Position numbers and translations under genes: made by a program
Assembly: GCA_963674825.1 (NCBI GenBank)
Contig: OY771587.1
Span: forward strand, 192,001 to 256,000
Length of the DNA stretch: 64,000 bases
Reading direction: 5' to 3'
DNA from: Candidatus Cloacimonadales bacterium
GTDB lineage: Bacteria > Cloacimonadota > Cloacimonadia > Cloacimonadales > JAIOQZ01
The notes under the pieces: generated by a model
Told to the model about the DNA's origin: nothing
Seen by the model: only the letters and a program-made list of their open reading frames with translations
Databases searched by the model: none
Shown: positions 1-64,000 of the stretch, piece after piece
Layout: every line of letters begins with the position of its first letter
How positions within the stretch are numbered: position 1 is the first letter of the stretch

Positions 1-115
1 CATAGCCGTCGATATCCACCCAGTCCGATTGGGTGGTTGGGTTGGTCGAGTCGTCCTCACAGCCTGCCATCATTGCAAGCAGTACAACTATCACAAATAA
101 GCCGATATACTTCAT
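1..115 (-). CDS. Lipoprotein, N-terminal part only (runs off the window)
   Basis: Manual translation from ATG at 115 gives MKYIGLFVIVVLLAMMAGCEDDSTNPT..., with lipobox MAG-C and GAGGGG SD upstream. Confidence 0.75.
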   Translation of the reverse strand, partial: MKYIGLFVIVVLLAMMAGCEDDSTNPTTQSDWVDIDGY

Positions 116-167
116 GTCGTCCCCTCTATATTCGTGTGCTCAATAGATATCAGGAAAATATATGTAC

Positions 168-2183
168 TTAATACGCTATACGTTTCATTACCGCGCCGGA
201 TTTGTCAAATAAAACCCATTCGCCGGTTTTTTTGCCATCAACATAAACGCCTTTCGCGTATAATCTACCCATCGAATCGATCAGCGACCACTCACCTTCG
301 CGTTCACCATTGATGTATATTCCCTGCAGAACATTCCCATCCGGTGTACGCTCAATCCAGAAACCTTGCCGAAGCCCGTGCTCGAGATTTCCTTCCGCGA
401 CAGGCTTGTTTGCACTACTGTAGTAGCTCCACTTGCCGTGCTTCTTGCCTGCGACATACATGCCAACCGCATAGTTATTATCCACGTAGGTTTCCAGCCA
501 AATGCCATCTTTCTTGCCTGCCTTGTAGTCACCCTCGGCAACCACCGCTCCCGTTTCATCTAATAACTGCCAATGTCCCACCCGCAGACCGTGAATGATC
601 GAACCTTTTTCCCATAGGTTTCGAGTCTTATCGAATCGCAGAAATTCACCGTCCGGCTTACCAGTATCGTACTTCTGCATGATCATCTGCGGTTCGAATG
701 CCCACCAACCGATGCGGAGGCTATCATAAACCACACCTGTCTCGACTGAGCCATCAGCGTTTTCATAACAAGAAAGCCCCATTTGCTTATCATCCAGCCA
801 TAACGCTGTCAGCATTGAATCGGCAATCGCGTCGTATTCTTTCCATACACCATTGCGCTTGCTATTATAGATCTTTCCCTCGCACCATGAGCTGTCGTCA
901 TCCAAGCGATAGTAATAGCCGTAAACCGAACCGAGATCGTATTCAACTTCTGTCCGAACGGTACCATCCTGTAAGTAATAACTTGAAACACCCTGCTTCA
1001 ATCCGTTGCGATATGGGATCTTGCATAGCAATGTACTGTCGGGATAATATATGCTGGATTCACCTTCCAGAATGGAAGCATCATCTTGCAGCGCGATGTC
1101 ATCGAATGGCGTCCACATGCGATAATGATGCACTTCGCGAAGTGAACCTGATTCGTCGTAGATCAGGCTTTCGCCCACTTGCTGACCTTCTTCGAACTCG
1201 CATTGCTTCAGCAAGATTCCGTTTCGATTATACCAACGCCAGATACCCTGCCGGAGTCCTCCCCAGATGATACCTTCGCAATAGGAGCCATCAGACTGGT
1301 AATCGACCCACTGTCCACGCGGAACGCCTCGCTTGTACTCATGGAGCCAGATCAGTTTCCCGTTAGCATCACGAGCCATCCAGTTACCTTCACGGACGTC
1401 GTTGATATATTTTCCTCTAATGGTCGTATCATCATGCTGATATAAACGCCACACACCGTCTCGCCGGCCATGAAGATAGTCTCCCTCAGCGACCATGAAA
1501 TCGGTAGAATCCCATTCAGTCCAATAGCCCGTGCGAAGATCATTGTCGTACTCGCCCTCATCGCGGTTGCCCAGTTCGTCCCATTCCTTCCAGATGCCTT
1601 GCTTTCGCTCAAGACGGATCACACCTTCAGAGCGTTTCTTGCCGTCTGGATACCACATGATCCACTTTCCGTCGGCGAAGTTGTTTTTATATGCGCCCTT
1701 ACCTTCTGGTGTCCCGTCCGGGTACCACTTCTGCCAATCGCCGTTGAGTTTGCCATCGATATAAAAGCCCTCGCTGCTCTTGTTGCCATTATCGTGCCAG
1801 GTGATCCATACGCCATTCTGTTTGCCACCACGGAAAGCTCCCTGAGCTTGCTTCATCCCATTTTCATGGAAGAGTGTGACGGTCGTATCGGCAAAGGCAT
1901 CAGGGTCGATCGATTCAAGGCGGGTTTTCATGCGGAGGGTACCGTTGCGATAATAGTCGCTGACCAAGCCCTTCGGCTTGCCGTTCTCGTAATCCAGTAC
2001 GCGGTAGAAAACGCAATCTTCTTCGTGGCGTACTGGCTTCCAGTAGCGATCGAACATCTGCACCCAGCGACCAGTGCGTTTTCCACTGTCGTCCAATTTA
2101 TTGGGTGCGTCGGGGATCTCGGCAAATAGCTGGAAAACGGTGCAAAGCAGCAGAGCTGCGAGAAGAGGCACGCTATATCTCAT
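168..2183 (-). CDS. Secreted MORN-variant repeat protein (YwqK-like repeats)
   Basis: Signal peptide, then many 'G.W..(W/Y)..(D/N)G....EG.Y..G' repeats over 671 aa. Confidence 0.85.
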   Translation of the reverse strand: MRYSVPLLAALLLCTVFQLFAEIPDAPNKLDDSGKRTGRWVQMFDRYWKPVRHEEDCVFYRVLDYENGKPKGLVSDYYRNGTLRMKTRLESIDPDAFADTTVTLFHENGMKQAQGAFRGGKQNGVWITWHDNGNKSSEGFYIDGKLNGDWQKWYPDGTPEGKGAYKNNFADGKWIMWYPDGKKRSEGVIRLERKQGIWKEWDELGNRDEGEYDNDLRTGYWTEWDSTDFMVAEGDYLHGRRDGVWRLYQHDDTTIRGKYINDVREGNWMARDANGKLIWLHEYKRGVPRGQWVDYQSDGSYCEGIIWGGLRQGIWRWYNRNGILLKQCEFEEGQQVGESLIYDESGSLREVHHYRMWTPFDDIALQDDASILEGESSIYYPDSTLLCKIPYRNGLKQGVSSYYLQDGTVRTEVEYDLGSVYGYYYRLDDDSSWCEGKIYNSKRNGVWKEYDAIADSMLTALWLDDKQMGLSCYENADGSVETGVVYDSLRIGWWAFEPQMIMQKYDTGKPDGEFLRFDKTRNLWEKGSIIHGLRVGHWQLLDETGAVVAEGDYKAGKKDGIWLETYVDNNYAVGMYVAGKKHGKWSYYSSANKPVAEGNLEHGLRQGFWIERTPDGNVLQGIYINGEREGEWSLIDSMGRLYAKGVYVDGKKTGEWVLFDKSGAVMKRIAY

Positions 2184-2190
2184 GAGTGGT

Positions 2191-2763
2191 TCAGAAGGCC
2201 AGTCCAGCGGTTATCTGCAGACCTGCGATATCAATGTTCTCTGCATCATTCCAATAGTGGACGTTTTCGTTGTAATAGAAACGGGTGAACATGTATTTGG
2301 CCTGCACACGTAAAATGGATGTCTGGAATCCTAACACGAAATGGAAGCCGATCGTGTTGCTGGTGGCAGTGCTGCTACCTTCAGAGTTACCGCCCTTCCA
2401 GACGGCATGCTCTCGCTGGAAATAATAACCCGAGCCCATACCGGAATACACGAAAGAACCACCGAGATACGAACGCACAAGGATGGTTGTGGTCAGTGGA
2501 ATCAATCTGTACTCGTAGTCGATTACACCGAAATTTTCGTCGCGATACTTCGAATTCTCCGCGAAAATATAATCAATGCATATTTCAGTTCCATACCCGT
2601 TTTCGCCCCAGTTGCGTACTTCCATTCCTGCCGAAAAGACGTCGTCGTATGCATTGTCGAAATGGTGCTGCGGGAGCATATAGCCCACGTGGAAGCCGAC
2701 CAGGCCATGCAGCGCGGTAAGAAATCCGAGAGTGAACACAAGGAAAACAATCCGCATCTTCAT
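2191..2763 (-). CDS. Small outer-membrane beta-barrel protein
   Basis: Signal peptide, alternating aromatic/Gly strands, C-terminal Phe (GLQITAGLAF). Confidence 0.7.
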   Translation of the reverse strand: MKMRIVFLVFTLGFLTALHGLVGFHVGYMLPQHHFDNAYDDVFSAGMEVRNWGENGYGTEICIDYIFAENSKYRDENFGVIDYEYRLIPLTTTILVRSYLGGSFVYSGMGSGYYFQREHAVWKGGNSEGSSTATSNTIGFHFVLGFQTSILRVQAKYMFTRFYYNENVHYWNDAENIDIAGLQITAGLAF

Positions 2764-3377
2764 ATCATATCCTCAAGCGATTTCGGTTCTTCGGACTTAT
2801 CAACTGGAACATCCGTTACGGGGTGAATCATTATCGATTCCGAGAGGATGCGCCATCCGTAAGGTGTTTGGATAACCTTATCTATGGAGAGCAGGTATTT
2901 TTTGCTCTCACAGGCTAGACGGATATTCAGCTTATAGATGGGCTGATGATCAAAATCCTCTTCTGTAAATAGCGACTCGACTTTTAATACTGTGGCGGCA
3001 TGCCAGTCGATCCCAAGCTTGTTCTGCCCCAAATTGAGAAGCGTCCAGAACTCTGTCTCAAAAGTTTCGTCTAGGTGTTTTACGTACTGCTGAAGTACTA
3101 CAACCTGCTCATCGTACTCTCTCTTCTCGCTGCGGTTGAGATTGCGATAGTGCTCATCAAGCTTACGCTGCATTATGATGCGATGCAACTCGATATCGGA
3201 GAGCAGATTGCCTTTCATCGCGGTGTAGTCACTCGTAGCCAGCGCACTCAAGATCGATTCTGCTAGCTCATCGGCCGTGATATTACGCGGCTCCAGGTTT
3301 GCATCCCGTTGCACGCAACCAGCTATAAGAAGGACTAATAAAAGTATGTTCAGATAGATTGTTTTTTGCATAGTCAC
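2760..3377 (-). CDS. Lipoprotein of unknown function
   Basis: Lipobox LIAG-C; ATGA overlaps with both neighbours. Confidence 0.75.
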   Translation of the reverse strand: MTMQKTIYLNILLLVLLIAGCVQRDANLEPRNITADELAESILSALATSDYTAMKGNLLSDIELHRIIMQRKLDEHYRNLNRSEKREYDEQVVVLQQYVKHLDETFETEFWTLLNLGQNKLGIDWHAATVLKVESLFTEEDFDHQPIYKLNIRLACESKKYLLSIDKVIQTPYGWRILSESIMIHPVTDVPVDKSEEPKSLEDMI

Positions 3378-3748
3378 TCTTTCATTTGCCTTTGAAAATA
3401 GTATTTCTCACCCATCGAATTGGTGATTTCCATCTCGTCGCGACGCAAGAAAAGATAGTCCATCTGCTCCGTTGGTTTTTCCTTGGGATTGAAAATGATC
3501 GATTTGTGGTCGAATCGATAGATTCCGGTATTCTCTTCTCGCATGATCGTACCTTCCGCTTCCGACTGCACCAGCATGGTGTAAGTACCGTCTTCGCGGA
3601 GATCAAACCGGATCAGGTCGCCGTTCTGGCGTGGGCTCTCCCATACCCAGACACCGTAGATAGGGCGTTCCGATATTGCGGGAGGTTCCTTCGCACATGC
3701 GGCAAAAAGAATCAGTGTAAGTAACATCAGAGAAATGTGAAGCTTCAT
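3374..3748 (-). CDS. Small lipoprotein, lipocalin-like beta fold
   Basis: Lipobox FAA-C, GxW motif (YGVWVW), 'F...DGTY' and 'G.Y' pattern. Confidence 0.7.
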   Translation of the reverse strand: MKLHISLMLLTLILFAACAKEPPAISERPIYGVWVWESPRQNGDLIRFDLREDGTYTMLVQSEAEGTIMREENTGIYRFDHKSIIFNPKEKPTEQMDYLFLRRDEMEITNSMGEKYYFQRQMKE

Positions 3749-4206
3749 CGTGCCTTTCCAACCACTCCTTTTGCCCAGTCGATCACCTCCGAGGGATCTT
3801 TCATCGGAGTCTTGACGCTGATTGTGTCCAGAATACGGGCATTGGGGAAATTTCGCTGCATCTGCTCAAGCGATTTACCGGGATCGTTGCCACAAGTACA
3901 GAACAGTGCTACATTTCTACCAGCCAGAGGAAACGAATTCGCCAGAGAATTCATCCACGGCGCTGCATGACCGACCCAAACCGGACAGCCAACAAAGATC
4001 AGGTCATATTCAGCCGGTTCCACATTGAGCGGATCAATCTTTGGACTTGCTTTAAATACAGCCTGGAAAGCTCCGATAGGCAGGATGACTTTCTTATTGC
4101 CTATGGGCTGAATCCTTACGATATCAGCATTTACAGTAGAACCAATTGTATTGGCAACCGCTTCCGTGTTGCCGCCAACCGAGAAGTATAGAACAAGTGA
4201 TTTCAT
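3745..4206 (-). CDS. Flavodoxin-family protein
   Basis: YFSVGGNTE FMN loop, YDLIFVGCPVW, VALFCTCG; start reassigned to ATG 4206 after AAGGAGG. Confidence 0.85.
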   Translation of the reverse strand: MKSLVLYFSVGGNTEAVANTIGSTVNADIVRIQPIGNKKVILPIGAFQAVFKASPKIDPLNVEPAEYDLIFVGCPVWVGHAAPWMNSLANSFPLAGRNVALFCTCGNDPGKSLEQMQRNFPNARILDTISVKTPMKDPSEVIDWAKGVVGKAR

Positions 4207-4469
4207 GCTCAACCTCCTTGATAGCCGCAATTTATGAGCTATACAAATGTTGTCAATCAAAGAGTAGTACGAATGCGCTCGAAATCAGCGGTCCCCGTCG
4301 AACCTCGCTTTGTAACGGAATTTGCTTTGGCGCTGAAACCAGAACGCATCTTGCATCGAATCAGATTTTCTCCGCATGAGGATATCGAGCCATGGATGAG
4401 GCAAATTCCTTTCCAAAGCGGTTTCTCCGATCCCACCCACCCGCTGTACGAGCGCATCCTCCCGGGTGA

Positions 4470-4496
4470 TTAGCAGTCTTTGCGCATGAGTGCTAA
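4470..4496 (+). promoter_or_regulatory. CIRCE operator (HrcA site)
   Basis: TTAGCAGTC-N9-GAGTGCTAA, one mismatch to TTAGCACTC-N9-GAGTGCTAA, directly upstream of two Hsp20 genes. Confidence 0.85.
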
Positions 4497-4504
4497 AAAA
4501 ATAT

Positions 4505-4533
4505 TTGACATCCATAGCGCCTTCGAATAATTT
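4505..4533 (+). promoter_or_regulatory. Sigma70-type promoter for hsp20 pair
   Basis: TTGACA-17 nt-TAATTT. Confidence 0.55.
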
Positions 4534-4579
4534 ATCCATAAACGATCAACATCCGGTTCGCCGGATAAGGAGGAAAACG

Positions 4580-5011
4580 ATGATACTCATACCGAAAAAG
4601 GTTATGACAGAACGAGATCCGATTTCGATGCTGCCCTTGTACGACCGGTATGCCAGAGGGTTTTTCAACGAACTGAATCCAGAAAAGAATTCCCGCACGC
4701 TGCCCATGGACATCATCGAACGTGACGACAGCTATGTGATCATGGCAAACCTGCCTGGGTTCGACAAGCAGGAGGTCAAACTGACCACCCGTAAAGACCA
4801 CCTCATCATCGAGGCGAAGATAGCTGAGCAGGAAAAAGCCGACGACATGAAAGTGCGCTATTCGGAGCGCTTCAACGGAAGCTATTCCCGCGCCGTGCAC
4901 CTGCCCGAAACCATTGATCGCGAGAATATCAAGGCATCCATGGAAGACGGCGTTTTGATGATCAACATACCCAAGAACAGCAATAACAAGAAAGAAATCG
5001 TGGTGGAATAA
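4580..5011 (+). CDS. Hsp20/alpha-crystallin small heat-shock protein
   Basis: PMDIIE..YVIMANLPG..ERFNGSYSRAVHLP..ASMEDGVLMINIPK; AGGAGG SD before ATG 4580. Confidence 0.92.
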   Translation: MILIPKKVMTERDPISMLPLYDRYARGFFNELNPEKNSRTLPMDIIERDDSYVIMANLPGFDKQEVKLTTRKDHLIIEAKIAEQEKADDMKVRYSERFNGSYSRAVHLPETIDRENIKASMEDGVLMINIPKNSNNKKEIVVE

Positions 5012-5024
5012 AAAGGAGGACGCG

Positions 5025-5432
5025 ATGAGACTCTTACGAAGAGACAGTGACTGGTCGCTTTTCGACGACTTTCTCAACAGCTTCACCAACGACCGGATAT
5101 CTCACGACAGCCGACTCATGGCAGTGGATGTTCTGGAAAATGACGAGCGATTCCTGATTAAGGCGAACCTGCCCGGTGTGAAGCGCGAAAATTTGAAGAT
5201 CACCATCAAGGCAAACGAGCTCTTGCTCGAGTCATGTCCTGATGCGGCCCAGACCGAGGACAAGCAGATCGTTCACATGAAAGAACGCTACGACGGCTGC
5301 TACCAACGCGTGATCAAGCTGCCGGAGAATTGCGACGCGGACGCGATCAAGGCCAACCTCAAGAACGGCGTCCTGACGATCAGCATCCCGAAAGCCGAAC
5401 CGAAGCCCGATAAGACCATTACCATCGAGTAA
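5025..5432 (+). CDS. Hsp20/alpha-crystallin small heat-shock protein
   Basis: VDVLE..ANLPG..ERYDGCYQRVIKLP..ANLKNGVLTISIPK. Confidence 0.92.
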   Translation: MRLLRRDSDWSLFDDFLNSFTNDRISHDSRLMAVDVLENDERFLIKANLPGVKRENLKITIKANELLLESCPDAAQTEDKQIVHMKERYDGCYQRVIKLPENCDADAIKANLKNGVLTISIPKAEPKPDKTITIE

Positions 5433-5466
5433 CCCAGCCGGCATCGTCCGGTGACGAAATAGATAC

Positions 5467-5496
5467 AAGCCACCTTCATCCGAGGGTGGCTTTTTT
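5467..5496 (+). terminator. Intrinsic terminator after hsp20 pair
   Basis: AAGCCACC(T)...(A/G)GGTGGCTT stem followed by T run. Confidence 0.8.
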
Positions 5497-5810
5497 CCTG
5501 GGTACGCAGAGCTCCAGCTCTGCATCTCCTTGCTCTCATGGATCGCCAAGCCCCAGCTTGGCATCCCTATTTCTTCCTCAATAATCCACAATCCATGAAA
5601 TCAACATTTGGAAGATGATTTCATGGGAAACGGGCAATCACAGTGGATTGCCCCGACAGCTCTCCCTGGGTACGCAGAGCTCCAGCTCTGCATTCTCTTT
5701 TCCCTTACCCTCACCCCGACCCTCTCCCACAAGTGGGCGAGGGAGCTAGGAGGAATCGCCATTCTGCGTGTACCCTCTTCCCGCTTGCGGGAGAGGGACA
5801 GGGTGAGGGT
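5497..5810. repeat. Cluster of REP-like palindromic elements
   Basis: CCTGGGTACGCAGAGCTCCAGCTCTGCA at 5497 and 5665; GGGCAATC-ACAGTG-GATTGCCC at 5632; ACCCTCACCC...GGGTGAGGGT composite inverted repeat at 5707-5810. Confidence 0.75.
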
Positions 5811-5812
5811 TT

Positions 5813-7432
5813 CTATTTCAATAACGTCACCTTCTGTGTTCTGAGCGTCTTATCTCCTGCATTCAGTTTACAGAAGTAAATGCCGCTCGAAAAGTCTTCG
5901 GCGTTCCAGGAGATGGATGAGGGAAACCCCCTTTTATTCCCCCTTATCAGGGGGATAGGGACTGAGTCCACCTTTTGCCCTCGTATATTATAGATTTCTA
6001 TCGTCAAATCGTGGTATTCGGTATCCGTCTTGATCTCGAACGACACCTCCGGATTAAACGGATTCGGATAGGCATTGAATGTGATATCCGCTGGTGGCAC
6101 TGTTTCGTCATCGACCGGATCGGGGTCCAGTTCTTCCAAATCCTCGTGTCCACCATATACATAGACATCACCCCAGTTGTTCGGATAGGTTGAGCTTTCT
6201 CCATAAGCGCCTACAGCGATATCGTCATAACCATCGTTGTTAAAATCACCTACGGCATTGCATGCTCCATATCCGTAATGACCATTTTGTTCATCGTAGT
6301 CTTTGGTTCCATTCTGATTGCCTATATAAAAATACAGGAAACCACAATAGCCAACCATGCTGTAGCTATCAACTAGATCCGTTTTCCCATCTCCATTCAA
6401 ATCTCCACTATGTGGATGAAAACCATTGTAATTATCGATATACGTGTATCGATCCCAGTCGATGGTCTCGCCTCCGCGCCATAATCGGCAGCCTAAGGCT
6501 TCATTTTCCTCACTTACATCGCAGCCTGTAAAAGCAAAATCATCGTAACCATCACCATCCCAGTCACCTGCCGGCATTAACTCGAACCAACTGTTAATAT
6601 TGATCTGGTAGTTAAAAGCTGCATCCGGGATTGAATCTTGAACCGTATTGCCCCAGAAAAAACGATTATAATGGAAAAAGGTAACCGTTTCATCCGGTTG
6701 CTGTACCGGTTGTCCCTCATAATAGTAACTGAAGTCGTCATAGCCGTCGTTATTTACATCTCCCAATCCTCGGAATCCACGCCCGTTGCGTGTATAAATA
6801 CCATCAGCAAAAACCACTTTCTCAAAGCTACCACCGTAGATGATCGAGTAGGTAAGCCAGCCTGGATAATCATATTCAGTTACACCCGCGTCGTCGTACC
6901 CGTCGCCGTTGATATCGCCGAGAGGGTGGATTTCACAGGTTGATGAATTAGTCTGAAAGGAATAATCTTGAATTGTATCGTTTATGGTACTGCCTAAAAG
7001 AATTCCGATAAAATTATTAAAAGTGTAATTCCCATCATTCGTGCCATATGCATGGCGAAATCCCAATTCATCGCAATTATCACCGTTCATATCACCAAGA
7101 TTATCCAGAAATATCCATGAATCAATGTATGTTTTACTTGTATCAATGGGGGTGGAGATTGTGATATCTGAAGTATCTGCCAAACCGTCATTAGAGCCGA
7201 AATAAATATATAATCGCCCCCGCTGATTCGTATGCTCCTCATCGATGTGGTAACGGTAAGCTGTCACTGCCAGATCGTCAATGTTGTCACCGTTGAAATC
7301 AAGAGCTACGACATTCATTCCAAAATTGTCGTTGGCTTGTTCGCCGTGTTGTTCCCATACCACTTCGAGTTCGTTGTCGGCGTATAGAAGCGCGCTAACG
7401 GTGAGCAAGATGGATATAATGAGGTATCTCAT
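5813..7432 (-). CDS. Secreted FG-GAP/integrin-alpha-like repeat protein with T9SS-like C-terminal domain
   Basis: Signal peptide, repeated GD(F/I/V)N(G/N)DG(Y)DD motifs, C-terminal YPNPFNP...YNIRGQKV...KVTLLK. Confidence 0.88.
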   Translation of the reverse strand: MRYLIISILLTVSALLYADNELEVVWEQHGEQANDNFGMNVVALDFNGDNIDDLAVTAYRYHIDEEHTNQRGRLYIYFGSNDGLADTSDITISTPIDTSKTYIDSWIFLDNLGDMNGDNCDELGFRHAYGTNDGNYTFNNFIGILLGSTINDTIQDYSFQTNSSTCEIHPLGDINGDGYDDAGVTEYDYPGWLTYSIIYGGSFEKVVFADGIYTRNGRGFRGLGDVNNDGYDDFSYYYEGQPVQQPDETVTFFHYNRFFWGNTVQDSIPDAAFNYQININSWFELMPAGDWDGDGYDDFAFTGCDVSEENEALGCRLWRGGETIDWDRYTYIDNYNGFHPHSGDLNGDGKTDLVDSYSMVGYCGFLYFYIGNQNGTKDYDEQNGHYGYGACNAVGDFNNDGYDDIAVGAYGESSTYPNNWGDVYVYGGHEDLEELDPDPVDDETVPPADITFNAYPNPFNPEVSFEIKTDTEYHDLTIEIYNIRGQKVDSVPIPLIRGNKRGFPSSISWNAEDFSSGIYFCKLNAGDKTLRTQKVTLLK

Positions 7433-8285
7433 GGTACCCTCCCTATAATCAATTAAATTCTATGTAGATTTAATGCACATTTTGTTCCCATTACTTCAAC
7501 AACGTAACCTTCCTTAGACTAAGCTCTTTGCCCTGAGCCGACAGCTTGCAGGAATATACTCCGCTTGCTTTGTTTATCGGCTTCCAGACTATGGTCTCAC
7601 CGGCATGATCGACCGCAATCGTTTTCACCTTTTGCCCTCGTATATTATAAATTTCTATCTTCAAATCATGATATTTCCTATCTGTCACGATTTCAAACGA
7701 TATCTCTGGATTGAACGGATTCGGGTAGGCATTGAATGTGATATCCGCTGGTGGCACTGTTTCGTCATCGACCGGATCGGGGTCCAGTTCTTCCAAATCC
7801 TCGTGTCCACCATATACATAGACATCCCCCCAGTTGTTCGGATAGGTTGAGCTTTCTCCATAAGCGCCTACAGCGATATCGTCATAACCATCGTTGTTAA
7901 AATCACCTACGGCATTGCATGCTCCATATCCGTAATGACCATTTTGTTCATCGTAGTCTTTGGTTCCATTCTGATTGCCTATATAAAAATACAGGAAACC
8001 ACAATAGCCAACCATGCTGTAGCTATCAACTAGATCCGTTTTCCCATCTCCATTCAAATCTCCACTATGTGGATGAAAACCATTGTAATTATCGATATAC
8101 GTGTATCGATCCCAGTCGATGGTCTCGCCTCCGCGCCATAATCGGCAGCCTAAGGCTTCATTTTCCTCACTTACATCGCAGCCTGTAAAAGCAAAATCAT
8201 CGTAACCATCACCATCCCAGTCACCTGCCGGCATTAACTCGAACCAACTGTTAACATTGATCTGGTAGTTAAAAGCTGCATCCGG
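6071..8285. repeat. Near-identical ~560-bp direct repeat (6071-6628 and 7728-8285) inside the two FG-GAP genes
   Basis: Offset 1657; antisense ORFs 6262-6531 and 7919-8188 translate identically; only two mismatches seen by eye. Confidence 0.9.
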
Positions 8286-9097
8286 AATGGTGTCCTGTAC
8301 CGTTCCACCCCAGAAAAAGCGGTTATGATGAAAAAATGTGAATGTCTCATCAGGATTCTCGATTGCATCACTTTCGTAATAATAAGTAAAATCGTCATAG
8401 CCATCATTGTTCACATCTCCCAGTCCGCGGAAGCCGCGTCCGTTACGAGTGTAGATACTATCAACGAACACAACCTTCTCGAAGCTGCCGCCGTAGATAA
8501 TGGAATAGGTGAGGTAGTCGCTTCTTTCTTCCGTTACGCCTGCGTCGTCGTACCCGTCACCGTTGATATCGCCGAGAGGGTGGATTTCTATGTCATAATA
8601 GGGCGCACTGGAAATAAAGTTATAATCAGGGATTGTATCCATTACTGTGTTTCCCAACAGAATACTTATATAATTGTGATAAATGTAGCTTCCAGAGCCA
8701 TCTGGAATTCTATCACGTTTTAAAAATCCAATTTCATCGCAATTATCACCATTCATATCTCCGATGTTTTCAAGAACAATCCATGAAAAGTTCCAATTCA
8801 ATGTTGTGTCAATAACAGTTGTAGCTGTATATCCGGTTCCGCCGGTAATCCTTCTTCTGAACCCATATATATATATATCTTTCCTCTTTGGTTAGTTAAA
8901 TCAGGATTATTTGTATATCTCCACGCATTCACAGCAAGATCATCAATGTTGTCGCCATTAAAGTCCAGTGAGATTATATTTCTACCGAAATTATCGTTTG
9001 CTTGTTCACCGTGTTGCTGCCATACAATATCGAGCTGGTTGTTGGCAAATAAAAAAACGCTAATAGTGAGTAAGATGGCTATACAAAGGTATCGCAT
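7491..9097 (-). pseudogene. Frameshifted paralogue of the FG-GAP/CTD protein
   Basis: ORFs 8798-9097 and 7491-8801 together align end to end with 5813-7432; adding one base near 8828 restores ...EPDITATTVIDTTLNWNFSW...; could be a sequencing error. Confidence 0.75.
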
Positions 9098-9264
9098 GGT
9101 ACCCTCCCATACTAACTGAATCCATTTGTGAAGAATTTTACGATTCTGTAAAAAATGTCAAGTAACTCCACCAGGTTAGAAATACCATTTCCTGCAAAGT
9201 GCTTCCCACATTCTTCACACACTTTTGATTTGACAGAAACCTCCGCCCGCAAGACGCTGCAAGC

Positions 9265-10083
9265 ATGGGAAAGATTGATTATCACATTCATGGAACGTTC
9301 AGCTCGGACAGCCAGATCGAGACGGAAGCCTTGATCCAGCTCGCCATCGAGCGAGGCTATCAGAGCATCGCCATCACCGAGCATTTCGACTTCAAGCCTG
9401 CCGAGATCGCCGAATACGGCGTCCCCGCCTACCTGAAGTACCATCGCCACATGACGCAGCTTCGCGAAAAATACGGTGATCGTATCGACATCGTCATCGG
9501 CGTGGAAGCCGGTGAGTACAACCGCTACGGGGACATCGCGGACGAGGTGTTCCGGTTCGCGCCACCGGAGCTGATTATTGGCTCCATCCACTCCACCAGC
9601 GATATGACCAATTTCTCGCTCCGGCTCAAGTGGGCCATCAACCGCGAAAACCTCATCGAGTACTACAGCGAGAATCTGGACATGGTAAAGCGCTGCAACA
9701 TCGACATCCTCGGTCACCTCGGCATCCATAAGCGCTATATGAAAGAGCTGCCCGATGAATCGTTCTGCATGGAGATCATCGACGAGATTTTTACGACCGT
9801 TATCGATCGAGGCATCATGCTGGAGGTGAATTATTCTCCGCTCCGGCGCGATATGCAGAATATCCTGCCCGAGCCGGCTCTGCTAAAGCGTTTCCGCGAA
9901 CTTGGCGGAGAGCGGATCACCATCGGATCGGACAGCCATAGGTTGCAAGACTTTGATTTGCATAACCTTCAAGTAATTTCGATGTTGGATACACTCGGTT
10001 TTAAATATATATTCTATTTGGAACAGAGCGATTCGCGCTCGGAACGAGGGTGGGTCGGCAAACCTATAAGTGAATTTAGTTAA
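9265..10083 (+). CDS. PHP-family histidinol-phosphatase (HisJ/HisK-like)
   Basis: DYHIHGTFS, IAITEH, GVE, IGSIH, GHL, IGSDSH motifs. Confidence 0.85.
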   Translation: MGKIDYHIHGTFSSDSQIETEALIQLAIERGYQSIAITEHFDFKPAEIAEYGVPAYLKYHRHMTQLREKYGDRIDIVIGVEAGEYNRYGDIADEVFRFAPPELIIGSIHSTSDMTNFSLRLKWAINRENLIEYYSENLDMVKRCNIDILGHLGIHKRYMKELPDESFCMEIIDEIFTTVIDRGIMLEVNYSPLRRDMQNILPEPALLKRFRELGGERITIGSDSHRLQDFDLHNLQVISMLDTLGFKYIFYLEQSDSRSERGWVGKPISEFS

Positions 10084-10209
10084 TTGATATTCAATCAGTT
10101 ACAACATTCTATCAAATGAAGAAAAATAGGTTGACGGTTTTACCGGACTGCCTTTTTTTTGCCTCGTAGCCCCCAAAAGTAAGATAACCTACGATAAAGG
10201 AAGGTAACT

Positions 10210-13200
10210 ATGAAAGAATTACGCAAGGAGACAATGGACGGAAACGCGTGCGCGACTCATGTAGCTTACGCGTTCAGTGATGTTGCCGCTATTTATCCAA
10301 TCACACCTTCTTCTACGATGGGCGAGTATGCAGACGCCTGGTCATCCGCCGGACGCAAAAACTTATTCGGTCAGGTAGTGGATGTCATCGAAATGCAGTC
10401 GGAAGGCGGCGCAGCGGGTGCGGTTCACGGATCGCTCTCGGCAGGTGCACTCACAACCACCTTCACCGCGTCACAGGGCCTCATGCTGATGCTTCCCAAC
10501 ATGCACAAGATAGCCGGCGAAATGCTGCCGACCGTGTTCCACGTATCAGCTCGCTCCCTGGCATGCCAGTCACTCTCGATCTTTGGCGATCACTCAGATG
10601 TCATGTCAGCCCGTAACACCGGCTGGGCAATGATGGCAGCAAACTCGCTGCAGGAAATTATGGACCTCGCCATCGTATCCCACCTGGCTACCCTGAAATC
10701 GAAGATCCCGTTCCTGAACTTCTTTGATGGATTCCGCAGCTCCAGCGAAATCCAGAAAGTTGAAGTTATCGATTACGATACCATCAACGAAATGATCGAA
10801 ATGCAATACATCGAAGACTTCCGCAGCCGCGCCATGAACCCGGAAAATCCGCGGCTCAAAGTCGGTGCACAGAACCCGGATGTCTACTTCCAGGGTCGCG
10901 AGACGGTCAATCCGTACTACATCGCCACACCGGAAATCGTTCAGGAATACATGAACAAGCTTTTTAAAGTCATCGGACGCCAGTACAACTTATTCGATTA
11001 TGTTGGCGCACCAGATGCAGACAAAGTTATCGTCGCAATGGGTAGCGGTTGCGAAACCGTCGAAGAGACGATCAACTACCTCAACAAGAAGGGCGAAAAG
11101 CTTGGCCTGATCAAGGTCCGGCTCTATCGTCCGTTCGCTGAAGAAGCCTTCCGCAACGTGCTGCCGGCAACCGTGAAGAAGATCGCGGTTCTGGATCGCA
11201 CCAAGGAACCGGGCGCTATCGGCGAGCCGCTTTACCTCGACGTCGTTGCAGCTCTCAAGGATCGTTGCGACACCACCATCATCGGCGGACGTTACGGCCT
11301 TTCCTCGAAGGAATTTACTCCTTCGATGGTCAAAGCAGTTTACGACAACCTCGACGGAGCCTGCAAGCACGGCTTCACCGTCGGTATCAACGACGACGTC
11401 ACCAACACCTCCATTCCTGTGGCCGAACACATCAACACCATTCCGGAAGGAACGGTCAGCTGTAAGTTCTGGGGCCTTGGTTCCGACGGTACAGTCGGCG
11501 CTAACAAGAATAGCATCAAGATCATCGGTAACAACACCGACCTCTATGCTCAGGGATACTTCCAGTACGACTCCAAGAAATCCGGCGGTATCACCCGTAG
11601 CCATCTGCGCTTCGGCAAGTCCCCGATTCAGTCGGAATACCTGGTTCAGAACGCTGACTTCATCGCCTGCCACAATCAGGCGTTCATCGGCCGTTATGAC
11701 ATCCTTGAAGGCATTAAGGAAGGCGGCGTCTTCCTGCTGAACTCCAATTGGAGCAAAGAAGAAGCCTTCAACAACCTCACAGAAGACATGCAGAAGACCT
11801 TGATCGAAAAGAAGGTCAAGTTCTATAACATCGACGCGCTCGAAATCGCGACCGGTGTCGGCCTTGGCGGACGCATCAACACCGTCATGCAGACCGCATT
11901 CTTCCTGATCTCCGGCGTGCTGGAACGTCAGGAAGCCATCAAGATGATCAAGAAAGCGATCGAGAAATCGTTCTTCAAGAAGGGCGAAGAGGTCGTGAAG
12001 ATGAACTGGGCCGCTGTCGATCGTACAGACGAAGCGCTTGTCGAGATTCCCGTACCCGCAGCACTCCCGGGTGCCGCCCTGGAACCACACAAGCTCATTC
12101 CGGATGATGCTGACGACTTCACTAAAAACGTCATCGAGAAAATCATGCGCGAGAAAGGCGACGATATCCCTGTATCGCACATGCCGTTCGACGGATTCGT
12201 TCCCACCGGCACGACCGCACTGGAAAAACGCGGTGTAGCTCCGCTCGTACCGCAGTGGATCCCCGAAAACTGTATCCAGTGTAACCAGTGCTCGTTTGTT
12301 TGCCCTCACGCAGCCATCCGCGCCAAACTGATCGACCGCGACAACCTCAAGGACGCGCCGGAAAGCTTCAAGACACTCAAAGCGATGGGCAAAGACGGCG
12401 AAAAATTCGACTACAAGGTTCAGGTCTACATCGAAGATTGCCAGAGCTGCTGGAACTGCGTCAACGTATGTCCGAAGGAAGCCCTGGTCATGAAGCCGAT
12501 CGCTGAAGAACGCGAAGCCGGTGAAGTCGAGAACCAGAAGTTCTTCACCAGCCTTCCAGAAGATGTGATGAGCGAAATGGTGAAAGAAGGAACCGTCAAG
12601 GGTAGCCAGTTCAAGCAGCCGCTTCTCGAGTTCTCGGGTGCATGCGCAGGCTGCGGTGAGACACCGTACGTCAAGCTGATCACCCAGCTCTACGGTGACC
12701 GCATGATCGTTGCCAACGCAACCGGTTGCTCCTCCATCTGGGGCGGAACGTTCCCGACTATCCCGTATTGCAAGAACAAAGACGGCCACGGTCCTACCTG
12801 GGCAAACTCATTGTTCGAAGACAACGCGGAATACGGATTCGGTATGCGCCTGGCTGTCGATGCCAACCGTAAGCAACTGAAATCCAATGTCGAGAAGCTC
12901 GTTGCCGACATGAATGGCGAAGAATTCAAGCAATTCGCAGCCGAAGCTGAAAAAGCTGGCGGCGAGATGCTTCAGAAAGTAGAAAAAATCCGTGAATTCG
13001 GCAATTGCCTGCAATATGCGCTGGATCACTGGAAAGATACCGATCAGGCAGCTAAAGACAACGCTGCGAAGATCAAAGAACTTCTGGCCCTGATGCTCGA
13101 AAACTGCGTCGTCGAAGAACGCAAGGCCGTTCTGAAGAAACTCGTGGAACTCCAGAGCTACTTCATCGAGAAGAGCGTCTGGTGCTTCGGCGGTGACGGC

Positions 13201-13812
13201 TGGGCATACGATATCGGTTACGGCGGCCTGGACCACGTCCTCGCTTCCGGCAAGAACATCAACGTGCTCGTGATGGATACCGAGGTTTACTCGAACACCG
13301 GCGGTCAGGCTTCCAAGTCAACCCCGCTGGGATCCGTCGCCAAGTTCGCTGAATCCGGTAAGAAGACGGTCAAAAAAGACCTCGGCATGATGATGATGAG
13401 CTACGGCTACATCTACGTCGCGTCCGTGGCTATGGGCTCGAACAAGAACCAGCTGGTCAAGGCGATCCAGGAAGCGGAAGCTTACGACGGACCGTCCATC
13501 GTGATCGCATACGCACCGTGTATCAACCACGGAATCGACATGCATCAGACCCAGCAGGAAGAGCAAAAAGCTGTCGATACAGGCTACTGGCTGCTTTATC
13601 GCCACAATCCGGAATTGAAAGCAGAAGGCAAGAACCCGTTCATCCTCGATTCGAAAGAACCGAAGATCGAAGTTACCAAGTTCCTCGAAGGCGAAAAGCG
13701 CTACACCACACTCAAGCAGACGTTCCCGGAAGTTGTGGATGGATACTGGGAGCATGTGGTCAAGTTCGTAAACGAACGCTACCTCAAGTATAAAAAGATG
13801 TCTGAAGAATAA
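10210..13812 (+). CDS. nifJ: Pyruvate:ferredoxin (flavodoxin) oxidoreductase, homodimeric type
   Basis: YPITPS, EMQSEGGAAGAVHG, GLGSDGTVG, two CxxCxxCxxxCP motifs, ACAGCGE, GGDGWAYDIG TPP motif. Confidence 0.97.
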   Translation: MKELRKETMDGNACATHVAYAFSDVAAIYPITPSSTMGEYADAWSSAGRKNLFGQVVDVIEMQSEGGAAGAVHGSLSAGALTTTFTASQGLMLMLPNMHKIAGEMLPTVFHVSARSLACQSLSIFGDHSDVMSARNTGWAMMAANSLQEIMDLAIVSHLATLKSKIPFLNFFDGFRSSSEIQKVEVIDYDTINEMIEMQYIEDFRSRAMNPENPRLKVGAQNPDVYFQGRETVNPYYIATPEIVQEYMNKLFKVIGRQYNLFDYVGAPDADKVIVAMGSGCETVEETINYLNKKGEKLGLIKVRLYRPFAEEAFRNVLPATVKKIAVLDRTKEPGAIGEPLYLDVVAALKDRCDTTIIGGRYGLSSKEFTPSMVKAVYDNLDGACKHGFTVGINDDVTNTSIPVAEHINTIPEGTVSCKFWGLGSDGTVGANKNSIKIIGNNTDLYAQGYFQYDSKKSGGITRSHLRFGKSPIQSEYLVQNADFIACHNQAFIGRYDILEGIKEGGVFLLNSNWSKEEAFNNLTEDMQKTLIEKKVKFYNIDALEIATGVGLGGRINTVMQTAFFLISGVLERQEAIKMIKKAIEKSFFKKGEEVVKMNWAAVDRTDEALVEIPVPAALPGAALEPHKLIPDDADDFTKNVIEKIMREKGDDIPVSHMPFDGFVPTGTTALEKRGVAPLVPQWIPENCIQCNQCSFVCPHAAIRAKLIDRDNLKDAPESFKTLKAMGKDGEKFDYKVQVYIEDCQSCWNCVNVCPKEALVMKPIAEEREAGEVENQKFFTSLPEDVMSEMVKEGTVKGSQFKQPLLEFSGACAGCGETPYVKLITQLYGDRMIVANATGCSSIWGGTFPTIPYCKNKDGHGPTWANSLFEDNAEYGFGMRLAVDANRKQLKSNVEKLVADMNGEEFKQFAAEAEKAGGEMLQKVEKIREFGNCLQYALDHWKDTDQAAKDNAAKIKELLALMLENCVVEERKAVLKKLVELQSYFIEKSVWCFGGDGWAYDIGYGGLDHVLASGKNINVLVMDTEVYSNTGGQASKSTPLGSVAKFAESGKKTVKKDLGMMMMSYGYIYVASVAMGSNKNQLVKAIQEAEAYDGPSIVIAYAPCINHGIDMHQTQQEEQKAVDTGYWLLYRHNPELKAEGKNPFILDSKEPKIEVTKFLEGEKRYTTLKQTFPEVVDGYWEHVVKFVNERYLKYKKMSEE

Positions 13813-13832
13813 ACCGGATATCTCACAATAAT

Positions 13833-13861
13833 AAAAGGGCGGCCAGATGGTCGCCCTTTTT
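13833..13861 (+). terminator. Intrinsic terminator, possibly bidirectional
   Basis: AAAAGGGCG...CGCCCTTTTT. Confidence 0.85.
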
Positions 13862-13882
13862 GTATAGGTAAACCCGAGCTTT

Positions 13883-14129
13883 TTTCAGCAACATGACCTT
13901 GCGAATCTCAGTCTTTATATTAACGAAATACACGCCCTAAGGTTGACGATCGGCGTTCCAGGTAAGCGTATTGTCGCCGACAACGCGCTGTACGACAAAT
14001 GTCCTGCACCTTCATACCGCGTACGTTGCAGATATCGATCTGGACAGTTTGCGCATAGGCAAGGCTGAAGCAGAAATAGGTTTGAGGATTGAACGGATTG
14101 GGATAGACCGATTTCAGCGCTGTAACGCT
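13883..14129 (-). pseudogene. Degenerate orphan C-terminal sorting domain remnant
   Basis: Minus strand reads SVTALKSVYPNPFNPQT...IDICNVRGMKVQ, then a frameshift, then ...TLTWNADRQP*GVYFVNIKTEIRKVMLLK; no start codon or upstream body. Confidence 0.75.
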
Positions 14130-14137
14130 TAACCTAT

Positions 14138-16642
14138 CTAATGTTTATGGTCGGAGGTAGTGAACTTGAGTGCGTCGGGAAGTTTGATTGCAAAGAGTGA
14201 CAAACGATAATCCCAGAAATCGCCTTCCTTGGTCCATCGGAAGGTCAGCTTCCAACAGTGCAGCATGCGGGTAAGAATCAGCTCATGAGAGATGAATTCG
14301 CTTTCCTGAAGATCGATGTAATTGCTATAGCTTACAGTCCAGTTGGTGGTAAGGCGAAACTCCGATCTGATGCGCAGATTACTGGTGAAGTCATCAATTC
14401 CGCGCCGCTGCGAATAGTCATGGGTTACGCCGATACTCCATTGCTCGGAATTGGAAAGCTGTTCGACTTTATCGATGGTATCCAATGTACCACGGCCCTC
14501 ATCCTCAGTTGCAAGGGAGTCTTTAAGGAAGAACTTACTGGTCTCGAACCGATTTAGTGGTTCGGGAAAATACTCAGTGAAGGATGCATCGCCAGAAATC
14601 GTGAAGCCGGTGGATACCGACCAGGAATTTAGATTGAAATCGTAAGGATCTTCGTAGATCGAGCCTGAATTGGTCCACTTGAAATTGAAAGAACCTACTT
14701 CCGCCGTTGCTGGCTTGAACGAGAGCCGATGTGAGATCGTACCGAACTTCTTTCCTTCTCCTTCGAGGTTGTAAGATACCGCCGAATCGATCTTGAAGAA
14801 GTCGTTCAACTTGCGTTCGCTTCCACCGTCTTTGCCGCGCAGTTTCAATTGCCAGGTGTTGCTCAGTGCATAGCGAAGCGTTCTGCTTTTCTTGCTGCTA
14901 TTGACACCCACACTACCGAAGGAATAGAGATCGCTGTTTTCCTGGAAATCAGGTTTGTAGGTAAACGCAACCGAAGGTGTCATAATATGCCTGACCGCCC
15001 GAACGTACATTGCCGGCATCTGACGTGTGCCATACAGAGAAAAGGACGCCTTCGAACTCGTGCTGTAATCGTATCCGGCAGCAGCCTTGTTATTATCACG
15101 ATCGCGGTCGATGACCACAGCATTCGTCGTTAGACTCTGGGTGAGGTCCAGCCAGCCGGCAGCCTTCCAGCTGTATCGCAAGCCTGCCGTGTTGAGAACC
15201 CCGGCATGATGTTCACTGACATATGCACCGGTTGAGTCGCGGTGACTCTCCCACAACACCTCCTCGAGATCAGGATCCTCATCTACAATCGTCCCGGTGT
15301 GAACACCCTTGAATGAGTATGAATACGATAGCGGTTCCCACCATTTCTGGGTATCGTCGTCGTCCGCGCTAATCTCCTCGAGGTCTTCCGTGCCGATAAA
15401 AAGCTCATAGACCGGTTTGGAAGGAAGCGAATAGGAGACACTGGGCAGCGTGATGCTCTTCTCGTCGGTCGAAAGGTTCTCGGTATAGCTGCTGCTTGCG
15501 CTCAAAAGACGATCGAAAACATATGTCTTATACGACATGCTCGAAGTGATCTCTTCCTTGAGTCGCTCGTTGATATCATCGCTGTTTTCGAAAATATTCT
15601 TATTACTGACAAATTTCAGATCGGACTCGAATGTTGTCTTGTAAGCAATTTCATGGTGGTGGTGCGAATAGAAGTACCATTGATAAGAATCGCTGGAATT
15701 CAATCCTCCATTCCGCTCAGTAAGCCGCGCATCGTAGTTTCCATTGAAATCGTATTGTTTGGTGTAATCGCCTTCGACGCGCGTCTCCCAGCCGGAAAGC
15801 TCCATATAATCAAGTGTCGTGGTCAGGTTAGCGTAATCGCTTATCGCGATGAAATAGGCGATATTCTTGAGGTATTTACCGTCACTGCTGTTGTATCCAG
15901 GCTCGGCAACCAGAAAACCGCTCTGGCGACCGCGTTTGATGGTAAACGTCGCATAAGGAAGCGCTAGAACCGGGAAGTAATTTACATAGAACACGACAGG
16001 CTTGGCTACGATTTTATCGTCTCTGTATAGCCGCATATCGCGCGAATAGATGTAATAGTGTGGTTCCTGGCTGTCGCAGGTGGTGAAATATCCGTTATCG
16101 ATATCGAACACTTCCTTGCCTACCTTGCGCACCTCTTCCCCATAGTAATAGCCTTTGTCGAATTTGGTCGCCCCTTGCTTGATCATACCATCCTGATCGG
16201 CGATATCAAAACGAATCTCGTCGCCAAGAAGCTGATGCGAGCCTTCTTTCATCAGAGCCTGACCTTCGGATGCGGCTTTTTCCTGCTGCATATCAACGCT
16301 GATCGTATCGGAGCTAATCGTGGCTGTCTGGTAGCGCAGGAAGGCATTTCCAGCCAGCATGATGCGCTCTTCCTGCACATAGTAGTAGATGCTGTCGGCC
16401 TTGTAGTATATCGAATCGATTACGATGGTGTCCTGCAGTGTAAAGAGGCTGTCCAGTGAATCTGAAAAGGCAAATGCGCTCGAATCGCTGAATGTATAGA
16501 GGCTATCCAATGAATCTGCGACCACAGCGAGGCTGTCGATCTCCCCGACAGGGTGATCCTGTGCGCGCTGCGGAAGCGCAATCAGGAGGATCGCCAGTGC
16601 GATCAGTATGGGTATGAATTTCGATTGGACCGTCTTTATCAT
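14138..16642 (-). CDS. lptD: LPS-assembly outer-membrane protein LptD
   Basis: OstA-like N-domain, FTTCD...PHY, KRGRQSGFL, C-terminal barrel with R.LHCW; start taken at MIKTVQ. Confidence 0.85.
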   Translation of the reverse strand: MIKTVQSKFIPILIALAILLIALPQRAQDHPVGEIDSLAVVADSLDSLYTFSDSSAFAFSDSLDSLFTLQDTIVIDSIYYKADSIYYYVQEERIMLAGNAFLRYQTATISSDTISVDMQQEKAASEGQALMKEGSHQLLGDEIRFDIADQDGMIKQGATKFDKGYYYGEEVRKVGKEVFDIDNGYFTTCDSQEPHYYIYSRDMRLYRDDKIVAKPVVFYVNYFPVLALPYATFTIKRGRQSGFLVAEPGYNSSDGKYLKNIAYFIAISDYANLTTTLDYMELSGWETRVEGDYTKQYDFNGNYDARLTERNGGLNSSDSYQWYFYSHHHHEIAYKTTFESDLKFVSNKNIFENSDDINERLKEEITSSMSYKTYVFDRLLSASSSYTENLSTDEKSITLPSVSYSLPSKPVYELFIGTEDLEEISADDDDTQKWWEPLSYSYSFKGVHTGTIVDEDPDLEEVLWESHRDSTGAYVSEHHAGVLNTAGLRYSWKAAGWLDLTQSLTTNAVVIDRDRDNNKAAAGYDYSTSSKASFSLYGTRQMPAMYVRAVRHIMTPSVAFTYKPDFQENSDLYSFGSVGVNSSKKSRTLRYALSNTWQLKLRGKDGGSERKLNDFFKIDSAVSYNLEGEGKKFGTISHRLSFKPATAEVGSFNFKWTNSGSIYEDPYDFNLNSWSVSTGFTISGDASFTEYFPEPLNRFETSKFFLKDSLATEDEGRGTLDTIDKVEQLSNSEQWSIGVTHDYSQRRGIDDFTSNLRIRSEFRLTTNWTVSYSNYIDLQESEFISHELILTRMLHCWKLTFRWTKEGDFWDYRLSLFAIKLPDALKFTTSDHKH

Positions 16643-16767
16643 TTGATGCGTATCATTTTGTCGGTCTGGATTCGTGTCAAGAAAAGAGCTTGGCATATAT
16701 TTTCTTGACAACCTCAACCCAAGAGCCTCTTTGAAAATGTACCAGCAAAAAAACATGGAGAGCCATT

Positions 16768-17316
16768 ATGCGAAAACTACTGCTACTACTCATGATTACG
16801 ATTGTAACTGTATCCGCATCTGCCCAGACCTTTCTGGCTCACAACGTTTGGTTTGAAAAACCACAGGCAATGTACGCCTGTAACTACAAACGCGGCACAA
16901 TGATTCCCGCCGGGATCGATGTTGATCATGTTGAGCTGCGAACGGATCGCAGAAACAGAACCATCCTCTATTTCGAAGTACCGGAATACGACAAAGGCTT
17001 TCAGGTCTATATCCAGGAACGGCTACAGGGCTCCGATTTCACCTTCGATCAGCTAAAAGAGCAGATGTTTACAACAAAGAGCTTTGAGGAGATGGTAAAG
17101 GGATTACCGCAGAATTTTATCGATGCGATCGAAAAAGGTGAAATTGTACAGGGAATGCCCAAAGAGGTCGTACTGATCTCATGGGGATATCCACCACATG
17201 GCACGACCTTCACCACCAACTTGAACACGTGGGTGTACCCGATGAACCGCTGGAAAACCCGAGAGGTTATCTTCGATAAGAACGGACTGACAATTTCGGG
17301 ATCGAATACCGATTGA
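16768..17316 (+). CDS. Secreted hypothetical protein with SmpA/BamE-like C-terminal motif
   Basis: Signal peptide (ASA-Q); I..GM.KE.V..SWGYP...WVY. Confidence 0.65.
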   Translation: MRKLLLLLMITIVTVSASAQTFLAHNVWFEKPQAMYACNYKRGTMIPAGIDVDHVELRTDRRNRTILYFEVPEYDKGFQVYIQERLQGSDFTFDQLKEQMFTTKSFEEMVKGLPQNFIDAIEKGEIVQGMPKEVVLISWGYPPHGTTFTTNLNTWVYPMNRWKTREVIFDKNGLTISGSNTD

Positions 17317-17763
17317 TCAGACTTCTTCCAAATCTCCCGGTTCTTTCAGCTCGTCGTGGCCGTTATTGAAAACAAGCTTTCTGCCGCGATAAAAAGCTTC
17401 GACGCATTGACGCGCATACTGGGTTGCATTGTTCATAAATTCGCCATCGAACATGAAGAACTTATCGATGCGATCCAGAAGCCGCTTTTCCTGTGATTGC
17501 AGGTGTTTGTCCATGAACATCAAGGTCGCGATCTCAAGAAACAAGACCCGACGTGATTGCTCGTTATCGAAGATCTCAAGCTCTTTTTCCAGATCGAAAT
17601 CGCCCAAGTCGAGTTCGTCATAGCAGATTTCCATTTCGTGGCACTGGTTGCGCAGCATGTTTTCTTCGCATACGGAGAAATCATAATCGATATTCAGTGC
17701 GTATTGCGCTATTCTCAGATAGGCTTGTTTTTCCCGATCACTCAGGGTATGAAGGAACATCAT
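17317..17763 (-). CDS. TerB-like helical protein
   Basis: MFL..L...EK.AYL.IA...D..F...E..ML and D......EK.LL pattern. Confidence 0.6.
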   Translation of the reverse strand: MMFLHTLSDREKQAYLRIAQYALNIDYDFSVCEENMLRNQCHEMEICYDELDLGDFDLEKELEIFDNEQSRRVLFLEIATLMFMDKHLQSQEKRLLDRIDKFFMFDGEFMNNATQYARQCVEAFYRGRKLVFNNGHDELKEPGDLEEV

Positions 17764-18072
17764 GCCTCCAAAGTCCTCGGCAGCAATTACGCTTGCCGGA
17801 AATAAAGGTTCTCTTTTGCCGAGTCACAGGAAAATGTCAATCTTTCTTTCTGGAATCGAGTCCTTCACACACGCACAGCACATGGAATTGATGATCCTTG
17901 GGGACAAATCCCATAGCACTACCAGGCTCGCAATCTATTGAAACATATTTCATTATGAGATCGCCGCGTTCGCTCGACCCCGAATTTCGCTGTAATAACG
18001 TGACAGTTATTGAGTTAAATATATCAATGGCTTCTTATAGATAGCCTTTGCATAAACGCTCCCGGAGGTTAC

Positions 18073-20874
18073 ATGCGCAATCTCGTATTATTTGCCGTTT
18101 TACTGACGCTTCTCGCCTGTTCGACTGCGCCAAAAACGCAACCCGTCGCGGAAGGTAAACAGCCGCCAGCCAAAGAATCGGAAGTCCTTTTCATTTCCGA
18201 CCAACGTGCCATCCCGCTCAATTTTCCCGATGTCGATTTCTCCAGTTGGCTCGATACAACCATCGTGCAGTTGGAATCGCAACTTCCCAAAGACGATATC
18301 CCGCGTAATGTCTGGATTTCTGTCGTTCTCAAGACCGACGGAAACCATACTATAGATTGGACAGTAAACCCGAAGATAGATGGATTCAGGCCGCATCTGG
18401 AACCAGGCGTACCGCTCCCGCAATACAAAGATTTCAAGCTTTTATACGTCTATAATCGCTACGGAGTCGCAGCGGCAAGACCACCGCAGAACTACATCGA
18501 ACTACCGAAAGAAATCGAAAAAACCGACTTCTTTCTCTTGGATCTCGCCGGGCAGAACCAAGCGCTCCAGCGATGGTGCAACAACAAAGCCATGCCCATC
18601 TTCGAGAAACAGATGCAGGAAGTGGTGGAGCAAGTACCCGCCCTGAAAGACTATATGGATTACATCGGGCAATTACCCGATTCCGCTTCCGTGGAAGAGA
18701 TGACTGAGCGTGAGAAATTGTTCTGGTTGGCAGACGCCGAATTCAAGTCGGACCGCCCTCTCATGCAATATTACCGCCTCATGTTGCACATTCAGCACGG
18801 CGAATACGATAAAGCCAGCAGCCTCTACTCATCTATCCAGTACGTCGCGGGATTCGTTACACCTCTTTCGCTGGTCGTTCAGGATGCAGTCGATTATGTC
18901 AACATTATGATGCGTCAGGTCTCCAGCGACTTGAATCCTATCACCACCGATATTGAATCGGGTGAATCCGACGGAGCTACCGAACGTCTGAAAAAGGTGC
19001 TGAGCGACTACCCGAAATCACCGCTGACCTGGCATTACCTTCTCTTTCAGCAGTACCCCCAGTATTACCGCGAACACCGCGAAGAAGATTTCGCTCAGCT
19101 CTACCGTGAGAAGGTCTATCAGGAATGCGATCCACTCTTCATGGATAGCTATCCAGCCATGAATGTACGCGAATTGTTCCTCACACTACGTTATCGCCTG
19201 AACCTGTTCACCCCACCAAATCAGTTTAACTCCGAGATCGAATACCTTTTTGTCCACGGTCAGATGTGCCTGCTTCTGGACGCACCTGGTTATGCGGCAC
19301 CTGCGTTCAGACGTGGAATGGACAATGCGCCGAATGATGAGATTCACAAAAATTTCTACTTGCTCTACATCTACTGCCTGGACCAGCTCGGGATCGACGA
19401 GATGAACTATGATTCCGCGGCTTTCCCAATCCCGGAGACGCTCATTCAGGAAGCAAGCCAGTATTATCAAGACGATATTCTTTCCATTGTGGATGCTGAT
19501 ATCGATTCGCTTAGAGAGAACTACGAGCCTGTTATTCACCTGAGTAAAGGGCTTTCGCTCTTCCAGGCTGAAGCAAATGAGGAAGCCAAAAAGGAACTCA
19601 ATCAATGCATTGAGATGAATCCGGACATTCCGGAAGCCTTCACCAGTCGTGGCAAGATATACTTCGAAGAAGAGAAATACGACCTTGCTGAGCGCGATTA
19701 CACCCGCGCAATCGAACTCGGATCTCAGAAACCAAGCATTTACTATGTTCGAAGCACCATTTACGCCATGCAAAGCAAATGGCCAGAGGCGATCCAGGAC
19801 ATCAACACCTACCTTGGTCTCGAAGAGGATAACTACTATGCTCTCTTCCTGCGCGGTGTCTATTACCAGAACGCCCAACGCTATGAAGAATCGATCCGCG
19901 ATTTCAGCTGGCTTATCAATCAGGTTCCCGACCTCACCGATGCCTGGCTCAAAAGAGGCATCAGCTACTACCTGAATGGCGAGAACGGTTTCGCACTCAA
20001 GGATTTCGATCACTATCTCTACATCCAGCCAGAAGACGACTTCGGATATGCCCAGCGAGCGATTGTCCGTATGCGCCTCGACCAGATCGATCAGGCATTG
20101 ATGGACATCGATACCGCCATCGAAATCAATGGAGATGCGGGTTTCTACTACAAAGCCAAAGGCGATATTCTTTCTCGTAAGAGCCAGTTCCCGGAAGCGA
20201 TTGCGGCCTACAAATCAGCGCTTCAAAAAAATGATTTTCCACTTCATCTGATCTACTATTTCATGGCGAATGCGTACTTCCAGATGGAAGACTACAACAA
20301 CGCAATCCGGACAATCGATCTGGCTATCGGTCAACAACCGGATGAAGCGGATTATTACCGTGCCAAAGCCAGCTATTTGAACGCTATGGGTAATCTCGAC
20401 CAGGCAATAACTGTCATCGATAAAGCGATTGAGCTCGACCCGGAAAATCCGCAATACTACTCCTACAAAGCAGCCTATCTCTATGACAACGGCATGACGG
20501 AAAAAGCGCTTGAGGTTTATCGCTACGGCTGTGCGCTCGATCCCGATGACATGAGCACTCTGCTGAGCTACGCAGAGCTCCTGATTCTCACCGGGCATTA
20601 CGCTGAAGCGGAACCGCAGATCGATATCGCGATCCAGAAATCGGCCGGTGACCACGAAACGGTCATTGCACTGTTCCTGAAGGTAATTGCGTTGAAGCTG
20701 CAGGGCAAGCCTTACGATACGACCGAGTTGGAAAAGTATATGTATCCGGGATTGAAGCTGTATTGGTGGTCGTTCGATCTCATGGAAGACTGGCTTGACG
20801 AGAAGAAGATATCAGACGCGGACGCTCAGTACATTCGCAGCCTGATCGAGCAGTTGAAGGCTTACAAGGAATAG
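18073..20874 (+). CDS. Large TPR-repeat lipoprotein
   Basis: Lipobox LLA-C; many TPR motifs in the C-terminal half. Confidence 0.85.
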   Translation: MRNLVLFAVLLTLLACSTAPKTQPVAEGKQPPAKESEVLFISDQRAIPLNFPDVDFSSWLDTTIVQLESQLPKDDIPRNVWISVVLKTDGNHTIDWTVNPKIDGFRPHLEPGVPLPQYKDFKLLYVYNRYGVAAARPPQNYIELPKEIEKTDFFLLDLAGQNQALQRWCNNKAMPIFEKQMQEVVEQVPALKDYMDYIGQLPDSASVEEMTEREKLFWLADAEFKSDRPLMQYYRLMLHIQHGEYDKASSLYSSIQYVAGFVTPLSLVVQDAVDYVNIMMRQVSSDLNPITTDIESGESDGATERLKKVLSDYPKSPLTWHYLLFQQYPQYYREHREEDFAQLYREKVYQECDPLFMDSYPAMNVRELFLTLRYRLNLFTPPNQFNSEIEYLFVHGQMCLLLDAPGYAAPAFRRGMDNAPNDEIHKNFYLLYIYCLDQLGIDEMNYDSAAFPIPETLIQEASQYYQDDILSIVDADIDSLRENYEPVIHLSKGLSLFQAEANEEAKKELNQCIEMNPDIPEAFTSRGKIYFEEEKYDLAERDYTRAIELGSQKPSIYYVRSTIYAMQSKWPEAIQDINTYLGLEEDNYYALFLRGVYYQNAQRYEESIRDFSWLINQVPDLTDAWLKRGISYYLNGENGFALKDFDHYLYIQPEDDFGYAQRAIVRMRLDQIDQALMDIDTAIEINGDAGFYYKAKGDILSRKSQFPEAIAAYKSALQKNDFPLHLIYYFMANAYFQMEDYNNAIRTIDLAIGQQPDEADYYRAKASYLNAMGNLDQAITVIDKAIELDPENPQYYSYKAAYLYDNGMTEKALEVYRYGCALDPDDMSTLLSYAELLILTGHYAEAEPQIDIAIQKSAGDHETVIALFLKVIALKLQGKPYDTTELEKYMYPGLKLYWWSFDLMEDWLDEKKISDADAQYIRSLIEQLKAYKE

Positions 20875-23054
20875 GGCTTCACGAAGTACATCCGCATCGA
20901 ACCCTTCCCTTTTACTTCGTAGGACTCGCGTTCGATGAATTCCACCGTTTCCAGAAGTGCGGGATCGGTTCTGACGATATTGTAAGTATCCTCTGAGATG
21001 TTGATATTCATTGGCTCGGAGAGACCTTCCATACGCGACGCGGTGTTGATCGTGTCACCGAATACATCGTAGATATACTTCCTCGTTCCAACGATTCCGC
21101 CCACCACTTTGCCTGTATGAATACCGATCCTTATTTTCCATTGGATCGGCGATTTCTCGTTTCTTTTCTTGAGATGATCGATGATCTGAAGAGACGCATT
21201 GATGATGTTCACAGCGTGCCTTGGATTCGGTGCCGGCATTCCACACACCGCAAGATATGCATCACCGATTGTTTTAATTCGTTCGCAGTCGTTCATGGCC
21301 ATGATATCATCGAATGCGGTGAAAAGATCGTTCAATTCCGAGATTAGTTTTTTCGGCTCCAGTTCGGAGGACTTTTGCGTGAATCCTACAATATCCGAGA
21401 AATAGACGGTCACGTTGTGATATGATTCCGGTTCGGTTTTTCCGCGCTGGCGGAGATCATCCGCAACACGAACAGGCAGGATATTCAGAAGAAGCCGTTC
21501 GGTTCTGGCCTTTTCCTCGCGGATGGTACGATTATCCTTCATCTTGCGGCGCAGTCCCCAGAAGGTAACCAGCGCCAGAAGCAATACCATCAGGATACCG
21601 CCTATCAAGGAATAGCGCACTATCTTTTGTCGCTTCAGGTTAAGCTCCTGAATGCGGGAACGTTGCTCCAGAATCTCGATCTGCTGCTGGTTGAGTTCGT
21701 TTTCATGCGTTGTCTGCATGAGTGTGATCTTCTGCTTAAGCTGCTCTTCGCGTAAGTCGCGGATTTGCAGTTCCTTCTGTCGTGATTCTTCACGTGTACG
21801 TTCAAGTTCCTGTGTCTGCGCCCCCATTACCTCCTGCAATTCCAGGATCTTACGTTCTTTCTTCGCAGTCTCGTAACGGGTTTCCATCTCGGCAACCTGC
21901 TGCCGGGCCTCGCTGGTTGTGATGCTGTCTTTAATGCTTGCCAGACGCTTGTGATACGCCAGCGATTTCTCGTAATTACCCATCTTGGAATAGGTTTCCG
22001 AAAGAACCTCAAGTCCGCTTCTCACCAGGTCGAACGCGTCGATCTCTTCAGCGACGGCGATTCCTTTCTCGATCTGCGCGATCGCTTCTTCGTAACATTG
22101 CTCCTTGAAATGCACGTAGCCGATGTTGATCAGCGTTGATGCAATACCGTATTGGTCGCCGTTCTTCTCTTTCAGTTCCAGCGATTTCCGGTAGTATTCA
22201 ATCGCTTTGTCGTATTGCTGCTGGCTGTCATAGACATTGCCGATATTGTTCAGCGTTTTGGTGATCAGTTCAGGCTTACCAATCTCCTCACCGATCTGTA
22301 ACGCCTGTCCGAAGTAATCGAGTGCCTTTTCGAAATCGCCTTGCCTGCGGTAAAGCGTGCCGATGTTGTTCAGCGTCAGCGCGATTTCGTCCTTGCAGCC
22401 TTGCCTGCGATTAATTTCGAGCACTTCCTGATAATACTTCATCGCTTTTTCAGGCTGATTCAGCTTCTGGTAGGCTACACCGATATTATTCAGACTCTGG
22501 ATAATCTGCTGATCGTTCTCGATGGCCTGCGATTCCTCCAGCGCTTTGAAATAGCATGACAGCGCTTGGTCGTAGTTCCCCTTGCGAGTATAGACAGCAC
22601 CCATATTCTTGAGCGTCGCAATGATTCCAAGACTGCTGGGCAGTTTTTGATAGATATCCAGCGCTTCCTGATAATGTTGTATGGAAGTATCGAGTTGTTG
22701 GAGGCGGTCGAAGACATTGCCGAGGTTGTAGTGTACAATAGCTGAATTTTCGGGGTCAAAAAGCTGTTCGTATATCTCCAGAGCTTTACCATAAAACGTC
22801 GCAGCTTCCTGATAACGCTTCATGAGAAAAAGCCTGCGCGCAATCCGGCTGTTGGCTCGGGCTATCTCTTGATTATTCTTCAGATCCTGCGCCTTGTAGA
22901 GCGCTTGCATCTCATACTGGAGGCTTTTATCTCCGGAAGTCTCCCACGCCTTATCAGCCATTCGGTTGAGCTGCTGAATATGCTGCGGTACCTGCGCACC
23001 GAGCGATGCGATCATCAGCAAAATCAACAAGATAAAGGCTGTCTTCGTAGACAT
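20862..23054 (-). CDS. Membrane class III adenylate/guanylate cyclase with extracytoplasmic TPR sensor
   Basis: Signal peptide, TPRs, coiled coil, TM helix, then LLLNILP, FSDIVGFT, IKTIGDAY, YDVFGDTINTASRME. Confidence 0.92.
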   Translation of the reverse strand: MSTKTAFILLILLMIASLGAQVPQHIQQLNRMADKAWETSGDKSLQYEMQALYKAQDLKNNQEIARANSRIARRLFLMKRYQEAATFYGKALEIYEQLFDPENSAIVHYNLGNVFDRLQQLDTSIQHYQEALDIYQKLPSSLGIIATLKNMGAVYTRKGNYDQALSCYFKALEESQAIENDQQIIQSLNNIGVAYQKLNQPEKAMKYYQEVLEINRRQGCKDEIALTLNNIGTLYRRQGDFEKALDYFGQALQIGEEIGKPELITKTLNNIGNVYDSQQQYDKAIEYYRKSLELKEKNGDQYGIASTLINIGYVHFKEQCYEEAIAQIEKGIAVAEEIDAFDLVRSGLEVLSETYSKMGNYEKSLAYHKRLASIKDSITTSEARQQVAEMETRYETAKKERKILELQEVMGAQTQELERTREESRQKELQIRDLREEQLKQKITLMQTTHENELNQQQIEILEQRSRIQELNLKRQKIVRYSLIGGILMVLLLALVTFWGLRRKMKDNRTIREEKARTERLLLNILPVRVADDLRQRGKTEPESYHNVTVYFSDIVGFTQKSSELEPKKLISELNDLFTAFDDIMAMNDCERIKTIGDAYLAVCGMPAPNPRHAVNIINASLQIIDHLKKRNEKSPIQWKIRIGIHTGKVVGGIVGTRKYIYDVFGDTINTASRMEGLSEPMNINISEDTYNIVRTDPALLETVEFIERESYEVKGKGSMRMYFVKPYSL

Positions 23055-23060
23055 AACTTC

Positions 23061-23753
23061 TTATTTCGTCTCCTGCTTACTTTCGTGAACCAGTTCAGCT
23101 TGCGATTTGCGAAGATACCAGGGCTCCAGTATGCCGATCGTATCAAGATCGTAAACCGGCATCGGATCCATCTGCTCCACGAATGTGATCAGTCCTGAAG
23201 CCATCGGATAGCGAAGATGCAGCGGAGCAGGAATGTAGTCAATACCCATATCGTCGAGTATCGAGCTATATTCGTCCAAGCCGCTTCCCAGTGCGACAAC
23301 CGGTACATCGATCAGTTTGAGGAAGTCTTCCGGCTTCGCGCAGCGTGGTTCTATCAGCGTTTTACCATACTTGTCGTACAGCGCACCATAGATTTCATTC
23401 ATGCGCGCGTCGATGATCGGCATCACGGCACGCTCCATCCCAAAGGCGTTGCCTGCCAGCAATTCAAGGGTGCTGACGGGAACCAAAGGGATTTCCAGGC
23501 TCATCGCGATGCCTTTGGCAGTGGCTAACCCGATACGTACACCGGTAAAAGAACCCGGGCCATTCGAGATCGCAATGCAATCGAAGTCCTTCATCTCCAT
23601 GCCCAACGCTTTTCGCAATCTATCGATCTCCGGCATAACCCGCTCGGAGTGGGTTACCTGGATATCCATCGAGGTCGAGGCGAGCAGCTTGCCATCTTTT
23701 CCAATCGCAATGCTGCCAAACGAGGATGTTGTTTCAAGCGCAAGGATAGTCAT
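23061..23753 (-). CDS. tsaB: tRNA t6A biosynthesis protein TsaB
   Basis: ILALETT, HSERVMP, GPGSFTGVRIG, IDARMNEIY, P.YLRKSQAE. Confidence 0.95.
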   Translation of the reverse strand: MTILALETTSSFGSIAIGKDGKLLASTSMDIQVTHSERVMPEIDRLRKALGMEMKDFDCIAISNGPGSFTGVRIGLATAKGIAMSLEIPLVPVSTLELLAGNAFGMERAVMPIIDARMNEIYGALYDKYGKTLIEPRCAKPEDFLKLIDVPVVALGSGLDEYSSILDDMGIDYIPAPLHLRYPMASGLITFVEQMDPMPVYDLDTIGILEPWYLRKSQAELVHESKQETK

Positions 23754-23755
23754 TA

Positions 23756-24901
23756 CTATTTGATCCCCAGTTTTTCATAAAGCTCCGCGACTTCCTTCAT
23801 CATGTTCGGGATCGCGATTTGTTGTGGACAGGCATCGGAGCACTTACCACATTCGATGCAATCCATCGGACGCTTGCCTTCAGGTTGCATGCGCAGTGCG
23901 AACGATGTTTTCCCCTCATTCTTATAACTGTGCCAGTCATTGTATATCGATAGAATCCATGGAATTGAGATTCCTACTGGACAGGGCAGGCAATAGCGGC
24001 ATCCGGTACAAGGCACCGGGCGCATTTCGCAATATAGATCCCGAACTTTCGCGATCATCTCCTGATCGGACTCGCTCAGGCTGTTTGTCTCGGCCGCAGA
24101 GGCAAACACGATGTCTTCTTCCACTTCCTGCATGGTGTTCATACCGCTGAGAACGAACCAAACCTTCTCCTGATCCCAAAGCCAGCTGAAAGCCCAATCA
24201 ACCGGTGAGCGCTTCGTTTCGTGGTTGTTGATGATGTCCATGATCGGTTCCGGCAGGTTCTTGACGAGGTCTCCCCCACGAAGCGGCTCCATGATGATCA
24301 CCGCGATTCCCTTTTCATGGGCGCGGTCGAGACCTTTGCGTCCGGCTTGATGCTCTTCGTCCATGTAGTTGTATTGAATCTGGCAGAAATCCCAATCGTG
24401 GGCGTCCAATATCTCCATGAAAAGGTTCTGGTCGTCGTGGAACGAGAAGCCAAAGAACCTGATTTTGCCTTCCTTGCGCTTCTGCTCTCCCCATTGGATG
24501 AGATCGAATTTCTGCACAGTTTTCCAGAAGCCACCATTCAGGGCATGCAACAGATAAAAATCGAAGTAGTCAACTTGCACCCGTTCGAGCTGTTCATTGA
24601 GCAGTCGATCCGCGTCTTCTTCCGTCTTGACTTCCCAGATCGGAAGCTTGTCAGCAACCATCACTTTCTCACGATAGCCATCTTTGAGCGCTTTGCCCAG
24701 AACAAATTCGCTGTTTCCACGGTGATAGGCGTACGCGGTATCCACGTAGTTCACGCCGTTGTCGATGGCATGACGAATCATCTTGATTGCCTCTGGTTCG
24801 TTGATATTGCCAAAATCATCGCCGATTATCGGAAGTCTCATGCATCCGAAGCCCAATGCGGAAGGCGCTACGCCCAGTTTATCAAATTGTCTATATTTCA
24901 T
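23756..24901 (-). CDS. Aldo/keto reductase with C-terminal 4Fe-4S domain
   Basis: LGFGCMRLP, YVDTAY.YH, GFSFH, MEPLRGG, CTGCRYC.PCP, CIECGKC...CPQ. Confidence 0.92.
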   Translation of the reverse strand: MKYRQFDKLGVAPSALGFGCMRLPIIGDDFGNINEPEAIKMIRHAIDNGVNYVDTAYAYHRGNSEFVLGKALKDGYREKVMVADKLPIWEVKTEEDADRLLNEQLERVQVDYFDFYLLHALNGGFWKTVQKFDLIQWGEQKRKEGKIRFFGFSFHDDQNLFMEILDAHDWDFCQIQYNYMDEEHQAGRKGLDRAHEKGIAVIIMEPLRGGDLVKNLPEPIMDIINNHETKRSPVDWAFSWLWDQEKVWFVLSGMNTMQEVEEDIVFASAAETNSLSESDQEMIAKVRDLYCEMRPVPCTGCRYCLPCPVGISIPWILSIYNDWHSYKNEGKTSFALRMQPEGKRPMDCIECGKCSDACPQQIAIPNMMKEVAELYEKLGIK

Positions 24902-24961
24902 ATCAAATCCTCCATTTGTAAATAAGCGATCGGCCCGTCACAGGGCAAGAAAAAAAGTATG

Positions 24962-25966
24962 TCAACAAAACATTATATTCTGTTTCTTGCGATACTCCCG
25001 CAGGATGTCATCCATGATGCGATTGGTTCTCGCGGCATCTTCAGCCGTGCAAACAGCCGGTGTTCCATCTAGAAGATTCGCCACAATTCGTTCCACCATC
25101 GGGAGTTGGACAGGATCCGTTCGAGGAATCTCGAAATGCTGAATGATGCCATTCTTCCGGAGCTCCACTGGCGTGAACTTGAACGACGAGAATCGTATTT
25201 CGCCCTCGCTTCCCACGATGATCGCTTCATCCACATCCGTTCCGGCAGGTTCGCAGTACGACCACTCACCTGTCAGTGGAGTACCGTTCGTAAGCTCCAT
25301 CTCAGCCTGAATATAGTCCTCTGCCGGGTAGTGCCCCAAGCGGTTTTCCGCCCTGGCTCGAATGACCTTCAACGGACCGAAGTAGTCATCGAGAATATCC
25401 AGCGTGTGCGACCCCACATCCACGAAAAGGCCTCCGCCGGAAATCTCGGGGATATAGCGCCAAGGGAGGTTTTCTGAGTCGAGCTCGCGAGGCGTCCGCA
25501 GCATTTTCACGTCGATTGACCGAATTTTTCCAATCACACCAGCTTCGAGCAGCTCCTTTACCTTCAGGAAATACGGCATGACACGTCGATAGTACGCCAC
25601 GAAGAGCGGAACGCCCGTCTCGCGCTGCTTGTCGAGCATGCGCAGGCATTCGTCATAGGTTCGGGCCATCGGCTTCTCAACATAAACCGGTTTACCGGCT
25701 TCCAGAGCTGCTATAGCATAATACGCGTGAGAATCGGGAGCTGTTGCGATATAGACAGCGTCCACATCCTCGCAAGTTATCACGTCCAGCGGATTCTCAA
25801 AGCACAGCGGGATACCCTTGCGGCTTGCATATTCTTTCGCCTTTGCGTACGTTCTGGACGCGACCGCCACCAGCTCCGAACGTGCTGCCTGTTGCAATGC
25901 AGGCGCACTTTTCTTTTCAGTCACCGACCCGCATCCGATCATTCCCCACCGTATTTTATCAGACAT
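24962..25966 (-). CDS. Gfo/Idh/MocA oxidoreductase
   Basis: WGMIGCG, VYIAT...H, VYVEKP, GG...DVGSH. Confidence 0.9.
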   Translation of the reverse strand: MSDKIRWGMIGCGSVTEKKSAPALQQAARSELVAVASRTYAKAKEYASRKGIPLCFENPLDVITCEDVDAVYIATAPDSHAYYAIAALEAGKPVYVEKPMARTYDECLRMLDKQRETGVPLFVAYYRRVMPYFLKVKELLEAGVIGKIRSIDVKMLRTPRELDSENLPWRYIPEISGGGLFVDVGSHTLDILDDYFGPLKVIRARAENRLGHYPAEDYIQAEMELTNGTPLTGEWSYCEPAGTDVDEAIIVGSEGEIRFSSFKFTPVELRKNGIIQHFEIPRTDPVQLPMVERIVANLLDGTPAVCTAEDAARTNRIMDDILREYRKKQNIMFC

Positions 25967-27536
25967 TGGAATAAACCACCTCGCCATCGACAATTGTCAT
26001 GCAAGAACGAGCATCGAGCCAAAACTCGTCCGGTTGCTGCGTGAAGTCGTCCAAAACGATCAGATCGGCCCTCTTGCCCACCTTGATCGAACCCAATGAA
26101 TCCTCGCTACACGAGCCCTTCGCTGCGTCGATCGTGAACGCACGTAGCGCTTCCATCACGGAAATTCGCTGTTCGGGATACCAGGACGGATTCTTGGGAT
26201 CGTTGCGGAACTTGCGTTGCAGTGCTGCGTAGATGCACTCGAACGGGTTGATGCTCTCCACCGGTGCATCCGATCCGAAACCGATCGGGATATCGTTGTC
26301 CAACAGCGTTCTAAAAACGTATGAATACTTTGCGGCCTCGCCCCAATAGTGATCGGTGTTGCCGGCATCCATCTTGATGTGAACCGGTTGCATGGCGCAA
26401 TAAGCTGCGGTTTTCTTTAAAAGCGGAATATCGTCGGGGTCGATGCATTGCAGATGCTCGATGCGGTGGAAGAGATTATAACCATATTGATCTCGCGCTC
26501 TCTGGAGAATCCTGATCACCAGATGCACCGCCTCATCGCCTATTGCGTGGATGGAAGACGCAATATCATGCTCTGCCGCACCCAGAACCAGCTCTTCCAG
26601 CTCCTGCGGCTCGATTGTGAAATCACCGCGACCACCATTTGGATAGGGATGATACATGCGTGCGGTCTGGGAGCCGATGGAGCCATCGAAGAAGAGTTTT
26701 TGTCCACATATTTTAAACCATTCGTCACCGGTGTAGGATTTCACTCCATCTTCGATCATCTTGTCGGTGATGGCGTACGGAAAATGCCAGAAGAACCTGA
26801 ATTTATACTCGTGGTCAACACACATTCTGAATAACTCGGCTGCGCGTTCCGAATCCATAAAATGGACCCCCGAAAGCCCAAGTGTCCACATTTCGCGGAT
26901 GGTTTCCTTTGCTGCAACAAGCATCTTCTCGTGATCGTACGGAGGCCTGGTCTGCTCAATCAGCTTCCACGCCTTCTCAAAAAGGAAGCCGGTTGGTTCG
27001 CCATCGGGATCATGATCGATCTTCCCACCGGGCGGGTCGGGTGTATTGCGATCGATACCGGCCGCTTCGAGGGCTTTGGTGTTGCACCACAATGAGTGCA
27101 GATCCTTGCTCTTCAGCGTTACAGGCGTATCGGGAAAGAGATCATCCAGCATGGTGCGATCGAATCCTGTCAGGTCGGAATAGACATTACGGTCCCACCC
27201 GCTTCCGCCAATCCATTCCGGTAGCGGATCGTGCCTTTCTTTGTAAGCGACGAGGATATCCTTGACCTCGTCCAATGAGCGCGCGCTGTCTAAATCAACG
27301 TCGAATTTCAGACGCACGACATTATAAAAGTGAGTGTGTGTGTCGATCAGTGCAGGCATGAGAACACGTCCGCCGAGATCGATCTTCTCACAATCGGATG
27401 ATGTCATCTTCTCCACCTCTGTCAGGCTACCAACAGCCGCGATTGCTCCATCGCGCACCAGCACGCACTCAATCGGCTTTTCGTCCGTTTCCATCGTCAG
27501 TATTTTTCCACCATAGATCAGCAAATCCTTTTTCAC
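25959..27536 (-). CDS. Amidohydrolase 3 family (YtcJ-like)
   Basis: PALIDTHTH, KLFFDGS, HAIGD, HRIEH, FGSDAPV, GKRADLIVL; GTG start after AAGGAG. Confidence 0.9.
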   Translation of the reverse strand: MKKDLLIYGGKILTMETDEKPIECVLVRDGAIAAVGSLTEVEKMTSSDCEKIDLGGRVLMPALIDTHTHFYNVVRLKFDVDLDSARSLDEVKDILVAYKERHDPLPEWIGGSGWDRNVYSDLTGFDRTMLDDLFPDTPVTLKSKDLHSLWCNTKALEAAGIDRNTPDPPGGKIDHDPDGEPTGFLFEKAWKLIEQTRPPYDHEKMLVAAKETIREMWTLGLSGVHFMDSERAAELFRMCVDHEYKFRFFWHFPYAITDKMIEDGVKSYTGDEWFKICGQKLFFDGSIGSQTARMYHPYPNGGRGDFTIEPQELEELVLGAAEHDIASSIHAIGDEAVHLVIRILQRARDQYGYNLFHRIEHLQCIDPDDIPLLKKTAAYCAMQPVHIKMDAGNTDHYWGEAAKYSYVFRTLLDNDIPIGFGSDAPVESINPFECIYAALQRKFRNDPKNPSWYPEQRISVMEALRAFTIDAAKGSCSEDSLGSIKVGKRADLIVLDDFTQQPDEFWLDARSCMTIVDGEVVYSNV

Positions 27537-27682
27537 CAGTAACTCCTTGTGGTTGTAGCTCTCGTCGCATCCCTCGCCTATCGATCGTAAAGACACCGGG
27601 CAAATTTTCCCTTTACCGGATATTTTCATTGACTGAACATCCGCGCTATCGATTTAGTGAAGAAAAAAATGAAAGGGTGCTT

Positions 27683-28918
27683 ATGTCAATTCAGAATTTG
27701 TTCTCGAGCCTGACCGTCAATATGAAATCGTCAATGATCAGGGATCTTGTGCATCAAACAAAGGGTGTTCCGGGTATGATTTCTTTTGCCGGAGGATTCC
27801 CGAATCCGGTAACTTTCCCCTGCCAGGAACTCGCCGACGTGTTCCATGAAGTAGTAGCGAATGAAGGCGTGGATGTCCTTCAATACGGCGCCAGCGAAGG
27901 CGACGCGCTGCTCAAAGAGCAGATACTCAAGCACGAAGGAATCGAAGGCCTCACCAACAACGAACTTCTGGTCTCATCCGGTTCCACCAACGGTCTTTAC
28001 CTCTTCACACGGACGTTCATCGATATCGGAGACGTGATCTTCACCGAAGCCCCCAGCTTCGTAGGCTCTCTTGTAGCCTTCGAAGGCGCTGGCGCAGAAC
28101 TCGCGCCCGTCGAGATGGACGAACAAGGCATGCGCATCGACCTGCTGAAAGAATCGTACGAGAAAACGATCGCAGCAGGCAAAACACCAAAATTCATCTA
28201 CCTGATTCCCGAATTTCAGAACCCGACAGGCAGCAGCATGGGCCTCGAACGTAAGCGCGAGATCATCAAGTTTGCCATCGAAAAGGGAATTCTTATCCTC
28301 GAAGACGATCCCTATGGCGAACTCCGCTATGCCGGCGAGAAAATCCCCTCCTTGTTCGAAATTGCTCGCAAGGAATTCGGTAACACCGAGACCGTCACAT
28401 TGGTCAAATCGTTCTCGAAGCTTCTGGGACCCGGACTGCGCCTTGCCTACGTGATTAGCTGCGAACCGGCAATCAAGAAAATGTGCTCCTGGATACAGAA
28501 AGTGAGCGTTACTCCCGAATGCATCGTGCAGCGCGTTATCGCTCGCTACATGGAGAAGGGCCTTTTCGCACCACACGTTAACCGCGTTCGCGCGTTTTAC
28601 AAAAAGCAGTGCCAGGCAATGCTCGACACGCTCGAAGAGACCATGCCGTCCTACATCAAGTGGACCATCCCCGAAGGCGGAATGTTCATCTGGATAACCC
28701 TACCGGAAAATATGAACGGCGACGAGCTCTTCACCGAAGCGCTCAAGCACAAAGTCGCATTCGTCCCGGGAAGCAAGTTCTACCCGAGCGGCTGCGAGAA
28801 ATTCAATTCGATCCGCCTGAACTATTCCTACGCAACCGCCGATCAAATCATCGAAGGCGTGCACCGACTCGCAGGACTGATCCGCGAAAAAGGCGGCGAA
28901 GAACTTTTAAGCAACTAA
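27683..28918 (+). CDS. PLP-dependent aminotransferase class I/II (LysN/ARO8-like)
   Basis: ISFAGGFP, LQYG, YLIPEFQNPTG, EDDPYGEL, SFSK..GPGLR, PEGGMF.W. Confidence 0.92.
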   Translation: MSIQNLFSSLTVNMKSSMIRDLVHQTKGVPGMISFAGGFPNPVTFPCQELADVFHEVVANEGVDVLQYGASEGDALLKEQILKHEGIEGLTNNELLVSSGSTNGLYLFTRTFIDIGDVIFTEAPSFVGSLVAFEGAGAELAPVEMDEQGMRIDLLKESYEKTIAAGKTPKFIYLIPEFQNPTGSSMGLERKREIIKFAIEKGILILEDDPYGELRYAGEKIPSLFEIARKEFGNTETVTLVKSFSKLLGPGLRLAYVISCEPAIKKMCSWIQKVSVTPECIVQRVIARYMEKGLFAPHVNRVRAFYKKQCQAMLDTLEETMPSYIKWTIPEGGMFIWITLPENMNGDELFTEALKHKVAFVPGSKFYPSGCEKFNSIRLNYSYATADQIIEGVHRLAGLIREKGGEELLSN

Positions 28919-28928
28919 GGAGGAAGCG

Positions 28929-30233
28929 ATGTATAACCCGGTTGAATTGATCATTCGCAAGCGCATGGGAGGCGAACTGACAGAAGACGAAATCCGCTGG
29001 TTCATCGGTGGATATCTGTCGGAAGAGATCCCGGAATACCAGATGTCAGCGCTGCTGATGGCAATCTTTTTCCAAAGCATGAAACCGGAAGAAGCCCGGA
29101 CGCTCACACGCGTCTATATTGAATCGGGTAAACGCATCTCCTTCCCGGAAGACTGGCATACAGTCGATAAACATTCAACCGGCGGCGTTGGCGATAAGAT
29201 CACTCTTCCCCTGGCGCCGCTGGTCGCTGCTTGCGGCGTAAAGATCCCCATGATCAGCGGTCGAGGTCTTGGCCACACTGGCGGAACTCTGGACAAGCTC
29301 GATTCCATCGCGGGTATGCGCACCGATTTCTCGGAAGCGGAGTTCAAGAAGATGGTCGAGGAAGTCGGATTCGCGATCATCAGCCAGTCGAAAGAACTGG
29401 TTCCCGCAGACCGACGCATTTACGCGCTGCGCGATGTCACCGGCACAGTTGAAAGCCTTCCGCTCATCACCGCCAGCATCATGAGCAAGAAAATCGCCGA
29501 AGGCGCGCAGAATCTGGTGATCGACCTCAAGGTCGGAACCGGCGCGTTCATCAAGACCATCGAGCAAGCCGAGGTGCTTGCCGAACTGATGATCTCGGTT
29601 GGCAACCAACTCGGACAAAAGATTTCGGTAGTGTTCACCGACATGAATTCACCCATCGGCTGGTATGCGGGTAATGCGCTGGAAATTCGCGAAACCATCG
29701 AATACCTCAAGGGCGAGCCTAACGAGGATGTCGATCTGATAACCAAGGCGCTTGCTGAGCAGATGCTTCTGCTTTGTGGTAAGGCCGAAACGCGCGAAGA
29801 AGCGCGCAAGCAGCTCGACGAAGTCCACCAGAACGGTAAAGCGCTGGAGAAATTCCGCGCGTTCATCCAGATTCAGGGTGGTGATCCCCGAATTTGCGAC
29901 GATGTTGATCTGCTCCCGCAAGCAAAGTATGAGATTCCCATCATTGCAGAAGCGACCGGATGGATCGAAGCAATCGACAGCCAGGCGATCGGCTACGCGC
30001 TGGTCGAACTGGGCGCCGGACGCAGAACGCTCGATTCGAAGCTCGATTACAGCACCGGAGCTTATCTTCCCAAGAAAATCGGCTGCGAAACCGATCAGGG
30101 CGACCCCATGGGCCTCGTATATGCCAACGACGAAGCGGCCGGAATCGAGGTCGCGAAGAAGATCGCGGCAGCCTATCGCATCAGCGAAACACAGATCGAA
30201 CCCAACAACCGCATTATCAAGATCCGGGATTGA
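28929..30233 (+). CDS. pdp: Pyrimidine-nucleoside/thymidine phosphorylase
   Basis: DKHSTGGVGDK, MISGRGLGHTGGTLDKL, SIMSKKIAEG. Confidence 0.95.
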   Translation: MYNPVELIIRKRMGGELTEDEIRWFIGGYLSEEIPEYQMSALLMAIFFQSMKPEEARTLTRVYIESGKRISFPEDWHTVDKHSTGGVGDKITLPLAPLVAACGVKIPMISGRGLGHTGGTLDKLDSIAGMRTDFSEAEFKKMVEEVGFAIISQSKELVPADRRIYALRDVTGTVESLPLITASIMSKKIAEGAQNLVIDLKVGTGAFIKTIEQAEVLAELMISVGNQLGQKISVVFTDMNSPIGWYAGNALEIRETIEYLKGEPNEDVDLITKALAEQMLLLCGKAETREEARKQLDEVHQNGKALEKFRAFIQIQGGDPRICDDVDLLPQAKYEIPIIAEATGWIEAIDSQAIGYALVELGAGRRTLDSKLDYSTGAYLPKKIGCETDQGDPMGLVYANDEAAGIEVAKKIAAAYRISETQIEPNNRIIKIRD

Positions 30234-30236
30234 TCC

Positions 30237-30824
30237 TTGAGACGGCTGATCCTTCTCGTCATCCTGCTCCTGTGCGTTACGCTCGGGGCCGAAATCAAAT
30301 TCATCCCCGGCTTTGAATTCGATATCCGCACCGCGCCGGTGGTCGATGTTATTCGCATTGAACACACGGACGGTCGCAAGGACGTACTGGAAGGGAACGG
30401 ATCGCTTGGATTCCTCTTCGAGCCCGGATTCCAACTCATGAAAGAGAGCTACGAGGCCAGGCTTTCATCCGGCATCGGATTCCTGCACAACAATCTCTTC
30501 AACAGCGTTTATTTCTCGCTGGAAGGCAGTGTGTATTTCGACACCGGCTCACACCTGATGGTAGGCCCGCATCTGGGTACGTTCTATCTACTGTCCGCCT
30601 GGGATGGAGACAAGACCAGCCAGGACGATATCTCCATGCAGATGAACAGCCCCGGCATTATCGTCGGCGTCAGCATCACATCGGCAGGATTCGGTGCACG
30701 CATGATCGGTTCGCTCGACTACGTCAGCGGAAAGATCGACCTGGATGGAAAGAACGGATGGGTTCCCGGCGACGACCAGATAGACTATCAGGGACTCTCG
30801 CTCCGGATGGGCCTGGGGTTCTGA
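30237..30824 (+). CDS. Small outer-membrane beta-barrel protein (paralogue 1)
   Basis: Signal peptide; ends GW...DDQIDYQGLSLRMGLGF. Confidence 0.7.
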   Translation: MRRLILLVILLLCVTLGAEIKFIPGFEFDIRTAPVVDVIRIEHTDGRKDVLEGNGSLGFLFEPGFQLMKESYEARLSSGIGFLHNNLFNSVYFSLEGSVYFDTGSHLMVGPHLGTFYLLSAWDGDKTSQDDISMQMNSPGIIVGVSITSAGFGARMIGSLDYVSGKIDLDGKNGWVPGDDQIDYQGLSLRMGLGF

Positions 30825-30912
30825 TTCGTTAGCACAGCGCCGGATAATCTTGACATTTCCTAATCAATAGCCATACTTTGCCATTATGCAACGTTTTAAC
30901 ATTGGGCGGCGC

Positions 30913-31539
30913 ATGAGGCAATTTGTACTGATCGTCATCATGGTTCTCATAGGAGCTTCTTCTTTGCTATCCATTTCCGGTGAGGTGCATCTCGGGCTCA
31001 AGCCTCTCTTTTATTCGCCGGAGAATAGCGACTTCGAAGTGAAGCAGAAAGAGGAATCGCACTCCATGTTCGACCTATCGGGATTTGACGTCGGACCGGA
31101 TTTCTCCGGACTCGGGATCATGTTCTACACAATGTACAGCATTACAGACACAACCTTCTATCTCAACGCCACCACTTCGATGGGCGGGTTCACCGCGCAG
31201 GATTACGGCGTATGGATGTGGGCAAACGAGCTCGCAGCGCTCTATTCACTCACCGATTCTGTTCAAGCGGGATTTGTCGCCGGAATCAGCATCAGTAGCG
31301 GGAGAGTCATGGGAGACAACCCGTCCAACCTCCAATTGAGTTCGCAAGATCCCGGGACTTACTTCGGCATCCGGTTCCAGATGAAATGGACACAGGCACG
31401 TGCGGAATTCAGCATCGTTCATCATCGCCTCGTGTTCGATTACACCATAGACGACGAGTGGTACGCGAATAAGGACGAGCTGGATCTCTCGGGAACTTGC
31501 GTAAGCTTCGGCGTATCCTTCCCTCTGTTCGGGCATTGA
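30913..31539 (+). CDS. Small outer-membrane beta-barrel protein (paralogue 2)
   Basis: Signal peptide; ends WYANKDELDLSGTCVSFGVSF... Confidence 0.7.
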   Translation: MRQFVLIVIMVLIGASSLLSISGEVHLGLKPLFYSPENSDFEVKQKEESHSMFDLSGFDVGPDFSGLGIMFYTMYSITDTTFYLNATTSMGGFTAQDYGVWMWANELAALYSLTDSVQAGFVAGISISSGRVMGDNPSNLQLSSQDPGTYFGIRFQMKWTQARAEFSIVHHRLVFDYTIDDEWYANKDELDLSGTCVSFGVSFPLFGH

Positions 31540-31678
31540 TAATGAAAGAAATGTCCGGTATTCGCATGACGCTGGCGATATCGTTCCGCTTATTCGGCAA
31601 ATAAAGTTAACTCACCATAATTCTTGACAAGATGTACGGCCCTATCGCCAATGCCGATATTATAAAACAGGAGTGCTT

Positions 31679-32290
31679 ATGAAGCGAAATCACCTATTTT
31701 TATTAATCCTGCTACTCGTCCCCATGTTCTGTTTCGCAGAAGTGGACTTTATTCTCGGAATCAAAGAATGCACCCTCATCAGTCCTGACATTGATGGTTT
31801 CAAAGTAGAATCCGGTTACTCGGGAAGCTATTATTCGTACGAAGAATCGGTGGAGATCGAAGGTGCGTCTTCGGTTGGTTTTATTCTCAACACAGGCCTT
31901 GGCATCGATACCGATGTATTGGCGATTCACCTTACCGGCGGCGCAGGTTATATGTTCAACGCCGCATTCGGCACCGGTGTATTCACCGGTGAGACGGATC
32001 TGCTCTTCAAGCTCGGTTCCCACTTCATGATGGGACCTCGCGGTGGTGTGGTATTCTATGCACCGTCCTGGCTTGCAGTCGACGGCGATGTTACATTGAC
32101 GGCTGACGAACCGGGATTCATCGCTGGTTTCGGTGCTTATGGCGCTTGGAGCAAGATCAAAGTCGGTGGAAGCATCGAGTATCAGACAGGTTCATTCGAT
32201 GTAGAAACGGGTGATGGTTGGTACGCCAACGACGATGAGATCGATATCTCGGGTGTAGCGATCCGCCTTGGCGTGACATTTACATTCTAA
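31679..32290 (+). CDS. Small outer-membrane beta-barrel protein (paralogue 3)
   Basis: Signal peptide; ends GWYANDDEIDISGVAIRLGVTFTF. Confidence 0.75.
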   Translation: MKRNHLFLLILLLVPMFCFAEVDFILGIKECTLISPDIDGFKVESGYSGSYYSYEESVEIEGASSVGFILNTGLGIDTDVLAIHLTGGAGYMFNAAFGTGVFTGETDLLFKLGSHFMMGPRGGVVFYAPSWLAVDGDVTLTADEPGFIAGFGAYGAWSKIKVGGSIEYQTGSFDVETGDGWYANDDEIDISGVAIRLGVTFTF

Positions 32291-32308
32291 GCAAGCGAAG
32301 TATGTTAT

Positions 32309-32334
32309 AGGCAGCTATATTGGCTGCCTTTTTT
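32309..32334 (+). terminator. Intrinsic terminator
   Basis: AGGCAGC-TATATTG-GCTGCCT plus T run. Confidence 0.75.
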
Positions 32335-33010
32335 ATATCTTCATCGTCGCGAAATTGAGCAGTATCTTTTCGTTCTGTCTAAAATGCGGCTGCGTGACAT
32401 CCGAGTGTTGCAGCAGATCGGCCACTTTCGGGTCTTTCAGCACCTTGCGGCGCATCATGTCGCGACCCTGTTCCAGATTGTACTCCGGATGAAACTGCAT
32501 GCCGAACACAGGTAGATCCTTGTATTGAAAGGATTCCATACCTACTTTCGCAGAGTGCCCGAGTATTTTGAAATCATCGGTGTAGTGCTCCACCGCTTCA
32601 TAGTGCGACATCAACACGACATACGGCTTAGCCATCCCTTCGAAAATCAGCGAAGACTCGAGATTAATCTCGACAAAGCCGAATTCGGCATTCCAGTCGA
32701 TGCACTGCACGCCGAGGATTGATCGCGCGATAGACTGATGCCCGTAGCAAATCCCCAAGATACCTTTTTCAGCTCTGATGAACTTCTGAATGGCGTCAGA
32801 ACACAAGTCATGGATGATATGCTCGTCGTGATGCATAAGAGAAGACCCTGAGATTAGCATGCGATCGTATCGGTCGATATTGGCCAGAGGTTTGTTATAT
32901 TCGTCGAGCTTGATCGTCTCGAACGGTATGTTGTTGCCGGAAAAAATTCGATCCATCGAGTGATCGAAATTACCCGATGGACCTACTATACAATTTAATA
33001 CAAGCAGCAT
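32333..33010 (-). CDS. Class I glutamine amidotransferase-like protein
   Basis: ILGICYGHQ nucleophile elbow, SH, GMQFHPE. Confidence 0.9.
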   Translation of the reverse strand: MLLVLNCIVGPSGNFDHSMDRIFSGNNIPFETIKLDEYNKPLANIDRYDRMLISGSSLMHHDEHIIHDLCSDAIQKFIRAEKGILGICYGHQSIARSILGVQCIDWNAEFGFVEINLESSLIFEGMAKPYVVLMSHYEAVEHYTDDFKILGHSAKVGMESFQYKDLPVFGMQFHPEYNLEQGRDMMRRKVLKDPKVADLLQHSDVTQPHFRQNEKILLNFATMKI

Positions 33011-33019
33011 TCGCTGTCC

Positions 33020-33265
33020 TTATTCCTCTTCGCTGTACCCCGAGAATTCTTCGTTTTCTTCTTCTTCATCCTCTTCAGCCAGCTCAGCCTGGTTGTCCAG
33101 CAATTCTTCCATTTCGTCAAAGACGTCCTCGTCCTTGATATCGATATCGTAAATATAATCGCCACCTGTGTACGCGCCTTTTACGATTCTAACTTCCGCA
33201 CCCTCCGGAAGATTATCAAGCACATAGATCACTTCATCCATATACAATCCGGTCAATACAGACAT
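33020..33265 (-). CDS. Small highly acidic hypothetical protein
   Basis: ATG 33265 after AAGGAGG; Glu/Asp-rich C-terminus. Confidence 0.65.
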   Translation of the reverse strand: MSVLTGLYMDEVIYVLDNLPEGAEVRIVKGAYTGGDYIYDIDIKDEDVFDEMEELLDNQAELAEEDEEEENEEFSGYSEEE

Positions 33266-33503
33266 GGTCGCCTCCTTGATTTTATAGATGCCGCATGTTG
33301 TATATCGATTCGTTTCTGTCAAATAAAATTACGCACGATTCCGTAATCAATGCTATCCGTTATGATCGCAGCATGTTACATCACTCACATAAATGCTCCT
33401 ATGTCACTTAGATTGCCACAACTTTTGTAGAAACCTGCCCACCGATCATCAATTCCATTGACGCAACAAATAGCACCAGCTTTCCTGATTCTGGAGGTAT
33501 AAC

Positions 33504-33971
33504 ATGAAGATCGACATTCCAGGCATGGAAACCATGGAAATCACCGATGTGGTGATGGACTTCAACGGAACCCTCGCTAGCGAAGGCAGATTGATCGATG
33601 GTGTTCGCGAACGCCTTATCGAACTCAGCTCAGAATTGCGTCTGCACGTCGTCACTGCAGATACTTTCGGCAAGGCGACCTCAGAACTCGAGGGTCTTCC
33701 GGTAACCCTCCATATACTGACCCCGGGAGAGCAGTCACGCCAAAAAGCAAGGTACGTTTCAGATTTGGGCACATCGTCAACGATCTGTATCGGAAACGGA
33801 CGCAACGATACCGAAATGTTACAGATTTGCCGGCTGGGATTCGCATTGATTCAGAAAGAGGGTGCAGCATGGGACGCAGTTGCAGCTTCGGACGTAATCT
33901 TCACAAGTATCACGGATGCACTGGATTCACTGTTGAATATTAAATTTCTGCAAGCAACCCTCAGGACATGA
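33504..33971 (+). CDS. HAD-superfamily hydrolase (soluble P-type ATPase-like)
   Basis: DFNGTLA, VTADTFG, K, IGNGRND. Confidence 0.9.
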   Translation: MKIDIPGMETMEITDVVMDFNGTLASEGRLIDGVRERLIELSSELRLHVVTADTFGKATSELEGLPVTLHILTPGEQSRQKARYVSDLGTSSTICIGNGRNDTEMLQICRLGFALIQKEGAAWDAVAASDVIFTSITDALDSLLNIKFLQATLRT

Positions 33972-34074
33972 GCCCTACTCAATAATTAATTTTCATATCA
34001 TTTATCACTCTAAACCTCTTTTGGACTTCTTTTTGCATGTATTGTGAATGGTTTCACACATCAAAGGAGGAATA

Positions 34075-37000
34075 ATGAACACGAAACTTGTTATTACCGC
34101 AACCCTGATCCTGTTACTGCTTGCGGTAGCAGGGTTTGCACAGGACCAGGGCGGACCTGACACTTTTGGTTACACCTGGAAAAACAGTAATGTGGATGAT
34201 GGACCAGTTTACACTTGGATTGAGCCCAACACCACCAATGATGCAGTAGCCTTGTACACGGAATTTGATGACGACGGAAACACACCCATGATTCCGCTGA
34301 ACTTTAATTTCCCCTACTACGGAAATGTCTATAGTGAAATCTGTATTGGAACGAACGGTATCCTCGGTTTTTCAATCGAAAATATGAGCCATCGTTTCTC
34401 ACAGGATTTCCCGGATGCAACCGAACCGGACAACATTATTGCATGGCTTTACACAGACTTGAATCCTCTCTATACCTGGGCGGATTCGCACTGTTACTTC
34501 GAAAATATCGAATACAACGATCAAGATGCATTCATGATCACATTCGTCGATTACGCGGAGTATTACTATTCCGGAACGTCTCCCGAATACACGGTCGACG
34601 TACAAATCATCCTTTCAGAGAGCGGTGACATCATTTTCAATTATCAGCGGATTGGCACATCGGTAAGCCTTGCCGACGTTTCGATCGGTATGGAGAACGC
34701 AGACGCGACCGATGGTCTTTGCTATGTTTGTGACGATGCAGGATTTTCGATTCCGGATAACTTCGCGATCGAATTCTATCGTCCGGCTGCAACCACGATT
34801 GACCTCGTTGCAAGCTCCATTTCTGGCAATACTACCCCGTCTGTTGGTGCAGACACCGATTACACGATCAGCATCACCAATCAGGGTGTCGAGACACAGT
34901 CCACCTACACCGTTTACTTAAAAGATGCAAACGGCAATGAGCTTGGCTCCGCTGCGGGAACTGAAATTGCTCAGTATGAGTCTGCCGATATCGTCGTAAC
35001 CTGGGCTCCAGAGACTGAAGGCGCGATGGGAATTTACGGTGAAGTAGTCGTTACCGGTGACGAAAACGATACCAATAACACGACCAATGAGATGATCGTA
35101 ACCGTACAACCTCAGGGTATTACCGTTATCTCTCTTGGTACTGATCAAACCACCTCGAACTACATGCCGTTCAACTACTACTATCGCAACAGCCTTTCCG
35201 AGACTATCTTCTATCCGGAGGAGCTCGGGCTTGAAGGCGGTGGCTTGCTCACCGCCATTCAGTTCTACAATCATTTCCCGACTGATGAAACTGTGATCGA
35301 CACAGTCGTCAATATCTGGGTCGGCGAAACAGAACTTAACGATCTCGCTGATGGCTACATTCCATCGACGGACCTCACACAGGTCTTCTCGGGGCTGGTC
35401 AATTTTCCCGCTGGTGAGAACGATATTCTGATCACATTTGATGAGCCCTACGAGTACACTGGTGGCAATCTCGTTATTATGACCCACAGACCATGGGATC
35501 CGAGTTATTATGACTCGAACTGCCATTTCTACTATTCGGTTACTGAAGAATATCCGAATCGTACAGCTTCGAGCCCGGATGACACAACCGAATTCGATCC
35601 GGCAAACCCGCCGACCGATGACCTCACACTGTACGATCGTATCCCAAATATCAGCCTGTTCTTCGACAGCTCTGCTGCAACCGGCGTGACTGGTTATGTA
35701 TATGACGACCAGACTTCACCGATTTCTGGCGCAACTGTCACGATGACCCCGGGTGATGTTGAATTCACAACCGGACCGAGTGGCGCATTCTCGTTCCTCG
35801 GAATTGAACCGGGTACCTATAGCTTTGAAGCTGTGGCTGAAGGCTATGTCACCGATACCATCGAAGACGTTGTCGTTACCGAAGGCGAAACCTCTGAGAT
35901 CACCTTCTTCCTCGATCCTGTTATGACCGTGACCATCACTGTCACAACAAACGCAGGTTCACCTGAAGGCGCAGAACTCGTTTTCAGCAATGGCACCGAT
36001 ACCTACGAAGAAACTGTGCCTGAAGATGGAATCATCCACTTCTATGAAATCGCAAACGGAACCTACACCCTCGGTATCACGCTCGAAGGTTTCAGCTACT
36101 ACTATGATGACAGCGTCGCTATCGACGGCATGACCGACATCGATGTAGAGCTCACAGAAACGACCGAACCTCCGACCAATCTCGAATGCGATGATGAAGC
36201 CTACTTCACATGGGAAGCTCCAGCAGATCCGGACATGCTTGTTCGCAGCACATCTGCCCGTAAGCAGATCGTCCAGAACGTAACCCGCAACACCAAGGGA
36301 ACCCGTCAGGAGATACTGGATCGTCCGCTTCAGAACTATCGTGTGTACCTTGATGGCACATTCTTATCCACTACCAACAACCTGAACTACCAGTTCGAAA
36401 CAGAAGGCATGACCGTAGGCCAGACCTACACCGCCGGTGTTTCGGCTCAATATGTCAGCGGCGAATCTGAAATCGTCACCGTTGACTTCATCTATGGTTA
36501 CGAAGAACTCTACGCGCCAATCAACGTCGCTTGCGATTCGCTTGGTCACCTGACCTGGGAATCCGGTCAACCGGCTTCTCTTCTTCGCAAGAACGCTGGT
36601 TCGAAAGACGTTCAGACTATGGATCGTGACTTCATCCAGTATCGCGTATATCTGGACGACGAATATGTCGACTGGACACTTGCTACCGAATTCACATTTG
36701 ATGACCTCGAAGTGAACACCACTTACACGGCTGGCGTTTCCGCGTTCTATACCGCCGGTAACTCCGAAATCATCGAAGTCGAATTCATCTATATGCCTGC
36801 AAGTACCAGCCAGACTGATGTGACTCCTGCGACCACCGCGATCGTGGGTAACTTCCCGAATCCGTTCAATCCGGAAACAACCATTCAGTTCTCCACCTCC
36901 AAGCCGGGCCATACTACCCTCACTATCTTCAACGTGAAGGGTCAGAAGGTGAAAACGCTTGTTGACGCGAACCTGGATGCAAACGTTCATAGCGTTATCT

Positions 37001-37110
37001 GGAATGGACAGGATAACAGCGGCAAGAATGTCACCAGTGGTGTCTACTACGCCGTTCTAAAAGCAGCTGGCGAAAATCCCGCTGTTCAGAAAATGATCCT
37101 GCTGAAGTAA
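34075..37110 (+). CDS. Large secreted multidomain protein (CARDB/Ig-like, carboxypeptidase-regulatory-like, FN3-like) with T9SS-like CTD
   Basis: Signal peptide, GGPD.FGY.W start, D.N.TNN CARDB motif, G.V.D....PISGATV, C-terminal NFPNPFNPET...KMILLK. Confidence 0.85.
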   Translation: MNTKLVITATLILLLLAVAGFAQDQGGPDTFGYTWKNSNVDDGPVYTWIEPNTTNDAVALYTEFDDDGNTPMIPLNFNFPYYGNVYSEICIGTNGILGFSIENMSHRFSQDFPDATEPDNIIAWLYTDLNPLYTWADSHCYFENIEYNDQDAFMITFVDYAEYYYSGTSPEYTVDVQIILSESGDIIFNYQRIGTSVSLADVSIGMENADATDGLCYVCDDAGFSIPDNFAIEFYRPAATTIDLVASSISGNTTPSVGADTDYTISITNQGVETQSTYTVYLKDANGNELGSAAGTEIAQYESADIVVTWAPETEGAMGIYGEVVVTGDENDTNNTTNEMIVTVQPQGITVISLGTDQTTSNYMPFNYYYRNSLSETIFYPEELGLEGGGLLTAIQFYNHFPTDETVIDTVVNIWVGETELNDLADGYIPSTDLTQVFSGLVNFPAGENDILITFDEPYEYTGGNLVIMTHRPWDPSYYDSNCHFYYSVTEEYPNRTASSPDDTTEFDPANPPTDDLTLYDRIPNISLFFDSSAATGVTGYVYDDQTSPISGATVTMTPGDVEFTTGPSGAFSFLGIEPGTYSFEAVAEGYVTDTIEDVVVTEGETSEITFFLDPVMTVTITVTTNAGSPEGAELVFSNGTDTYEETVPEDGIIHFYEIANGTYTLGITLEGFSYYYDDSVAIDGMTDIDVELTETTEPPTNLECDDEAYFTWEAPADPDMLVRSTSARKQIVQNVTRNTKGTRQEILDRPLQNYRVYLDGTFLSTTNNLNYQFETEGMTVGQTYTAGVSAQYVSGESEIVTVDFIYGYEELYAPINVACDSLGHLTWESGQPASLLRKNAGSKDVQTMDRDFIQYRVYLDDEYVDWTLATEFTFDDLEVNTTYTAGVSAFYTAGNSEIIEVEFIYMPASTSQTDVTPATTAIVGNFPNPFNPETTIQFSTSKPGHTTLTIFNVKGQKVKTLVDANLDANVHSVIWNGQDNSGKNVTSGVYYAVLKAAGENPAVQKMILLK

Positions 37111-37130
37111 TCGGCAGTCACTCAATATCA

Positions 37131-37161
37131 AAGCCGCTCCAAATAGGAGCGGCTTTTTTTT
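37131..37161 (+). terminator. Intrinsic terminator
   Basis: AAGCCGCTCC-AAATA-GGAGCGGCTT plus T run. Confidence 0.88.
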
Positions 37162-37306
37162 ATTGTGAAGGTTACCCAGACGGCCGCGCTGTAGATTCGT
37201 TCGATCGCACCGGCCGTGGTGTTACACGACGAAGGCGTGTTCATTCACGGCGTGCGGGATCGGGCGAATATGCACGTGGCTGCAATCTGTAAAATACCAC
37301 TCCCTT

Positions 37307-37344
37307 CTCCTTCTCCCGAATGTGGGAGAAGGCTCGGGTGAGGG
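37307..37344. repeat. Half copy of the 5707-5810 palindromic element
   Basis: CCTTCTCCCG-AATG-TGGGAGAAGG-CTCGGGTGAGGG resembles 5773-5810. Confidence 0.55.
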
Positions 37345-37384
37345 CCTCACTCTTAAATAAACACGAAGAATGTACCCAAAGCAC

Positions 37385-37415
37385 AAAAAAAGCCCAAGGT
37401 GAAAACCCTGGGCTT
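37385..37415 (-). terminator. Intrinsic terminator closing the ferredoxin/beta-barrel operon
   Basis: Minus strand AAGCCCAGGG-TTTTCA-CCTTGGGCTT plus T run. Confidence 0.85.
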
Positions 37416-37436
37416 GTATCAAGATATTCTAACGAA

Positions 37437-38603
37437 TCAGAATCCGTATTCGATATTCAGGCTATGGACGGTCGTATCGTCCACGTACCTGGCATCGATA
37501 ACAGAAAAACCATAATAAACGCGAGTCTTGTATCGTGGCAGATAATAGGACAAATCGACACCCGCTTTGTATTCGTTCATGCGATCGCTGCCAAAATAGC
37601 GGTGATAAGCACCGTAGAGACTGAACGGACCAAAGTAGTACATCATCCCCATTCGAGCGATGGTAACATTCTCATTAAAGTGAGTCTTGATCGCGACCAG
37701 AAAGCGGTCGATGTGGTTGTCCTTATCGAAATTGAGATTATGCTGCAAGATACCCTCGTAGAAACCATTTCCCCACGCTTTCTGACTGTCGTCCTCGTTA
37801 TACCAGTATTGCTCTGTCACGCGGTTGATCATCATCCAATCGTGGAAATATTTACTGGTAATGCGCAGATCAGCCTCGCCGTACCAGGGCAGGTTTTCAT
37901 AAGCATCGGTGTTCACGGCAGCGAGCTCGATCTGCACCGTATGCACGGCATCGACCTTCTTCAGCATGCGGTTACCGAAACGAGTCTCGGTGTAATCGTA
38001 GGTATCGATATCGTTCATGTCGTTGAAATGCTGGACTTCCACAAACGGCTTCACCCAGTCGGTGAATTTATAGGCGATGCTCGCCTTGCCGTAACCGTCG
38101 CTGTCGATCCAGTAGTCTTCATCCTTGACCATCTCGTTGGTTGCGGCGTCGTACCGGTAACGGTCGTAGTAATTAGCCAGAAACTTCGCTTCCAGCATCG
38201 TTTCGAGTCCATTCCAGGTTCCAAACCAATCCAGTCCGCCGGAATATGAACTCTTCAGCAGAAACTGATCATCTGCGCCGACGATACGGGTCTCAAAATC
38301 GTCTTTGCTGTAGTTTTGCAGGCCGAACCAGGTGGAAATGTAGTAGTTGTCCGAGTATAAAGCGAGTCTCAGCTTATCACGAAGATAGGTACGCTTGTAA
38401 TCGCGTTCGAGTTCGTCATCGCTGTTACTTACCTTGGCATAAAGTGTGTTGGTCAGTTCAAGGCCGTCGCCACCGATACGCTCGAAATCGTACAAGCGTT
38501 CCATGAAGCCTTCGCGGCTATCCGATTCGATGCTGAGTGTTGCTTGCCGTGCGTAAAGAAAACCAGCACTCAGGATTGCGATGAGGATAATCAGCTTTCT
38601 CAT
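37437..38603 (-). CDS. Putative outer-membrane beta-barrel (388 aa)
   Basis: Signal peptide MRKLIILIAILSAGFLYA; Tyr/Phe-rich alternating strands; BAM-type terminus ...HSLNIEYGF; ATGA overlap with upstream gene. Confidence 0.75.
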   Translation of the reverse strand: MRKLIILIAILSAGFLYARQATLSIESDSREGFMERLYDFERIGGDGLELTNTLYAKVSNSDDELERDYKRTYLRDKLRLALYSDNYYISTWFGLQNYSKDDFETRIVGADDQFLLKSSYSGGLDWFGTWNGLETMLEAKFLANYYDRYRYDAATNEMVKDEDYWIDSDGYGKASIAYKFTDWVKPFVEVQHFNDMNDIDTYDYTETRFGNRMLKKVDAVHTVQIELAAVNTDAYENLPWYGEADLRITSKYFHDWMMINRVTEQYWYNEDDSQKAWGNGFYEGILQHNLNFDKDNHIDRFLVAIKTHFNENVTIARMGMMYYFGPFSLYGAYHRYFGSDRMNEYKAGVDLSYYLPRYKTRVYYGFSVIDARYVDDTTVHSLNIEYGF

Positions 38604-38872
38604 TGAATCGCATCCTTCGGGCAGATGGACACGCATTCGCCGCACTGTTTGCATCGTGTCTGGATGATCATCGGTTTCTCGCCATCGTATAGAATCGCGT
38701 TGTATGGGCATACATCAACGCAGCGTCCACATGCGATACAGGCGTCTTCATCGATCTGATAGAACGCGGACGGTGAAGCTGAGGTTGTGATAGTATCTTT
38801 CTTGTCGCAGGCAACGATGAACGCGCCTAATACAGCGATCATGATGAGCGAATAGATCATGAACTTTCTCAT
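38600..38872 (-). CDS. Lipoprotein 2[4Fe-4S] ferredoxin
   Basis: Lipobox FIVA-C-DKK; CIACGRCVDVCP and CKQCGECVSICP. Confidence 0.85.
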   Translation of the reverse strand: MRKFMIYSLIMIAVLGAFIVACDKKDTITTSASPSAFYQIDEDACIACGRCVDVCPYNAILYDGEKPMIIQTRCKQCGECVSICPKDAIQ

Positions 38873-39105
38873 TTGATCGCTCCGAAGGTGCAGGTTGTCG
38901 TGCAGAGCTTGCAATCGATGCACTTCGATTCGTCGATCATGGCTTTACCAGAGTGAACTTGAATCGCCTTGACCGGGCAGGCTTTGACGCAGTCACCGCA
39001 ACCCGTACAGTCAATGCGCGATACTTCCGGCTTGTTCTGGACCGCGGCGATCAGCATCGTAAACGCGACCAGCAGAATCATCGAGATGATAGCAATACGT
39101 TTCAT
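38869..39105 (-). CDS. Signal-peptide-bearing 2[4Fe-4S] ferredoxin
   Basis: MKRIAIISMILLVAFTMLIAA; CTGCGDCVKACP and CIDCKLCTTTCT. Confidence 0.85.
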   Translation of the reverse strand: MKRIAIISMILLVAFTMLIAAVQNKPEVSRIDCTGCGDCVKACPVKAIQVHSGKAMIDESKCIDCKLCTTTCTFGAIK

Positions 39106-39121
39106 GAGCATCCTTTATCGG

Positions 39122-42100
39122 TTAATTATTATAAGCAACAACACCCGGATCGATAGCGTTATAAGGGCAATAGGGCTCGCAATCGCCACAACCGATGCAG
39201 AGATCAGGATTGATCAGCTTGTAAGGGCCTGCATCGTATATCGCATCCTGATCGCAACGGTTGATACAGTTATTGCAATCATGGCAGCGATTCGTGGTGA
39301 TCTTATAAACAATTTTGCCGGCAGGAGAATTGGAGCAGCCGCTCACATTTCCGATCTCGTCGTAAGTCTTGATGGCGAAGTAGACAAGTTCGCCTTCGTC
39401 CAGACCGTTGATGTTGCATGTCTGCGTGGTTCCCGCGGCAGCAGGATCGGGCGGACTGGAGAACAGCGTCGCGCTTGCCCAGTTTGCTTCCGTGATGGCG
39501 GAACTGGAATATCGGATCTCATAATGATCGGCAGTTCCGGTTGCGCCGTCATCCCCGGGAGCGGTCCAACTGATACGGATGGTGGACATATTGACGTAGG
39601 TTGTCGTCACGGTCAGGTTATCGATTGTCTCAGGCGCAGTCGTGTCGTCTCCCAACGTCAAATCAACAATGTTGGATATCTGGGACTGGTTGTCTGCGTC
39701 GTCAGTTGTCTTGATTCCGAAATAATATTGAACATCGGATGACAAGCCGGTCACCGTATATTGCTGCTGCGTTCCCGCAACTGCCGGTGTCGGTGGATCA
39801 GACAGAAGTGTCGCGCTTCCCCAGTTTGTTTCATCGATAATCGTCGTAGCATAGCGGATTTCATAGCTTTCCGCAGTGCCAGTGTTTCCATCATCGCCAG
39901 GCGCAGTCCATGAAAGGAGCGCATCGTTTCCAGATTGTATAGCTTCCAGATCGTCAATATCTGCCGGTGCGGTGGTATCGAATATTCCGGATTCTGCAAC
40001 GTTGGAGATCTGGGCAATATTACCGCCGTTGTCGGTAGCTTTTATCGCGAAATAGAGGGTGACATCCTGTTCCGGTGAAACGACCGTATATTGTTGCGTC
40101 GTTCCAGCTTCGAGCGGATCAGGCGGATTATCGAGCGTCTCGGCATCTTGCCAATTGCTTTCTGTAATCTGCTGCGTGGACATGCGGATCTCATACGATT
40201 CAGCGGTGCCGGTATCGGCATCGTCGCCTGGTGCGGTCCACTGAAGCGTGATATCCGAACCATCGACTGCTGCTTGAAGATCGGCGATCGCAGAAGGCGC
40301 AGTGTCGTCCACAATTTCCGCATTCGCAATATTGGAAAGAGAAGAAACGTTCGCAGCGTCGTCAAATGCCTTGATCGCGAAAAAATAACTTGTATTATCA
40401 TTGGCGCTAAGCCACTCGAATTGCTGCTGTGTTCCGGATTCTTCCGGTGATGGCAGGCCTGTGAGTAGTGTTGCGTTTGTCCAGTTATCGTCATTGATAG
40501 AACTTTCCGATACGCGGATTTCATAGTACGCCGCGGTTCCAGTATCCTCATCGTCACCCGTAGCGGTCCAGGTCAGCATTATCGACTGTCCCTGGGCGAC
40601 AGCGGCGAGGTCGTCGATCTGTGAAGGAGCAGTTGTGTCCGCGTTCGAGTTGGTCTCACCCTGTGCGATATTGGATAAGTTGCTTACGTTCTCCATCTCG
40701 TCCATAGCCTTGATGGCAAACCAGTACGCGGTTTCCGGTTCAAGTCCGGTTACGATTATACTTTCCTGAGTCCCTGCAGGTTGAGGCGTAATCATCTCGT
40801 CAATCGCGCCGATACTGTTCCAGTTGCTGTCGGTTATCGGTTCGGTATAGACTTTGATGATATAGCTTGAAGCTGTACCGGTATCGCCGTCATCGCCGGG
40901 AGCTGTCCAGCGGATTTGCGCCGTGGAAGCCGACGTGTTGGTAACCGTAAGATCATCGACCGCAGAAGGTGCGATGTGATCAGGGATGGCGGATGTTTCA
41001 GCCGATACGACGTTGGATAGCGTCGATTGGTTCTCGCTATTATCGATCGCCTTAACGGCAAAGTAGTAGGTTGTGCTGCTTGTAAGGCCGGTAACCATGA
41101 GCATTTCCGATACTCCAGCCATTTGTGGATCGAGATCGTTGTCGAATGTAGTTGCCTGGGCCCAGTTCTGTGGCGTGATTTCCGATGTGGAATAGCGCAC
41201 GATGTACGCATCTGCTGTACCTGTTGTTCCATCATCTCCCACGGCTGTCCAGCGAAGCGAGATCGATTCCATCTCGATAGTCTCGACTTGCAGCGTGGTA
41301 ATCTGCGCCGGAGCAGTTGTATCCGGGCTGAAAGACGCCTGTGCGTTGTTGGAGACACCTGATTCGTTATCACTGCTGTCGTAAGCACGGATGGCGAAGT
41401 AGTGAATCGCTTGATCAGGCATATCGGTAACCATGAAGCTCTCGGGTGTACCGGCTTCGGACGGGGTGATATCGCTTTCGACCAAAGTTGCTTGCAACCA
41501 TGTCGCATCAGTGATGGCACTGCTCGCATAGCGAATCTCGTAGCGATCTGCGGTGCCTTCGTCGCCATCATCGCCGGGAGCAGTCCAAAGCAGCGTGATC
41601 TGATCCTCGTCGGAAAGCGCTGTAAGGTCTTCGATCGCTGCCGGAGCTGTTTCATCCGCTGCTTCGTCGGAGATCATGACGGAAATAGTCTGCGACTTCG
41701 CATATTGACCGCAATCGTCGAACGCGTGCACTGCAACCTGAACCGTCTGCTGCGGTGTCAGGCCAGAGATATGCCAGGTTTCGGTGAGACCGGCAATCTT
41801 GGGTGGATTGGGAGCAAAATTGTTTTGGATCGCGGTTCCGCTGGCGGTTTTAAGTATGAGCTCATAGCGCCAGGCAATACCCGAAGTGGAGTCATCGCCG
41901 GTTGCAGTGAACTGGATATCCAGCGTTCCGATTGAATCGGAGATTGCGCACAAATCGGTTATTGGAGAAGGCGCGATGGTATCTTCTGTGTATGTAAACG
42001 CGTCGTATTGGCATTGGAAATCGGTAATACAGCGCATGCACTGGACGCATTTATCAGGATCGATGGTCGCTGTCCCGCGGACTTCATCAATGTAGATCGC

Positions 42101-42298
42101 ATTCTGCGGACAATGGAATTCTTCGATACACTCGTAGCAGGCAGTACAATTCGAGTATTCGATGCGGACATCGCCATCGTTACTTGCGTTCTTGCTTATA
42201 TCATCGGTGCAGTAAAAGAGGAGCAATGAAAGAAACGGTAGCAGGAACAGCAGTAAACGATGTTTACGGTTTGCATGCTGAGAAGTTTGTTTGCGCAT
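39122..42298 (-). CDS. Lipoprotein: ferredoxin domain, 8 FN3 repeats, ferredoxin domain
   Basis: LLFY-C-TDD lipobox-like; two Cx2Cx2Cx5C motifs; eight (W/F)TA(P/T/V)GDD repeats; [11 protein letters not shown] and [12 protein letters not shown]. Confidence 0.88.
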
Positions 42299-42301
42299 GA
42301 C

Positions 42302-42835
42302 CTACTCCCCGGCAACCTCAACCGCGATAGCATCAACCGGACAAGCCTGGTCGCAGATGCCGCACTGGATACACTTTCCCTGATCGATCTGCGCGATACC
42401 CTGCTTCATGCTGATAGCTCCTGTAGGGCATTTTTTCTTGCAGATCTTGCAGCCGATGCACTTGTCTTCCTGGACCGCGTAAAGCTTGGATGCCTCTTCT
42501 TCTTGCGCAGGTACCTGAACGGAAGAGGTCTTCTTTTCCACCGGAACCGAGGTACTGTCCGGCTTTGCAGCCGTGGTATCCGCAGCAGCGGTTTCTTCAA
42601 CAACCGAGATCGCCGCAACCGGGCATGCCTTCACGCAAAGTCCGCACTGGATGCACTTTTCACGATCGATTATGGCTTTGCCGTCAACCATCGTAATGGC
42701 CTTCACCGGACATTTCTGTACGCAGAGTGTGCAGCCGATGCACTTGTCGGGATCGACCTTGTGGTATGTTGCCGAAGTGGCCATGAGCATCACGACCATA
42801 AGCGTTGCCAGCAGCATAATAATATATTTCTTCAT
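42302..42835 (-). CDS. Signal-peptide-bearing tandem ferredoxin (4 cluster motifs)
   Basis: MKKYIIMLLATLMVVMLMATSA; four CxxCxxCxxxCP motifs with an Ala/Thr/Ser/Pro/Glu linker; AAGGAG SD before ATG 42835. Confidence 0.88.
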   Translation of the reverse strand: MKKYIIMLLATLMVVMLMATSATYHKVDPDKCIGCTLCVQKCPVKAITMVDGKAIIDREKCIQCGLCVKACPVAAISVVEETAAADTTAAKPDSTSVPVEKKTSSVQVPAQEEEASKLYAVQEDKCIGCKICKKKCPTGAISMKQGIAQIDQGKCIQCGICDQACPVDAIAVEVAGE

Positions 42836-42942
42836 TCTTCTACTCCTTCGTATGAATCGAGTCCATTTATTACATAGGGACAAACAATGCAAGAAAAAAC
42901 CGTGCCGAAATGCGGATATTACTGGAAAATAACGCGGAATTG

Positions 42943-45141
42943 TCAGTCGTCGATGATCAACTCGCCCTCGAGCAGCGTCTTCCACAAACCCGGGATTCTC
43001 ATCTTACCGTCGTGCGTATCGAAGGGTTTCGCCTCCAGGTCCCTGACCATGCTGAGGTAGATCGTCGGATCTGCGGTGCCGTCGTAGTGTCCGTCCGGCG
43101 TATAGGCAAGCCACTGCTTCCCATTTTTCACGTAGATGAGCGACGCCAGATGTTCACCCGTCGTGGAATCGAACAGGAAATACTCGCCGAGTAACCCGTT
43201 CGTGACAATCCTGCTACCGTCTTCGGTGAAGTGGGGATGGAGCTCATAGCCTTCTTCGCCAAAATCACGCGATAGATAGCTATTATACTGAAGCGAATCC
43301 AAATACGTCAGAGAATCGCCCCGATAGATGTTGCCATATCCGACGATCTTGTCGAAATCCCTGGAAAAGGCGAAATTATCCCAACTACCAAGGTTGCAAT
43401 GACGCTCTGGATTCATGCGATCGAAGAGGCAGTAATAGGATATCGTTTCCGAAAGGTCTGTCGCCAGGACAAGCGAACCGCCATTCATGATTTTGTATGG
43501 ATAGTAGCTGTATTCAAAGTATCTTAATTGGTTTGTTTTTTTACCATACATATCGTTTTCAATTTTGTAATAGAGTGGTTTTGCCTGCATGGAATCCAGG
43601 CATGTACCGGTTTCGATATCCCAGCGCTTGTAATATCCAGGCTCTATTATCGTATCCGCCGAATAAGTAAGAAGAATATTGGCTTTATCCGTAAAGCAAA
43701 CCATCCGGCTTGCTTCAGGCAATGTTCGATAAGGCGTATCCCATTCACCATCTTTGTAGATAACGGTGCTATCGGCTTCAGCAATTGCATGCCACTGCTG
43801 GTCAATGCTTTGCCCTGAGTAATTACCGAAATATCGATGTTCCTCAGATAAAAAGTTCGAATATACCAGATATTCATCATTGCTCTCATGGGCGGAATAA
43901 TCGTACTCGTCCGGCAAACTGGACGGCGTAATTGTACCTCTATCATTGTCGGTGAATATCTCGATTTCCATACTGTCGGTAAAACGAATAGAAGCCCATG
44001 GATTATCATCAGGTATGAATTCTGTATATCTACCAGAGCATTCCATTGTTGCAAGCAATGAGAGTTCGTTGGTTGTGGCATTGTAACGGTAAATCTCATT
44101 GTCTATGGTCTTAATGAGAACCTCGTCCGGATCATTGGTTGGATATGCGGAAGATACAGCCGTGATGATTCCTTTCATGCAGTCTACCTGATTCGTTTCG
44201 GTATCAATCACCACAAATGGATATTCGAATGTGCGCCAATTATACCATTCGGATGGTGGCGCAACGAAGATCTTTCTTCCATTGCTTAACGGGATGTTTA
44301 TTGTCCTGTCAGTCCAGGGAATATCATATACGCCTTCGCGTGCTCCCGTCTCGATATCATAGAGCTCAAGTTTCTTGTCATGCGTGTTTATGCATTTGCC
44401 TATGTTTATCAGTTCCGGATTATTTTCACCCCAAGAGTTTACTCGTACAGGAGAAAGGGCCTTCTTCTTGAAGTTCCAGAATCCCCTTTCTTGATTTACA
44501 TTTATTGGTCGAAAATCACCCTTGAGACGGTAGTATTTGTATCTGGCCATTCCATATGACTGACTCAGATCAACCTGCTCCAGCGTTTCACGTGCCGTTG
44601 TGTGCAGCAAAATATTTCCCCGTCCAAGTGATATTATTTCGTTCAGATCAGATGAAAGGATGAGCCTTCTATTGATATCTATATAGGGAAACGTTTTCTC
44701 AGTAAACGTTGTATCGGTTGATCGCAGCTTTGTCTGGTCTCTATCAATACGCTGGGCATAATACATTTCACCTTCCTTGAAAATGAGGACGCTAACATTG
44801 AAATACTTACTTTCCCCTGTTTCAAGATTGCGTTTTACGACCCATGCCACATCTTGATCATGAATAATGTAAAGACTTATTGAGTCCGGTGAGAACTGGA
44901 TATCTTGTATTATCGTCGTCGAATCATAGCCGGGTGGATAGCTGAAGGTTTGGATCATGTGTTTGAAATCACTCGTCCAGATCTGAAATGAATGACCATT
45001 CGAGATCGCTACCAGTTTTCCATCCGGGCTGAAAGCGAGCCATCCAATCCTAATTGAACGGTTGGGCGATACGACCCAGTCGGATGCGATAATGGGCGTA
45101 AGAACGCACAGCAGTAGCACAAATGTGAGGATTCTTTTCAT
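42943..45141 (-). CDS. Secreted WD40-like beta-propeller protein
   Basis: Signal peptide MKRILTF...IIA; LAFSPDGKL, IQFSPD, WDIETG, W.AYTPDG.YDG. Confidence 0.75.
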   Translation of the reverse strand: MKRILTFVLLLCVLTPIIASDWVVSPNRSIRIGWLAFSPDGKLVAISNGHSFQIWTSDFKHMIQTFSYPPGYDSTTIIQDIQFSPDSISLYIIHDQDVAWVVKRNLETGESKYFNVSVLIFKEGEMYYAQRIDRDQTKLRSTDTTFTEKTFPYIDINRRLILSSDLNEIISLGRGNILLHTTARETLEQVDLSQSYGMARYKYYRLKGDFRPINVNQERGFWNFKKKALSPVRVNSWGENNPELINIGKCINTHDKKLELYDIETGAREGVYDIPWTDRTINIPLSNGRKIFVAPPSEWYNWRTFEYPFVVIDTETNQVDCMKGIITAVSSAYPTNDPDEVLIKTIDNEIYRYNATTNELSLLATMECSGRYTEFIPDDNPWASIRFTDSMEIEIFTDNDRGTITPSSLPDEYDYSAHESNDEYLVYSNFLSEEHRYFGNYSGQSIDQQWHAIAEADSTVIYKDGEWDTPYRTLPEASRMVCFTDKANILLTYSADTIIEPGYYKRWDIETGTCLDSMQAKPLYYKIENDMYGKKTNQLRYFEYSYYPYKIMNGGSLVLATDLSETISYYCLFDRMNPERHCNLGSWDNFAFSRDFDKIVGYGNIYRGDSLTYLDSLQYNSYLSRDFGEEGYELHPHFTEDGSRIVTNGLLGEYFLFDSTTGEHLASLIYVKNGKQWLAYTPDGHYDGTADPTIYLSMVRDLEAKPFDTHDGKMRIPGLWKTLLEGELIIDD

Positions 45142-45294
45142 GACCCGATCTCCTGTGAAAAGCGATGCCTGATATGTACTTTTATCACAGTATGTGTCAA
45201 GCGGAATTAAGGCGCCACAAGAAAAAAAACCTTGCCCGTATGCCGCGTTCCGATATTTTGTCATCAAAATCACAAAGGATGGTTGAAACTAGGT

Positions 45295-45352
45295 ATGATC
45301 AACTAAGTACTCTGGCCCGTAAGAATAACTCGAACATCAGGGAAGGAGTACT
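45295..45352 (+). promoter_or_regulatory. Leader uORF Met-Ile-Asn (45295-45306) plus anti-SD hairpin; putative ribosome-mediated attenuator
   Basis: ATG ATC AAC TAA; AGTACTC (45306-45312) is complementary to GAGTACT (45346-45352), which overlaps the SD. Confidence 0.65.
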
Positions 45353-45353
45353 C

Positions 45354-46967
45354 ATGCTGCGTTTTGAACACGTAACGTTTCGCTATCCAAATCACGTAGA
45401 ACCTGTTATCGAAGACCTCTGTGTCGATATCGTCGAAGGGGATCGTATTGCCATAATCGGCAAGAACGGCTGCGGTAAAACCACCTTCGCGAACCTCATC
45501 CTGGGTAGATTGCATCCCTCCGAAGGTAGAATCCACGTACCCAAAGACAAGCCCGTCATCGGCTACCTGCCGCAGCACTTCGACGCCGATTTCGAAGGCA
45601 CTGTGCTGGAGATCTGCCACGGGGCATTCCCCGAGCTTCGCAGCATCGGAAAGCAACTGAAGTCCCTCGAGCAGCGCATCAGCCGGGAGCCGGATAACCC
45701 GGATATCCAGCAGGAATACGGAACCCTGCTCGATCGCTACACCCGCGATGGCGGATGGGAGATCGACGCCCGTTGCGCCCGTGCTCTTGCCGAAACCGGA
45801 CTCGACGAATCCTTCCTGCAACGTGAATACGATACCCTATCCGGTGGTGAAAAGACGCGCGTCGCTATCGCCGGACTGCTGGTCAAGGCGCCTGACATCC
45901 TCCTGTTGGACGAACCCACCAACCACCTCGACCTGGAGATGGTCGAATGGCTGGAGCGGTTCATCAAACGCTTCAGCGGCACTGTCATCGCCATCTCGCA
46001 CGACCGTGCTTTCATCGACAACATCGCCGAACGGCTCATCGCTTTCGAGCGGGAAGGCGTCCTTATGCGGCGCGGTAACTACAGCCTCTACCGCGATGAA
46101 CGGCAGTACGAGAAAGAGCACCAGATGGAGCAGTGGTCCGAGCGCCAGAAGAAGATGCGCCAACTGCACGACGCGGCCCTCAAGCGCAAACAGTGGGCCC
46201 AGAAATTTCAGCCGGAAACCCGCTCCGAAGGCGGCGGCGCAATCTACGAATCGATCGTGAATCCGGCAAAGACCCAGATGCAGCAGGCAAAGCACATCCT
46301 CGAGCGCATGAAGATGCTGGAGGAACGTTACCCCATCGAAAAGCCGTGGATCGAGAAGAAACGACACATACATTTCGACATCGCACAGCCACCCTCGAAC
46401 GTCATCTTCGGCGTGGTGGGCGTCTCGCATCGGTTCGGCGAGAAGCAGGTGTTCAACGACCTCAGTCTCCACATTTATCGCGGTGAGCACGTCCACCTGA
46501 AAGGCCCCAACGGATCCGGCAAGACAACCCTCCTGCGCATGCTCAATGGCGATCTGTCGCAGGATCAGGGCGATATCTCGCGCAGCGGCAGGCTCAAGAT
46601 CGGCTACTACGATCAGGAACACCGACAGCTCGACCGCGACGCTATCGTCATTGACTTCCTCATGCGGCATAACGAGGACGCCGTCTTCGTTCGAACGATG
46701 ATGGGCTGCCTGAATATTGGCGACGATATCGTGAACCGGCCCATCGGAAGCCTCTCGGTGGGCGAGCGAAGCAAGGTCGCGCTGGGTACGCTGCTTGTTA
46801 CTCGCTGCAACGTGCTGCTGCTGGATGAACCGACCAATCACCTTGATCTGGCCACCCGCGAGCTCCTCGAAGAGGCCCTGCGGGATTTCCCCGGAACCAT
46901 TCTGTTCGTCTCGCACGACCGATGGTTTATCGATAAACTGGCGACGGGAACGATTGAGCTGAGGTAA
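45354..46967 (+). CDS. ABC-F ribosome-binding ATPase, possibly antibiotic-resistance (ARE) type
   Basis: Two NBDs (GKNGCGKTT/LSGGE/LLLDEPTNHLD; GPNGSGKTT/LSVGE/LLLDEPTNHLD), no TM segments, long interdomain linker. Confidence 0.92.
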   Translation: MLRFEHVTFRYPNHVEPVIEDLCVDIVEGDRIAIIGKNGCGKTTFANLILGRLHPSEGRIHVPKDKPVIGYLPQHFDADFEGTVLEICHGAFPELRSIGKQLKSLEQRISREPDNPDIQQEYGTLLDRYTRDGGWEIDARCARALAETGLDESFLQREYDTLSGGEKTRVAIAGLLVKAPDILLLDEPTNHLDLEMVEWLERFIKRFSGTVIAISHDRAFIDNIAERLIAFEREGVLMRRGNYSLYRDERQYEKEHQMEQWSERQKKMRQLHDAALKRKQWAQKFQPETRSEGGGAIYESIVNPAKTQMQQAKHILERMKMLEERYPIEKPWIEKKRHIHFDIAQPPSNVIFGVVGVSHRFGEKQVFNDLSLHIYRGEHVHLKGPNGSGKTTLLRMLNGDLSQDQGDISRSGRLKIGYYDQEHRQLDRDAIVIDFLMRHNEDAVFVRTMMGCLNIGDDIVNRPIGSLSVGERSKVALGTLLVTRCNVLLLDEPTNHLDLATRELLEEALRDFPGTILFVSHDRWFIDKLATGTIELR

Positions 46968-47061
46968 AAGATTCACACAAGTACTGCACAGTTATACAGC
47001 ACTAAATCAGACTTGACATCCGAAGTACTCTTTTACTCCATCTGCGCAAAAGGAGGACATT

Positions 47062-48090
47062 ATGCGCACAACCATCACCATCGCTCTGTTATTGCTCGTT
47101 TCGGCTATCTTCGCTTATCCCACACTACAGGGAGAAGGAATAACCAAGTTCACCGAATATGCAGAAGATCATCTTGAACTTATTGATGAAATTACCCTCG
47201 ACGACAAGTCTGTCGTAGTGCGCCGCGCACCGGCAACGAAACATGCCCTTGGCGAAGTGACGATCGAGAAAAGGAAAAAAGAACGAGAATATGTATTGAC
47301 CAAATCTTCAGACCTCGGCGTTACCCTGCGGAAATCCGAGGATCATCAATATTGGGAATGGTATGACGCCAATAACAATCTGTTGAATCGCTGCCCGGCC
47401 AACCCATACATATCGAAAATTGTGCCTGTAAACACCAATGGCTACTGGCTCATGTTTGAAGAGCCAAAAGAAGATCCATACGATTTTATCGAAGAACAGT
47501 ACAATTACGATGGTCCCTTGATCTATGCTGCAGATTTCAGATGCAATGTCGAATCCAGCAACTTCCCCAGCCAGTCCGGTGTCGTTATTTTCGACCAGGA
47601 TGGCAATAAAATGACGCAGGTTGAGCTTGCAGGAGGAAGCATCACAGACATAGATATTAGTCCTCTTGGTAAATATTTCAGGGTTGCAGCCTGGCCAAAT
47701 ATTGTTATAATGACCATCAAAGGGAGTATTGTCTGGCAGAGCGATACAGAGGGCTCACGAACGATAACCTTTTCCCCAAATGAGGAGCTGGCGTTTCTTG
47801 GTGTTGGTCAATGTAAGGTACTGGATTTATCAAATGGGAAATATCTCGCCAATATCCCATGCTTTTTCGAACAAACGACCTCAGTTGCAATTAGCGACAA
47901 GGAGGCTGGGATTGTCGCAGTACCAGGATATAACGAAATTCTTGTTTTCGATATATGGGCCGGGAAACAGATCGCAAGATTCAGACAAAAAGGAACAAAT
48001 ATTCAGCTTTCAGGTGATGGACGGCTCCTATCATTCAGAGGGATAGGGAAAGTTGTTACATATCGGCTTGATGGAATAGATGGAGAATAA
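47062..48090 (+). CDS. Secreted protein, propeller-like C-terminus (array copy 1)
   Basis: Signal peptide; ISP.G, FSP.E, SGDGR blade-like motifs; paralogous to 51544-52578. Confidence 0.8.
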   Translation: MRTTITIALLLLVSAIFAYPTLQGEGITKFTEYAEDHLELIDEITLDDKSVVVRRAPATKHALGEVTIEKRKKEREYVLTKSSDLGVTLRKSEDHQYWEWYDANNNLLNRCPANPYISKIVPVNTNGYWLMFEEPKEDPYDFIEEQYNYDGPLIYAADFRCNVESSNFPSQSGVVIFDQDGNKMTQVELAGGSITDIDISPLGKYFRVAAWPNIVIMTIKGSIVWQSDTEGSRTITFSPNEELAFLGVGQCKVLDLSNGKYLANIPCFFEQTTSVAISDKEAGIVAVPGYNEILVFDIWAGKQIARFRQKGTNIQLSGDGRLLSFRGIGKVVTYRLDGIDGE

Positions 48091-48092
48091 AC

Positions 48093-48197
48093 ATGAGAAG
48101 CTGCACACTAATATTGGCAATAATCCTGATAATGATTCTCGGTGCAGCCGTTCTTTTGGCAGAGGAAATCGAAGATGAAGAAAAAACACAAAATTAA
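48093..48197 (+). CDS. 34-aa signal-peptide mini-ORF (or truncated gene start)
   Basis: MRSCTLILAIILIMILGAAVLLAEEIEDEEKTQN*; GGAG SD at end of the upstream gene. Confidence 0.55.
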   Translation: MRSCTLILAIILIMILGAAVLLAEEIEDEEKTQN

Positions 48198-48260
48198 CAA
48201 ACCGAAAAATATTGACACCTGAAATATACCATTTCCTCATCTGCACAAGAGGAGAATATC

Positions 48261-48602
48261 ATGCGCACAACCACCACCATCGCTCTATTGCTGTTCGTTT
48301 CGGCTATCTTCGCTTATCCCACACTACGGGGAGACGGAATAACCAAGTTCACCGAATATGCAGAAGATCATCTTGAACTTATTGATGAAATTACCCTCGA
48401 CGACAAGTCTGTCGTAGTGCGCCGCGCACCGGCAACTCAAGCAAGATTTCGGATGGGAGCAAATTCGCCTTTTACAGTACCACAGGCTGAAAAATCTGAA
48501 TGCGATTTTCTGGCTCGCTGTATGTTTTCTTTACTCGATGATTACGGATGTGCCCGGATTACAATCGATAATGATGTCGGCATTTATCGAACGAAAAAGT
48601 GA
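48261..48602 (+). pseudogene. 5' fragment of array copy 2; homology ends at 48436
   Basis: Matches paralogues to ...VRRAPAT, then unrelated sequence. Confidence 0.8.
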
Positions 48603-48967
48603 CTGGAAGCGCCGTGGATTCGGTATCTACTACAGGTTAACCTACGTCATTTCGGAGTGTTTCCTATGGTTTGACTGGTACTGGATAAAGCCCGATAAAG
48701 GAAGGTGGAAAGAGCATTTACAGCTCAAGGTCAGGTTCGAATGAAAAAATGGGGGTATACCTGATTGTGTAAGAAAAAGATTGACAAACATCATGAGCTG
48801 GATTCATTTTAGAAGTTGTCTCATGGCAACGTTCCATGACAAAGCAGTTTTGCAAAATGGGGTGAAGTTGTGATTCGCAGCCTTCGATTCGATGAGGAAC
48901 AATTTGTTGGGATTAACACCAACCGTTGAAACGAAATAACTAATTTTCAATAAACAAGGAGAAAATT

Positions 48968-50224
48968 ATGAAGAAAATTACTTTGTTTTTGTTGTTTGTT
49001 CTTGCTGGTCTGTTGTTTGCCGAAGTTTCAATTCAGGAAATAGCTAACCTATTGAATCATGACCCATTTGATTTAACAGAAACATTGCTGGAAAGAGCTA
49101 AAAATGCAAGGGATCTTTCCCTTTCAGAAAAGCTTATTCAGACTTGGCAAGATGGCGCATGGGTAAATCAGGGAAGATATACGTATTCATATGACGAAAA
49201 TGGTTTTCTTGTGGTTGAACTGTTTCAAATATGGTCCGAAGAACAATGGATCAACGCAGGGAACACAAACTACTCCAACAATCCAGATGGACAGCCAGCG
49301 GAAATTATGTTACAGCAATGGGACGGCACCAATCAAGTTTGGGTTGATTATTTTTGGGCAACATATGAATATGATGAAAATGACAACTTGTTGCATGGGT
49401 TACTACAAGTAAACATGGGAGAAACCTGGGTCAATTGGGTTTACGCTACCAATACTTGGAGTAACGATAATCTCCTCATGGAAGTCTTTAAAGAAGAGTG
49501 GAGTAGTGAGTCCAATAATTGGGTAAATTATGAGATAAACACCTACACTTATGATAATGGGAATCTTATTTCATACATGGAACAAGAATGGCAGGACGGC
49601 GCCTGGCTAAATAAAGGGCTGGATACATACACAAACAATGCTGAAGGGTATAAAATCGAAATGATCTTCCAACAATGGCAAGAGTCAAATCGAAGCTGGG
49701 ATAATGCTTATCAAGAATTGTTTGAGTATGATGGGGATTGGAACATTACAACAGAATATCGAAATAACTGGAGTTGGAGCGGTCAAACCTGGACAGATTA
49801 TAGGGTGAAGTATAACACTTGGGAAGATGATGTCCTGGTAGAAACGCTGGAACGTGAGTGGAATGATTCACGTGAATGGATTGATATCAGCAAAACCAGC
49901 AATACCTATATGTTAGGTATTGATAGTGAAGAGGAAATGAATCCGATCAGCATTGTGTTGACTAATATGCCCAACCCATTCAATCCAACGACTACCATTA
50001 TGTTTTCACTGGTAGCCAACAGCAGAATTGAACTGGCGGTGTATAATATCAAGGGTCAGTTCGTGAAGATGCTTGCCCGTAATCCTTTCGACAAAGGAGA
50101 CCATCGTGTTACTTGGAATGGCGATGACGTAAATGGAAAACCGGTTAGCTCAGGTGTTTATTTCTTCAGGCTGAAGGTTGATGGTGTAACTGAAGTCGTG
50201 AGAAAAAGTCTGCTTCTGAAATGA
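48968..50224 (+). CDS. Secreted Trp-rich repeat protein with T9SS-like CTD
   Basis: About nine ~30-aa 'Q.W....W.N....Y.YD' repeats; PNPFNPTT...YNIKGQ...SSGVYF...KSLLLK; more AT-rich than flanks. Confidence 0.85.
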   Translation: MKKITLFLLFVLAGLLFAEVSIQEIANLLNHDPFDLTETLLERAKNARDLSLSEKLIQTWQDGAWVNQGRYTYSYDENGFLVVELFQIWSEEQWINAGNTNYSNNPDGQPAEIMLQQWDGTNQVWVDYFWATYEYDENDNLLHGLLQVNMGETWVNWVYATNTWSNDNLLMEVFKEEWSSESNNWVNYEINTYTYDNGNLISYMEQEWQDGAWLNKGLDTYTNNAEGYKIEMIFQQWQESNRSWDNAYQELFEYDGDWNITTEYRNNWSWSGQTWTDYRVKYNTWEDDVLVETLEREWNDSREWIDISKTSNTYMLGIDSEEEMNPISIVLTNMPNPFNPTTTIMFSLVANSRIELAVYNIKGQFVKMLARNPFDKGDHRVTWNGDDVNGKPVSSGVYFFRLKVDGVTEVVRKSLLLK

Positions 50225-50277
50225 TGGATTGTTTGGGCAAGAGCCAGTAGATAAACCGCGTTCTTCAAAAACCATAT

Positions 50278-50322
50278 AGGGAGTGTGAGACGCTGAAAAA
50301 AAGTCTTAGCTCCCTCTTTTTT
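50278..50322 (+). terminator. Probable terminator
   Basis: AGGGAG.....GAC...GTC....CTCCCT plus T run. Confidence 0.5.
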
Positions 50323-50584
50323 CAAACCGTGTGAATAAATTGCCAGCAGCTCGTGACCTCCCGTACGTTACCCCCAGGATTCAGAAGAGTCTCTGGCGCG
50401 ACCCATTTGGAAGTCGGGATTATACGGTTTTCCGAATGAGATTTCATGAACGCCATTGATATCTCGTTCAGAAAATACTCTCCAATAGAAGTGGTCTCGG
50501 AAATTAGGACTTGCGTATAAGTGGAAATCTTGCTCCATTGAACCAGAGATAAGAGAGAGTATTTAAGGAGTAAGAGAATGAGGA

Positions 50585-51373
50585 GACCTCGGCGTAACCC
50601 TGCGGAAATCGGAAGATTTGCAATACTGGGAATGGTACGACGCCAATAACAATCTGTTAAATCGCTGCCCGATCAATCCGTACATCTCCGAAATCGTGCC
50701 TGTCAACACCAATGGGTACTGGCTCATGTTTGAAGAACCCAAAGAAGATCCATACGATTTTATCGAAGAACAGTACAATTACGATGATCCCTTGATATAT
50801 GCTGCAGATTTCCGTTACAACGTCGAGTCCAGCAATTTCGCCAGCCAGTCCGGGGTCGTTATCTACGACTCGTACGGAAACAAAATGACACAGGTTGAGC
50901 TCGGGTGTGGGAATGTCAGTTCTGTTAAATACAGTCCATCAGGCAATTACTTCATTGTTGCAGCACATCCCAAGAACTTCCTCATGAGTATCGACGGACA
51001 CATTATACGAAAGTTCCAGAAAAGTGGGGGCATTTCCATCGTGTTTTCCCCCAGCGAAGAACTGGCAGTGCTCGCCCCTCCTTTTCCGTATGTAATCGAT
51101 CTCGAGACGGGGGAAATACTTGCCGAGATTTTTTCTTCATACGGATCATCAACGGTTGCTATCAGTGACAGAGAGGCTGGAATTGTAGCGGTTAAAAACG
51201 GTGGTCGTGGAAGTGGTATCCAAATATTTGATATATGGAAGGGAAAACAAATTGCACATTTCAAGCGAGATGGCACATATATTCAGCTCTCAGGTGATGG
51301 ACGGCTTATCTCATTCAAATCAAAAGGAGATATAATGCGTTCATACCTACTTGATGGCATAAGAGGAGAATAA
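50585..51373 (+). pseudogene. 3' fragment of array copy 2 (no signal peptide or start)
   Basis: Homology resumes at DLGVTLRKSED; in-frame TGA just upstream. Confidence 0.75.
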
Positions 51374-51375
51374 TC

Positions 51376-51480
51376 ATGAAAAAAAATACACTGTTTTTCG
51401 TTTTAACCCTCCTGATGATTATTAGCGCAGCCGTTCTTTTGGCAGAGGAAATCGAAGATGAAGAAAAAACACAAAATTAA
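51376..51480 (+). CDS. 34-aa signal-peptide mini-ORF (second copy)
   Basis: MKKNTLFFVLTLLMIISAAVLLAEEIEDEEKTQN*. Confidence 0.55.
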   Translation: MKKNTLFFVLTLLMIISAAVLLAEEIEDEEKTQN

Positions 51481-51543
51481 CAAACCGAAAAATATTGACA
51501 CCTGAAATATACCATTTCCTCATCTGCACAAGAGGAGAATATC

Positions 51544-52578
51544 ATGCGCACAACCACCACCATCGCTCTGTTTTTGCTCGTTTCCGCCATCTTCGCTTAT
51601 CCCACACTACGGGGAGAAGGAACAACCAAGTTCACCGAATATGCAGAAGATCATCTTGAACTTATTGATGAAATTACCCTCGACGACAAGTCTGTCGTAG
51701 TGCGCCGCGCACCGGCAACGAAACATGCCCTTGGCGAAGTGACGATCGAGAAAAGGAAAAAAGAACGAGAATATGTATTGACCAAATCTTCAGACCTCGG
51801 CGTTACCCTGCGGAAATCCGAGGATCATCAATATTGGGAATGGTATGACGCCAATAACAATCTGTTGAATCGCTGCCCGGCCAACCCATACATATCTGAA
51901 ATTGTGGACGTCAACACCAATGGCTACTGGCTCATGTTTGAAGAGCTAAAAGAAGATCCATACGATTTTATCGAAGAACAGTACGATTTCGATGGTCCCT
52001 TGATATATGCTGCAGATTTCAGATACAATGTCGAATCCAGCAACTTCCCCAGCCAGTCCGGGGTCGTTATTTACGACCAGAATGGCAATAAAATGACGCA
52101 GGTTGACCTTGAGTGTGGAGATGTAAGTTATATTGAAATGAGTCCTTCTGGAAACTACTTCATTGTTGCAGCACACCCCAAGACCTTCCTTATGAGTATA
52201 GATGGACTCATTAAAAGAGAATTCATGAAAAGCGGAGGAGTTTATATCAGTTTCTCTCCCAGCGAAGATCTGGCAGTACTTGGTCCTCCCCTGCCGTATG
52301 TAATCGATCTTGAGACAGGCGAAATACTTGCCAAGATTCATGGCACTTACGATTCATCAACGATTGCGATCAGCGACAAAGATGCTGGAATTGTTGCAGT
52401 GAGAGGAAATATCGGAATTCTTGTTTTCGATATATGGGCTGAGAAACAGATCGCAAGATTCAGACAAAACGGAACGAATATTCAACTCTCAGGCGATGGG
52501 CGGCTCCTATCATTCAGAGGGATAGGGAAAGTTGTTACATATCGGCTTGATGGAATAGATGGAGAGCAGTCAGAGTAA
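51544..52578 (+). CDS. Secreted protein, array copy 3 (intact)
   Basis: Near-identical N-terminal half and C-terminal tail to 47062-48090. Confidence 0.8.
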   Translation: MRTTTTIALFLLVSAIFAYPTLRGEGTTKFTEYAEDHLELIDEITLDDKSVVVRRAPATKHALGEVTIEKRKKEREYVLTKSSDLGVTLRKSEDHQYWEWYDANNNLLNRCPANPYISEIVDVNTNGYWLMFEELKEDPYDFIEEQYDFDGPLIYAADFRYNVESSNFPSQSGVVIYDQNGNKMTQVDLECGDVSYIEMSPSGNYFIVAAHPKTFLMSIDGLIKREFMKSGGVYISFSPSEDLAVLGPPLPYVIDLETGEILAKIHGTYDSSTIAISDKDAGIVAVRGNIGILVFDIWAEKQIARFRQNGTNIQLSGDGRLLSFRGIGKVVTYRLDGIDGEQSE

Positions 52579-52588
52579 TCGAGCTCTA

Positions 52589-53452
52589 TTACAGAACCCA
52601 CTCTTCGCCGAGGTCGCGGAGCGTTTCCTGCGCGTACTGGTTGCCAAGACGAGCTGCCTTGCGGAAATAATGGATCATCTGCGCACGTTCGTCTTTCATG
52701 TAGTAAACCGTACCGATAATGGTGTAGCAATTCTCCAGCTCAGGATCGAACTCCAGCGCTTTCTCGCAAGCTTCGATCGCCTTGTCCAGATCGCCCTTGC
52801 TCAGGTAGGCCGTACCGAGATTCGCGTAGGCTTCGGCGTAGTGCGGATTGTATTCGATCGCGCGCTTGCAGACGTCGATAGCTTCTTCAATCTTGTTTTC
52901 TTTCAGATAGACATCGGAAATGTATTTGTAGGGTTCCGGGAGATTTGCCTTGAGCTGTATCGCGCGTTGACAGTATTTCAGGCAACTGCCGTCATCCTCA
53001 CGCATGAGTAGCGCCTTGCCCATAACGCTGTAGGCAATCGCCAGTGTTGGCTTGAGCGAGATAGCCTTGCGCGTATTGGCGATGCCTTCTTTGATCATAC
53101 CCTTCTGAATATACGCCATACCGAGATTGCAATAGGCCTCAGCCAGTTGCGCGTTCAGGCTGATCGCGCGCTTACAGTTCTCGATTCCCTGATCCAAGTC
53201 GTGCATCAGGATATGCGCCCACCCCTTGACGCTGTATAGCTCCGCGTAATGCGAATCCATCTGCATGGCGTGACGGCAATAGTCGATGCCTTTTTCGGGA
53301 TCACCTTCCATAATGTGCGCAACGGCGATGCTTGTGTAGGCCCTTGCAGCCAGATCGCGATACGGGATCACGCGCTTGCAGTAATCGATCGCCTTTTTGT
53401 ATTCTCCACGTCGGATGTGTTCGTTGCCGATATGGAGGAACTCTTCAGCCAT
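52589..53452 (-). CDS. TPR-repeat protein
   Basis: AEAY.NLG.AY...G...AI....KA repeats. Confidence 0.85.
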   Translation of the reverse strand: MAEEFLHIGNEHIRRGEYKKAIDYCKRVIPYRDLAARAYTSIAVAHIMEGDPEKGIDYCRHAMQMDSHYAELYSVKGWAHILMHDLDQGIENCKRAISLNAQLAEAYCNLGMAYIQKGMIKEGIANTRKAISLKPTLAIAYSVMGKALLMREDDGSCLKYCQRAIQLKANLPEPYKYISDVYLKENKIEEAIDVCKRAIEYNPHYAEAYANLGTAYLSKGDLDKAIEACEKALEFDPELENCYTIIGTVYYMKDERAQMIHYFRKAARLGNQYAQETLRDLGEEWVL

Positions 53453-53513
53453 TTTCCTGTCGATAGGTCAAACCTCCGATTATGAGGAAACGATAACCAA
53501 AACAGTCTTGATG

Positions 53514-53873
53514 TCAATTCATTTTCGAGACATCTTCACGTTCGGATCGTTTTAGCGATTTGAACACAAGCAGATACGAATCATCAATCATATGTTTTAT
53601 ACGATCATCAGGTATCGTGCCATCCACCCACACCGTATTCCAGTGCTGTTTGTTGAGGTGATATCCGGGTTTGACCGCGCTGAATTCTTCGCGTAATTGC
53701 AGCGCGATTTCCGGGTCGCACTTGAGCGAAATCTTGGGTGTTCCATCCTCTTCGGCAAGGATAGCGAACATCTTCGATGCGACCTTGATAACCAGCACAT
53801 CATCACCGAAAGGGAAACCTTCGTTGGCACCCGTTTTCATCATGCAATAGGCACGTAATTCGTCGGAGTTCAT
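53514..53873 (-). CDS. MmcQ/YjbR-family protein
   Basis: FPFG...V.KV..KMFA, LKCDP, PGYHLNK.HWN. Confidence 0.92.
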   Translation of the reverse strand: MNSDELRAYCMMKTGANEGFPFGDDVLVIKVASKMFAILAEEDGTPKISLKCDPEIALQLREEFSAVKPGYHLNKQHWNTVWVDGTIPDDRIKHMIDDSYLLVFKSLKRSEREDVSKMN

Positions 53874-53875
53874 AA

Positions 53876-54811
53876 CTATTCCTGCACTTTGCCGAGTTTC
53901 TTCATCCGATCGAGTCGCGGCTTCTCGTTCTGCTGAAGCCAGTCGTCCTTCTTCAGAAGGTTGTATGCCAGGCGGAAGTAGATCTTTGCCTGCTCGGTAT
54001 CGCCAGCCTCTGTATAAAGCTCAGCGAGTTCTTCATATACGTATCCATCTTCGGCAAGCTTATTATCCTTAATTTCCTGCTCGATCTGGTGCTGAAGAGC
54101 CAGCGCGTCATCCATACGACCCAGTGCACGATACATACGGGCTGTTGACCACTGGGCCACGCGACGTCCATGATCGTCTCCCACCTCTTTACGGAACGCG
54201 ACATCCTTGAGGAAATAGATCAGCGCTGTATTGGGATCACCCTGATCGAAATAGGTCCAGCCGATGTTGTTGTAGAGCGGACCTTTCCAACCGATTAACG
54301 CGGGGTCCTTGGATTTCTCGACGAGGCTCAGCGCTTTCAGGTTCCACTCGAGTTGCTGATCCGTCGGCAACGTAATCGCCAGCATATGTGCGGCATCGAT
54401 AGCGAGGTTGTCGTTCCCCTTTTCGTTGGCGAGACGCCATGCTTCTTCGAAGAGTGGTGCTGCGTTCTTGGGATCACCCGCACTGTTGAAAAGCCTTCCG
54501 CGTTCGAGCAACGATCGGATGCGCGCATCGTTGATCTCGCTGCCAAGTTTACCATCGACTTCGTCCAGCAGCTTGTGTCCCTCTTCGAACATCCCGCGCA
54601 ATCCCATCGTACGCGCAATCTGCGTCTTGATCTCGAGCGAATATTCTTCATCGCCTTCTACTTTGATCAGAAGTTCCTGGAATCGCGCTTCGGTTGCCGC
54701 AGGATCATTGAAATCCCACATTTTTCTCAAATCAACCCGTTTATCTTCCTTTTTACCGATGCATCCGGTAAATATTAGCATCGCGACCAGCGCAACGATC
54801 ATCAATCTCAT
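53876..54811 (-). CDS. TPR-like lipoprotein
   Basis: Lipobox FTG-C; WDF.DP..TE.RF, TQIAR..GL, LERGR, NNIGW. Confidence 0.8.
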   Translation of the reverse strand: MRLMIVALVAMLIFTGCIGKKEDKRVDLRKMWDFNDPAATEARFQELLIKVEGDEEYSLEIKTQIARTMGLRGMFEEGHKLLDEVDGKLGSEINDARIRSLLERGRLFNSAGDPKNAAPLFEEAWRLANEKGNDNLAIDAAHMLAITLPTDQQLEWNLKALSLVEKSKDPALIGWKGPLYNNIGWTYFDQGDPNTALIYFLKDVAFRKEVGDDHGRRVAQWSTARMYRALGRMDDALALQHQIEQEIKDNKLAEDGYVYEELAELYTEAGDTEQAKIYFRLAYNLLKKDDWLQQNEKPRLDRMKKLGKVQE

Positions 54812-54986
54812 CCACCACTCCTTATCGTATGTTTTACCGTAACATCCCGCCGTTTCATCTCGTTATACTATCAGGATGCAACGAAGGCATTTTCGCCGCA
54901 GATCGTTAAGAATGTAAAACTATTTCTTCGGTTTTGTGGAAAACAGCCGCTGGATTCAAGGCTTTCGATGCTACTTAATAGAATAA

Positions 54987-55068
54987 CGTCGCTTGGAGAT
55001 CGGCGCGTACGTAAAGAGAAGGGCCTTTGGCTTCGCGTTTCTTTGCTGGTGCCGATCTCCAAGCGACG
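54987..55068. repeat. Long inverted repeat in a divergent intergenic region
   Basis: CGTCGCTTGGAGATCGGC (54987-55004) / GCCGATCTCCAAGCGACG (55051-55068), perfect 18 bp. Confidence 0.8.
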
Positions 55069-55155
55069 CAGACTTTGGATAGATTCTTTACGGATTATAT
55101 TTGACAAAAAAACGCGGACGATAGATTTTATAATCAGGAAATAAATTGGGAGACT

Positions 55156-55629
55156 ATGATGAAACGAGTGGTAATCATTACAGCGATCCTTATGGCGATC
55201 TTCTCACTCAGCGCGCAGCAAACCGTTGCGGGTAGCAGTTTCAAGCCGAGTTTCGACCTGCCCAGGATGGGCGGATTGCAAAGCTATTCGCTGTTCAATC
55301 CCAATAACCTCACCATCAACCACTCCATGGGCTTCACCAGCGGTTTCATGGGCGATCAGAGTTACTACCAGTCGCGCTATACAACGCATCTGGGGTACGC
55401 GCTCGCCAAAAACCTCGACTTGCAGCTCGACCTGAATTTCGTCAACGACGGCACCGCCACCATGAACGGCGGTTTCGATATCGAAGGTAACGGCGACAAC
55501 GACAGCCAGATACTGCCAAATATGTCGCTCGAATACCGTCCCTTCAAAAACACCGTGATCCGGCTCGACTATCGTTCATACAACGAATATTCTCCCTACG
55601 GGCGGTACGGTTACTGGCGTCGCTATTAG
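55156..55629 (+). CDS. Secreted hypothetical protein, beta-strand rich
   Basis: Signal peptide (LSA-Q); YRP..NT.I.L.Y motif. Confidence 0.7.
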   Translation: MMKRVVIITAILMAIFSLSAQQTVAGSSFKPSFDLPRMGGLQSYSLFNPNNLTINHSMGFTSGFMGDQSYYQSRYTTHLGYALAKNLDLQLDLNFVNDGTATMNGGFDIEGNGDNDSQILPNMSLEYRPFKNTVIRLDYRSYNEYSPYGRYGYWRRY

Positions 55630-56405
55630 TGATACTGCTCCTGCCAATCTACGTTCTCGTATTCTTCTTCGGAGCCGCCTTCGGCAGCTTCTTCAACGTC
55701 TGCATTTACCGCATTCCGCGTAAAGAATCGATCGTCTCTCCCCCATCGCACTGCCCGGGTTGCAACACACCCATACGTCCCTGGAACAACGTCCCCATCC
55801 TGAGCTACATCGCCCTGCGCGGTAAATGCCGCGTCTGCGGGATGAAGATCCACTGGCACTATTTTCTGGTGGAACTGCTCACGGCCATCCTCTTCCTGGG
55901 ATTGTTCCTCTTCAACGGTAGCCGCGTAGATCTGTTCTTCATCAAATACCTGGTGCTGTTTTCCATCGGCATGATCATCATTTTCATCGACGCGTTTCAT
56001 ATGATCATCCCGGATTCGCTGTCCCTGCCGCTGATACCGCTTGGGATCATCTTCGCGCTACTTCCCAACAGCGATGTCACTATCTTCTCGTCTGTGACCG
56101 GCGGCGCAATCGGGTTTATCCTGTTCTACGGGCTCGGCTGGCTATACCTGAAGATGAAGAATATCGAGGCCATGGGCGGCGGTGACGTGAAGCTCATTGC
56201 TGGGCTGGGAACGTTCCTCGGATTCCGTGGCGTGCTGCTGACCATCTTCTTTTCATCGATCCTCGCCATCATCGGATTTATCCTCATGCGCCTGCAGAAA
56301 GACAGGCACTTCCCCTTCGGCCCGTTCCTCATCCTCGGCGCGCTGGTGTATGTCCTCGCCGGCGACTGGATGATCGACGCTTATCTTGGGCTGTTTGGGG
56401 TGTGA
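55629..56405 (+). CDS. pilD: Prepilin peptidase (A24)
   Basis: GSF.NV.IYR.P, SHCPGC, GKCRVC, MGGGDVKL, PFGPF. Confidence 0.92.
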   Translation: MILLLPIYVLVFFFGAAFGSFFNVCIYRIPRKESIVSPPSHCPGCNTPIRPWNNVPILSYIALRGKCRVCGMKIHWHYFLVELLTAILFLGLFLFNGSRVDLFFIKYLVLFSIGMIIIFIDAFHMIIPDSLSLPLIPLGIIFALLPNSDVTIFSSVTGGAIGFILFYGLGWLYLKMKNIEAMGGGDVKLIAGLGTFLGFRGVLLTIFFSSILAIIGFILMRLQKDRHFPFGPFLILGALVYVLAGDWMIDAYLGLFGV

Positions 56406-56498
56406 GGTAATTTCACTTCAGAATCATTTTTTGATTTGGCAAGCAACTCTTTTCATGCATCATATATTAGTGATTTAATATCTAATTCACTCTCAATT

Positions 56499-57542
56499 AT
56501 GCAATATAAAAATCAAGGATACCATATGGATTATTCCAGTAGTAAATTACATGCCCAAGATGAAATTGATTTACTCAGAAAATCGTATTCAAGTGAATAT
56601 TGCATGCATCCTGAAAACACATGCTCTGGACAGATTGTCAGGGCCCATGTGATTTCAAAATACATGCTTAAAAAGATTAGCGTGAACTCACAAGTATATT
56701 GTCCTCCTAACTCACAACAGTACTATCGTTTCAATCTCAGAGATGAGCCAATTGATTTACAACTTCGAGGAATAAACCAAGCCACAACATTCACTGGCTT
56801 TTGCCAGAAACATGATACAGAATTATTCTCATCATTCGAGAATAGTACGTTAGAACTCAAGGACGAACACATTTTCCTACTAGCTTATAGAGCCGCTAAC
56901 TCTGCTTTATTCGGACAAACGAGTAAGACGGAATATTATGACATTAAAAGGAAGCAATTGCGAAATCCGAGAAAATATCAATACCTATATGAATATAGCA
57001 AGAGTGGGATATTGGACTTAGCAACTTTAAAGAAGAGCATGGATATCATGTTGATTAACTCAGACTATTCTTCTCTAAATTACAAATACATTGTGTTCAA
57101 ATCAATACCTGAGTTTTTTGTATGTGGTGTCACATTACCATTTATGGATTTCTCCGGTAAGGATTTATTAGGACAAAATGAAATTAATAATGATAGTATA
57201 GCACTTCCTTCTATTTCTTTCTCTCTTCTTCCATATGGTAATAAGGGTGTTGCAATCTTCTCATGGCTTTCTGATGATAATCGACCAAGTAAAATAGTAA
57301 AGACATTACTAAGATTGAGAAGGCAACAGATACCTAATGCCATTTTAAGATATGCATTCTCTCTTTATGACACAATTGCAATAAATCCAATATGGTGGAA
57401 CAACTTACATCCCATTTACAAACAATTAGTACTACATAAACTTGGCGACTTCAACCCAGAATTGAATCAAGGAAGTATAATTGATGATGGTTGGAAGATC
57501 GTTGACTGGCAAATCGAGGAAATAGGCGGGAATTTCCCATAA
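56499..57542 (+). CDS. AT-rich hypothetical protein with Cys/His motifs (start uncertain)
   Basis: CMHPENTC...AHVI...TFTGFCQKHD; visibly lower GC than flanks. Confidence 0.7.
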   Translation: MQYKNQGYHMDYSSSKLHAQDEIDLLRKSYSSEYCMHPENTCSGQIVRAHVISKYMLKKISVNSQVYCPPNSQQYYRFNLRDEPIDLQLRGINQATTFTGFCQKHDTELFSSFENSTLELKDEHIFLLAYRAANSALFGQTSKTEYYDIKRKQLRNPRKYQYLYEYSKSGILDLATLKKSMDIMLINSDYSSLNYKYIVFKSIPEFFVCGVTLPFMDFSGKDLLGQNEINNDSIALPSISFSLLPYGNKGVAIFSWLSDDNRPSKIVKTLLRLRRQQIPNAILRYAFSLYDTIAINPIWWNNLHPIYKQLVLHKLGDFNPELNQGSIIDDGWKIVDWQIEEIGGNFP

Positions 57543-57547
57543 AGAAA

Positions 57548-57572
57548 TCGCCCTCCGTTTCCGAAGGGCGAT
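57548..57572. terminator. Hairpin between convergent genes
   Basis: ATCGCCCT...AGGGCGAT. Confidence 0.65.
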
Positions 57573-57603
57573 CGATGTATCACACAGTTGATTACATTTC
57601 GTG

Positions 57604-58551
57604 CTATTGCGTCTGTTGCAAGTCGAGGTTTCGGGTCTTGAAGCCGTATCCCATGACGTCGTGGACGTCGGTCACGATCATGAAGGCTTTGGGGTCGATG
57701 TCCTGCACGATATCGCGGATCATGGGAACCTGGCGACGGTTCATGCAGCAGAACAGGATGTCCTTGTCCTTCTTGGTGTATCCACCCTGCGCCTTGATGA
57801 AGGTAACACCACGGTTGAGCCGTTCGTAAATGGCGTCCTTGATTTCCTCTTCGTAGTCGGAGATGACGTAAACGCCCTTGACGTACGGAAGACCCTCGCT
57901 GGCAAGGTCGGTAATCTTGGTGGAAATGAAGAGGTTGACGTAACCCCAGATGATCAGCTTGAGATCCTGGAACACCAGCCCGACGGTGAGGATGATGAGA
58001 GTCTCGACCACCCAGTAACCGGTACCGATGGAGATGCCAGTCTTCTGCTTGAGAACGGCTACAGGGATATCGGTTCCGCCTGTGGAGCCACGGAAACGGA
58101 AGATCACGCCCAGTCCCAAGCCGAGCAGCACCGAACCGGCGATCGCCGAGAGATAGATATCGTCCGGGCCAAGCATGGCTGTAATTGTCTCGCCATTGAC
58201 CGTGAACGTGTATTTTGCGATGTCTTTGATTATTCCAAATTTGTGCAGGTTCTGCAGCGCCAGAAGGTCTGTCAGCGCTGATGAAACCATCATGCCGTAG
58301 AACGACCGGATCCCGAAGTGCTTACCCAGCATAAGAACACTGATGATGAACAGTGGGATATTGATCGCGATCATACTGACACCCATGGGGATTCCCATGA
58401 GGTGATAGAATATCTGTCCGATGCCGCCAACGCCGCCCGGTACCAGTTTATAGGGCACCAGGAACCACGAGTAACCCATTGCGAACAGAATACTTCCAAG
58501 GATTATTCCCGCATACTGAATGATGCTGCGAAAAATCCGATGCTTTATCAT
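57604..58551 (-). CDS. YitT-family membrane protein
   Basis: PGGV.GI, NIPLF, GSTGGTDI, RGVT.....GGYT, DP.AF. Confidence 0.92.
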   Translation of the reverse strand: MIKHRIFRSIIQYAGIILGSILFAMGYSWFLVPYKLVPGGVGGIGQIFYHLMGIPMGVSMIAINIPLFIISVLMLGKHFGIRSFYGMMVSSALTDLLALQNLHKFGIIKDIAKYTFTVNGETITAMLGPDDIYLSAIAGSVLLGLGLGVIFRFRGSTGGTDIPVAVLKQKTGISIGTGYWVVETLIILTVGLVFQDLKLIIWGYVNLFISTKITDLASEGLPYVKGVYVISDYEEEIKDAIYERLNRGVTFIKAQGGYTKKDKDILFCCMNRRQVPMIRDIVQDIDPKAFMIVTDVHDVMGYGFKTRNLDLQQTQ

Positions 58552-58809
58552 GTTTACCTCCGATATTTTCTCGATTTCATTGTCGAGAATGGCAGACTTT
58601 CCAGCGCGCCTTATAGGTCAATTTCTTTTTGGTTTTTTCTTGGTGAAGAGGGAAATCCTCACACCGTCCCTCTACGCAAAACAGGAAAATGCCAGGTGTT
58701 TTTTTAAAAATCACAGCGGAAAATAATTCCATATATAAAACCGCCAACCAAGTTCAATATCATCCATATTCCACTGTCATATTTGCATTTACAACGACAA
58801 TATAGTCAT

Positions 58810-58825
58810 TGGCACCGCTCATGCA
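58810..58825 (+). promoter_or_regulatory. Sigma54 (-24/-12) promoter
   Basis: TGGCACCGCTCATGCA: GG-N10-GC, about 26 nt before the flgF start. Confidence 0.7.
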
Positions 58826-58851
58826 AATAGATTACGCGGAGGTACTGTATT

Positions 58852-59640
58852 ATGGTCAGAGGCCTGTATCAGAATTCATCGTCCATGCAGCTGCTGCAAG
58901 ATCGCATGGATGTCATCGCCAACAACATGGCGAACGTGAGCACCAACGGCTACAAGCGCCAGGGGGTTTTCTACCGGCAGTTGATCGGAGCCGAACAGGC
59001 TCTGCAACGCAATCAGATAACGCTCAAGGAGTTGCGAGACCATCCGTTTACCTACCAGAACAGCGAATGCTGTACCAAGCGCGGTCAGCTCCGGCGTCTG
59101 GAAGGCGATATCTCCACGTATACCGACTACTCCAACGGCCCTATTCAGCAGACGGGTAATCCACTGGATGTAGCTATCAACGGCAAGGGCTTCTTCACGG
59201 TACAGACACCTGAAGGAACCGGCTATACACGCGATGGCCAGTTCAAAATCGACCAGGACGGAAACCTCGTTACCAGTGAAGGTTATCTCGTCCAGGGCGA
59301 GGCTGGGCCGATCCAGATCACCGGTAATATGGTCGATATCAACCAGAACGGTGAGATGGGCCAGGACGGCGTGATCGTGAACAAGCTCATGATACGCGAT
59401 TTCCCGGATGACACCCTGATGGAAATCCGCAATGGCGTGATGTATCCCCAAGGGGAAAATGTTTCCGCATCCGAAGCGGATGTGACCATACAGCAGGGGT
59501 ACCTCGAGACCTCGAACGTGGTTGTTGTGAAAGAGATGGTTGATATGATCTCCACTCAACGCCATTTCCAAGCGAACGAACGCGTGATTAACGCAATGGA
59601 TACCACCCTGCGCAAAACGGCAAATGATATTGGCAAATAA
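58852..59640 (+). CDS. flgF: Flagellar basal-body rod protein FlgF
   Basis: ANNMANVSTNGYK, TGNPLDVAI.G.GFF, YTRDG.F, QGYLETSNV; lies before flgG. Confidence 0.85.
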   Translation: MVRGLYQNSSSMQLLQDRMDVIANNMANVSTNGYKRQGVFYRQLIGAEQALQRNQITLKELRDHPFTYQNSECCTKRGQLRRLEGDISTYTDYSNGPIQQTGNPLDVAINGKGFFTVQTPEGTGYTRDGQFKIDQDGNLVTSEGYLVQGEAGPIQITGNMVDINQNGEMGQDGVIVNKLMIRDFPDDTLMEIRNGVMYPQGENVSASEADVTIQQGYLETSNVVVVKEMVDMISTQRHFQANERVINAMDTTLRKTANDIGK

Positions 59641-59651
59641 AGGAGTTTAGT

Positions 59652-60440
59652 ATGATCCGTTCCCTCTACAGCGGCGCAAGCGGCATGTATGCCCAGCAGA
59701 TGAACATCGACAGCATCGCTAACAACATGGCGAACGTCAACACGACCGGCTACAAGAAGACACGGATCCAGTTTCAGGATCTGATCTACCAGACCTATAA
59801 GGAAGCCGGAGCCCCGACATCCGAAAGCACCCAGCGCCCCACAGAACTCTCCGTCGGCGTCGGTGTACGTCCGATCGCGACGCAGAAAGAACACATGCAG
59901 GGCACGCCAACCCAAACCGGTAATCCGCTTGATATCGCCATCATCGGCGAAGGCTTCTTCCAGATGGTCAACGGCGACGGCGACGTGGTCTATGGTCGTG
60001 ACGGTAGCTTCAAGCTCAGTGGCGATGGCGAGATCGTCAACGCCCAGGGTCTCAAGATCGAGCCGGAAATAGTACTTCCGGCAGACACCGAATCGATCTC
60101 CATTACCGGTGACGGCCATGTCTATGCGCAGATCTATGGCCAGACTGAGCAGGAAGAGATCGGACAGATCGAGCTGGCGCGCTTCATTAACCCAGCCGGA
60201 TTAAAGAGTCACGGCGGTAACTACTACACTGCCACCGACGCTTCCGGTGATCCGATCGTCGGCGAACCCGGCACCGAAAACCTGGGTACGCTGGAGCAAG
60301 GCTACGTGGAAGCAAGCAATGTCGTGATCGTCGAGGAAATGGTCTCCATGATCGTCGCACAGCGTGCGTTCGACCTCAATTCGAAGATGGTCCGCACCTC
60401 AGACACCATGCTGGAAACCGCAAACAATCTCAAGAGGTAA
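59652..60440 (+). CDS. flgG: Flagellar distal rod protein FlgG
   Basis: ANNMANVNTTGYKK...FQDL.YQ, LARF.NPAGL, SNV..VEEMV.MI.AQRA. Confidence 0.95.
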   Translation: MIRSLYSGASGMYAQQMNIDSIANNMANVNTTGYKKTRIQFQDLIYQTYKEAGAPTSESTQRPTELSVGVGVRPIATQKEHMQGTPTQTGNPLDIAIIGEGFFQMVNGDGDVVYGRDGSFKLSGDGEIVNAQGLKIEPEIVLPADTESISITGDGHVYAQIYGQTEQEEIGQIELARFINPAGLKSHGGNYYTATDASGDPIVGEPGTENLGTLEQGYVEASNVVIVEEMVSMIVAQRAFDLNSKMVRTSDTMLETANNLKR

Positions 60441-60443
60441 TCC

Positions 60444-61385
60444 ATGAGAGCTGGTCTTCTCGCTTGCATCCTGATCCTTCCGGGGATTCTTCTCAGCGTT
60501 GGGCTGTCGGTTGAACTACAGAACCGCGTGTGGATTGAGAACCCAGTGGTTACGCTGGACATGATCACAAACAACTACTCCGGCTCCGACTCGCTCTATC
60601 AGCAGATTCGCAACATCACAGTGGTGGATCTCCCCTATCAGGAGCGTTTCAGGAATCTTTACGAAGTGGATATCCGTAAGGTCATCCCGAAGTCGTTGCG
60701 CAAAGAGATCAACATACAGGGCGGATTCTGCGTGGTACGCTGGAAAAAGCAGACTCTCGATCAGAATCGCGTCTATAAGGCCGCACGTGAGTATGTCTCA
60801 CGAAACTATCCAGACGCGGACAGCTTACATGTCGAGATAGGTGACCTTCCCGATATGGACACGCCGCCTGACGGCTACACTCTACAGGTGGAATTCCCTG
60901 ACGGCATCCGCAAGATGGGAAATATCCGTATGATCGGAACTGTATATTATAATAACGAATTGGTGAATCGATTCACGTTTCCTCTTTATATCGGCGTATA
61001 CCGAGACGGTTACCGCCTCACATCGCTGAAACGGCGAGGAGAAGGCTTTCACGAGGGTGATTTCACGAAAATCAGCATCAATATCTCCGAAGAGGGCAAT
61101 GCCATTACCGATAGCCTCGAGCTTCAGACCCGAATCGCGGCCCGATATCTTCCCGCCGGAACCGTCCTTACAGAATCGAACACGCGCCCTATCCCCGATA
61201 TTCATCGCGGTGATCGGGTCAGCGTACTCGTCAATAGCGGAAGCATTATGCTCGAAACTGTAGCAATTGCCAAAGACACTGCCTATATCGGCGAATCGAT
61301 TATCTGCGAAGACCCGTCAACCGGAAGACGCTACCGGGCCATTACCTCCGGCAAGCGTCAGGCCATCATCAATCTGGGAGACTGA
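60444..61385 (+). CDS. flgA: P-ring assembly chaperone FlgA
   Basis: Signal peptide; C-terminal I.RGD.V......G.I.....A.A......GE.I; position between flgG and flgH. Confidence 0.8.
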   Translation: MRAGLLACILILPGILLSVGLSVELQNRVWIENPVVTLDMITNNYSGSDSLYQQIRNITVVDLPYQERFRNLYEVDIRKVIPKSLRKEINIQGGFCVVRWKKQTLDQNRVYKAAREYVSRNYPDADSLHVEIGDLPDMDTPPDGYTLQVEFPDGIRKMGNIRMIGTVYYNNELVNRFTFPLYIGVYRDGYRLTSLKRRGEGFHEGDFTKISINISEEGNAITDSLELQTRIAARYLPAGTVLTESNTRPIPDIHRGDRVSVLVNSGSIMLETVAIAKDTAYIGESIICEDPSTGRRYRAITSGKRQAIINLGD

Positions 61386-61386
61386 T

Positions 61387-61983
61387 ATGCGTAACTATAA
61401 CATATTTAGCCTGATAGAGAGCCGTAAGACCTGGTCTCTATTCATCACACTGCTTACCGCATTGACCATGCTCGGAGCACGACAGGTTCCGTCCCTCTTC
61501 TCCGATCATAAAAGCTTTAACGTCGGCGACGTTATCACCATTATCATCGAAGAAAGCACCTCTGCCGAAGCCGCGGCCGGTACAGATACCGATGTGAGCG
61601 CTGGCTTGGATTTCTCCGTATCTGGTACCGGATTCATGGACAAAATGTATCCTGGCGGATATGGCGCATCTCTGGGTGGAAGCAGCGCAGGTGATGGTAA
61701 AACCAGCCGAAGCGGCAAGATCGAAAGTAAGATGACCGCTAAGATTATCGATATTGACGACATGGGTAACCTGGTCATCAAAGGAAGCAGAACCGTCGAG
61801 ATCAACGGCGAAAAGGAGATTACGGAATTGCAGGGCGTGGTTCGCCCCGAAGACGTGAAGTCCGATAACTCGGTCTATTCGTACAGCATCGCCGACGCGA
61901 AAATCAAATACGACGGAAAAGGCGCGATCAACGAAACCGCGAAGGTGGGGATTCTCAGTCGCATTATCAACTGGCTGTTCTGA
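61387..61983 (+). CDS. flgH: Flagellar L-ring protein FlgH
   Basis: SLFSD.K...VGD.ITI.I.E, GNLVIKG, G.VRPED...DN.V.S..IADA.I.Y.G.G. Confidence 0.92.
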   Translation: MRNYNIFSLIESRKTWSLFITLLTALTMLGARQVPSLFSDHKSFNVGDVITIIIEESTSAEAAAGTDTDVSAGLDFSVSGTGFMDKMYPGGYGASLGGSSAGDGKTSRSGKIESKMTAKIIDIDDMGNLVIKGSRTVEINGEKEITELQGVVRPEDVKSDNSVYSYSIADAKIKYDGKGAINETAKVGILSRIINWLF

Positions 61984-62007
61984 TCCAGTTGCAATTTTTT
62001 ATCTTCT

Positions 62008-62037
62008 GAAAGGGCAATCCACAGCGATTGCCCTTTT
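62008..62037 (+). terminator. Terminator after flgH
   Basis: AAGGGCAATC-CACAGC-GATTGCCCTTTT. Confidence 0.75.
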
Positions 62038-62165
62038 CTATGCCTTAGACTTCATATATATAATAGATCGCATACCATTGACACACCGAGTCTTACCTCA
62101 TTCAAATCGTCTCCCCCGAAAATTTTTTCCAAAATCTATTTGCCAAATAGCACATCGTAATTTAT

Positions 62166-62192
62166 CCTATTTAGGAATGATTACTAAATAGG
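62166..62192. promoter_or_regulatory. Per/Fur-box-like palindrome
   Basis: CCTATTTAG-gAATgATTa-CTAAATAGG, 10 nt before the Fur-family gene. Confidence 0.65.
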
Positions 62193-62202
62193 ATGGTCGC
62201 AG

Positions 62203-62667
62203 ATGAAAAGGAATGACGAAACATACATGAGCCAGATGATGGAGATGCTGCAAGAAAAGCTCCGCGACGCGGGTATCAAAGTAACGCATCAGCGCATGGA
62301 GATTTTCAAAGAAGTGCTGAAATCCTACGACCATCCGGACGCTGAGATGGTTTACAAGAAAGTTCGGCAGAAATTGCCAACCGTATCGCTGGATACTGTC
62401 TATCGTACCCTGTGGATGTTGGTCAACATGGGGATTCTGCAATCGTTGGGAAATTCACGTGAAAAAACCAGATTCGATGCGAACCTTGATAGCCACCACC
62501 ACTTCACCTGCAGAGAATGCGGGAATGTTTTCGACTTCCATAACCGTGAACTGAACTGCCTGAACATCCCACAAGATTTGCCTGAAATCGGAAAAGTTGA
62601 ACAGATTACCATCGAAGTCCGGGGCATCTGTGACCAGTGTATAGAATTACAAAGCACAAACAAATAA
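62203..62667 (+). CDS. Fur-family regulator, PerR-like
   Basis: T.QR, HP.AE, TVYRTL, HHHFTCRECG, CDQC; adjacent to a peroxiredoxin. Confidence 0.88.
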   Translation: MKRNDETYMSQMMEMLQEKLRDAGIKVTHQRMEIFKEVLKSYDHPDAEMVYKKVRQKLPTVSLDTVYRTLWMLVNMGILQSLGNSREKTRFDANLDSHHHFTCRECGNVFDFHNRELNCLNIPQDLPEIGKVEQITIEVRGICDQCIELQSTNK

Positions 62668-62685
62668 CAAATAAGGAGAACCTAA

Positions 62686-63366
62686 ATGAACGAAGAAAAC
62701 ACACCAAGAATTCCACTCATCGGAGAGGAAGCACCAGCATTTACAGCTATGACCACACAGGGCGTGATCAATTTCCCGGAAGATTATAAGGGGAAATGGG
62801 TCATCCTTTTCAGCCACCCGGCCGATTTCACACCGGTTTGCACCACAGAATTCATGACATTCGCATCTATGGAAAAGGATTTCGAAACGCTTAATACCAA
62901 GCTGATCGGACTCTCCATCGACAGCCACTACTCCCACATCGCATGGCTCAGAACCATCAAAGAAAAGATTCAGTGGAAAGACATGAAGAACGTCGAAGTG
63001 AAATTCCCGGTCATCGCCGACCTCAAAATGGATGTCGCAAAAGCTTTTGGCATGGTTATGCCCAACGCATCCGACACGCAGGCAGTACGCGCCGTGTTCT
63101 TCATCGATCCCGAATCGAAGATCCGCGCACTGGTCTATTATCCCCTGGCTAACGGCAGGAACTTTGACGAGATCAAGCGCCTGCTCATCGCGATGCAAAC
63201 TTCTGACAAGCACGGCGTGGCTACACCCGCAGACTGGCGCCCCGGCGACAAAGTCATCATCCCGCCGCCCGGATCATGCGGACAAGCAGCCGAACGTGTT
63301 CAAGGGGCTGGCGAAGAATATGAATGCCTGGATTGGTTTCTCTGCTTCAAGAACCTTGAAGCTTAG
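62686..63366 (+). CDS. Peroxiredoxin (Prx6/TDXH-like)
   Basis: FSHPADFTPVCTTE, GRN.DEI.R, TPADW.PG, C.DWF.C. Confidence 0.95.
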   Translation: MNEENTPRIPLIGEEAPAFTAMTTQGVINFPEDYKGKWVILFSHPADFTPVCTTEFMTFASMEKDFETLNTKLIGLSIDSHYSHIAWLRTIKEKIQWKDMKNVEVKFPVIADLKMDVAKAFGMVMPNASDTQAVRAVFFIDPESKIRALVYYPLANGRNFDEIKRLLIAMQTSDKHGVATPADWRPGDKVIIPPPGSCGQAAERVQGAGEEYECLDWFLCFKNLEA

Positions 63367-63393
63367 TCCATAGAACGTCTCTGCATACTACCG

Positions 63394-63428
63394 AAACGAC
63401 GTCCCCGCCCCGGGACGTCGTTTTTTTT
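63394..63428 (+). terminator. Intrinsic terminator
   Basis: AAACGACGTCCC...GGGACGTCGTTTTTTTT. Confidence 0.88.
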
Positions 63429-63529
63429 GAAATCATCTTTTGATTATAGATTCCTGGGGTTGCCGTGTCGAGCTTTGATACAACCCGACAAGTCGGGTCA
63501 CTCAGCATGACACAGAATACGCATTCTGC

Positions 63530-63598
63530 TGTAGGGGCAGACCACTGTGTCTGCCCTTCTCTTCATGGTATGCAGACGAGGACGTCTGCGTACCCAGG
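63530..63598. repeat. REP-like pair related to the 5.5-kb cluster
   Basis: TGTAGGGGCAGACCACTGTGTCTGCCC, and reverse-strand CCTGGGTACGCAGACGTCCTCGTCTGCA. Confidence 0.75.
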
Positions 63599-63644
63599 CA
63601 GAGAAAGAGATGCAGTCAAGGGTGCTCGTGCTCCTAGGGTTACA

Positions 63645-64000
63645 TCAAATCGTATCCCACAGAATCTTGATGAAAAGCATGACCAGCACTGTGATGAATA
63701 CCGGCCTGATCACCTTGCCGCCCTTCTTCAGAACAAAGCTGGAGCCAACCACATTGCCCAAAATCCCCATAAACACCGCAGGAATACCTACGTAGAACAG
63801 CACCTTGCCCGATATCAGGAACGAGATTAGCGCGGCGACGTTGGATGAGAGATTGACGACCTTTGTATTGGCGTTGGCGGTGATGAAATCGTATTTGAGC
63901 ATGACGGTATAGAACAGAATCAGGAACGAACCTGTTCCGGGGCCGAAGAAGCCGTCGTAGAATCCCACGATGAAGCCGGCCAGTATGGCGAGCTGGATGC
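63645..64000 (-). CDS. TSUP/TauE-SafE family transporter, C-terminal part
   Basis: GFYDGFFGPGTGSF, A.TK..N..SN; runs off the window. Confidence 0.88.
   Translation of the reverse strand, partial: IQLAILAGFIVGFYDGFFGPGTGSFLILFYTVMLKYDFITANANTKVVNLSSNVAALISFLISGKVLFYVGIPAVFMGILGNVVGSSFVLKKGGKVIRPVFITVLVMLFIKILWDTI

Follow-up and report, generated by a model that had tools for sequence, protein, structure and literature searches.

An operon in this Cloacimonadota genome encodes exported ferredoxin-type proteins together with a predicted outer-membrane β-barrel. On balance, from gene order and structural models, we favour reading its core, the proteins C, D and E, as a heme-free porin/Fe–S conduit across the outer membrane. 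Comparison of loci across the phylum shows that C and D are genetically locked to the predicted barrel E. It also shows that the putative surface-bound redox modules differ by lineage, being the FN3-stalk lipoprotein B, ferredoxins with type IX secretion tails, or DUF2271 proteins with such tails.

The locus comprises five minus-strand ORFs (A-B-C-D-E) at positions 37437-42835 of the window, the whole 64,000-nt stretch of contig OY771587.1 that was analysed:

42302..42835, minus strand: A, tandem ferredoxin with signal peptide (177 aa; Fer4)
39122..42298, minus strand: B, ferredoxin/FN3 lipoprotein (1058 aa; Fer4 and fn3)
38869..39105, minus strand: C, small 2[4Fe-4S]-type ferredoxin with signal peptide, core member (78 aa; Fer4)
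38600..38872, minus strand: D, 2[4Fe-4S]-type ferredoxin lipoprotein, core member (90 aa; Fer4)
37437..38603, minus strand: E, plug-less 20-strand outer-membrane β-barrel, core member (388 aa; predicted structure)
37385..37415, minus strand: intrinsic-terminator-like hairpin with T-tail, closing the operon (11 pairs, 6 of them G-C)

The ORF coordinates bear out the preliminary description of five co-oriented genes, with spacings of 3 nt (A/B) and 16 nt (B/C) and ATGA overlaps at C/D and D/E. The hairpin that it placed at the operon end is present, with its T-tail, at 37415-37390; as a class, terminator-like sites are not above shuffles locally (11 in the surrounding 10 kb versus 8.5 ± 2.8). 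The five-gene operon is real and, because it is conserved across the phylum, the gene set is not a product of chance. No terminal reductase is encoded near it.

All four ferredoxin-type proteins match Pfam Fer4 above cut-off (A, E=1e-34; B, 7e-14; C, 2e-13; D, 3e-18), with two CxxCxxCxxxC(P) sets per ferredoxin domain. The twelve four-Cys sets first counted are all there (four each in A and B, two each in C and D), but only 8 of the 12 have the strict CxxCxxCxxxCP form ascribed to them: the N-terminal pair of B has widened spacing, and the third set of B and the second of C lack the Pro. In C, 8 Cys are invariant in 27/27 homologues, as are the lipid-anchor Cys22 and all 8 cluster Cys of D (27/27). 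The full 2[4Fe-4S] spacing is retained in every C and D domain across the phylum. In the second motif of D from three loci (L141, L142 and L143), Asp replaces one Cys; to our knowledge, this substitution is known for Fe–S ligands and not for disulfides. The D protein of this genome carries TTSAS, a motif not conserved among its homologues.

The larger proteins are less uniform. A consists of two 2[4Fe-4S]-type domains with a flexible linker between them; many relatives have one ferredoxin domain and an extra N-terminal domain, and at locus L015 a TPR protein occupies its place. B is a lipoprotein (Cys30 invariant in 9/9 homologues) with a ferredoxin domain at each end, as originally reported. 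The report had missed its middle, a stalk of ~870 aa made of about 8 acidic fibronectin type III repeats (Pfam fn3 E=2e-41), and the protein is very acidic overall, with a net charge of -129. Homologues of B are 595-1720 aa long, except one of 308 aa, and hold 4-14 repeat motifs without a redox centre between the ferredoxin ends. As predicted from this domain order, B is not a continuous wire, because non-redox FN3 repeats separate its ferredoxin ends.

Searched with a 68-row profile, E occurs in 112 of 232 Cloacimonadota genomes, including 43 of the 98 in family f3. The range depends on the query: a single sequence found E in 9/61 genomes and a 9-row profile in 39/232, with 0/98 in f3, and the apparent absence from this family was overturned by the 68-row profile. 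Protein searches by word index yielded no more than 4 and 5 proteins. Outside Cloacimonadota, a single genome among 16 from the phylum of a record labelled Delongbacteria had E, which could reflect transfer or mis-binning. The lower-ranked metagenome matches to the D pattern that were inspected and lacked E were signal-less ferredoxins, except for a C-D pair at a contig end (L218).

Among 75 distinct E loci whose flanks are long enough, 71 have C followed by D directly upstream of E. F, described below, lies downstream of E in 56/74 loci, B is present in 39/71, and a ferredoxin with a type IX-type tail in 11/71. A minimal form of the locus holds C-D-E without large lipoprotein cargo. Homologues thus co-occur, as the preliminary description had supposed, and C-D-E stands as the conserved core of its five-part set; the equal standing that it gave all five does not hold, since A and B are variable and more parts exist.

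Among the additional parts, F is a DsbD_2-family (PF13386) membrane protein, usually encoded after E in relatives. It has six TM helices, of which helices 1 and 4 carry conserved Cys, four invariant Cys in all, a weak internal repeat, and an extra soluble α/β domain past the last helix. G is a NapH-like membrane polyferredoxin (Fer4_5) and, like F, a frequent companion of the system. The link of the system to these inner-membrane partners is loose, because F was not found in 35/112 E-positive genomes and because both F and G lie megabases from the A-E operon here; conversely, 16/93 F-positive genomes gave no E match. H, a ferredoxin fused to Por_Secre_tail (above cut-off), is likewise encoded elsewhere in this genome (C1:683119-683901), which also encodes SprA of type IX secretion. 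A fusion of the same kind lies inside an operon at locus L058.

Is F a relative of RnfA/E-NqrD/E? It resembles these proteins and CcdA/DsbD in its six TM helices, the Cys of helices 1 and 4 and the weak internal repeat, but differs from them in its four invariant Cys and soluble α/β domain. In whole-domain structural comparisons (VIA-align), RnfA (Z 8.0, rmsd 5.2, 144 aligned) and NqrE (Z 7.9, rmsd 6.6, 151 aligned) gave Z values that fall within helical-bundle noise. Profile comparison did not support the relationship: hhalign gave probabilities of 0.7% (RnfA) and 0.15% (RnfE), compared to 99.65% for the positive control, and the Cys were not aligned. Foldseek with the F model gave no match at E<=0.001, and a PDB sequence search with F gave nothing at E<0.01.

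DUF2271 proteins appear beside E mainly where F is missing. Of the 35 genomes with E and without F, 28 have one within 8 kb of E, versus 2 of 77 with both E and F (30 genomes in total); kin are not independent in these counts or in those that follow. In family f3, 39 genomes had both E and DUF2271, 4 E only, 2 DUF2271 only and 53 neither. The locus-linked DUF2271 proteins are secreted, with a type IX tail and TSAS/TGAS-type motifs, and DUF2271 has been shown experimentally to be an ApbE flavinylation substrate (PMC8238504, as far as its consulted text goes). This association would place E in a redox context independently of the Cys motifs. In this genome there is no strong DUF2271 match (best E=8e-4); ApbE is present outside the operon (C1:411915-412721), and no FMN_bind match was seen in A-E, F or G.

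The E model has 20 strands and no plug (pLDDT 93.2, pTM 0.83), in agreement with the earlier expectation of a barrel. The strands start at mature residue 2, there is no helical domain, and the C-terminal residue is Phe. Hydrophobic and polar faces alternate, and the geometric Cα diameter is 35-38 Å in the model. E has no Cys, and the lumen has no conserved inward Cys or His. No Pfam or NCBIfam family matched E above cut-off, and a PDB sequence search gave nothing at E<0.01; one E homologue had a weak, sub-cut-off TonB barrel match (E=8e-4). In 11 of 68 E rows, all of one clade, [ST][GS]A[ST] occupies one aligned column; it is absent from the E of this genome. On this model, E represents a new, unnamed barrel family of the outer membrane, with 20 strands and no plug.

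Among solved structures, the folds most similar to E belong to transport barrels: BtuB (Z 17.2, rmsd 4.6, 323 aligned) and VDAC1 (Z 15.3, rmsd 4.4, 254 aligned), with MtrB (6r2q_B) lower, at rank 44 (Z 12.8, rmsd 6.4, 346 aligned, 7% identity). This ranking would suit a porin that admits solutes such as polysulfide, Fe(II) or organics. The incoming solute would then be acted on by a periplasmic redox relay made up of A, C, D, F and G, electrons would not cross the outer membrane, and such a system needs no catalytic subunit outside. We regard it as quite improbable: a pore of 20 strands lacking a plug would leak heavily, and the type IX-tailed ferredoxins and DUF2271 proteins imply redox centres past the outer membrane.

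Predicted with four 4Fe-4S clusters, C+D+E scored 0.50, a weak value giving a score without an interface, versus 0.00 for the best of 3 controls, which included one with D replaced. Runs agreed in at least 54% of contacts, with partner pLDDT of at least 73. The mark for this score was reached by 116/157 solved pairs and 2/215 mismatched pairs; at <=0.60 it was met by only 18/157 solved pairs, and by both mismatches. The prediction weakly supports D-dependent docking. The docking of a ferredoxin in the barrel, as envisaged in the preliminary description, gains that much; a seat for D in the lumen goes beyond what the score shows.

The wide, empty lumen of the model would also fit an export or assembly channel (Slam-like), or an anchor placing ferredoxin lipoproteins on the surface, where they would be redox-active outside with no current through the barrel. 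Structure-atlas look-alikes of E, at 0.94-0.96 (recognition 2030; weak evidence), include alginate-export, OmpG and SlipAM (19% of members) clusters, and the TPR protein in the place of A at L015 points the same way. The Slam (type XI) translocon combines a TPR domain with a 14-strand barrel, unlike the 20 strands of E with no helical domain. Minimal C-D-E loci have no large lipoprotein cargo to export, and H and DUF2271 have an exit of their own, since both carry type IX tails and SprA is encoded. The flavinylation-like motif in E of one clade and the loss of the weak complex score on replacing D also argue against a channel or anchor of this kind, which we judge unlikely.

The N-termini bear on which side of the membrane the ferredoxins face. 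All 27 C, 27 D, 9 B and 9 E sequences have a positive n-region (72/72), compared to an n-charge of 0 for RnfB of the same genome, in keeping with Sec or lipoprotein signals rather than the RnfB-type anchors that would have spoken against the preliminary description. As far as signal sequences can tell, they show C and D to be exported. Uncleaved anchors, with the ferredoxins facing the cytoplasm as in RnfB and E an unrelated neighbour, would account for Fe–S loading without Tat, and the C h-region is long (mean 18 residues). We nevertheless consider this highly improbable given the basic n-regions, the invariant lipoprotein Cys of B and D, the fusions of ferredoxin to type IX tails and the C-D-E linkage.

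Export raises the question of how clusters would be made. None of the 72 N-termini carries a Tat motif, and TatC is missing from this genome, a single contig that is 99.6% complete; it exceeds the cut-off in just 8 of the 232 Cloacimonadota genomes. Without TatC, holo-ferredoxins cannot exit by a known route; together with the lack of Tat motifs, this means that any clusters must be built beyond the inner membrane. With Sec or lipoprotein N-termini and no TatC, these ferredoxins depart from the rule that 2[4Fe-4S] ferredoxins are cytoplasmic or Tat-exported. No precedent for [4Fe-4S] clusters built beyond the inner membrane was found in the literature searched, and no extracytoplasmic Fe–S assembly machinery is evident in the loci. 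This genome has NifU and an IscS-like gene; SUF was not found.

The absence of Tat is also in line with ferredoxin folds that carry no [4Fe-4S] once exported, and instead bind Zn, Cu, Hg or Fe or cycle between dithiol and disulfide via F, serving metal scavenging, buffering or detoxification through E. Pairs of NapH/CcoG-like and DsbD_2 proteins are associated with copper handling, F belongs to DsbD_2 and has four invariant Cys, and B is very acidic. Flavinylation clusters have been linked to iron assimilation in the consulted text of PMC8238504. The complete 2[4Fe-4S] spacing in every domain phylum-wide and the Asp-for-Cys replacements in D speak against this alternative, as do the lack of conserved Cys or His in the E lumen and of any recurring metal transporter in the loci inspected. 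We hold it to be rather unlikely.

Heme is missing throughout. A-E contain no CxxCH, confirming what was first reported of the five proteins, and the sole ORF of the genome with at least two CxxCH looks like DnaJ. The CcsA/CcmF family (PF01578) has no match here, while control matches were obtained in 9/14 genomes. Neither c-heme maturation nor a multiheme protein is present in this genome. A quinol donor for G was considered and rejected, as a quinone pool is not supported on the evidence of UbiA-family genes: the sole one lies beside a prenyl synthase and is presumably a DGGGP synthase.

How does C-D-E compare with known systems? MtrCAB, Pcc, MtoAB and PioAB combine an outer-membrane barrel with a periplasmic and a lipoprotein carrier. 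C-D-E has the same layout, with a barrel genetically tied to both carriers and lacking cofactor ligands of its own, but it has no c-heme, CxxCH or maturation system, its carriers are 2[4Fe-4S]-type ferredoxins, and E (20 strands, 370 aa) bears only generic similarity to MtrB and is unlike the MtrB/PioB family. Shewanella DmsEFAB-type reductases likewise have an outer-membrane barrel and an Fe–S subunit outside the cytoplasm; they also rely on Tat export, a molybdo-enzyme and a decaheme within the barrel, none of which is present here. TonB-dependent transporters have 22 strands and an N-terminal plug, compared to 20 and none in E. PioABC contrasts with the ferredoxin carriers here in having a decaheme inside its barrel and, as its Fe–S protein, a HiPIP in the periplasm (PMC13741234, which also covers Cyc2, in its consulted part). 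Outer-membrane conduits in the literature examined, in so far as its text was available, use c-type hemes.

Further parallels are ApbE-flavinylation systems, which have heme-free extracytosolic redox clusters, a NapH-like PF12801 or DsbD-family protein, DUF2271 and [S/T]GA[S/T]-like motifs; exported ferredoxins are not mentioned in the text examined (PMC8238504; 10.1101/2024.03.13.584918), and the word 'porin' is absent from the main text of PMC8238504, of 2021. The present system differs further in that F is PF13386 and not PF02683, E has no DUF3570 match, and the cluster has no ApbE or FMN-binding gene, ApbE being elsewhere. No description of this gene set was found in the literature searched, which lay mostly beyond subscription papers and outside the gene-cluster tables of PMC8238504, where Cloacimonadota DUF2271 clusters may be listed.

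The Fe–S conduit reading is partly supported: the barrel fold, the co-occurrence of homologues and the N-termini did not refute it, and its picture of five equal parts has to be redrawn. In such a conduit, lipoprotein D would sit in the lumen of E as a conducting plug, C (and A) would shuttle electrons over the periplasm, and G and/or F would move low-potential electrons from cytoplasmic ferredoxin over the inner membrane. A single 2[4Fe-4S] domain is too short to cross a whole membrane, so at least two carriers would have to stack. Because there is no Tat, we propose that F may also hold apo-protein thiols reduced, allowing cluster building outside the cytoplasm. In a fermenter the likeliest direction would be outward, with electrons passing to minerals, sulfur, humics or a partner cell, or, alternatively, reducing external metal for uptake. 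A broader and more tentative proposal, towards which we do not quite lean, is that Cloacimonadota may build [4Fe-4S] clusters on Sec-exported apo-ferredoxins, outside the inner membrane and by a Tat-independent route, for a cytochrome-free wire (a ferredoxin-plugged 20-strand barrel with type IX-secreted ferredoxin or flavoprotein terminals) to minerals or syntrophic partners.

For Cloacimonetes, type IV pilus genes and a low hydrogenase and formate dehydrogenase content have led to the suggestion of direct interspecies electron transfer; the consulted part of the paper that makes it names no outer-membrane conduit (PMC8892533). The C-D-E gene set would be a concrete conduit candidate in about half of Cloacimonadota. 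Should the conduit reading not hold, the Sec-exported and the type IX-tailed ferredoxins of these cells without Tat would still raise the question whether [4Fe-4S] clusters can be built outside the cytoplasm. If the conduit reading is true, extracellular electron transfer would extend to fermenters that gene surveys have scored negative for lack of cytochromes.

The operon read as first described, with the same five genes, gaps, overlaps and terminator. It encodes a tandem ferredoxin (A), an FN3-repeat lipoprotein with ferredoxin ends (B), a small ferredoxin (C), a lipoprotein ferredoxin (D) and a barrel (E), none of which contains CxxCH. The twelve four-Cys sets originally counted in A–D were recovered, although the strict CxxCxxCxxxCP pattern holds in 8 of these and fails in the other 4. 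Each of A–D matched Pfam Fer4 above cut-off, and FN3 repeats (Pfam) fill the middle of B. E has no Cys and matched no Pfam or NCBIfam family above cut-off. As the GC content of the operon (0.48–0.53) equals that of the window, recent transfer is not suggested. Elsewhere in the window (47062-52578, plus strand), near-identical copies and fragments of a 342–344-aa secreted ORF without a Pfam match (47062, 48261, 50618, 51544) surround a low-GC stretch at 48–52 kb.

The AlphaFold2 model of mature E (55 aligned sequences) agreed with the proposed barrel, predicting 20 strands over residues 2–369 (pLDDT 93.2, pTM 0.83) and no plug. Hydrophobic and polar faces alternate along its strands, inward-facing charges are balanced (about 22 basic, 20 acidic), and no conserved Cys or His was found inside the lumen. 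Its matches by Foldseek and VIA-align were generic barrels of 6–12% identity: BtuB (Z 17.2, rmsd 4.6, 323 aligned), VDAC1 (Z 15.3), AlgE (Z 14.7) and MtrB (Z 12.8). ESM Atlas look-alikes were unnamed and alginate-export-like barrels, with recognition under the Atlas threshold. By a geometric formula, a 20-strand E has a Cα diameter of 35–38 Å, and from the general size of ferredoxins we take the lumen to be wide enough for one small ferredoxin. In a set of 1.84 billion proteins, a profile of 9 aligned E sequences picked out 37 representatives; a 68-sequence profile found E in 112/232 phylum genomes (78/151 high-quality ones). E is a new barrel family. With such a fold it could be a solute porin served by a periplasmic relay, which is distinctly improbable, or an export channel, which we consider unlikely. 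Three tandem ~200-aa signal-peptide ORFs (window 30237-32290, plus strand; no Pfam match, two Phe-terminated) resemble small outer-membrane barrels.

Homologues of the set co-occur: a small ferredoxin gene lies near E in all 28 loci fetched for context, out of 38 other E loci from the 9-sequence profile search. All fetched genome loci together hold 79 distinct near-complete E genes. Where the flank sufficed, C then D lie directly upstream of E in 71/75 and D is adjacent in 72/75; among the four C–D misses, D has Asp in place of one Cys in L141 and L143, C is altered in L156, and the last is L140. B occurs in 39/71 E loci. Its homologues span 595–1720 aa with 4–14 repeat motifs, apart from a single one of 308 aa. 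FN3 repeats contain no redox centre, so B is no wire; it is either a carrier on a tether or a stalk for adhesion. In C and D (27 sequences each) all 8 cluster Cys are invariant, and so are the lipoprotein Cys22 of D (27 sequences) and Cys30 of B (9/9). That these proteins form a non-Fe-S metal or thiol system is unlikely. In one Cloacimonadaceae lineage (L140–L143, L137, L159, L160) a ~830-aa gene, which we take to be a dihydropyrimidine-dehydrogenase-like flavo-Fe-S gene, directly precedes the operon or the membrane-protein gene F; in L137, L159 and L160 a presumed xanthine-dehydrogenase-like gene stands before it.

Three further components lie outside the operon in the host genome (G000, contig C1):
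C1:3413436-3414800, F, a DsbD_2 (PF13386) membrane protein
C1:3058124-3058906, G, a NapH-like (PF12801) membrane polyferredoxin
C1:683119-683901 (L066:5120-5902), minus strand, H, signal peptide + 2[4Fe-4S] ferredoxin + CarboxypepD_reg + Por_Secre_tail

F has six TM helices, a soluble domain and four Cys invariant in 72 sequences, and lies directly downstream of E in 56/74 loci of a sample enriched for F (F was the query for 80 of the fetched loci). Among the best 80 of 96 confirmed F relatives, 76 records carried the label Cloacimonadota or Cloacimonetes and 2 that of 'uncultured bacterium'; Delongbacteria and Armatimonadota had one record each. The operon in G000 has probably been split by rearrangement, since the neighbours of G there resemble those flanking the operon in another genome (G006). 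A DUF1573 + rhodanese secreted protein adjoins G in two genomes (L014:4853-5632, L016:11511-12308), which might connect it by sulfur transfer to cluster assembly outside the cytoplasm or to sulfur chemistry. H is apparently a ferredoxin routed through type IX secretion, judging by its domains; it occurs in 11/71 E loci, and H-like genes lie within the operon in L058, L101, L105, L141 and L142. Four tandem genes adjoining H (C1:686886-691237) are presumably flagellin-like.

The proposed exported N-termini were supported by a heuristic (not SignalP) applied to 72 sequences (27 C, 27 D, 9 B, 9 E): all have a basic n-region (minimum +1) followed by a 15–18-residue h-region, and none of these B, C, D and E sequences has a Tat motif. 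The alternative that the ferredoxins are cytoplasm-facing anchors is highly improbable, as the RnfB of the host genome, used for comparison, has an n-charge of 0, and ferredoxins fused to type IX tails can hardly lie in the cytoplasm. TatC was absent from the host genome, a single 3.89-Mb contig, 99.6% complete (controls positive in 11/14), and exceeded the cut-off in 8/232 phylum genomes; SprA is present, and 114 ORFs carry an N[YF]PNPFN-type tail. Given the basic n-regions, the missing Tat motif and the tail fusions, Tat-independent export is the best-supported reading of these sequences and the strangest feature of the system. Any cluster would then have to be loaded after Sec passage. The host genome encodes NifU with an IscS-like neighbour and gave no SufBD match. 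After its lipid Cys, B starts C-T-D-D, which we take to resemble Bacteroidota surface-export signals, and the D-[ST]-[AILVMT] motifs in the linker of A are presumably of O-glycosylation type.

Neither a cytochrome c assembly protein nor a multiheme protein was found in the host genome, which encodes ApbE and Rnf; what we take to be PFOR, judging by its N-terminus, is encoded in the window. Two tandem Fe-S protein genes (C1:2535738-2537980, minus strand), are presumably DUF362-like; a hydrophobic segment at the N-terminus of one product makes it a possible further Fe-S protein outside the cytoplasm. A prenyl synthase adjoins the one UbiA-family prenyltransferase gene found in G000 (C1:2599204-2600967), a pair that to us resembles the DGGGP-synthase pair for ether lipids of archaeal type that FCB bacteria are reported to have.

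Many Cloacimonadaceae have C-D-E alone as the module. Adjoining it is a gene of ~360 aa that encodes a signal peptide, DUF2271 and a FlgD/type IX-type tail; in L157 a CarboxypepD domain separates the latter two. A PAP2-family gene is often upstream of this minimal module (L147–L158), as is what we take to be an S1-like ribosomal protein gene, and sometimes LemA. A DUF2271 match of any strength occurred in 124 genomes; counting the 76 whose best match had E ≤ 2.4e-6, DUF2271 lies ≤8 kb from E in 28/35 genomes with E and no F match, against 2/77 with both. In family f3 (98 related, non-independent genomes), E and DUF2271 occur together in 39, E alone in 4, DUF2271 alone in 2 and neither in 53. 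The accessible text of PMC8238504 describes flavinylation of DUF2271 by ApbE at a [S/T]GA[S/T]-like motif. In E, [ST][GS]A[ST] occurs at one column after strand 1 in 11/68 aligned sequences and anywhere in 17/68 (shuffled mean 3.4, maximum 10); it is absent from the host genome's own E. The DUF2271 neighbours and the E motif connect the barrel with redox chemistry outside the cytosol on grounds other than the Cys motifs.

A complex of C, D and E was already reasonably likely, given the ATGA coupling here and the adjacency of D. Predicted with four 4Fe-4S, C + D + E scored a median of 0.50 (runs 0.50, 0.40, 0.60), against 0.00 for the best of three controls, one with D replaced; the prediction gave no interface. 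The runs share at least 54% of contacts, with partner pLDDT of at least 73. The score mark is reached by 116/157 solved and 2/215 mismatched pairs, and at ≤0.60 by only 18/157 solved pairs and both mismatched pairs, counts that apply only roughly to C + D + E. The score thus raises the odds of a complex modestly and hints weakly at D seated in E.

The best-supported candidate function, which we favour slightly, is a heme-free porin/Fe-S electron route across the outer membrane. Electrons from cytoplasmic ferredoxin would pass the inner membrane by way of G, F or both, be carried by periplasmic C and A, and may reach D seated in E. Judging by co-occurrence, the surface carriers could be the ends of B, H, DUF2271-FMN, or FMN on the first loop of E. 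Such a route might serve to dispose of electrons, to pass them between species or to take up metals reductively.

It would work like a porin-cytochrome conduit, but has no heme and a different barrel family. Flavinylation-associated NapH-like, DsbD and DUF2271 systems share parts with it, and none matched as defined in the accessible text of PMC8238504 and 10.1101/2024.03.13.584918. In the accessible parts of two Cloacimonadota surveys (PMC8542988, 10.1101/2021.10.08.463351) ferredoxins are treated solely as part of energy metabolism in the cytoplasm or membrane, and those of PMC10734462 and PMC13741234 contain no Fe-S-filled porin. No published description of the gene set was found in the openly accessible literature, as covered by listed papers and the openings of their abstracts. 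Ca. Fermentibacterota is the commonest source of the second-nearest ESM Atlas cluster to D (0.87, under 0.9; 76 aa, 90 members), no more than a lead that a second phylum may also have exported ferredoxins. The gene set is a real, phylum-wide system, apparently undescribed so far; it comprises a new barrel family, E, and ferredoxins that on the best-supported reading are exported independently of Tat.

Follow-up and report, generated by a model that had tools for sequence, protein, structure and literature searches.

A predicted lipoprotein with a ferredoxin at each end of an FN3 stalk, a candidate surface extension of a proposed haem-free porin-ferredoxin conduit in Cloacimonadota

How could one protein make use of two ferredoxins that are held tens of nanometres apart? 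The window analysed here, a stretch of 64,000 bp from a Candidatus Cloacimonadales genome (contig OY771587.1), encodes such a protein, designated B. The preliminary description had claimed a lipoprotein with a ferredoxin at both ends of eight FN3 repeats, which was confirmed by the open reading frame, the motif positions and Pfam. The parts of B are as follows.

39122..42298, minus strand: gene B, lipoprotein ferredoxin-(FN3)8-ferredoxin, 1058 aa (open reading frame and domain searches)
42209..42298, minus strand: signal peptide of B, residues 1-29, and predicted lipid-bearing Cys30, without a twin-arginine motif
42167..42208, minus strand: tether, residues 31-44, with Ser/Thr at +2, Asp at +3 and Lys at +7, resembling the Bacteroidetes surface export signal
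41984..42166, minus strand: base ferredoxin, residues 45-105, with two Cx2Cx2Cx5C motifs, forming its own clade
39305..41983, minus strand: stalk of eight WTAPGDD-type FN3 repeats, residues 106-998
39125..39304, minus strand: tip ferredoxin, residues 999-1058, which groups with T9SS-tagged ferredoxins

Pfam matched the repeats to fn3 (E 1.6e-41), residues 44-92 to Fer4_7/Fer4_10 and residues 1000-1050 to Fer4/Fer4_21, and found no T9SS-type C-terminal sorting domain in B. The eight-cysteine Fer4 signature (two CxxCxxC...C motifs) is present in both ferredoxin domains. In the base, the motifs C51-54-57-63 and C84-87-90-96 both have the spacing Cx2Cx2Cx5C; the profile of this domain aligns with solved 2[4Fe-4S] repeats of RnfB, FwdF and MvhB, from which it differs by a two-residue insertion ahead of the fourth cysteine of each motif. 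The tip motifs, C1005-1015 and C1034-1044, are both Cx2Cx2Cx3C. The tip had been called canonical, which holds for B of this genome; in the family the second motif varies, ending in Cx1C, Cx2C and Cx3C in 23, 9 and 23, respectively, of 55 complete proteins. Tyr1056 of the tip is invariant (43/43 homologues). Public contigs from the same sample cover 37244-43500 with zero differences, an agreement that is not independent because these contigs are probably the source data.

The FN3 repeats start at residues 106, 215, 326, 440, 554, 664, 774 and 885. Repeats 2-8 share 41-53% mutual identity, and repeat 1 shares 26-32% with the others. On reading the stalk sequence no cluster motif was seen, its only cysteines being at positions 117, 196, 961 and 988. 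Across the B family the first and last repeats are position-specific, whereas the middle repeats differ in number; the total varies from 4 to 14, as expected of a spacer. Assuming 3.5-4.2 nm per FN3, the computed stalk length is 14-34 nm for 4-8 repeats and 49-59 nm for 14. The two ends of B, 28-34 nm apart with eight repeats, are thus far past tunnelling distance, as had been proposed. The stalk is an ordinary spacer, unable to conduct.

A simple swinging arm, the first suggestion for how B might work, was not supported in the form proposed. The repeat period is 106-116 aa at all junctions except in one family variant (130), so there is no long hinge. In a toy chain model, hinges of 30 degrees or less always left tip and base of one molecule at least 3 nm apart, and for 4-8 repeats the same was true up to 45 degrees; the two met only at hinges of at least 60 degrees. 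Because of this, a swinging arm is judged less likely than hopping between neighbouring molecules or shuttles. For the other suggested role, a scaffold for A, C and D, no evidence was found.

The repeats had also been singled out as acidic. The acidity is real (138 D+E against 24 K+R in the stalk) and about double that of the same repeat in non-ferredoxin carriers of other organisms; it is not special within this genome, where 41 of the 129 CTD-bearing proteins are at least as acidic. An acidic stalk specialised as an FeS template was not supported, because such charge is ordinary among the secreted proteins of this genome. The stalk has no long junction anywhere, which spoke against a horseshoe bent at a long hinge in its centre, and electron hopping along stalk Trp/Tyr was rejected on general potential grounds. 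The aromatic content of the stalk is 8.5%, versus 7.5% in non-ferredoxin carriers.

Searches retrieved 188 repeat-bearing proteins: 67 with both ferredoxins, 115 with neither, 5 truncated B proteins and one cytochrome with 16 CxxCH motifs. At least 8 + 8 cysteines are kept in 67/67 full-length homologues, which are kin and not independent sequences. B matched in 53 of 232 Cloacimonadota genomes, once in each, and in the protein searches the named matches with both ferredoxins were from Cloacimonadota only. The range outside the phylum rests on those protein searches, because a pattern scan of genome contigs gave just four close loci. No characterised family with this architecture was found in Pfam, NCBIfam, the PDB or the literature searched, nor was a description of B or its operon found in the open-access papers searched. 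In the ESM Atlas, B gave FN3 clusters only (0.76-0.79).

The proposed lipid site, LLFY-C, is not a canonical lipobox; Gly, Ala or Ser precedes the cysteine in 54 of the 67 homologues, and Lgt is encoded in this genome. An arginine pair occurs in the signal peptide of only 3/67. The tether is 14 residues long in 62/67, and Asp at +3 is found in 66/67, compared with 15/115 lipoproteins called by regular expression in this genome. In a set of 56 homologues, Ser/Thr at +2, Asp at +3 and Lys at +7 occur in 51, 55 and 53, respectively. The Bacteroidetes lipoprotein export signal (LES) is described as starting with a polar residue at +2, after which come acidic residues, so that +2 to +6 is net negative (PMC5080379). 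Compared with LES, which was defined in another phylum, positions +2 to +6 of the tether have a mean net charge of -1.6, and +4 is acidic in only 24/56. The match of the tether to LES, a signal tested in Bacteroidetes only, is loose.

B is not encoded alone. The remaining features of the operon are:

42302..42835, minus strand: gene A, 177 aa, Sec-type signal and two 2[4Fe-4S] domains with a low-complexity linker between them
38869..39105, minus strand: gene C, signal peptide and one 2[4Fe-4S] domain, 78 aa, core gene
38600..38872, minus strand: gene D, lipoprotein with one 2[4Fe-4S] domain, 90 aa, core gene
37437..38603, minus strand: gene E, predicted 20-strand outer-membrane beta-barrel without plug domain, 388 aa
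37380..37415, minus strand: terminator-like hairpin of 11 bp with T-run, 22 nt past the E stop

The hairpin and T-run probably mark the end of the operon; the argument is their position, as the number of sites in the consensus scan was not above chance. A promoter scan gave nothing above chance, and Rfam at gathering level no match in 37100-37440. Twelve clusters are predicted per operon (4 in A, 4 in B, 2 in C and 2 in D). A is likely a periplasmic relay. Many loci have it ahead of B, and in several families it takes the form of an extra N-terminal domain plus a single ferredoxin.

E matched no family in Pfam or NCBIfam; 36 representatives were found by protein search. AlphaFold2 with 76 sequences gave a model with pLDDT 90.7 and pTM 0.80 (pLDDT 30.9 without an alignment) that is barrel throughout from residue 18, with 20 strands, lacking the plug and the 22 strands of TonB receptors. 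The best fold matches are barrels of TonB-dependent receptors (Z 18.2-15.4), above MtrB (Z 14.9), all generic outer-membrane barrels; the look-alikes in the ESM Atlas were barrels too. Complex prediction of E, D and C with the last repeat and tip of B scored 0.00 in two runs, with no controls folded, and so speaks neither for nor against binding.

Relatives' loci numbered 52, of which 10 were too short downstream to be scored for gene order. Among the 42 that extend 1.9 kb or more downstream, 41 have the order B-C-D-E and the other is rearranged; D is always immediately ahead of E wherever gene order is intact. Two further genes recur: F (DsbD_2, E 1.8e-21; two of its helices carry Cys-Pro motifs) is adjacent to B-C-D-E in 36/42, and G, NapH-like with Fer4_5 and CxxxCP motifs, lies upstream of B in 23/52. 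In this genome both are encoded away from the B operon, and in its G a serine replaces a cysteine of the first C-terminal cluster motif.

E is present in 112 of the 232 genomes, twice as many as B, and 64 of the 112 are without B. Twenty of these 64 B-less loci were sampled: all 20 have C-D-E, and 16 have F. In the slot of B we found T, a ferredoxin with a T9SS-type tail, in 10 (the T profile was built from the same ten genes that were then counted), B', a short lipoprotein bearing a single tip ferredoxin and between zero and two FN3-like domains, in 5, and neither in 8. The C-D-E core apparently works without B and T, because these 8 loci have neither. T occurs in 0/52 B loci, many of which end early upstream. 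Three of the four T genes scanned scored over the cut-off for Por_Secre_tail, and the fourth matched FlgD_ig. This genome has its own T gene (genome positions 683119-683901), in which Por_Secre_tail also scored over the cut-off, and it encodes PorV and SprA as well. With a Sec signal and a C-terminal sorting domain, T, unlike B, has the features of a T9SS cargo. T9SS cargoes are described as exported by Sec and folded in the periplasm before crossing the outer membrane (PMC11285876).

In a ferredoxin tree of 56 columns, whose bootstrap had not settled, 14 of the 15 B tips and 10 of the 11 T domains formed one branch (99/93), with one B tip and one T outside, while all 15 B base domains formed one group (98/90). 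A distal, cell-surface position of the tip is favoured because it groups with the T9SS-tagged ferredoxins. The preliminary description overlooked that this genome shows no Tat and that B is a dispensable part of a larger barrel system, C-D-E(-F). B is likely a surface extension that the system can do without, since E is twice as widespread, C-D-E persists without B and the slot is exchanged with a T9SS-tagged ferredoxin with which the tip of B groups.

How the clusters reach these proteins is a question in itself. The working rule is that Fe-S proteins acquire their clusters in the cytoplasm and that Tat then exports them in the folded state. Neither TatA nor TatC was found in this genome (one contig, 99.57% complete; control searches positive in 11 of 14), and TatC was found in 2 of the 53 B-bearing genomes; B, without twin-arginine signal or translocase, falls outside the class of Tat-exported Fe-S proteins. 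No cluster-maturation gene with a signal peptide was seen, and no precedent for cluster insertion outside the cytoplasm was found in the literature searched. The haem side was equally empty: CcsA/CcmC were not found in this genome, the B operon encodes no CxxCH proteins, and the only open reading frame in the genome with two CxxCH motifs reads, from its N-terminus, as DnaJ.

We propose that B is the outward extension of a haem-free porin-ferredoxin conduit across the Cloacimonadota envelope, and put the probability of this reading, drawn from sequence, at roughly 0.5. A, B, C, D and T would leave the cytoplasm unfolded via Sec and gain their [4Fe-4S] clusters outside, with the DsbD_2/CcdA-like F keeping the exported ferredoxin cysteines reduced. 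The NapH-like membrane protein G would link cytoplasmic or membrane electron pools to periplasmic A, and two small ferredoxins, C and D, placed inside barrel E or against it, would bridge the outer membrane. B would be attached to the outer surface, with 14 residues between its lipid and a base ferredoxin beside the barrel exit. Its tip would reach beyond surface polymers, at most some 30 nm away, to an acceptor such as a mineral, sulfur, humics or a partner cell. Electrons would bypass the stalk by hopping among base and tip domains of neighbouring, pivoting B molecules, T or soluble shuttles. The model is weakest at this transfer between base and tip. Electron flow is likelier outward, as a sink for the reductant of a fermenter, than inward.

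Among the nearest known systems are the porin-cytochrome conduits (Shewanella MtrCAB, PioAB/MtoAB and the Geobacter Pcc), in which, as predicted here, the gene of a dedicated outer-membrane barrel is accompanied by those of small exported redox proteins and of a lipoprotein redox partner. MtrB (6r2q_B) superposed on the E model over 344 residues with rmsd 6.0, among many unrelated barrels; E has about 20 strands and 370 residues versus 649 in MtrB. Those conduits use haem, with multihaem CxxCH proteins and their maturation, which were not found in this operon or genome; all redox parts of the B operon are 2[4Fe-4S] ferredoxins. They also have a continuous cofactor chain, whereas B has two redox ends on an insulating stalk. 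Also comparable are OetF, a fibronectin-domain cytochrome of a likely extracellular electron transfer conduit in syntrophic sulfate reducers (PMC10553843), and P0121, with 16 CxxCH motifs and five B-type FN3 repeats. Both fuse FN3 to a redox domain, are exported and are thought to touch matrix or partner, but they carry haem instead of Fe-S and are not two-ended. The NapGH, MauMN and NapH-like extracytosolic modules (PMC8238504) resemble G, which carries Fer4_5 and adjoins an exported polyferredoxin, A. In the Cloacimonadota system no terminal reductase or FMN-binding domain was seen, an outer-membrane barrel and surface ferredoxins are added, and the exported partners bear Sec, lipoprotein or T9SS signals, whereas NapG and MauM use Tat. 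F, as a DsbD_2 match, resembles the CcdA/DsbD_2 proteins that reduce thiols for cytochrome c maturation; such maturation was not found in this genome, and the candidate substrates of F are apo-ferredoxins.

The best-surviving alternative, although unlikely, is scavenging of iron or iron sulfide: B and T as apo-ferredoxins would collect Fe(II)/FeS or reduce Fe(III) and pass it to C/D and E, while F and G give reductant. FusA of Pectobacterium, a TonB-dependent receptor that takes up host ferredoxin as an iron source, is likewise an outer-membrane barrel that handles ferredoxin and matched the E model (Z 14.1), as did metal and vitamin receptors of its class; Sec export yields apo-proteins, and F of this genome has NifU/cysteine desulfurase genes some 8.5 kb away. 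In one locus (L067) Fur and FeoB directly follow. However, among neighbours read by eye, not all of them scanned, Fur/FeoB adjoin the operon in that locus only, and sigma-54 two-component genes rather than Fur precede it in L023 and, by eye, L039. FusA has 809 residues; E is plugless, about half the size of TonB-dependent receptors, and comes with self-encoded ferredoxins. Twelve predicted clusters are a heavy iron cost for uptake.

A less likely variant keeps the conduit but leaves B in the periplasm, anchored in one membrane and reaching towards the other to link G/A to C/D/E. Lipoproteins usually face the periplasm, stalks of 4-8 repeats are of the order of its width, and a partner in the membrane could offer a docking site for the invariant C-terminal Tyr. 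Up to 14 repeats and length variation inside one family fit this poorly, as do the LES-like tether and a tip that is sister to a T9SS-tagged ferredoxin filling the same operon slot; a periplasmic relay is already supplied by A.

It is improbable that the system is a non-respiratory reducing shield, in which surface electrons destroy O2, peroxide, polysulfide or toxic metals, or activate surface enzymes, without energy conservation. F belongs to a family of thiol electron transport, and thioredoxin follows F in two loci (L014, L016). NapH-like and DsbD modules are reported to do varied extracytosolic redox tasks (PMC8238504). No reductase, oxidase or peroxidase was found among the conserved neighbours of the B operon, [4Fe-4S] ferredoxins are oxygen-labile, and a shield leaves the long stalk unexplained. 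Just as improbable is that the cysteines hold zinc, other metals or disulfides in a structural or adhesive surface protein with ferredoxin-fold caps: no Tat for export of holo-protein was found, FN3 domains of this type serve secreted proteins as a generic spacer and the spacing of the last cysteine pair of the tip varies. Against this, A, B, C, D, T and B' all retain complete eight-cysteine dicluster signatures with C-P-x-x-A-I tails, and an NapH-like Fe-S membrane protein is co-conserved.

Fermenting Cloacimonadota are common in sediments, anoxic lakes and digesters, and in the accounts consulted their links to partners are mostly ascribed to H2 or formate (PMC8542988, PMC7382037). Our fuller version of the conduit reading is tentative: about half of the phylum may possess a wholly 2[4Fe-4S] conduit, exported unfolded by Sec and matured externally, with a private barrel and three separately evolved surface displays (T9SS tail, short stalk and long two-ended stalk), in which a brush of B would conduct by pivoting and hopping as a protein redox polymer. 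If true, this would be a second chemistry for electrons crossing the outer membrane, overlooked by screens for electroactive microbes that target multihaem cytochromes, and would break the rule of cytoplasmic Fe-S assembly and folded Tat export. Extracytoplasmic assembly is an approachable question because such small domains, 60 residues each, can be expressed and tested directly. A length-adjustable stalk with a redox centre at both ends would also be a natural ruler for contact-dependent electron transfer.

The repeat type itself is shared with CLCA-type FN3 spacers of bacterial secreted proteins and animal CLCA. The suggested occurrence of WTAPGDD in animal CLCA proved right: TIGR00868 matched B at E 1.5e-72, within the FN3 part only and at 244.7 bits against a family cut-off of 900.85. 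B lacks the N-CLCA protease and vWA domains of that family, and the WTAPGDD motif occurs in a chicken CLCA2 peptide (PMC9651043).

The lipoprotein B had been described from its sequence as a stalk of eight FN3 repeats between two ferredoxins, the first with Cx2Cx2Cx5C motifs. The open reading frame, its motifs and Pfam bore out this layout:

39122-42298, (-) strand: open reading frame of B, 1058 residues

A positively charged N-terminus and a hydrophobic stretch precede Cys30, followed by a ferredoxin with two Cx2Cx2Cx5C motifs (the base), a stalk of eight repeats whose first residues are 106, 215, 326, 440, 554, 664, 774 and 885, and a C-terminal ferredoxin with two Cx2Cx2Cx3C motifs (the tip). 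Pfam assigns the repeats to fn3 and both ends to Fer4-type dicluster domains. When the N-terminal-domain profile was aligned with solved ferredoxin repeats, two extra residues preceded the fourth Cys of each base motif, so the unusual motif spacing reflects an inserted loop; 52 of 56 homologues have this insertion in the two motifs alike. The repeats share 26-53% protein identity with one another, public contigs from the same sample (not independent data) match the region base for base, and eight is likewise the repeat number in three congeners, showing that the eight-repeat B is no assembly artefact.

Two protein searches (best 120 matches of each) yielded at least 188 repeat-bearing proteins; among those listed, 67 had both ferredoxins, 115 had neither, 5 were truncated and 1 was a multihaem cytochrome. 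The terminal cysteines proved to be kept, with at least 8 at each end in all 67 two-ferredoxin proteins listed and exactly 8 in the base domain of 66. Named matches among those listed were Ca. Cloacimonetes, Stygibacter and Tenebribacter, and the loci closest to that of B belong to Ca. Cloacimonadales. The B N-terminal profile matched 53 of the 232 genomes of the phylum, once per genome; as the family sets overlap and are kin, these counts measure conservation, not independent trials. Complete B genes (n = 42) contained 4 (16 genes), 5 (7), 6 (10), 7 (1), 8 (6), 12 (1) or 14 (1) repeats. The 12-repeat gene (L024:7330-11877, genome G219) has an in-frame TAA inside the base ferredoxin, reflecting either a broken gene or a sequence error, and B is split over two ORFs in locus L039 (genome G180). 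First repeats were 42% identical among themselves versus about 30% to other repeats, and last repeats 54% versus about 40%. First and last repeats are position-specific; the middle repeats gain and lose copies.

B belongs to five closely packed genes, A-B-C-D-E, with several stop/start overlaps and with a hairpin and T-run after E. A, C and D each encode a ferredoxin that carries a Sec-type or lipoprotein signal. E matched no family in Pfam or NCBIfam; its AlphaFold2 model (76 aligned sequences, pLDDT 90.7) is an all-beta, 20-stranded barrel lacking a plug, and its fold matches were generic outer-membrane barrels, with TonB receptors at the top and MtrB at Z 14.9. From relatives, 52 B loci were fetched, of which 42 extend far enough downstream for gene-order counts. 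The order B-C-D-E was found in 41 of these 42, with F, a DsbD_2 gene, adjoining the operon in 36; G, a NapH-like Fer4_5 gene, lies upstream in 23 of the 52. In G000, the genome containing the window, F and G are both present away from the operon:

G000:C1:3413436-3414800 (L088:10436-11800), (-) strand: F (DsbD_2)

In this genus the C-terminal part of F is extended, looks duplicated and includes a Cys-rich insert; in G000, genes for NifU and for a class V aminotransferase (likely a cysteine desulfurase) lie about 8.5 kb from it. Other neighbours vary with lineage, such as a sensor kinase-like gene and a sigma-54 activator at L023:3171-6187, and a thioredoxin after F in L014 and L016. For a dispersed intergenic repeat at 37184-37345 of the window, BLASTN found 18 other matching sites across the genome (71-94% identity, 33-162 nt). 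The repeat folds into two long hairpins (z -5.4) and matched no Rfam family or tRNA; it is possibly a MITE or REP-like element.

The best reading of these genes is a putative haem-free conduit with B outside (probability roughly 0.5). G would sit in the inner membrane with A beyond it, C and D would be placed at barrel E, B would be the outermost part, outside the cell, and the conduit would probably discharge a fermenter's reductant. Scavenging of iron or FeS, for which Fur and FeoB directly after the operon in one locus (L067:11710-14431) speak, is a doubtful alternative.

E was found in 112 of the 232 genomes, comprising 48 of the 53 B genomes and 64 lacking B. In 20 of these 64 B-less loci, which were fetched, C-D-E was always present and F was found in 16. 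At the position before C, 10 loci had T, a ferredoxin ending in a T9SS-type domain, and 5 had B', a short lipoprotein that combines 0-2 FN3-like domains with a single terminal ferredoxin; 3 loci had both and 8 had neither. None of the 52 B loci, many of them cut short, contained T; G000 has it elsewhere:

G000:C1:683119-683901 (L089:122-901), (-) strand: T gene, outside the operon

This T consists of a signal peptide, a 2[4Fe-4S] ferredoxin, a carboxypeptidase-regulatory-like domain and a T9SS-type tail. By pair scores T was the closest group for 13 of 15 B tips. A tree of 101 ferredoxin domains, built on 56 columns with subsamples of 12 C and 12 D domains and a bootstrap that had not converged, placed 14 of 15 B tips and 10 of 11 T on one branch (99/93), with the base domain and B' each in a separate group. 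The simplest reading is that the B tip would do the job of T at the cell surface, lipid and stalk replacing the sorting tail. After the lipid Cys, B has S/T at +2, and D at +3 in 66 of 67 homologues (15 of 115 other regex-called lipoproteins of G000 have the latter); lipoprotein D differs from B in its K at +3 and its positive net charge. Surface-export signals of Bacteroidetes are given as SDDDD/SDDFE (PMC5080379), and the B tether would fit a surface position, the match being loose and the signal from another phylum. That B stays inside the periplasm is unlikely.

At an assumed 3.5-4.2 nm per domain, the eight repeats span 28-34 nm (family range 14-59 nm). By a tunnelling ruler, the transfer rate at 3.5 nm has already fallen to 10^-8 per second, and the earlier view that the ends lie far beyond tunnelling distance thus holds for this assumed span. 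The swinging arm proposed with it fared less well. In a toy model that links rigid rods of assumed size, ignores excluded volume and takes 400,000 draws per setting, the tip never reached its own base at hinges of up to 30 degrees, or, for 4-8 repeats, up to 45 degrees, so that a self-contained arm would need very loose hinges; at 90-120 degrees the effective concentration of the tip at its own base was 0.03-0.3 mM. Inter-repeat junctions are short throughout, and a four-repeat B, a common family length, has three hinges. Under the model, pivoting at the anchor and hopping among neighbouring B, T or shuttles would be the likelier electron route. Long stalks always come with a base ferredoxin, whereas the short B' forms lack one, and this contrast would fit a base domain that makes contact on the barrel side when the stalk holds the tip too far away to do so. 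The WTAPGDD FN3 repeat is a generic spacer: among the matches listed it also occurs in secreted proteins that bear T9SS tails, dockerins and hydrolases; the suggested likeness to CLCA is real for the repeat and goes no further. B repeats are twice as acidic as those of non-ferredoxin carriers, but this acidity is ordinary in its own genome, where 41 of 129 CTD-bearing proteins equal or exceed it.

Neither TatC nor TatA was detected in G000 (single contig, 99.57% complete; 11 of 14 controls detected), TatC was found in 2 of 53 B-bearing genomes, and RR occurs in only 3 of 67 B signal peptides. With Tat undetected and RR rare, these ferredoxins most likely pass through the inner membrane in an unfolded state, any clusters being acquired outside the cytoplasm. 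No CcsA/CcmC or multihaem proteins were found in G000; as a CcdA relative in a genome with no detectable cytochrome c maturation, F would be a natural candidate for holding the ferredoxin cysteines reduced. A non-respiratory reducing shield and Cys motifs devoid of redox clusters are both improbable. G000 encodes Lgt, PorV and SprA. T9SS cargoes are described as undergoing Sec export and periplasmic folding before crossing the outer membrane (PMC11285876). A very large secreted set, 212 ORFs, matches the T9SS-type tail profile in G000.

The putative conduit resembles porin-cytochrome conduits in its working but lacks the haem proteins that define that family. It has G in common with NapGH-like modules (PMC8238504), but shows no sign of Tat export. 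OetF, a fibronectin-bearing protein of a likely conduit (PMC10553843), is a haem analogue. P0121, a secreted protein of 1830 aa with 16 CxxCH followed by five WTAPGDD FN3 repeats, is the haem counterpart of this stalked layout. Candidate conduits surveyed in iron oxidisers combine porins with cytochromes or copper oxidase, and the survey passages name no ferredoxin version (PMC5566968); neither 'fibronectin' nor 'Fe-S' occurs in the main text of the genome study of Ace Lake (PMC8542988), which covers genera that carry B. The literature searched, mostly open-access, held no description of B or its operon. New are the range of 4-14 repeats, the replacement of B by a T9SS-tagged or a short-stalk ferredoxin in other loci, and the close relation between tip and T.

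Elsewhere in G000, two adjacent similar proteins (C1:2535738-2538097) have two ferredoxin motifs each, the second with a hydrophobic N-terminal stretch. In the window, three or four tandem copies of a secreted beta-propeller-like protein of ~340 aa (47062-52578), with near-identical N-termini and some truncated, are broken up by a protein of 418 aa that bears a T9SS-like tail. Three adjacent secreted proteins of ~200 aa with aromatic C-terminal residues (30237-32290) are likely small outer-membrane barrels.
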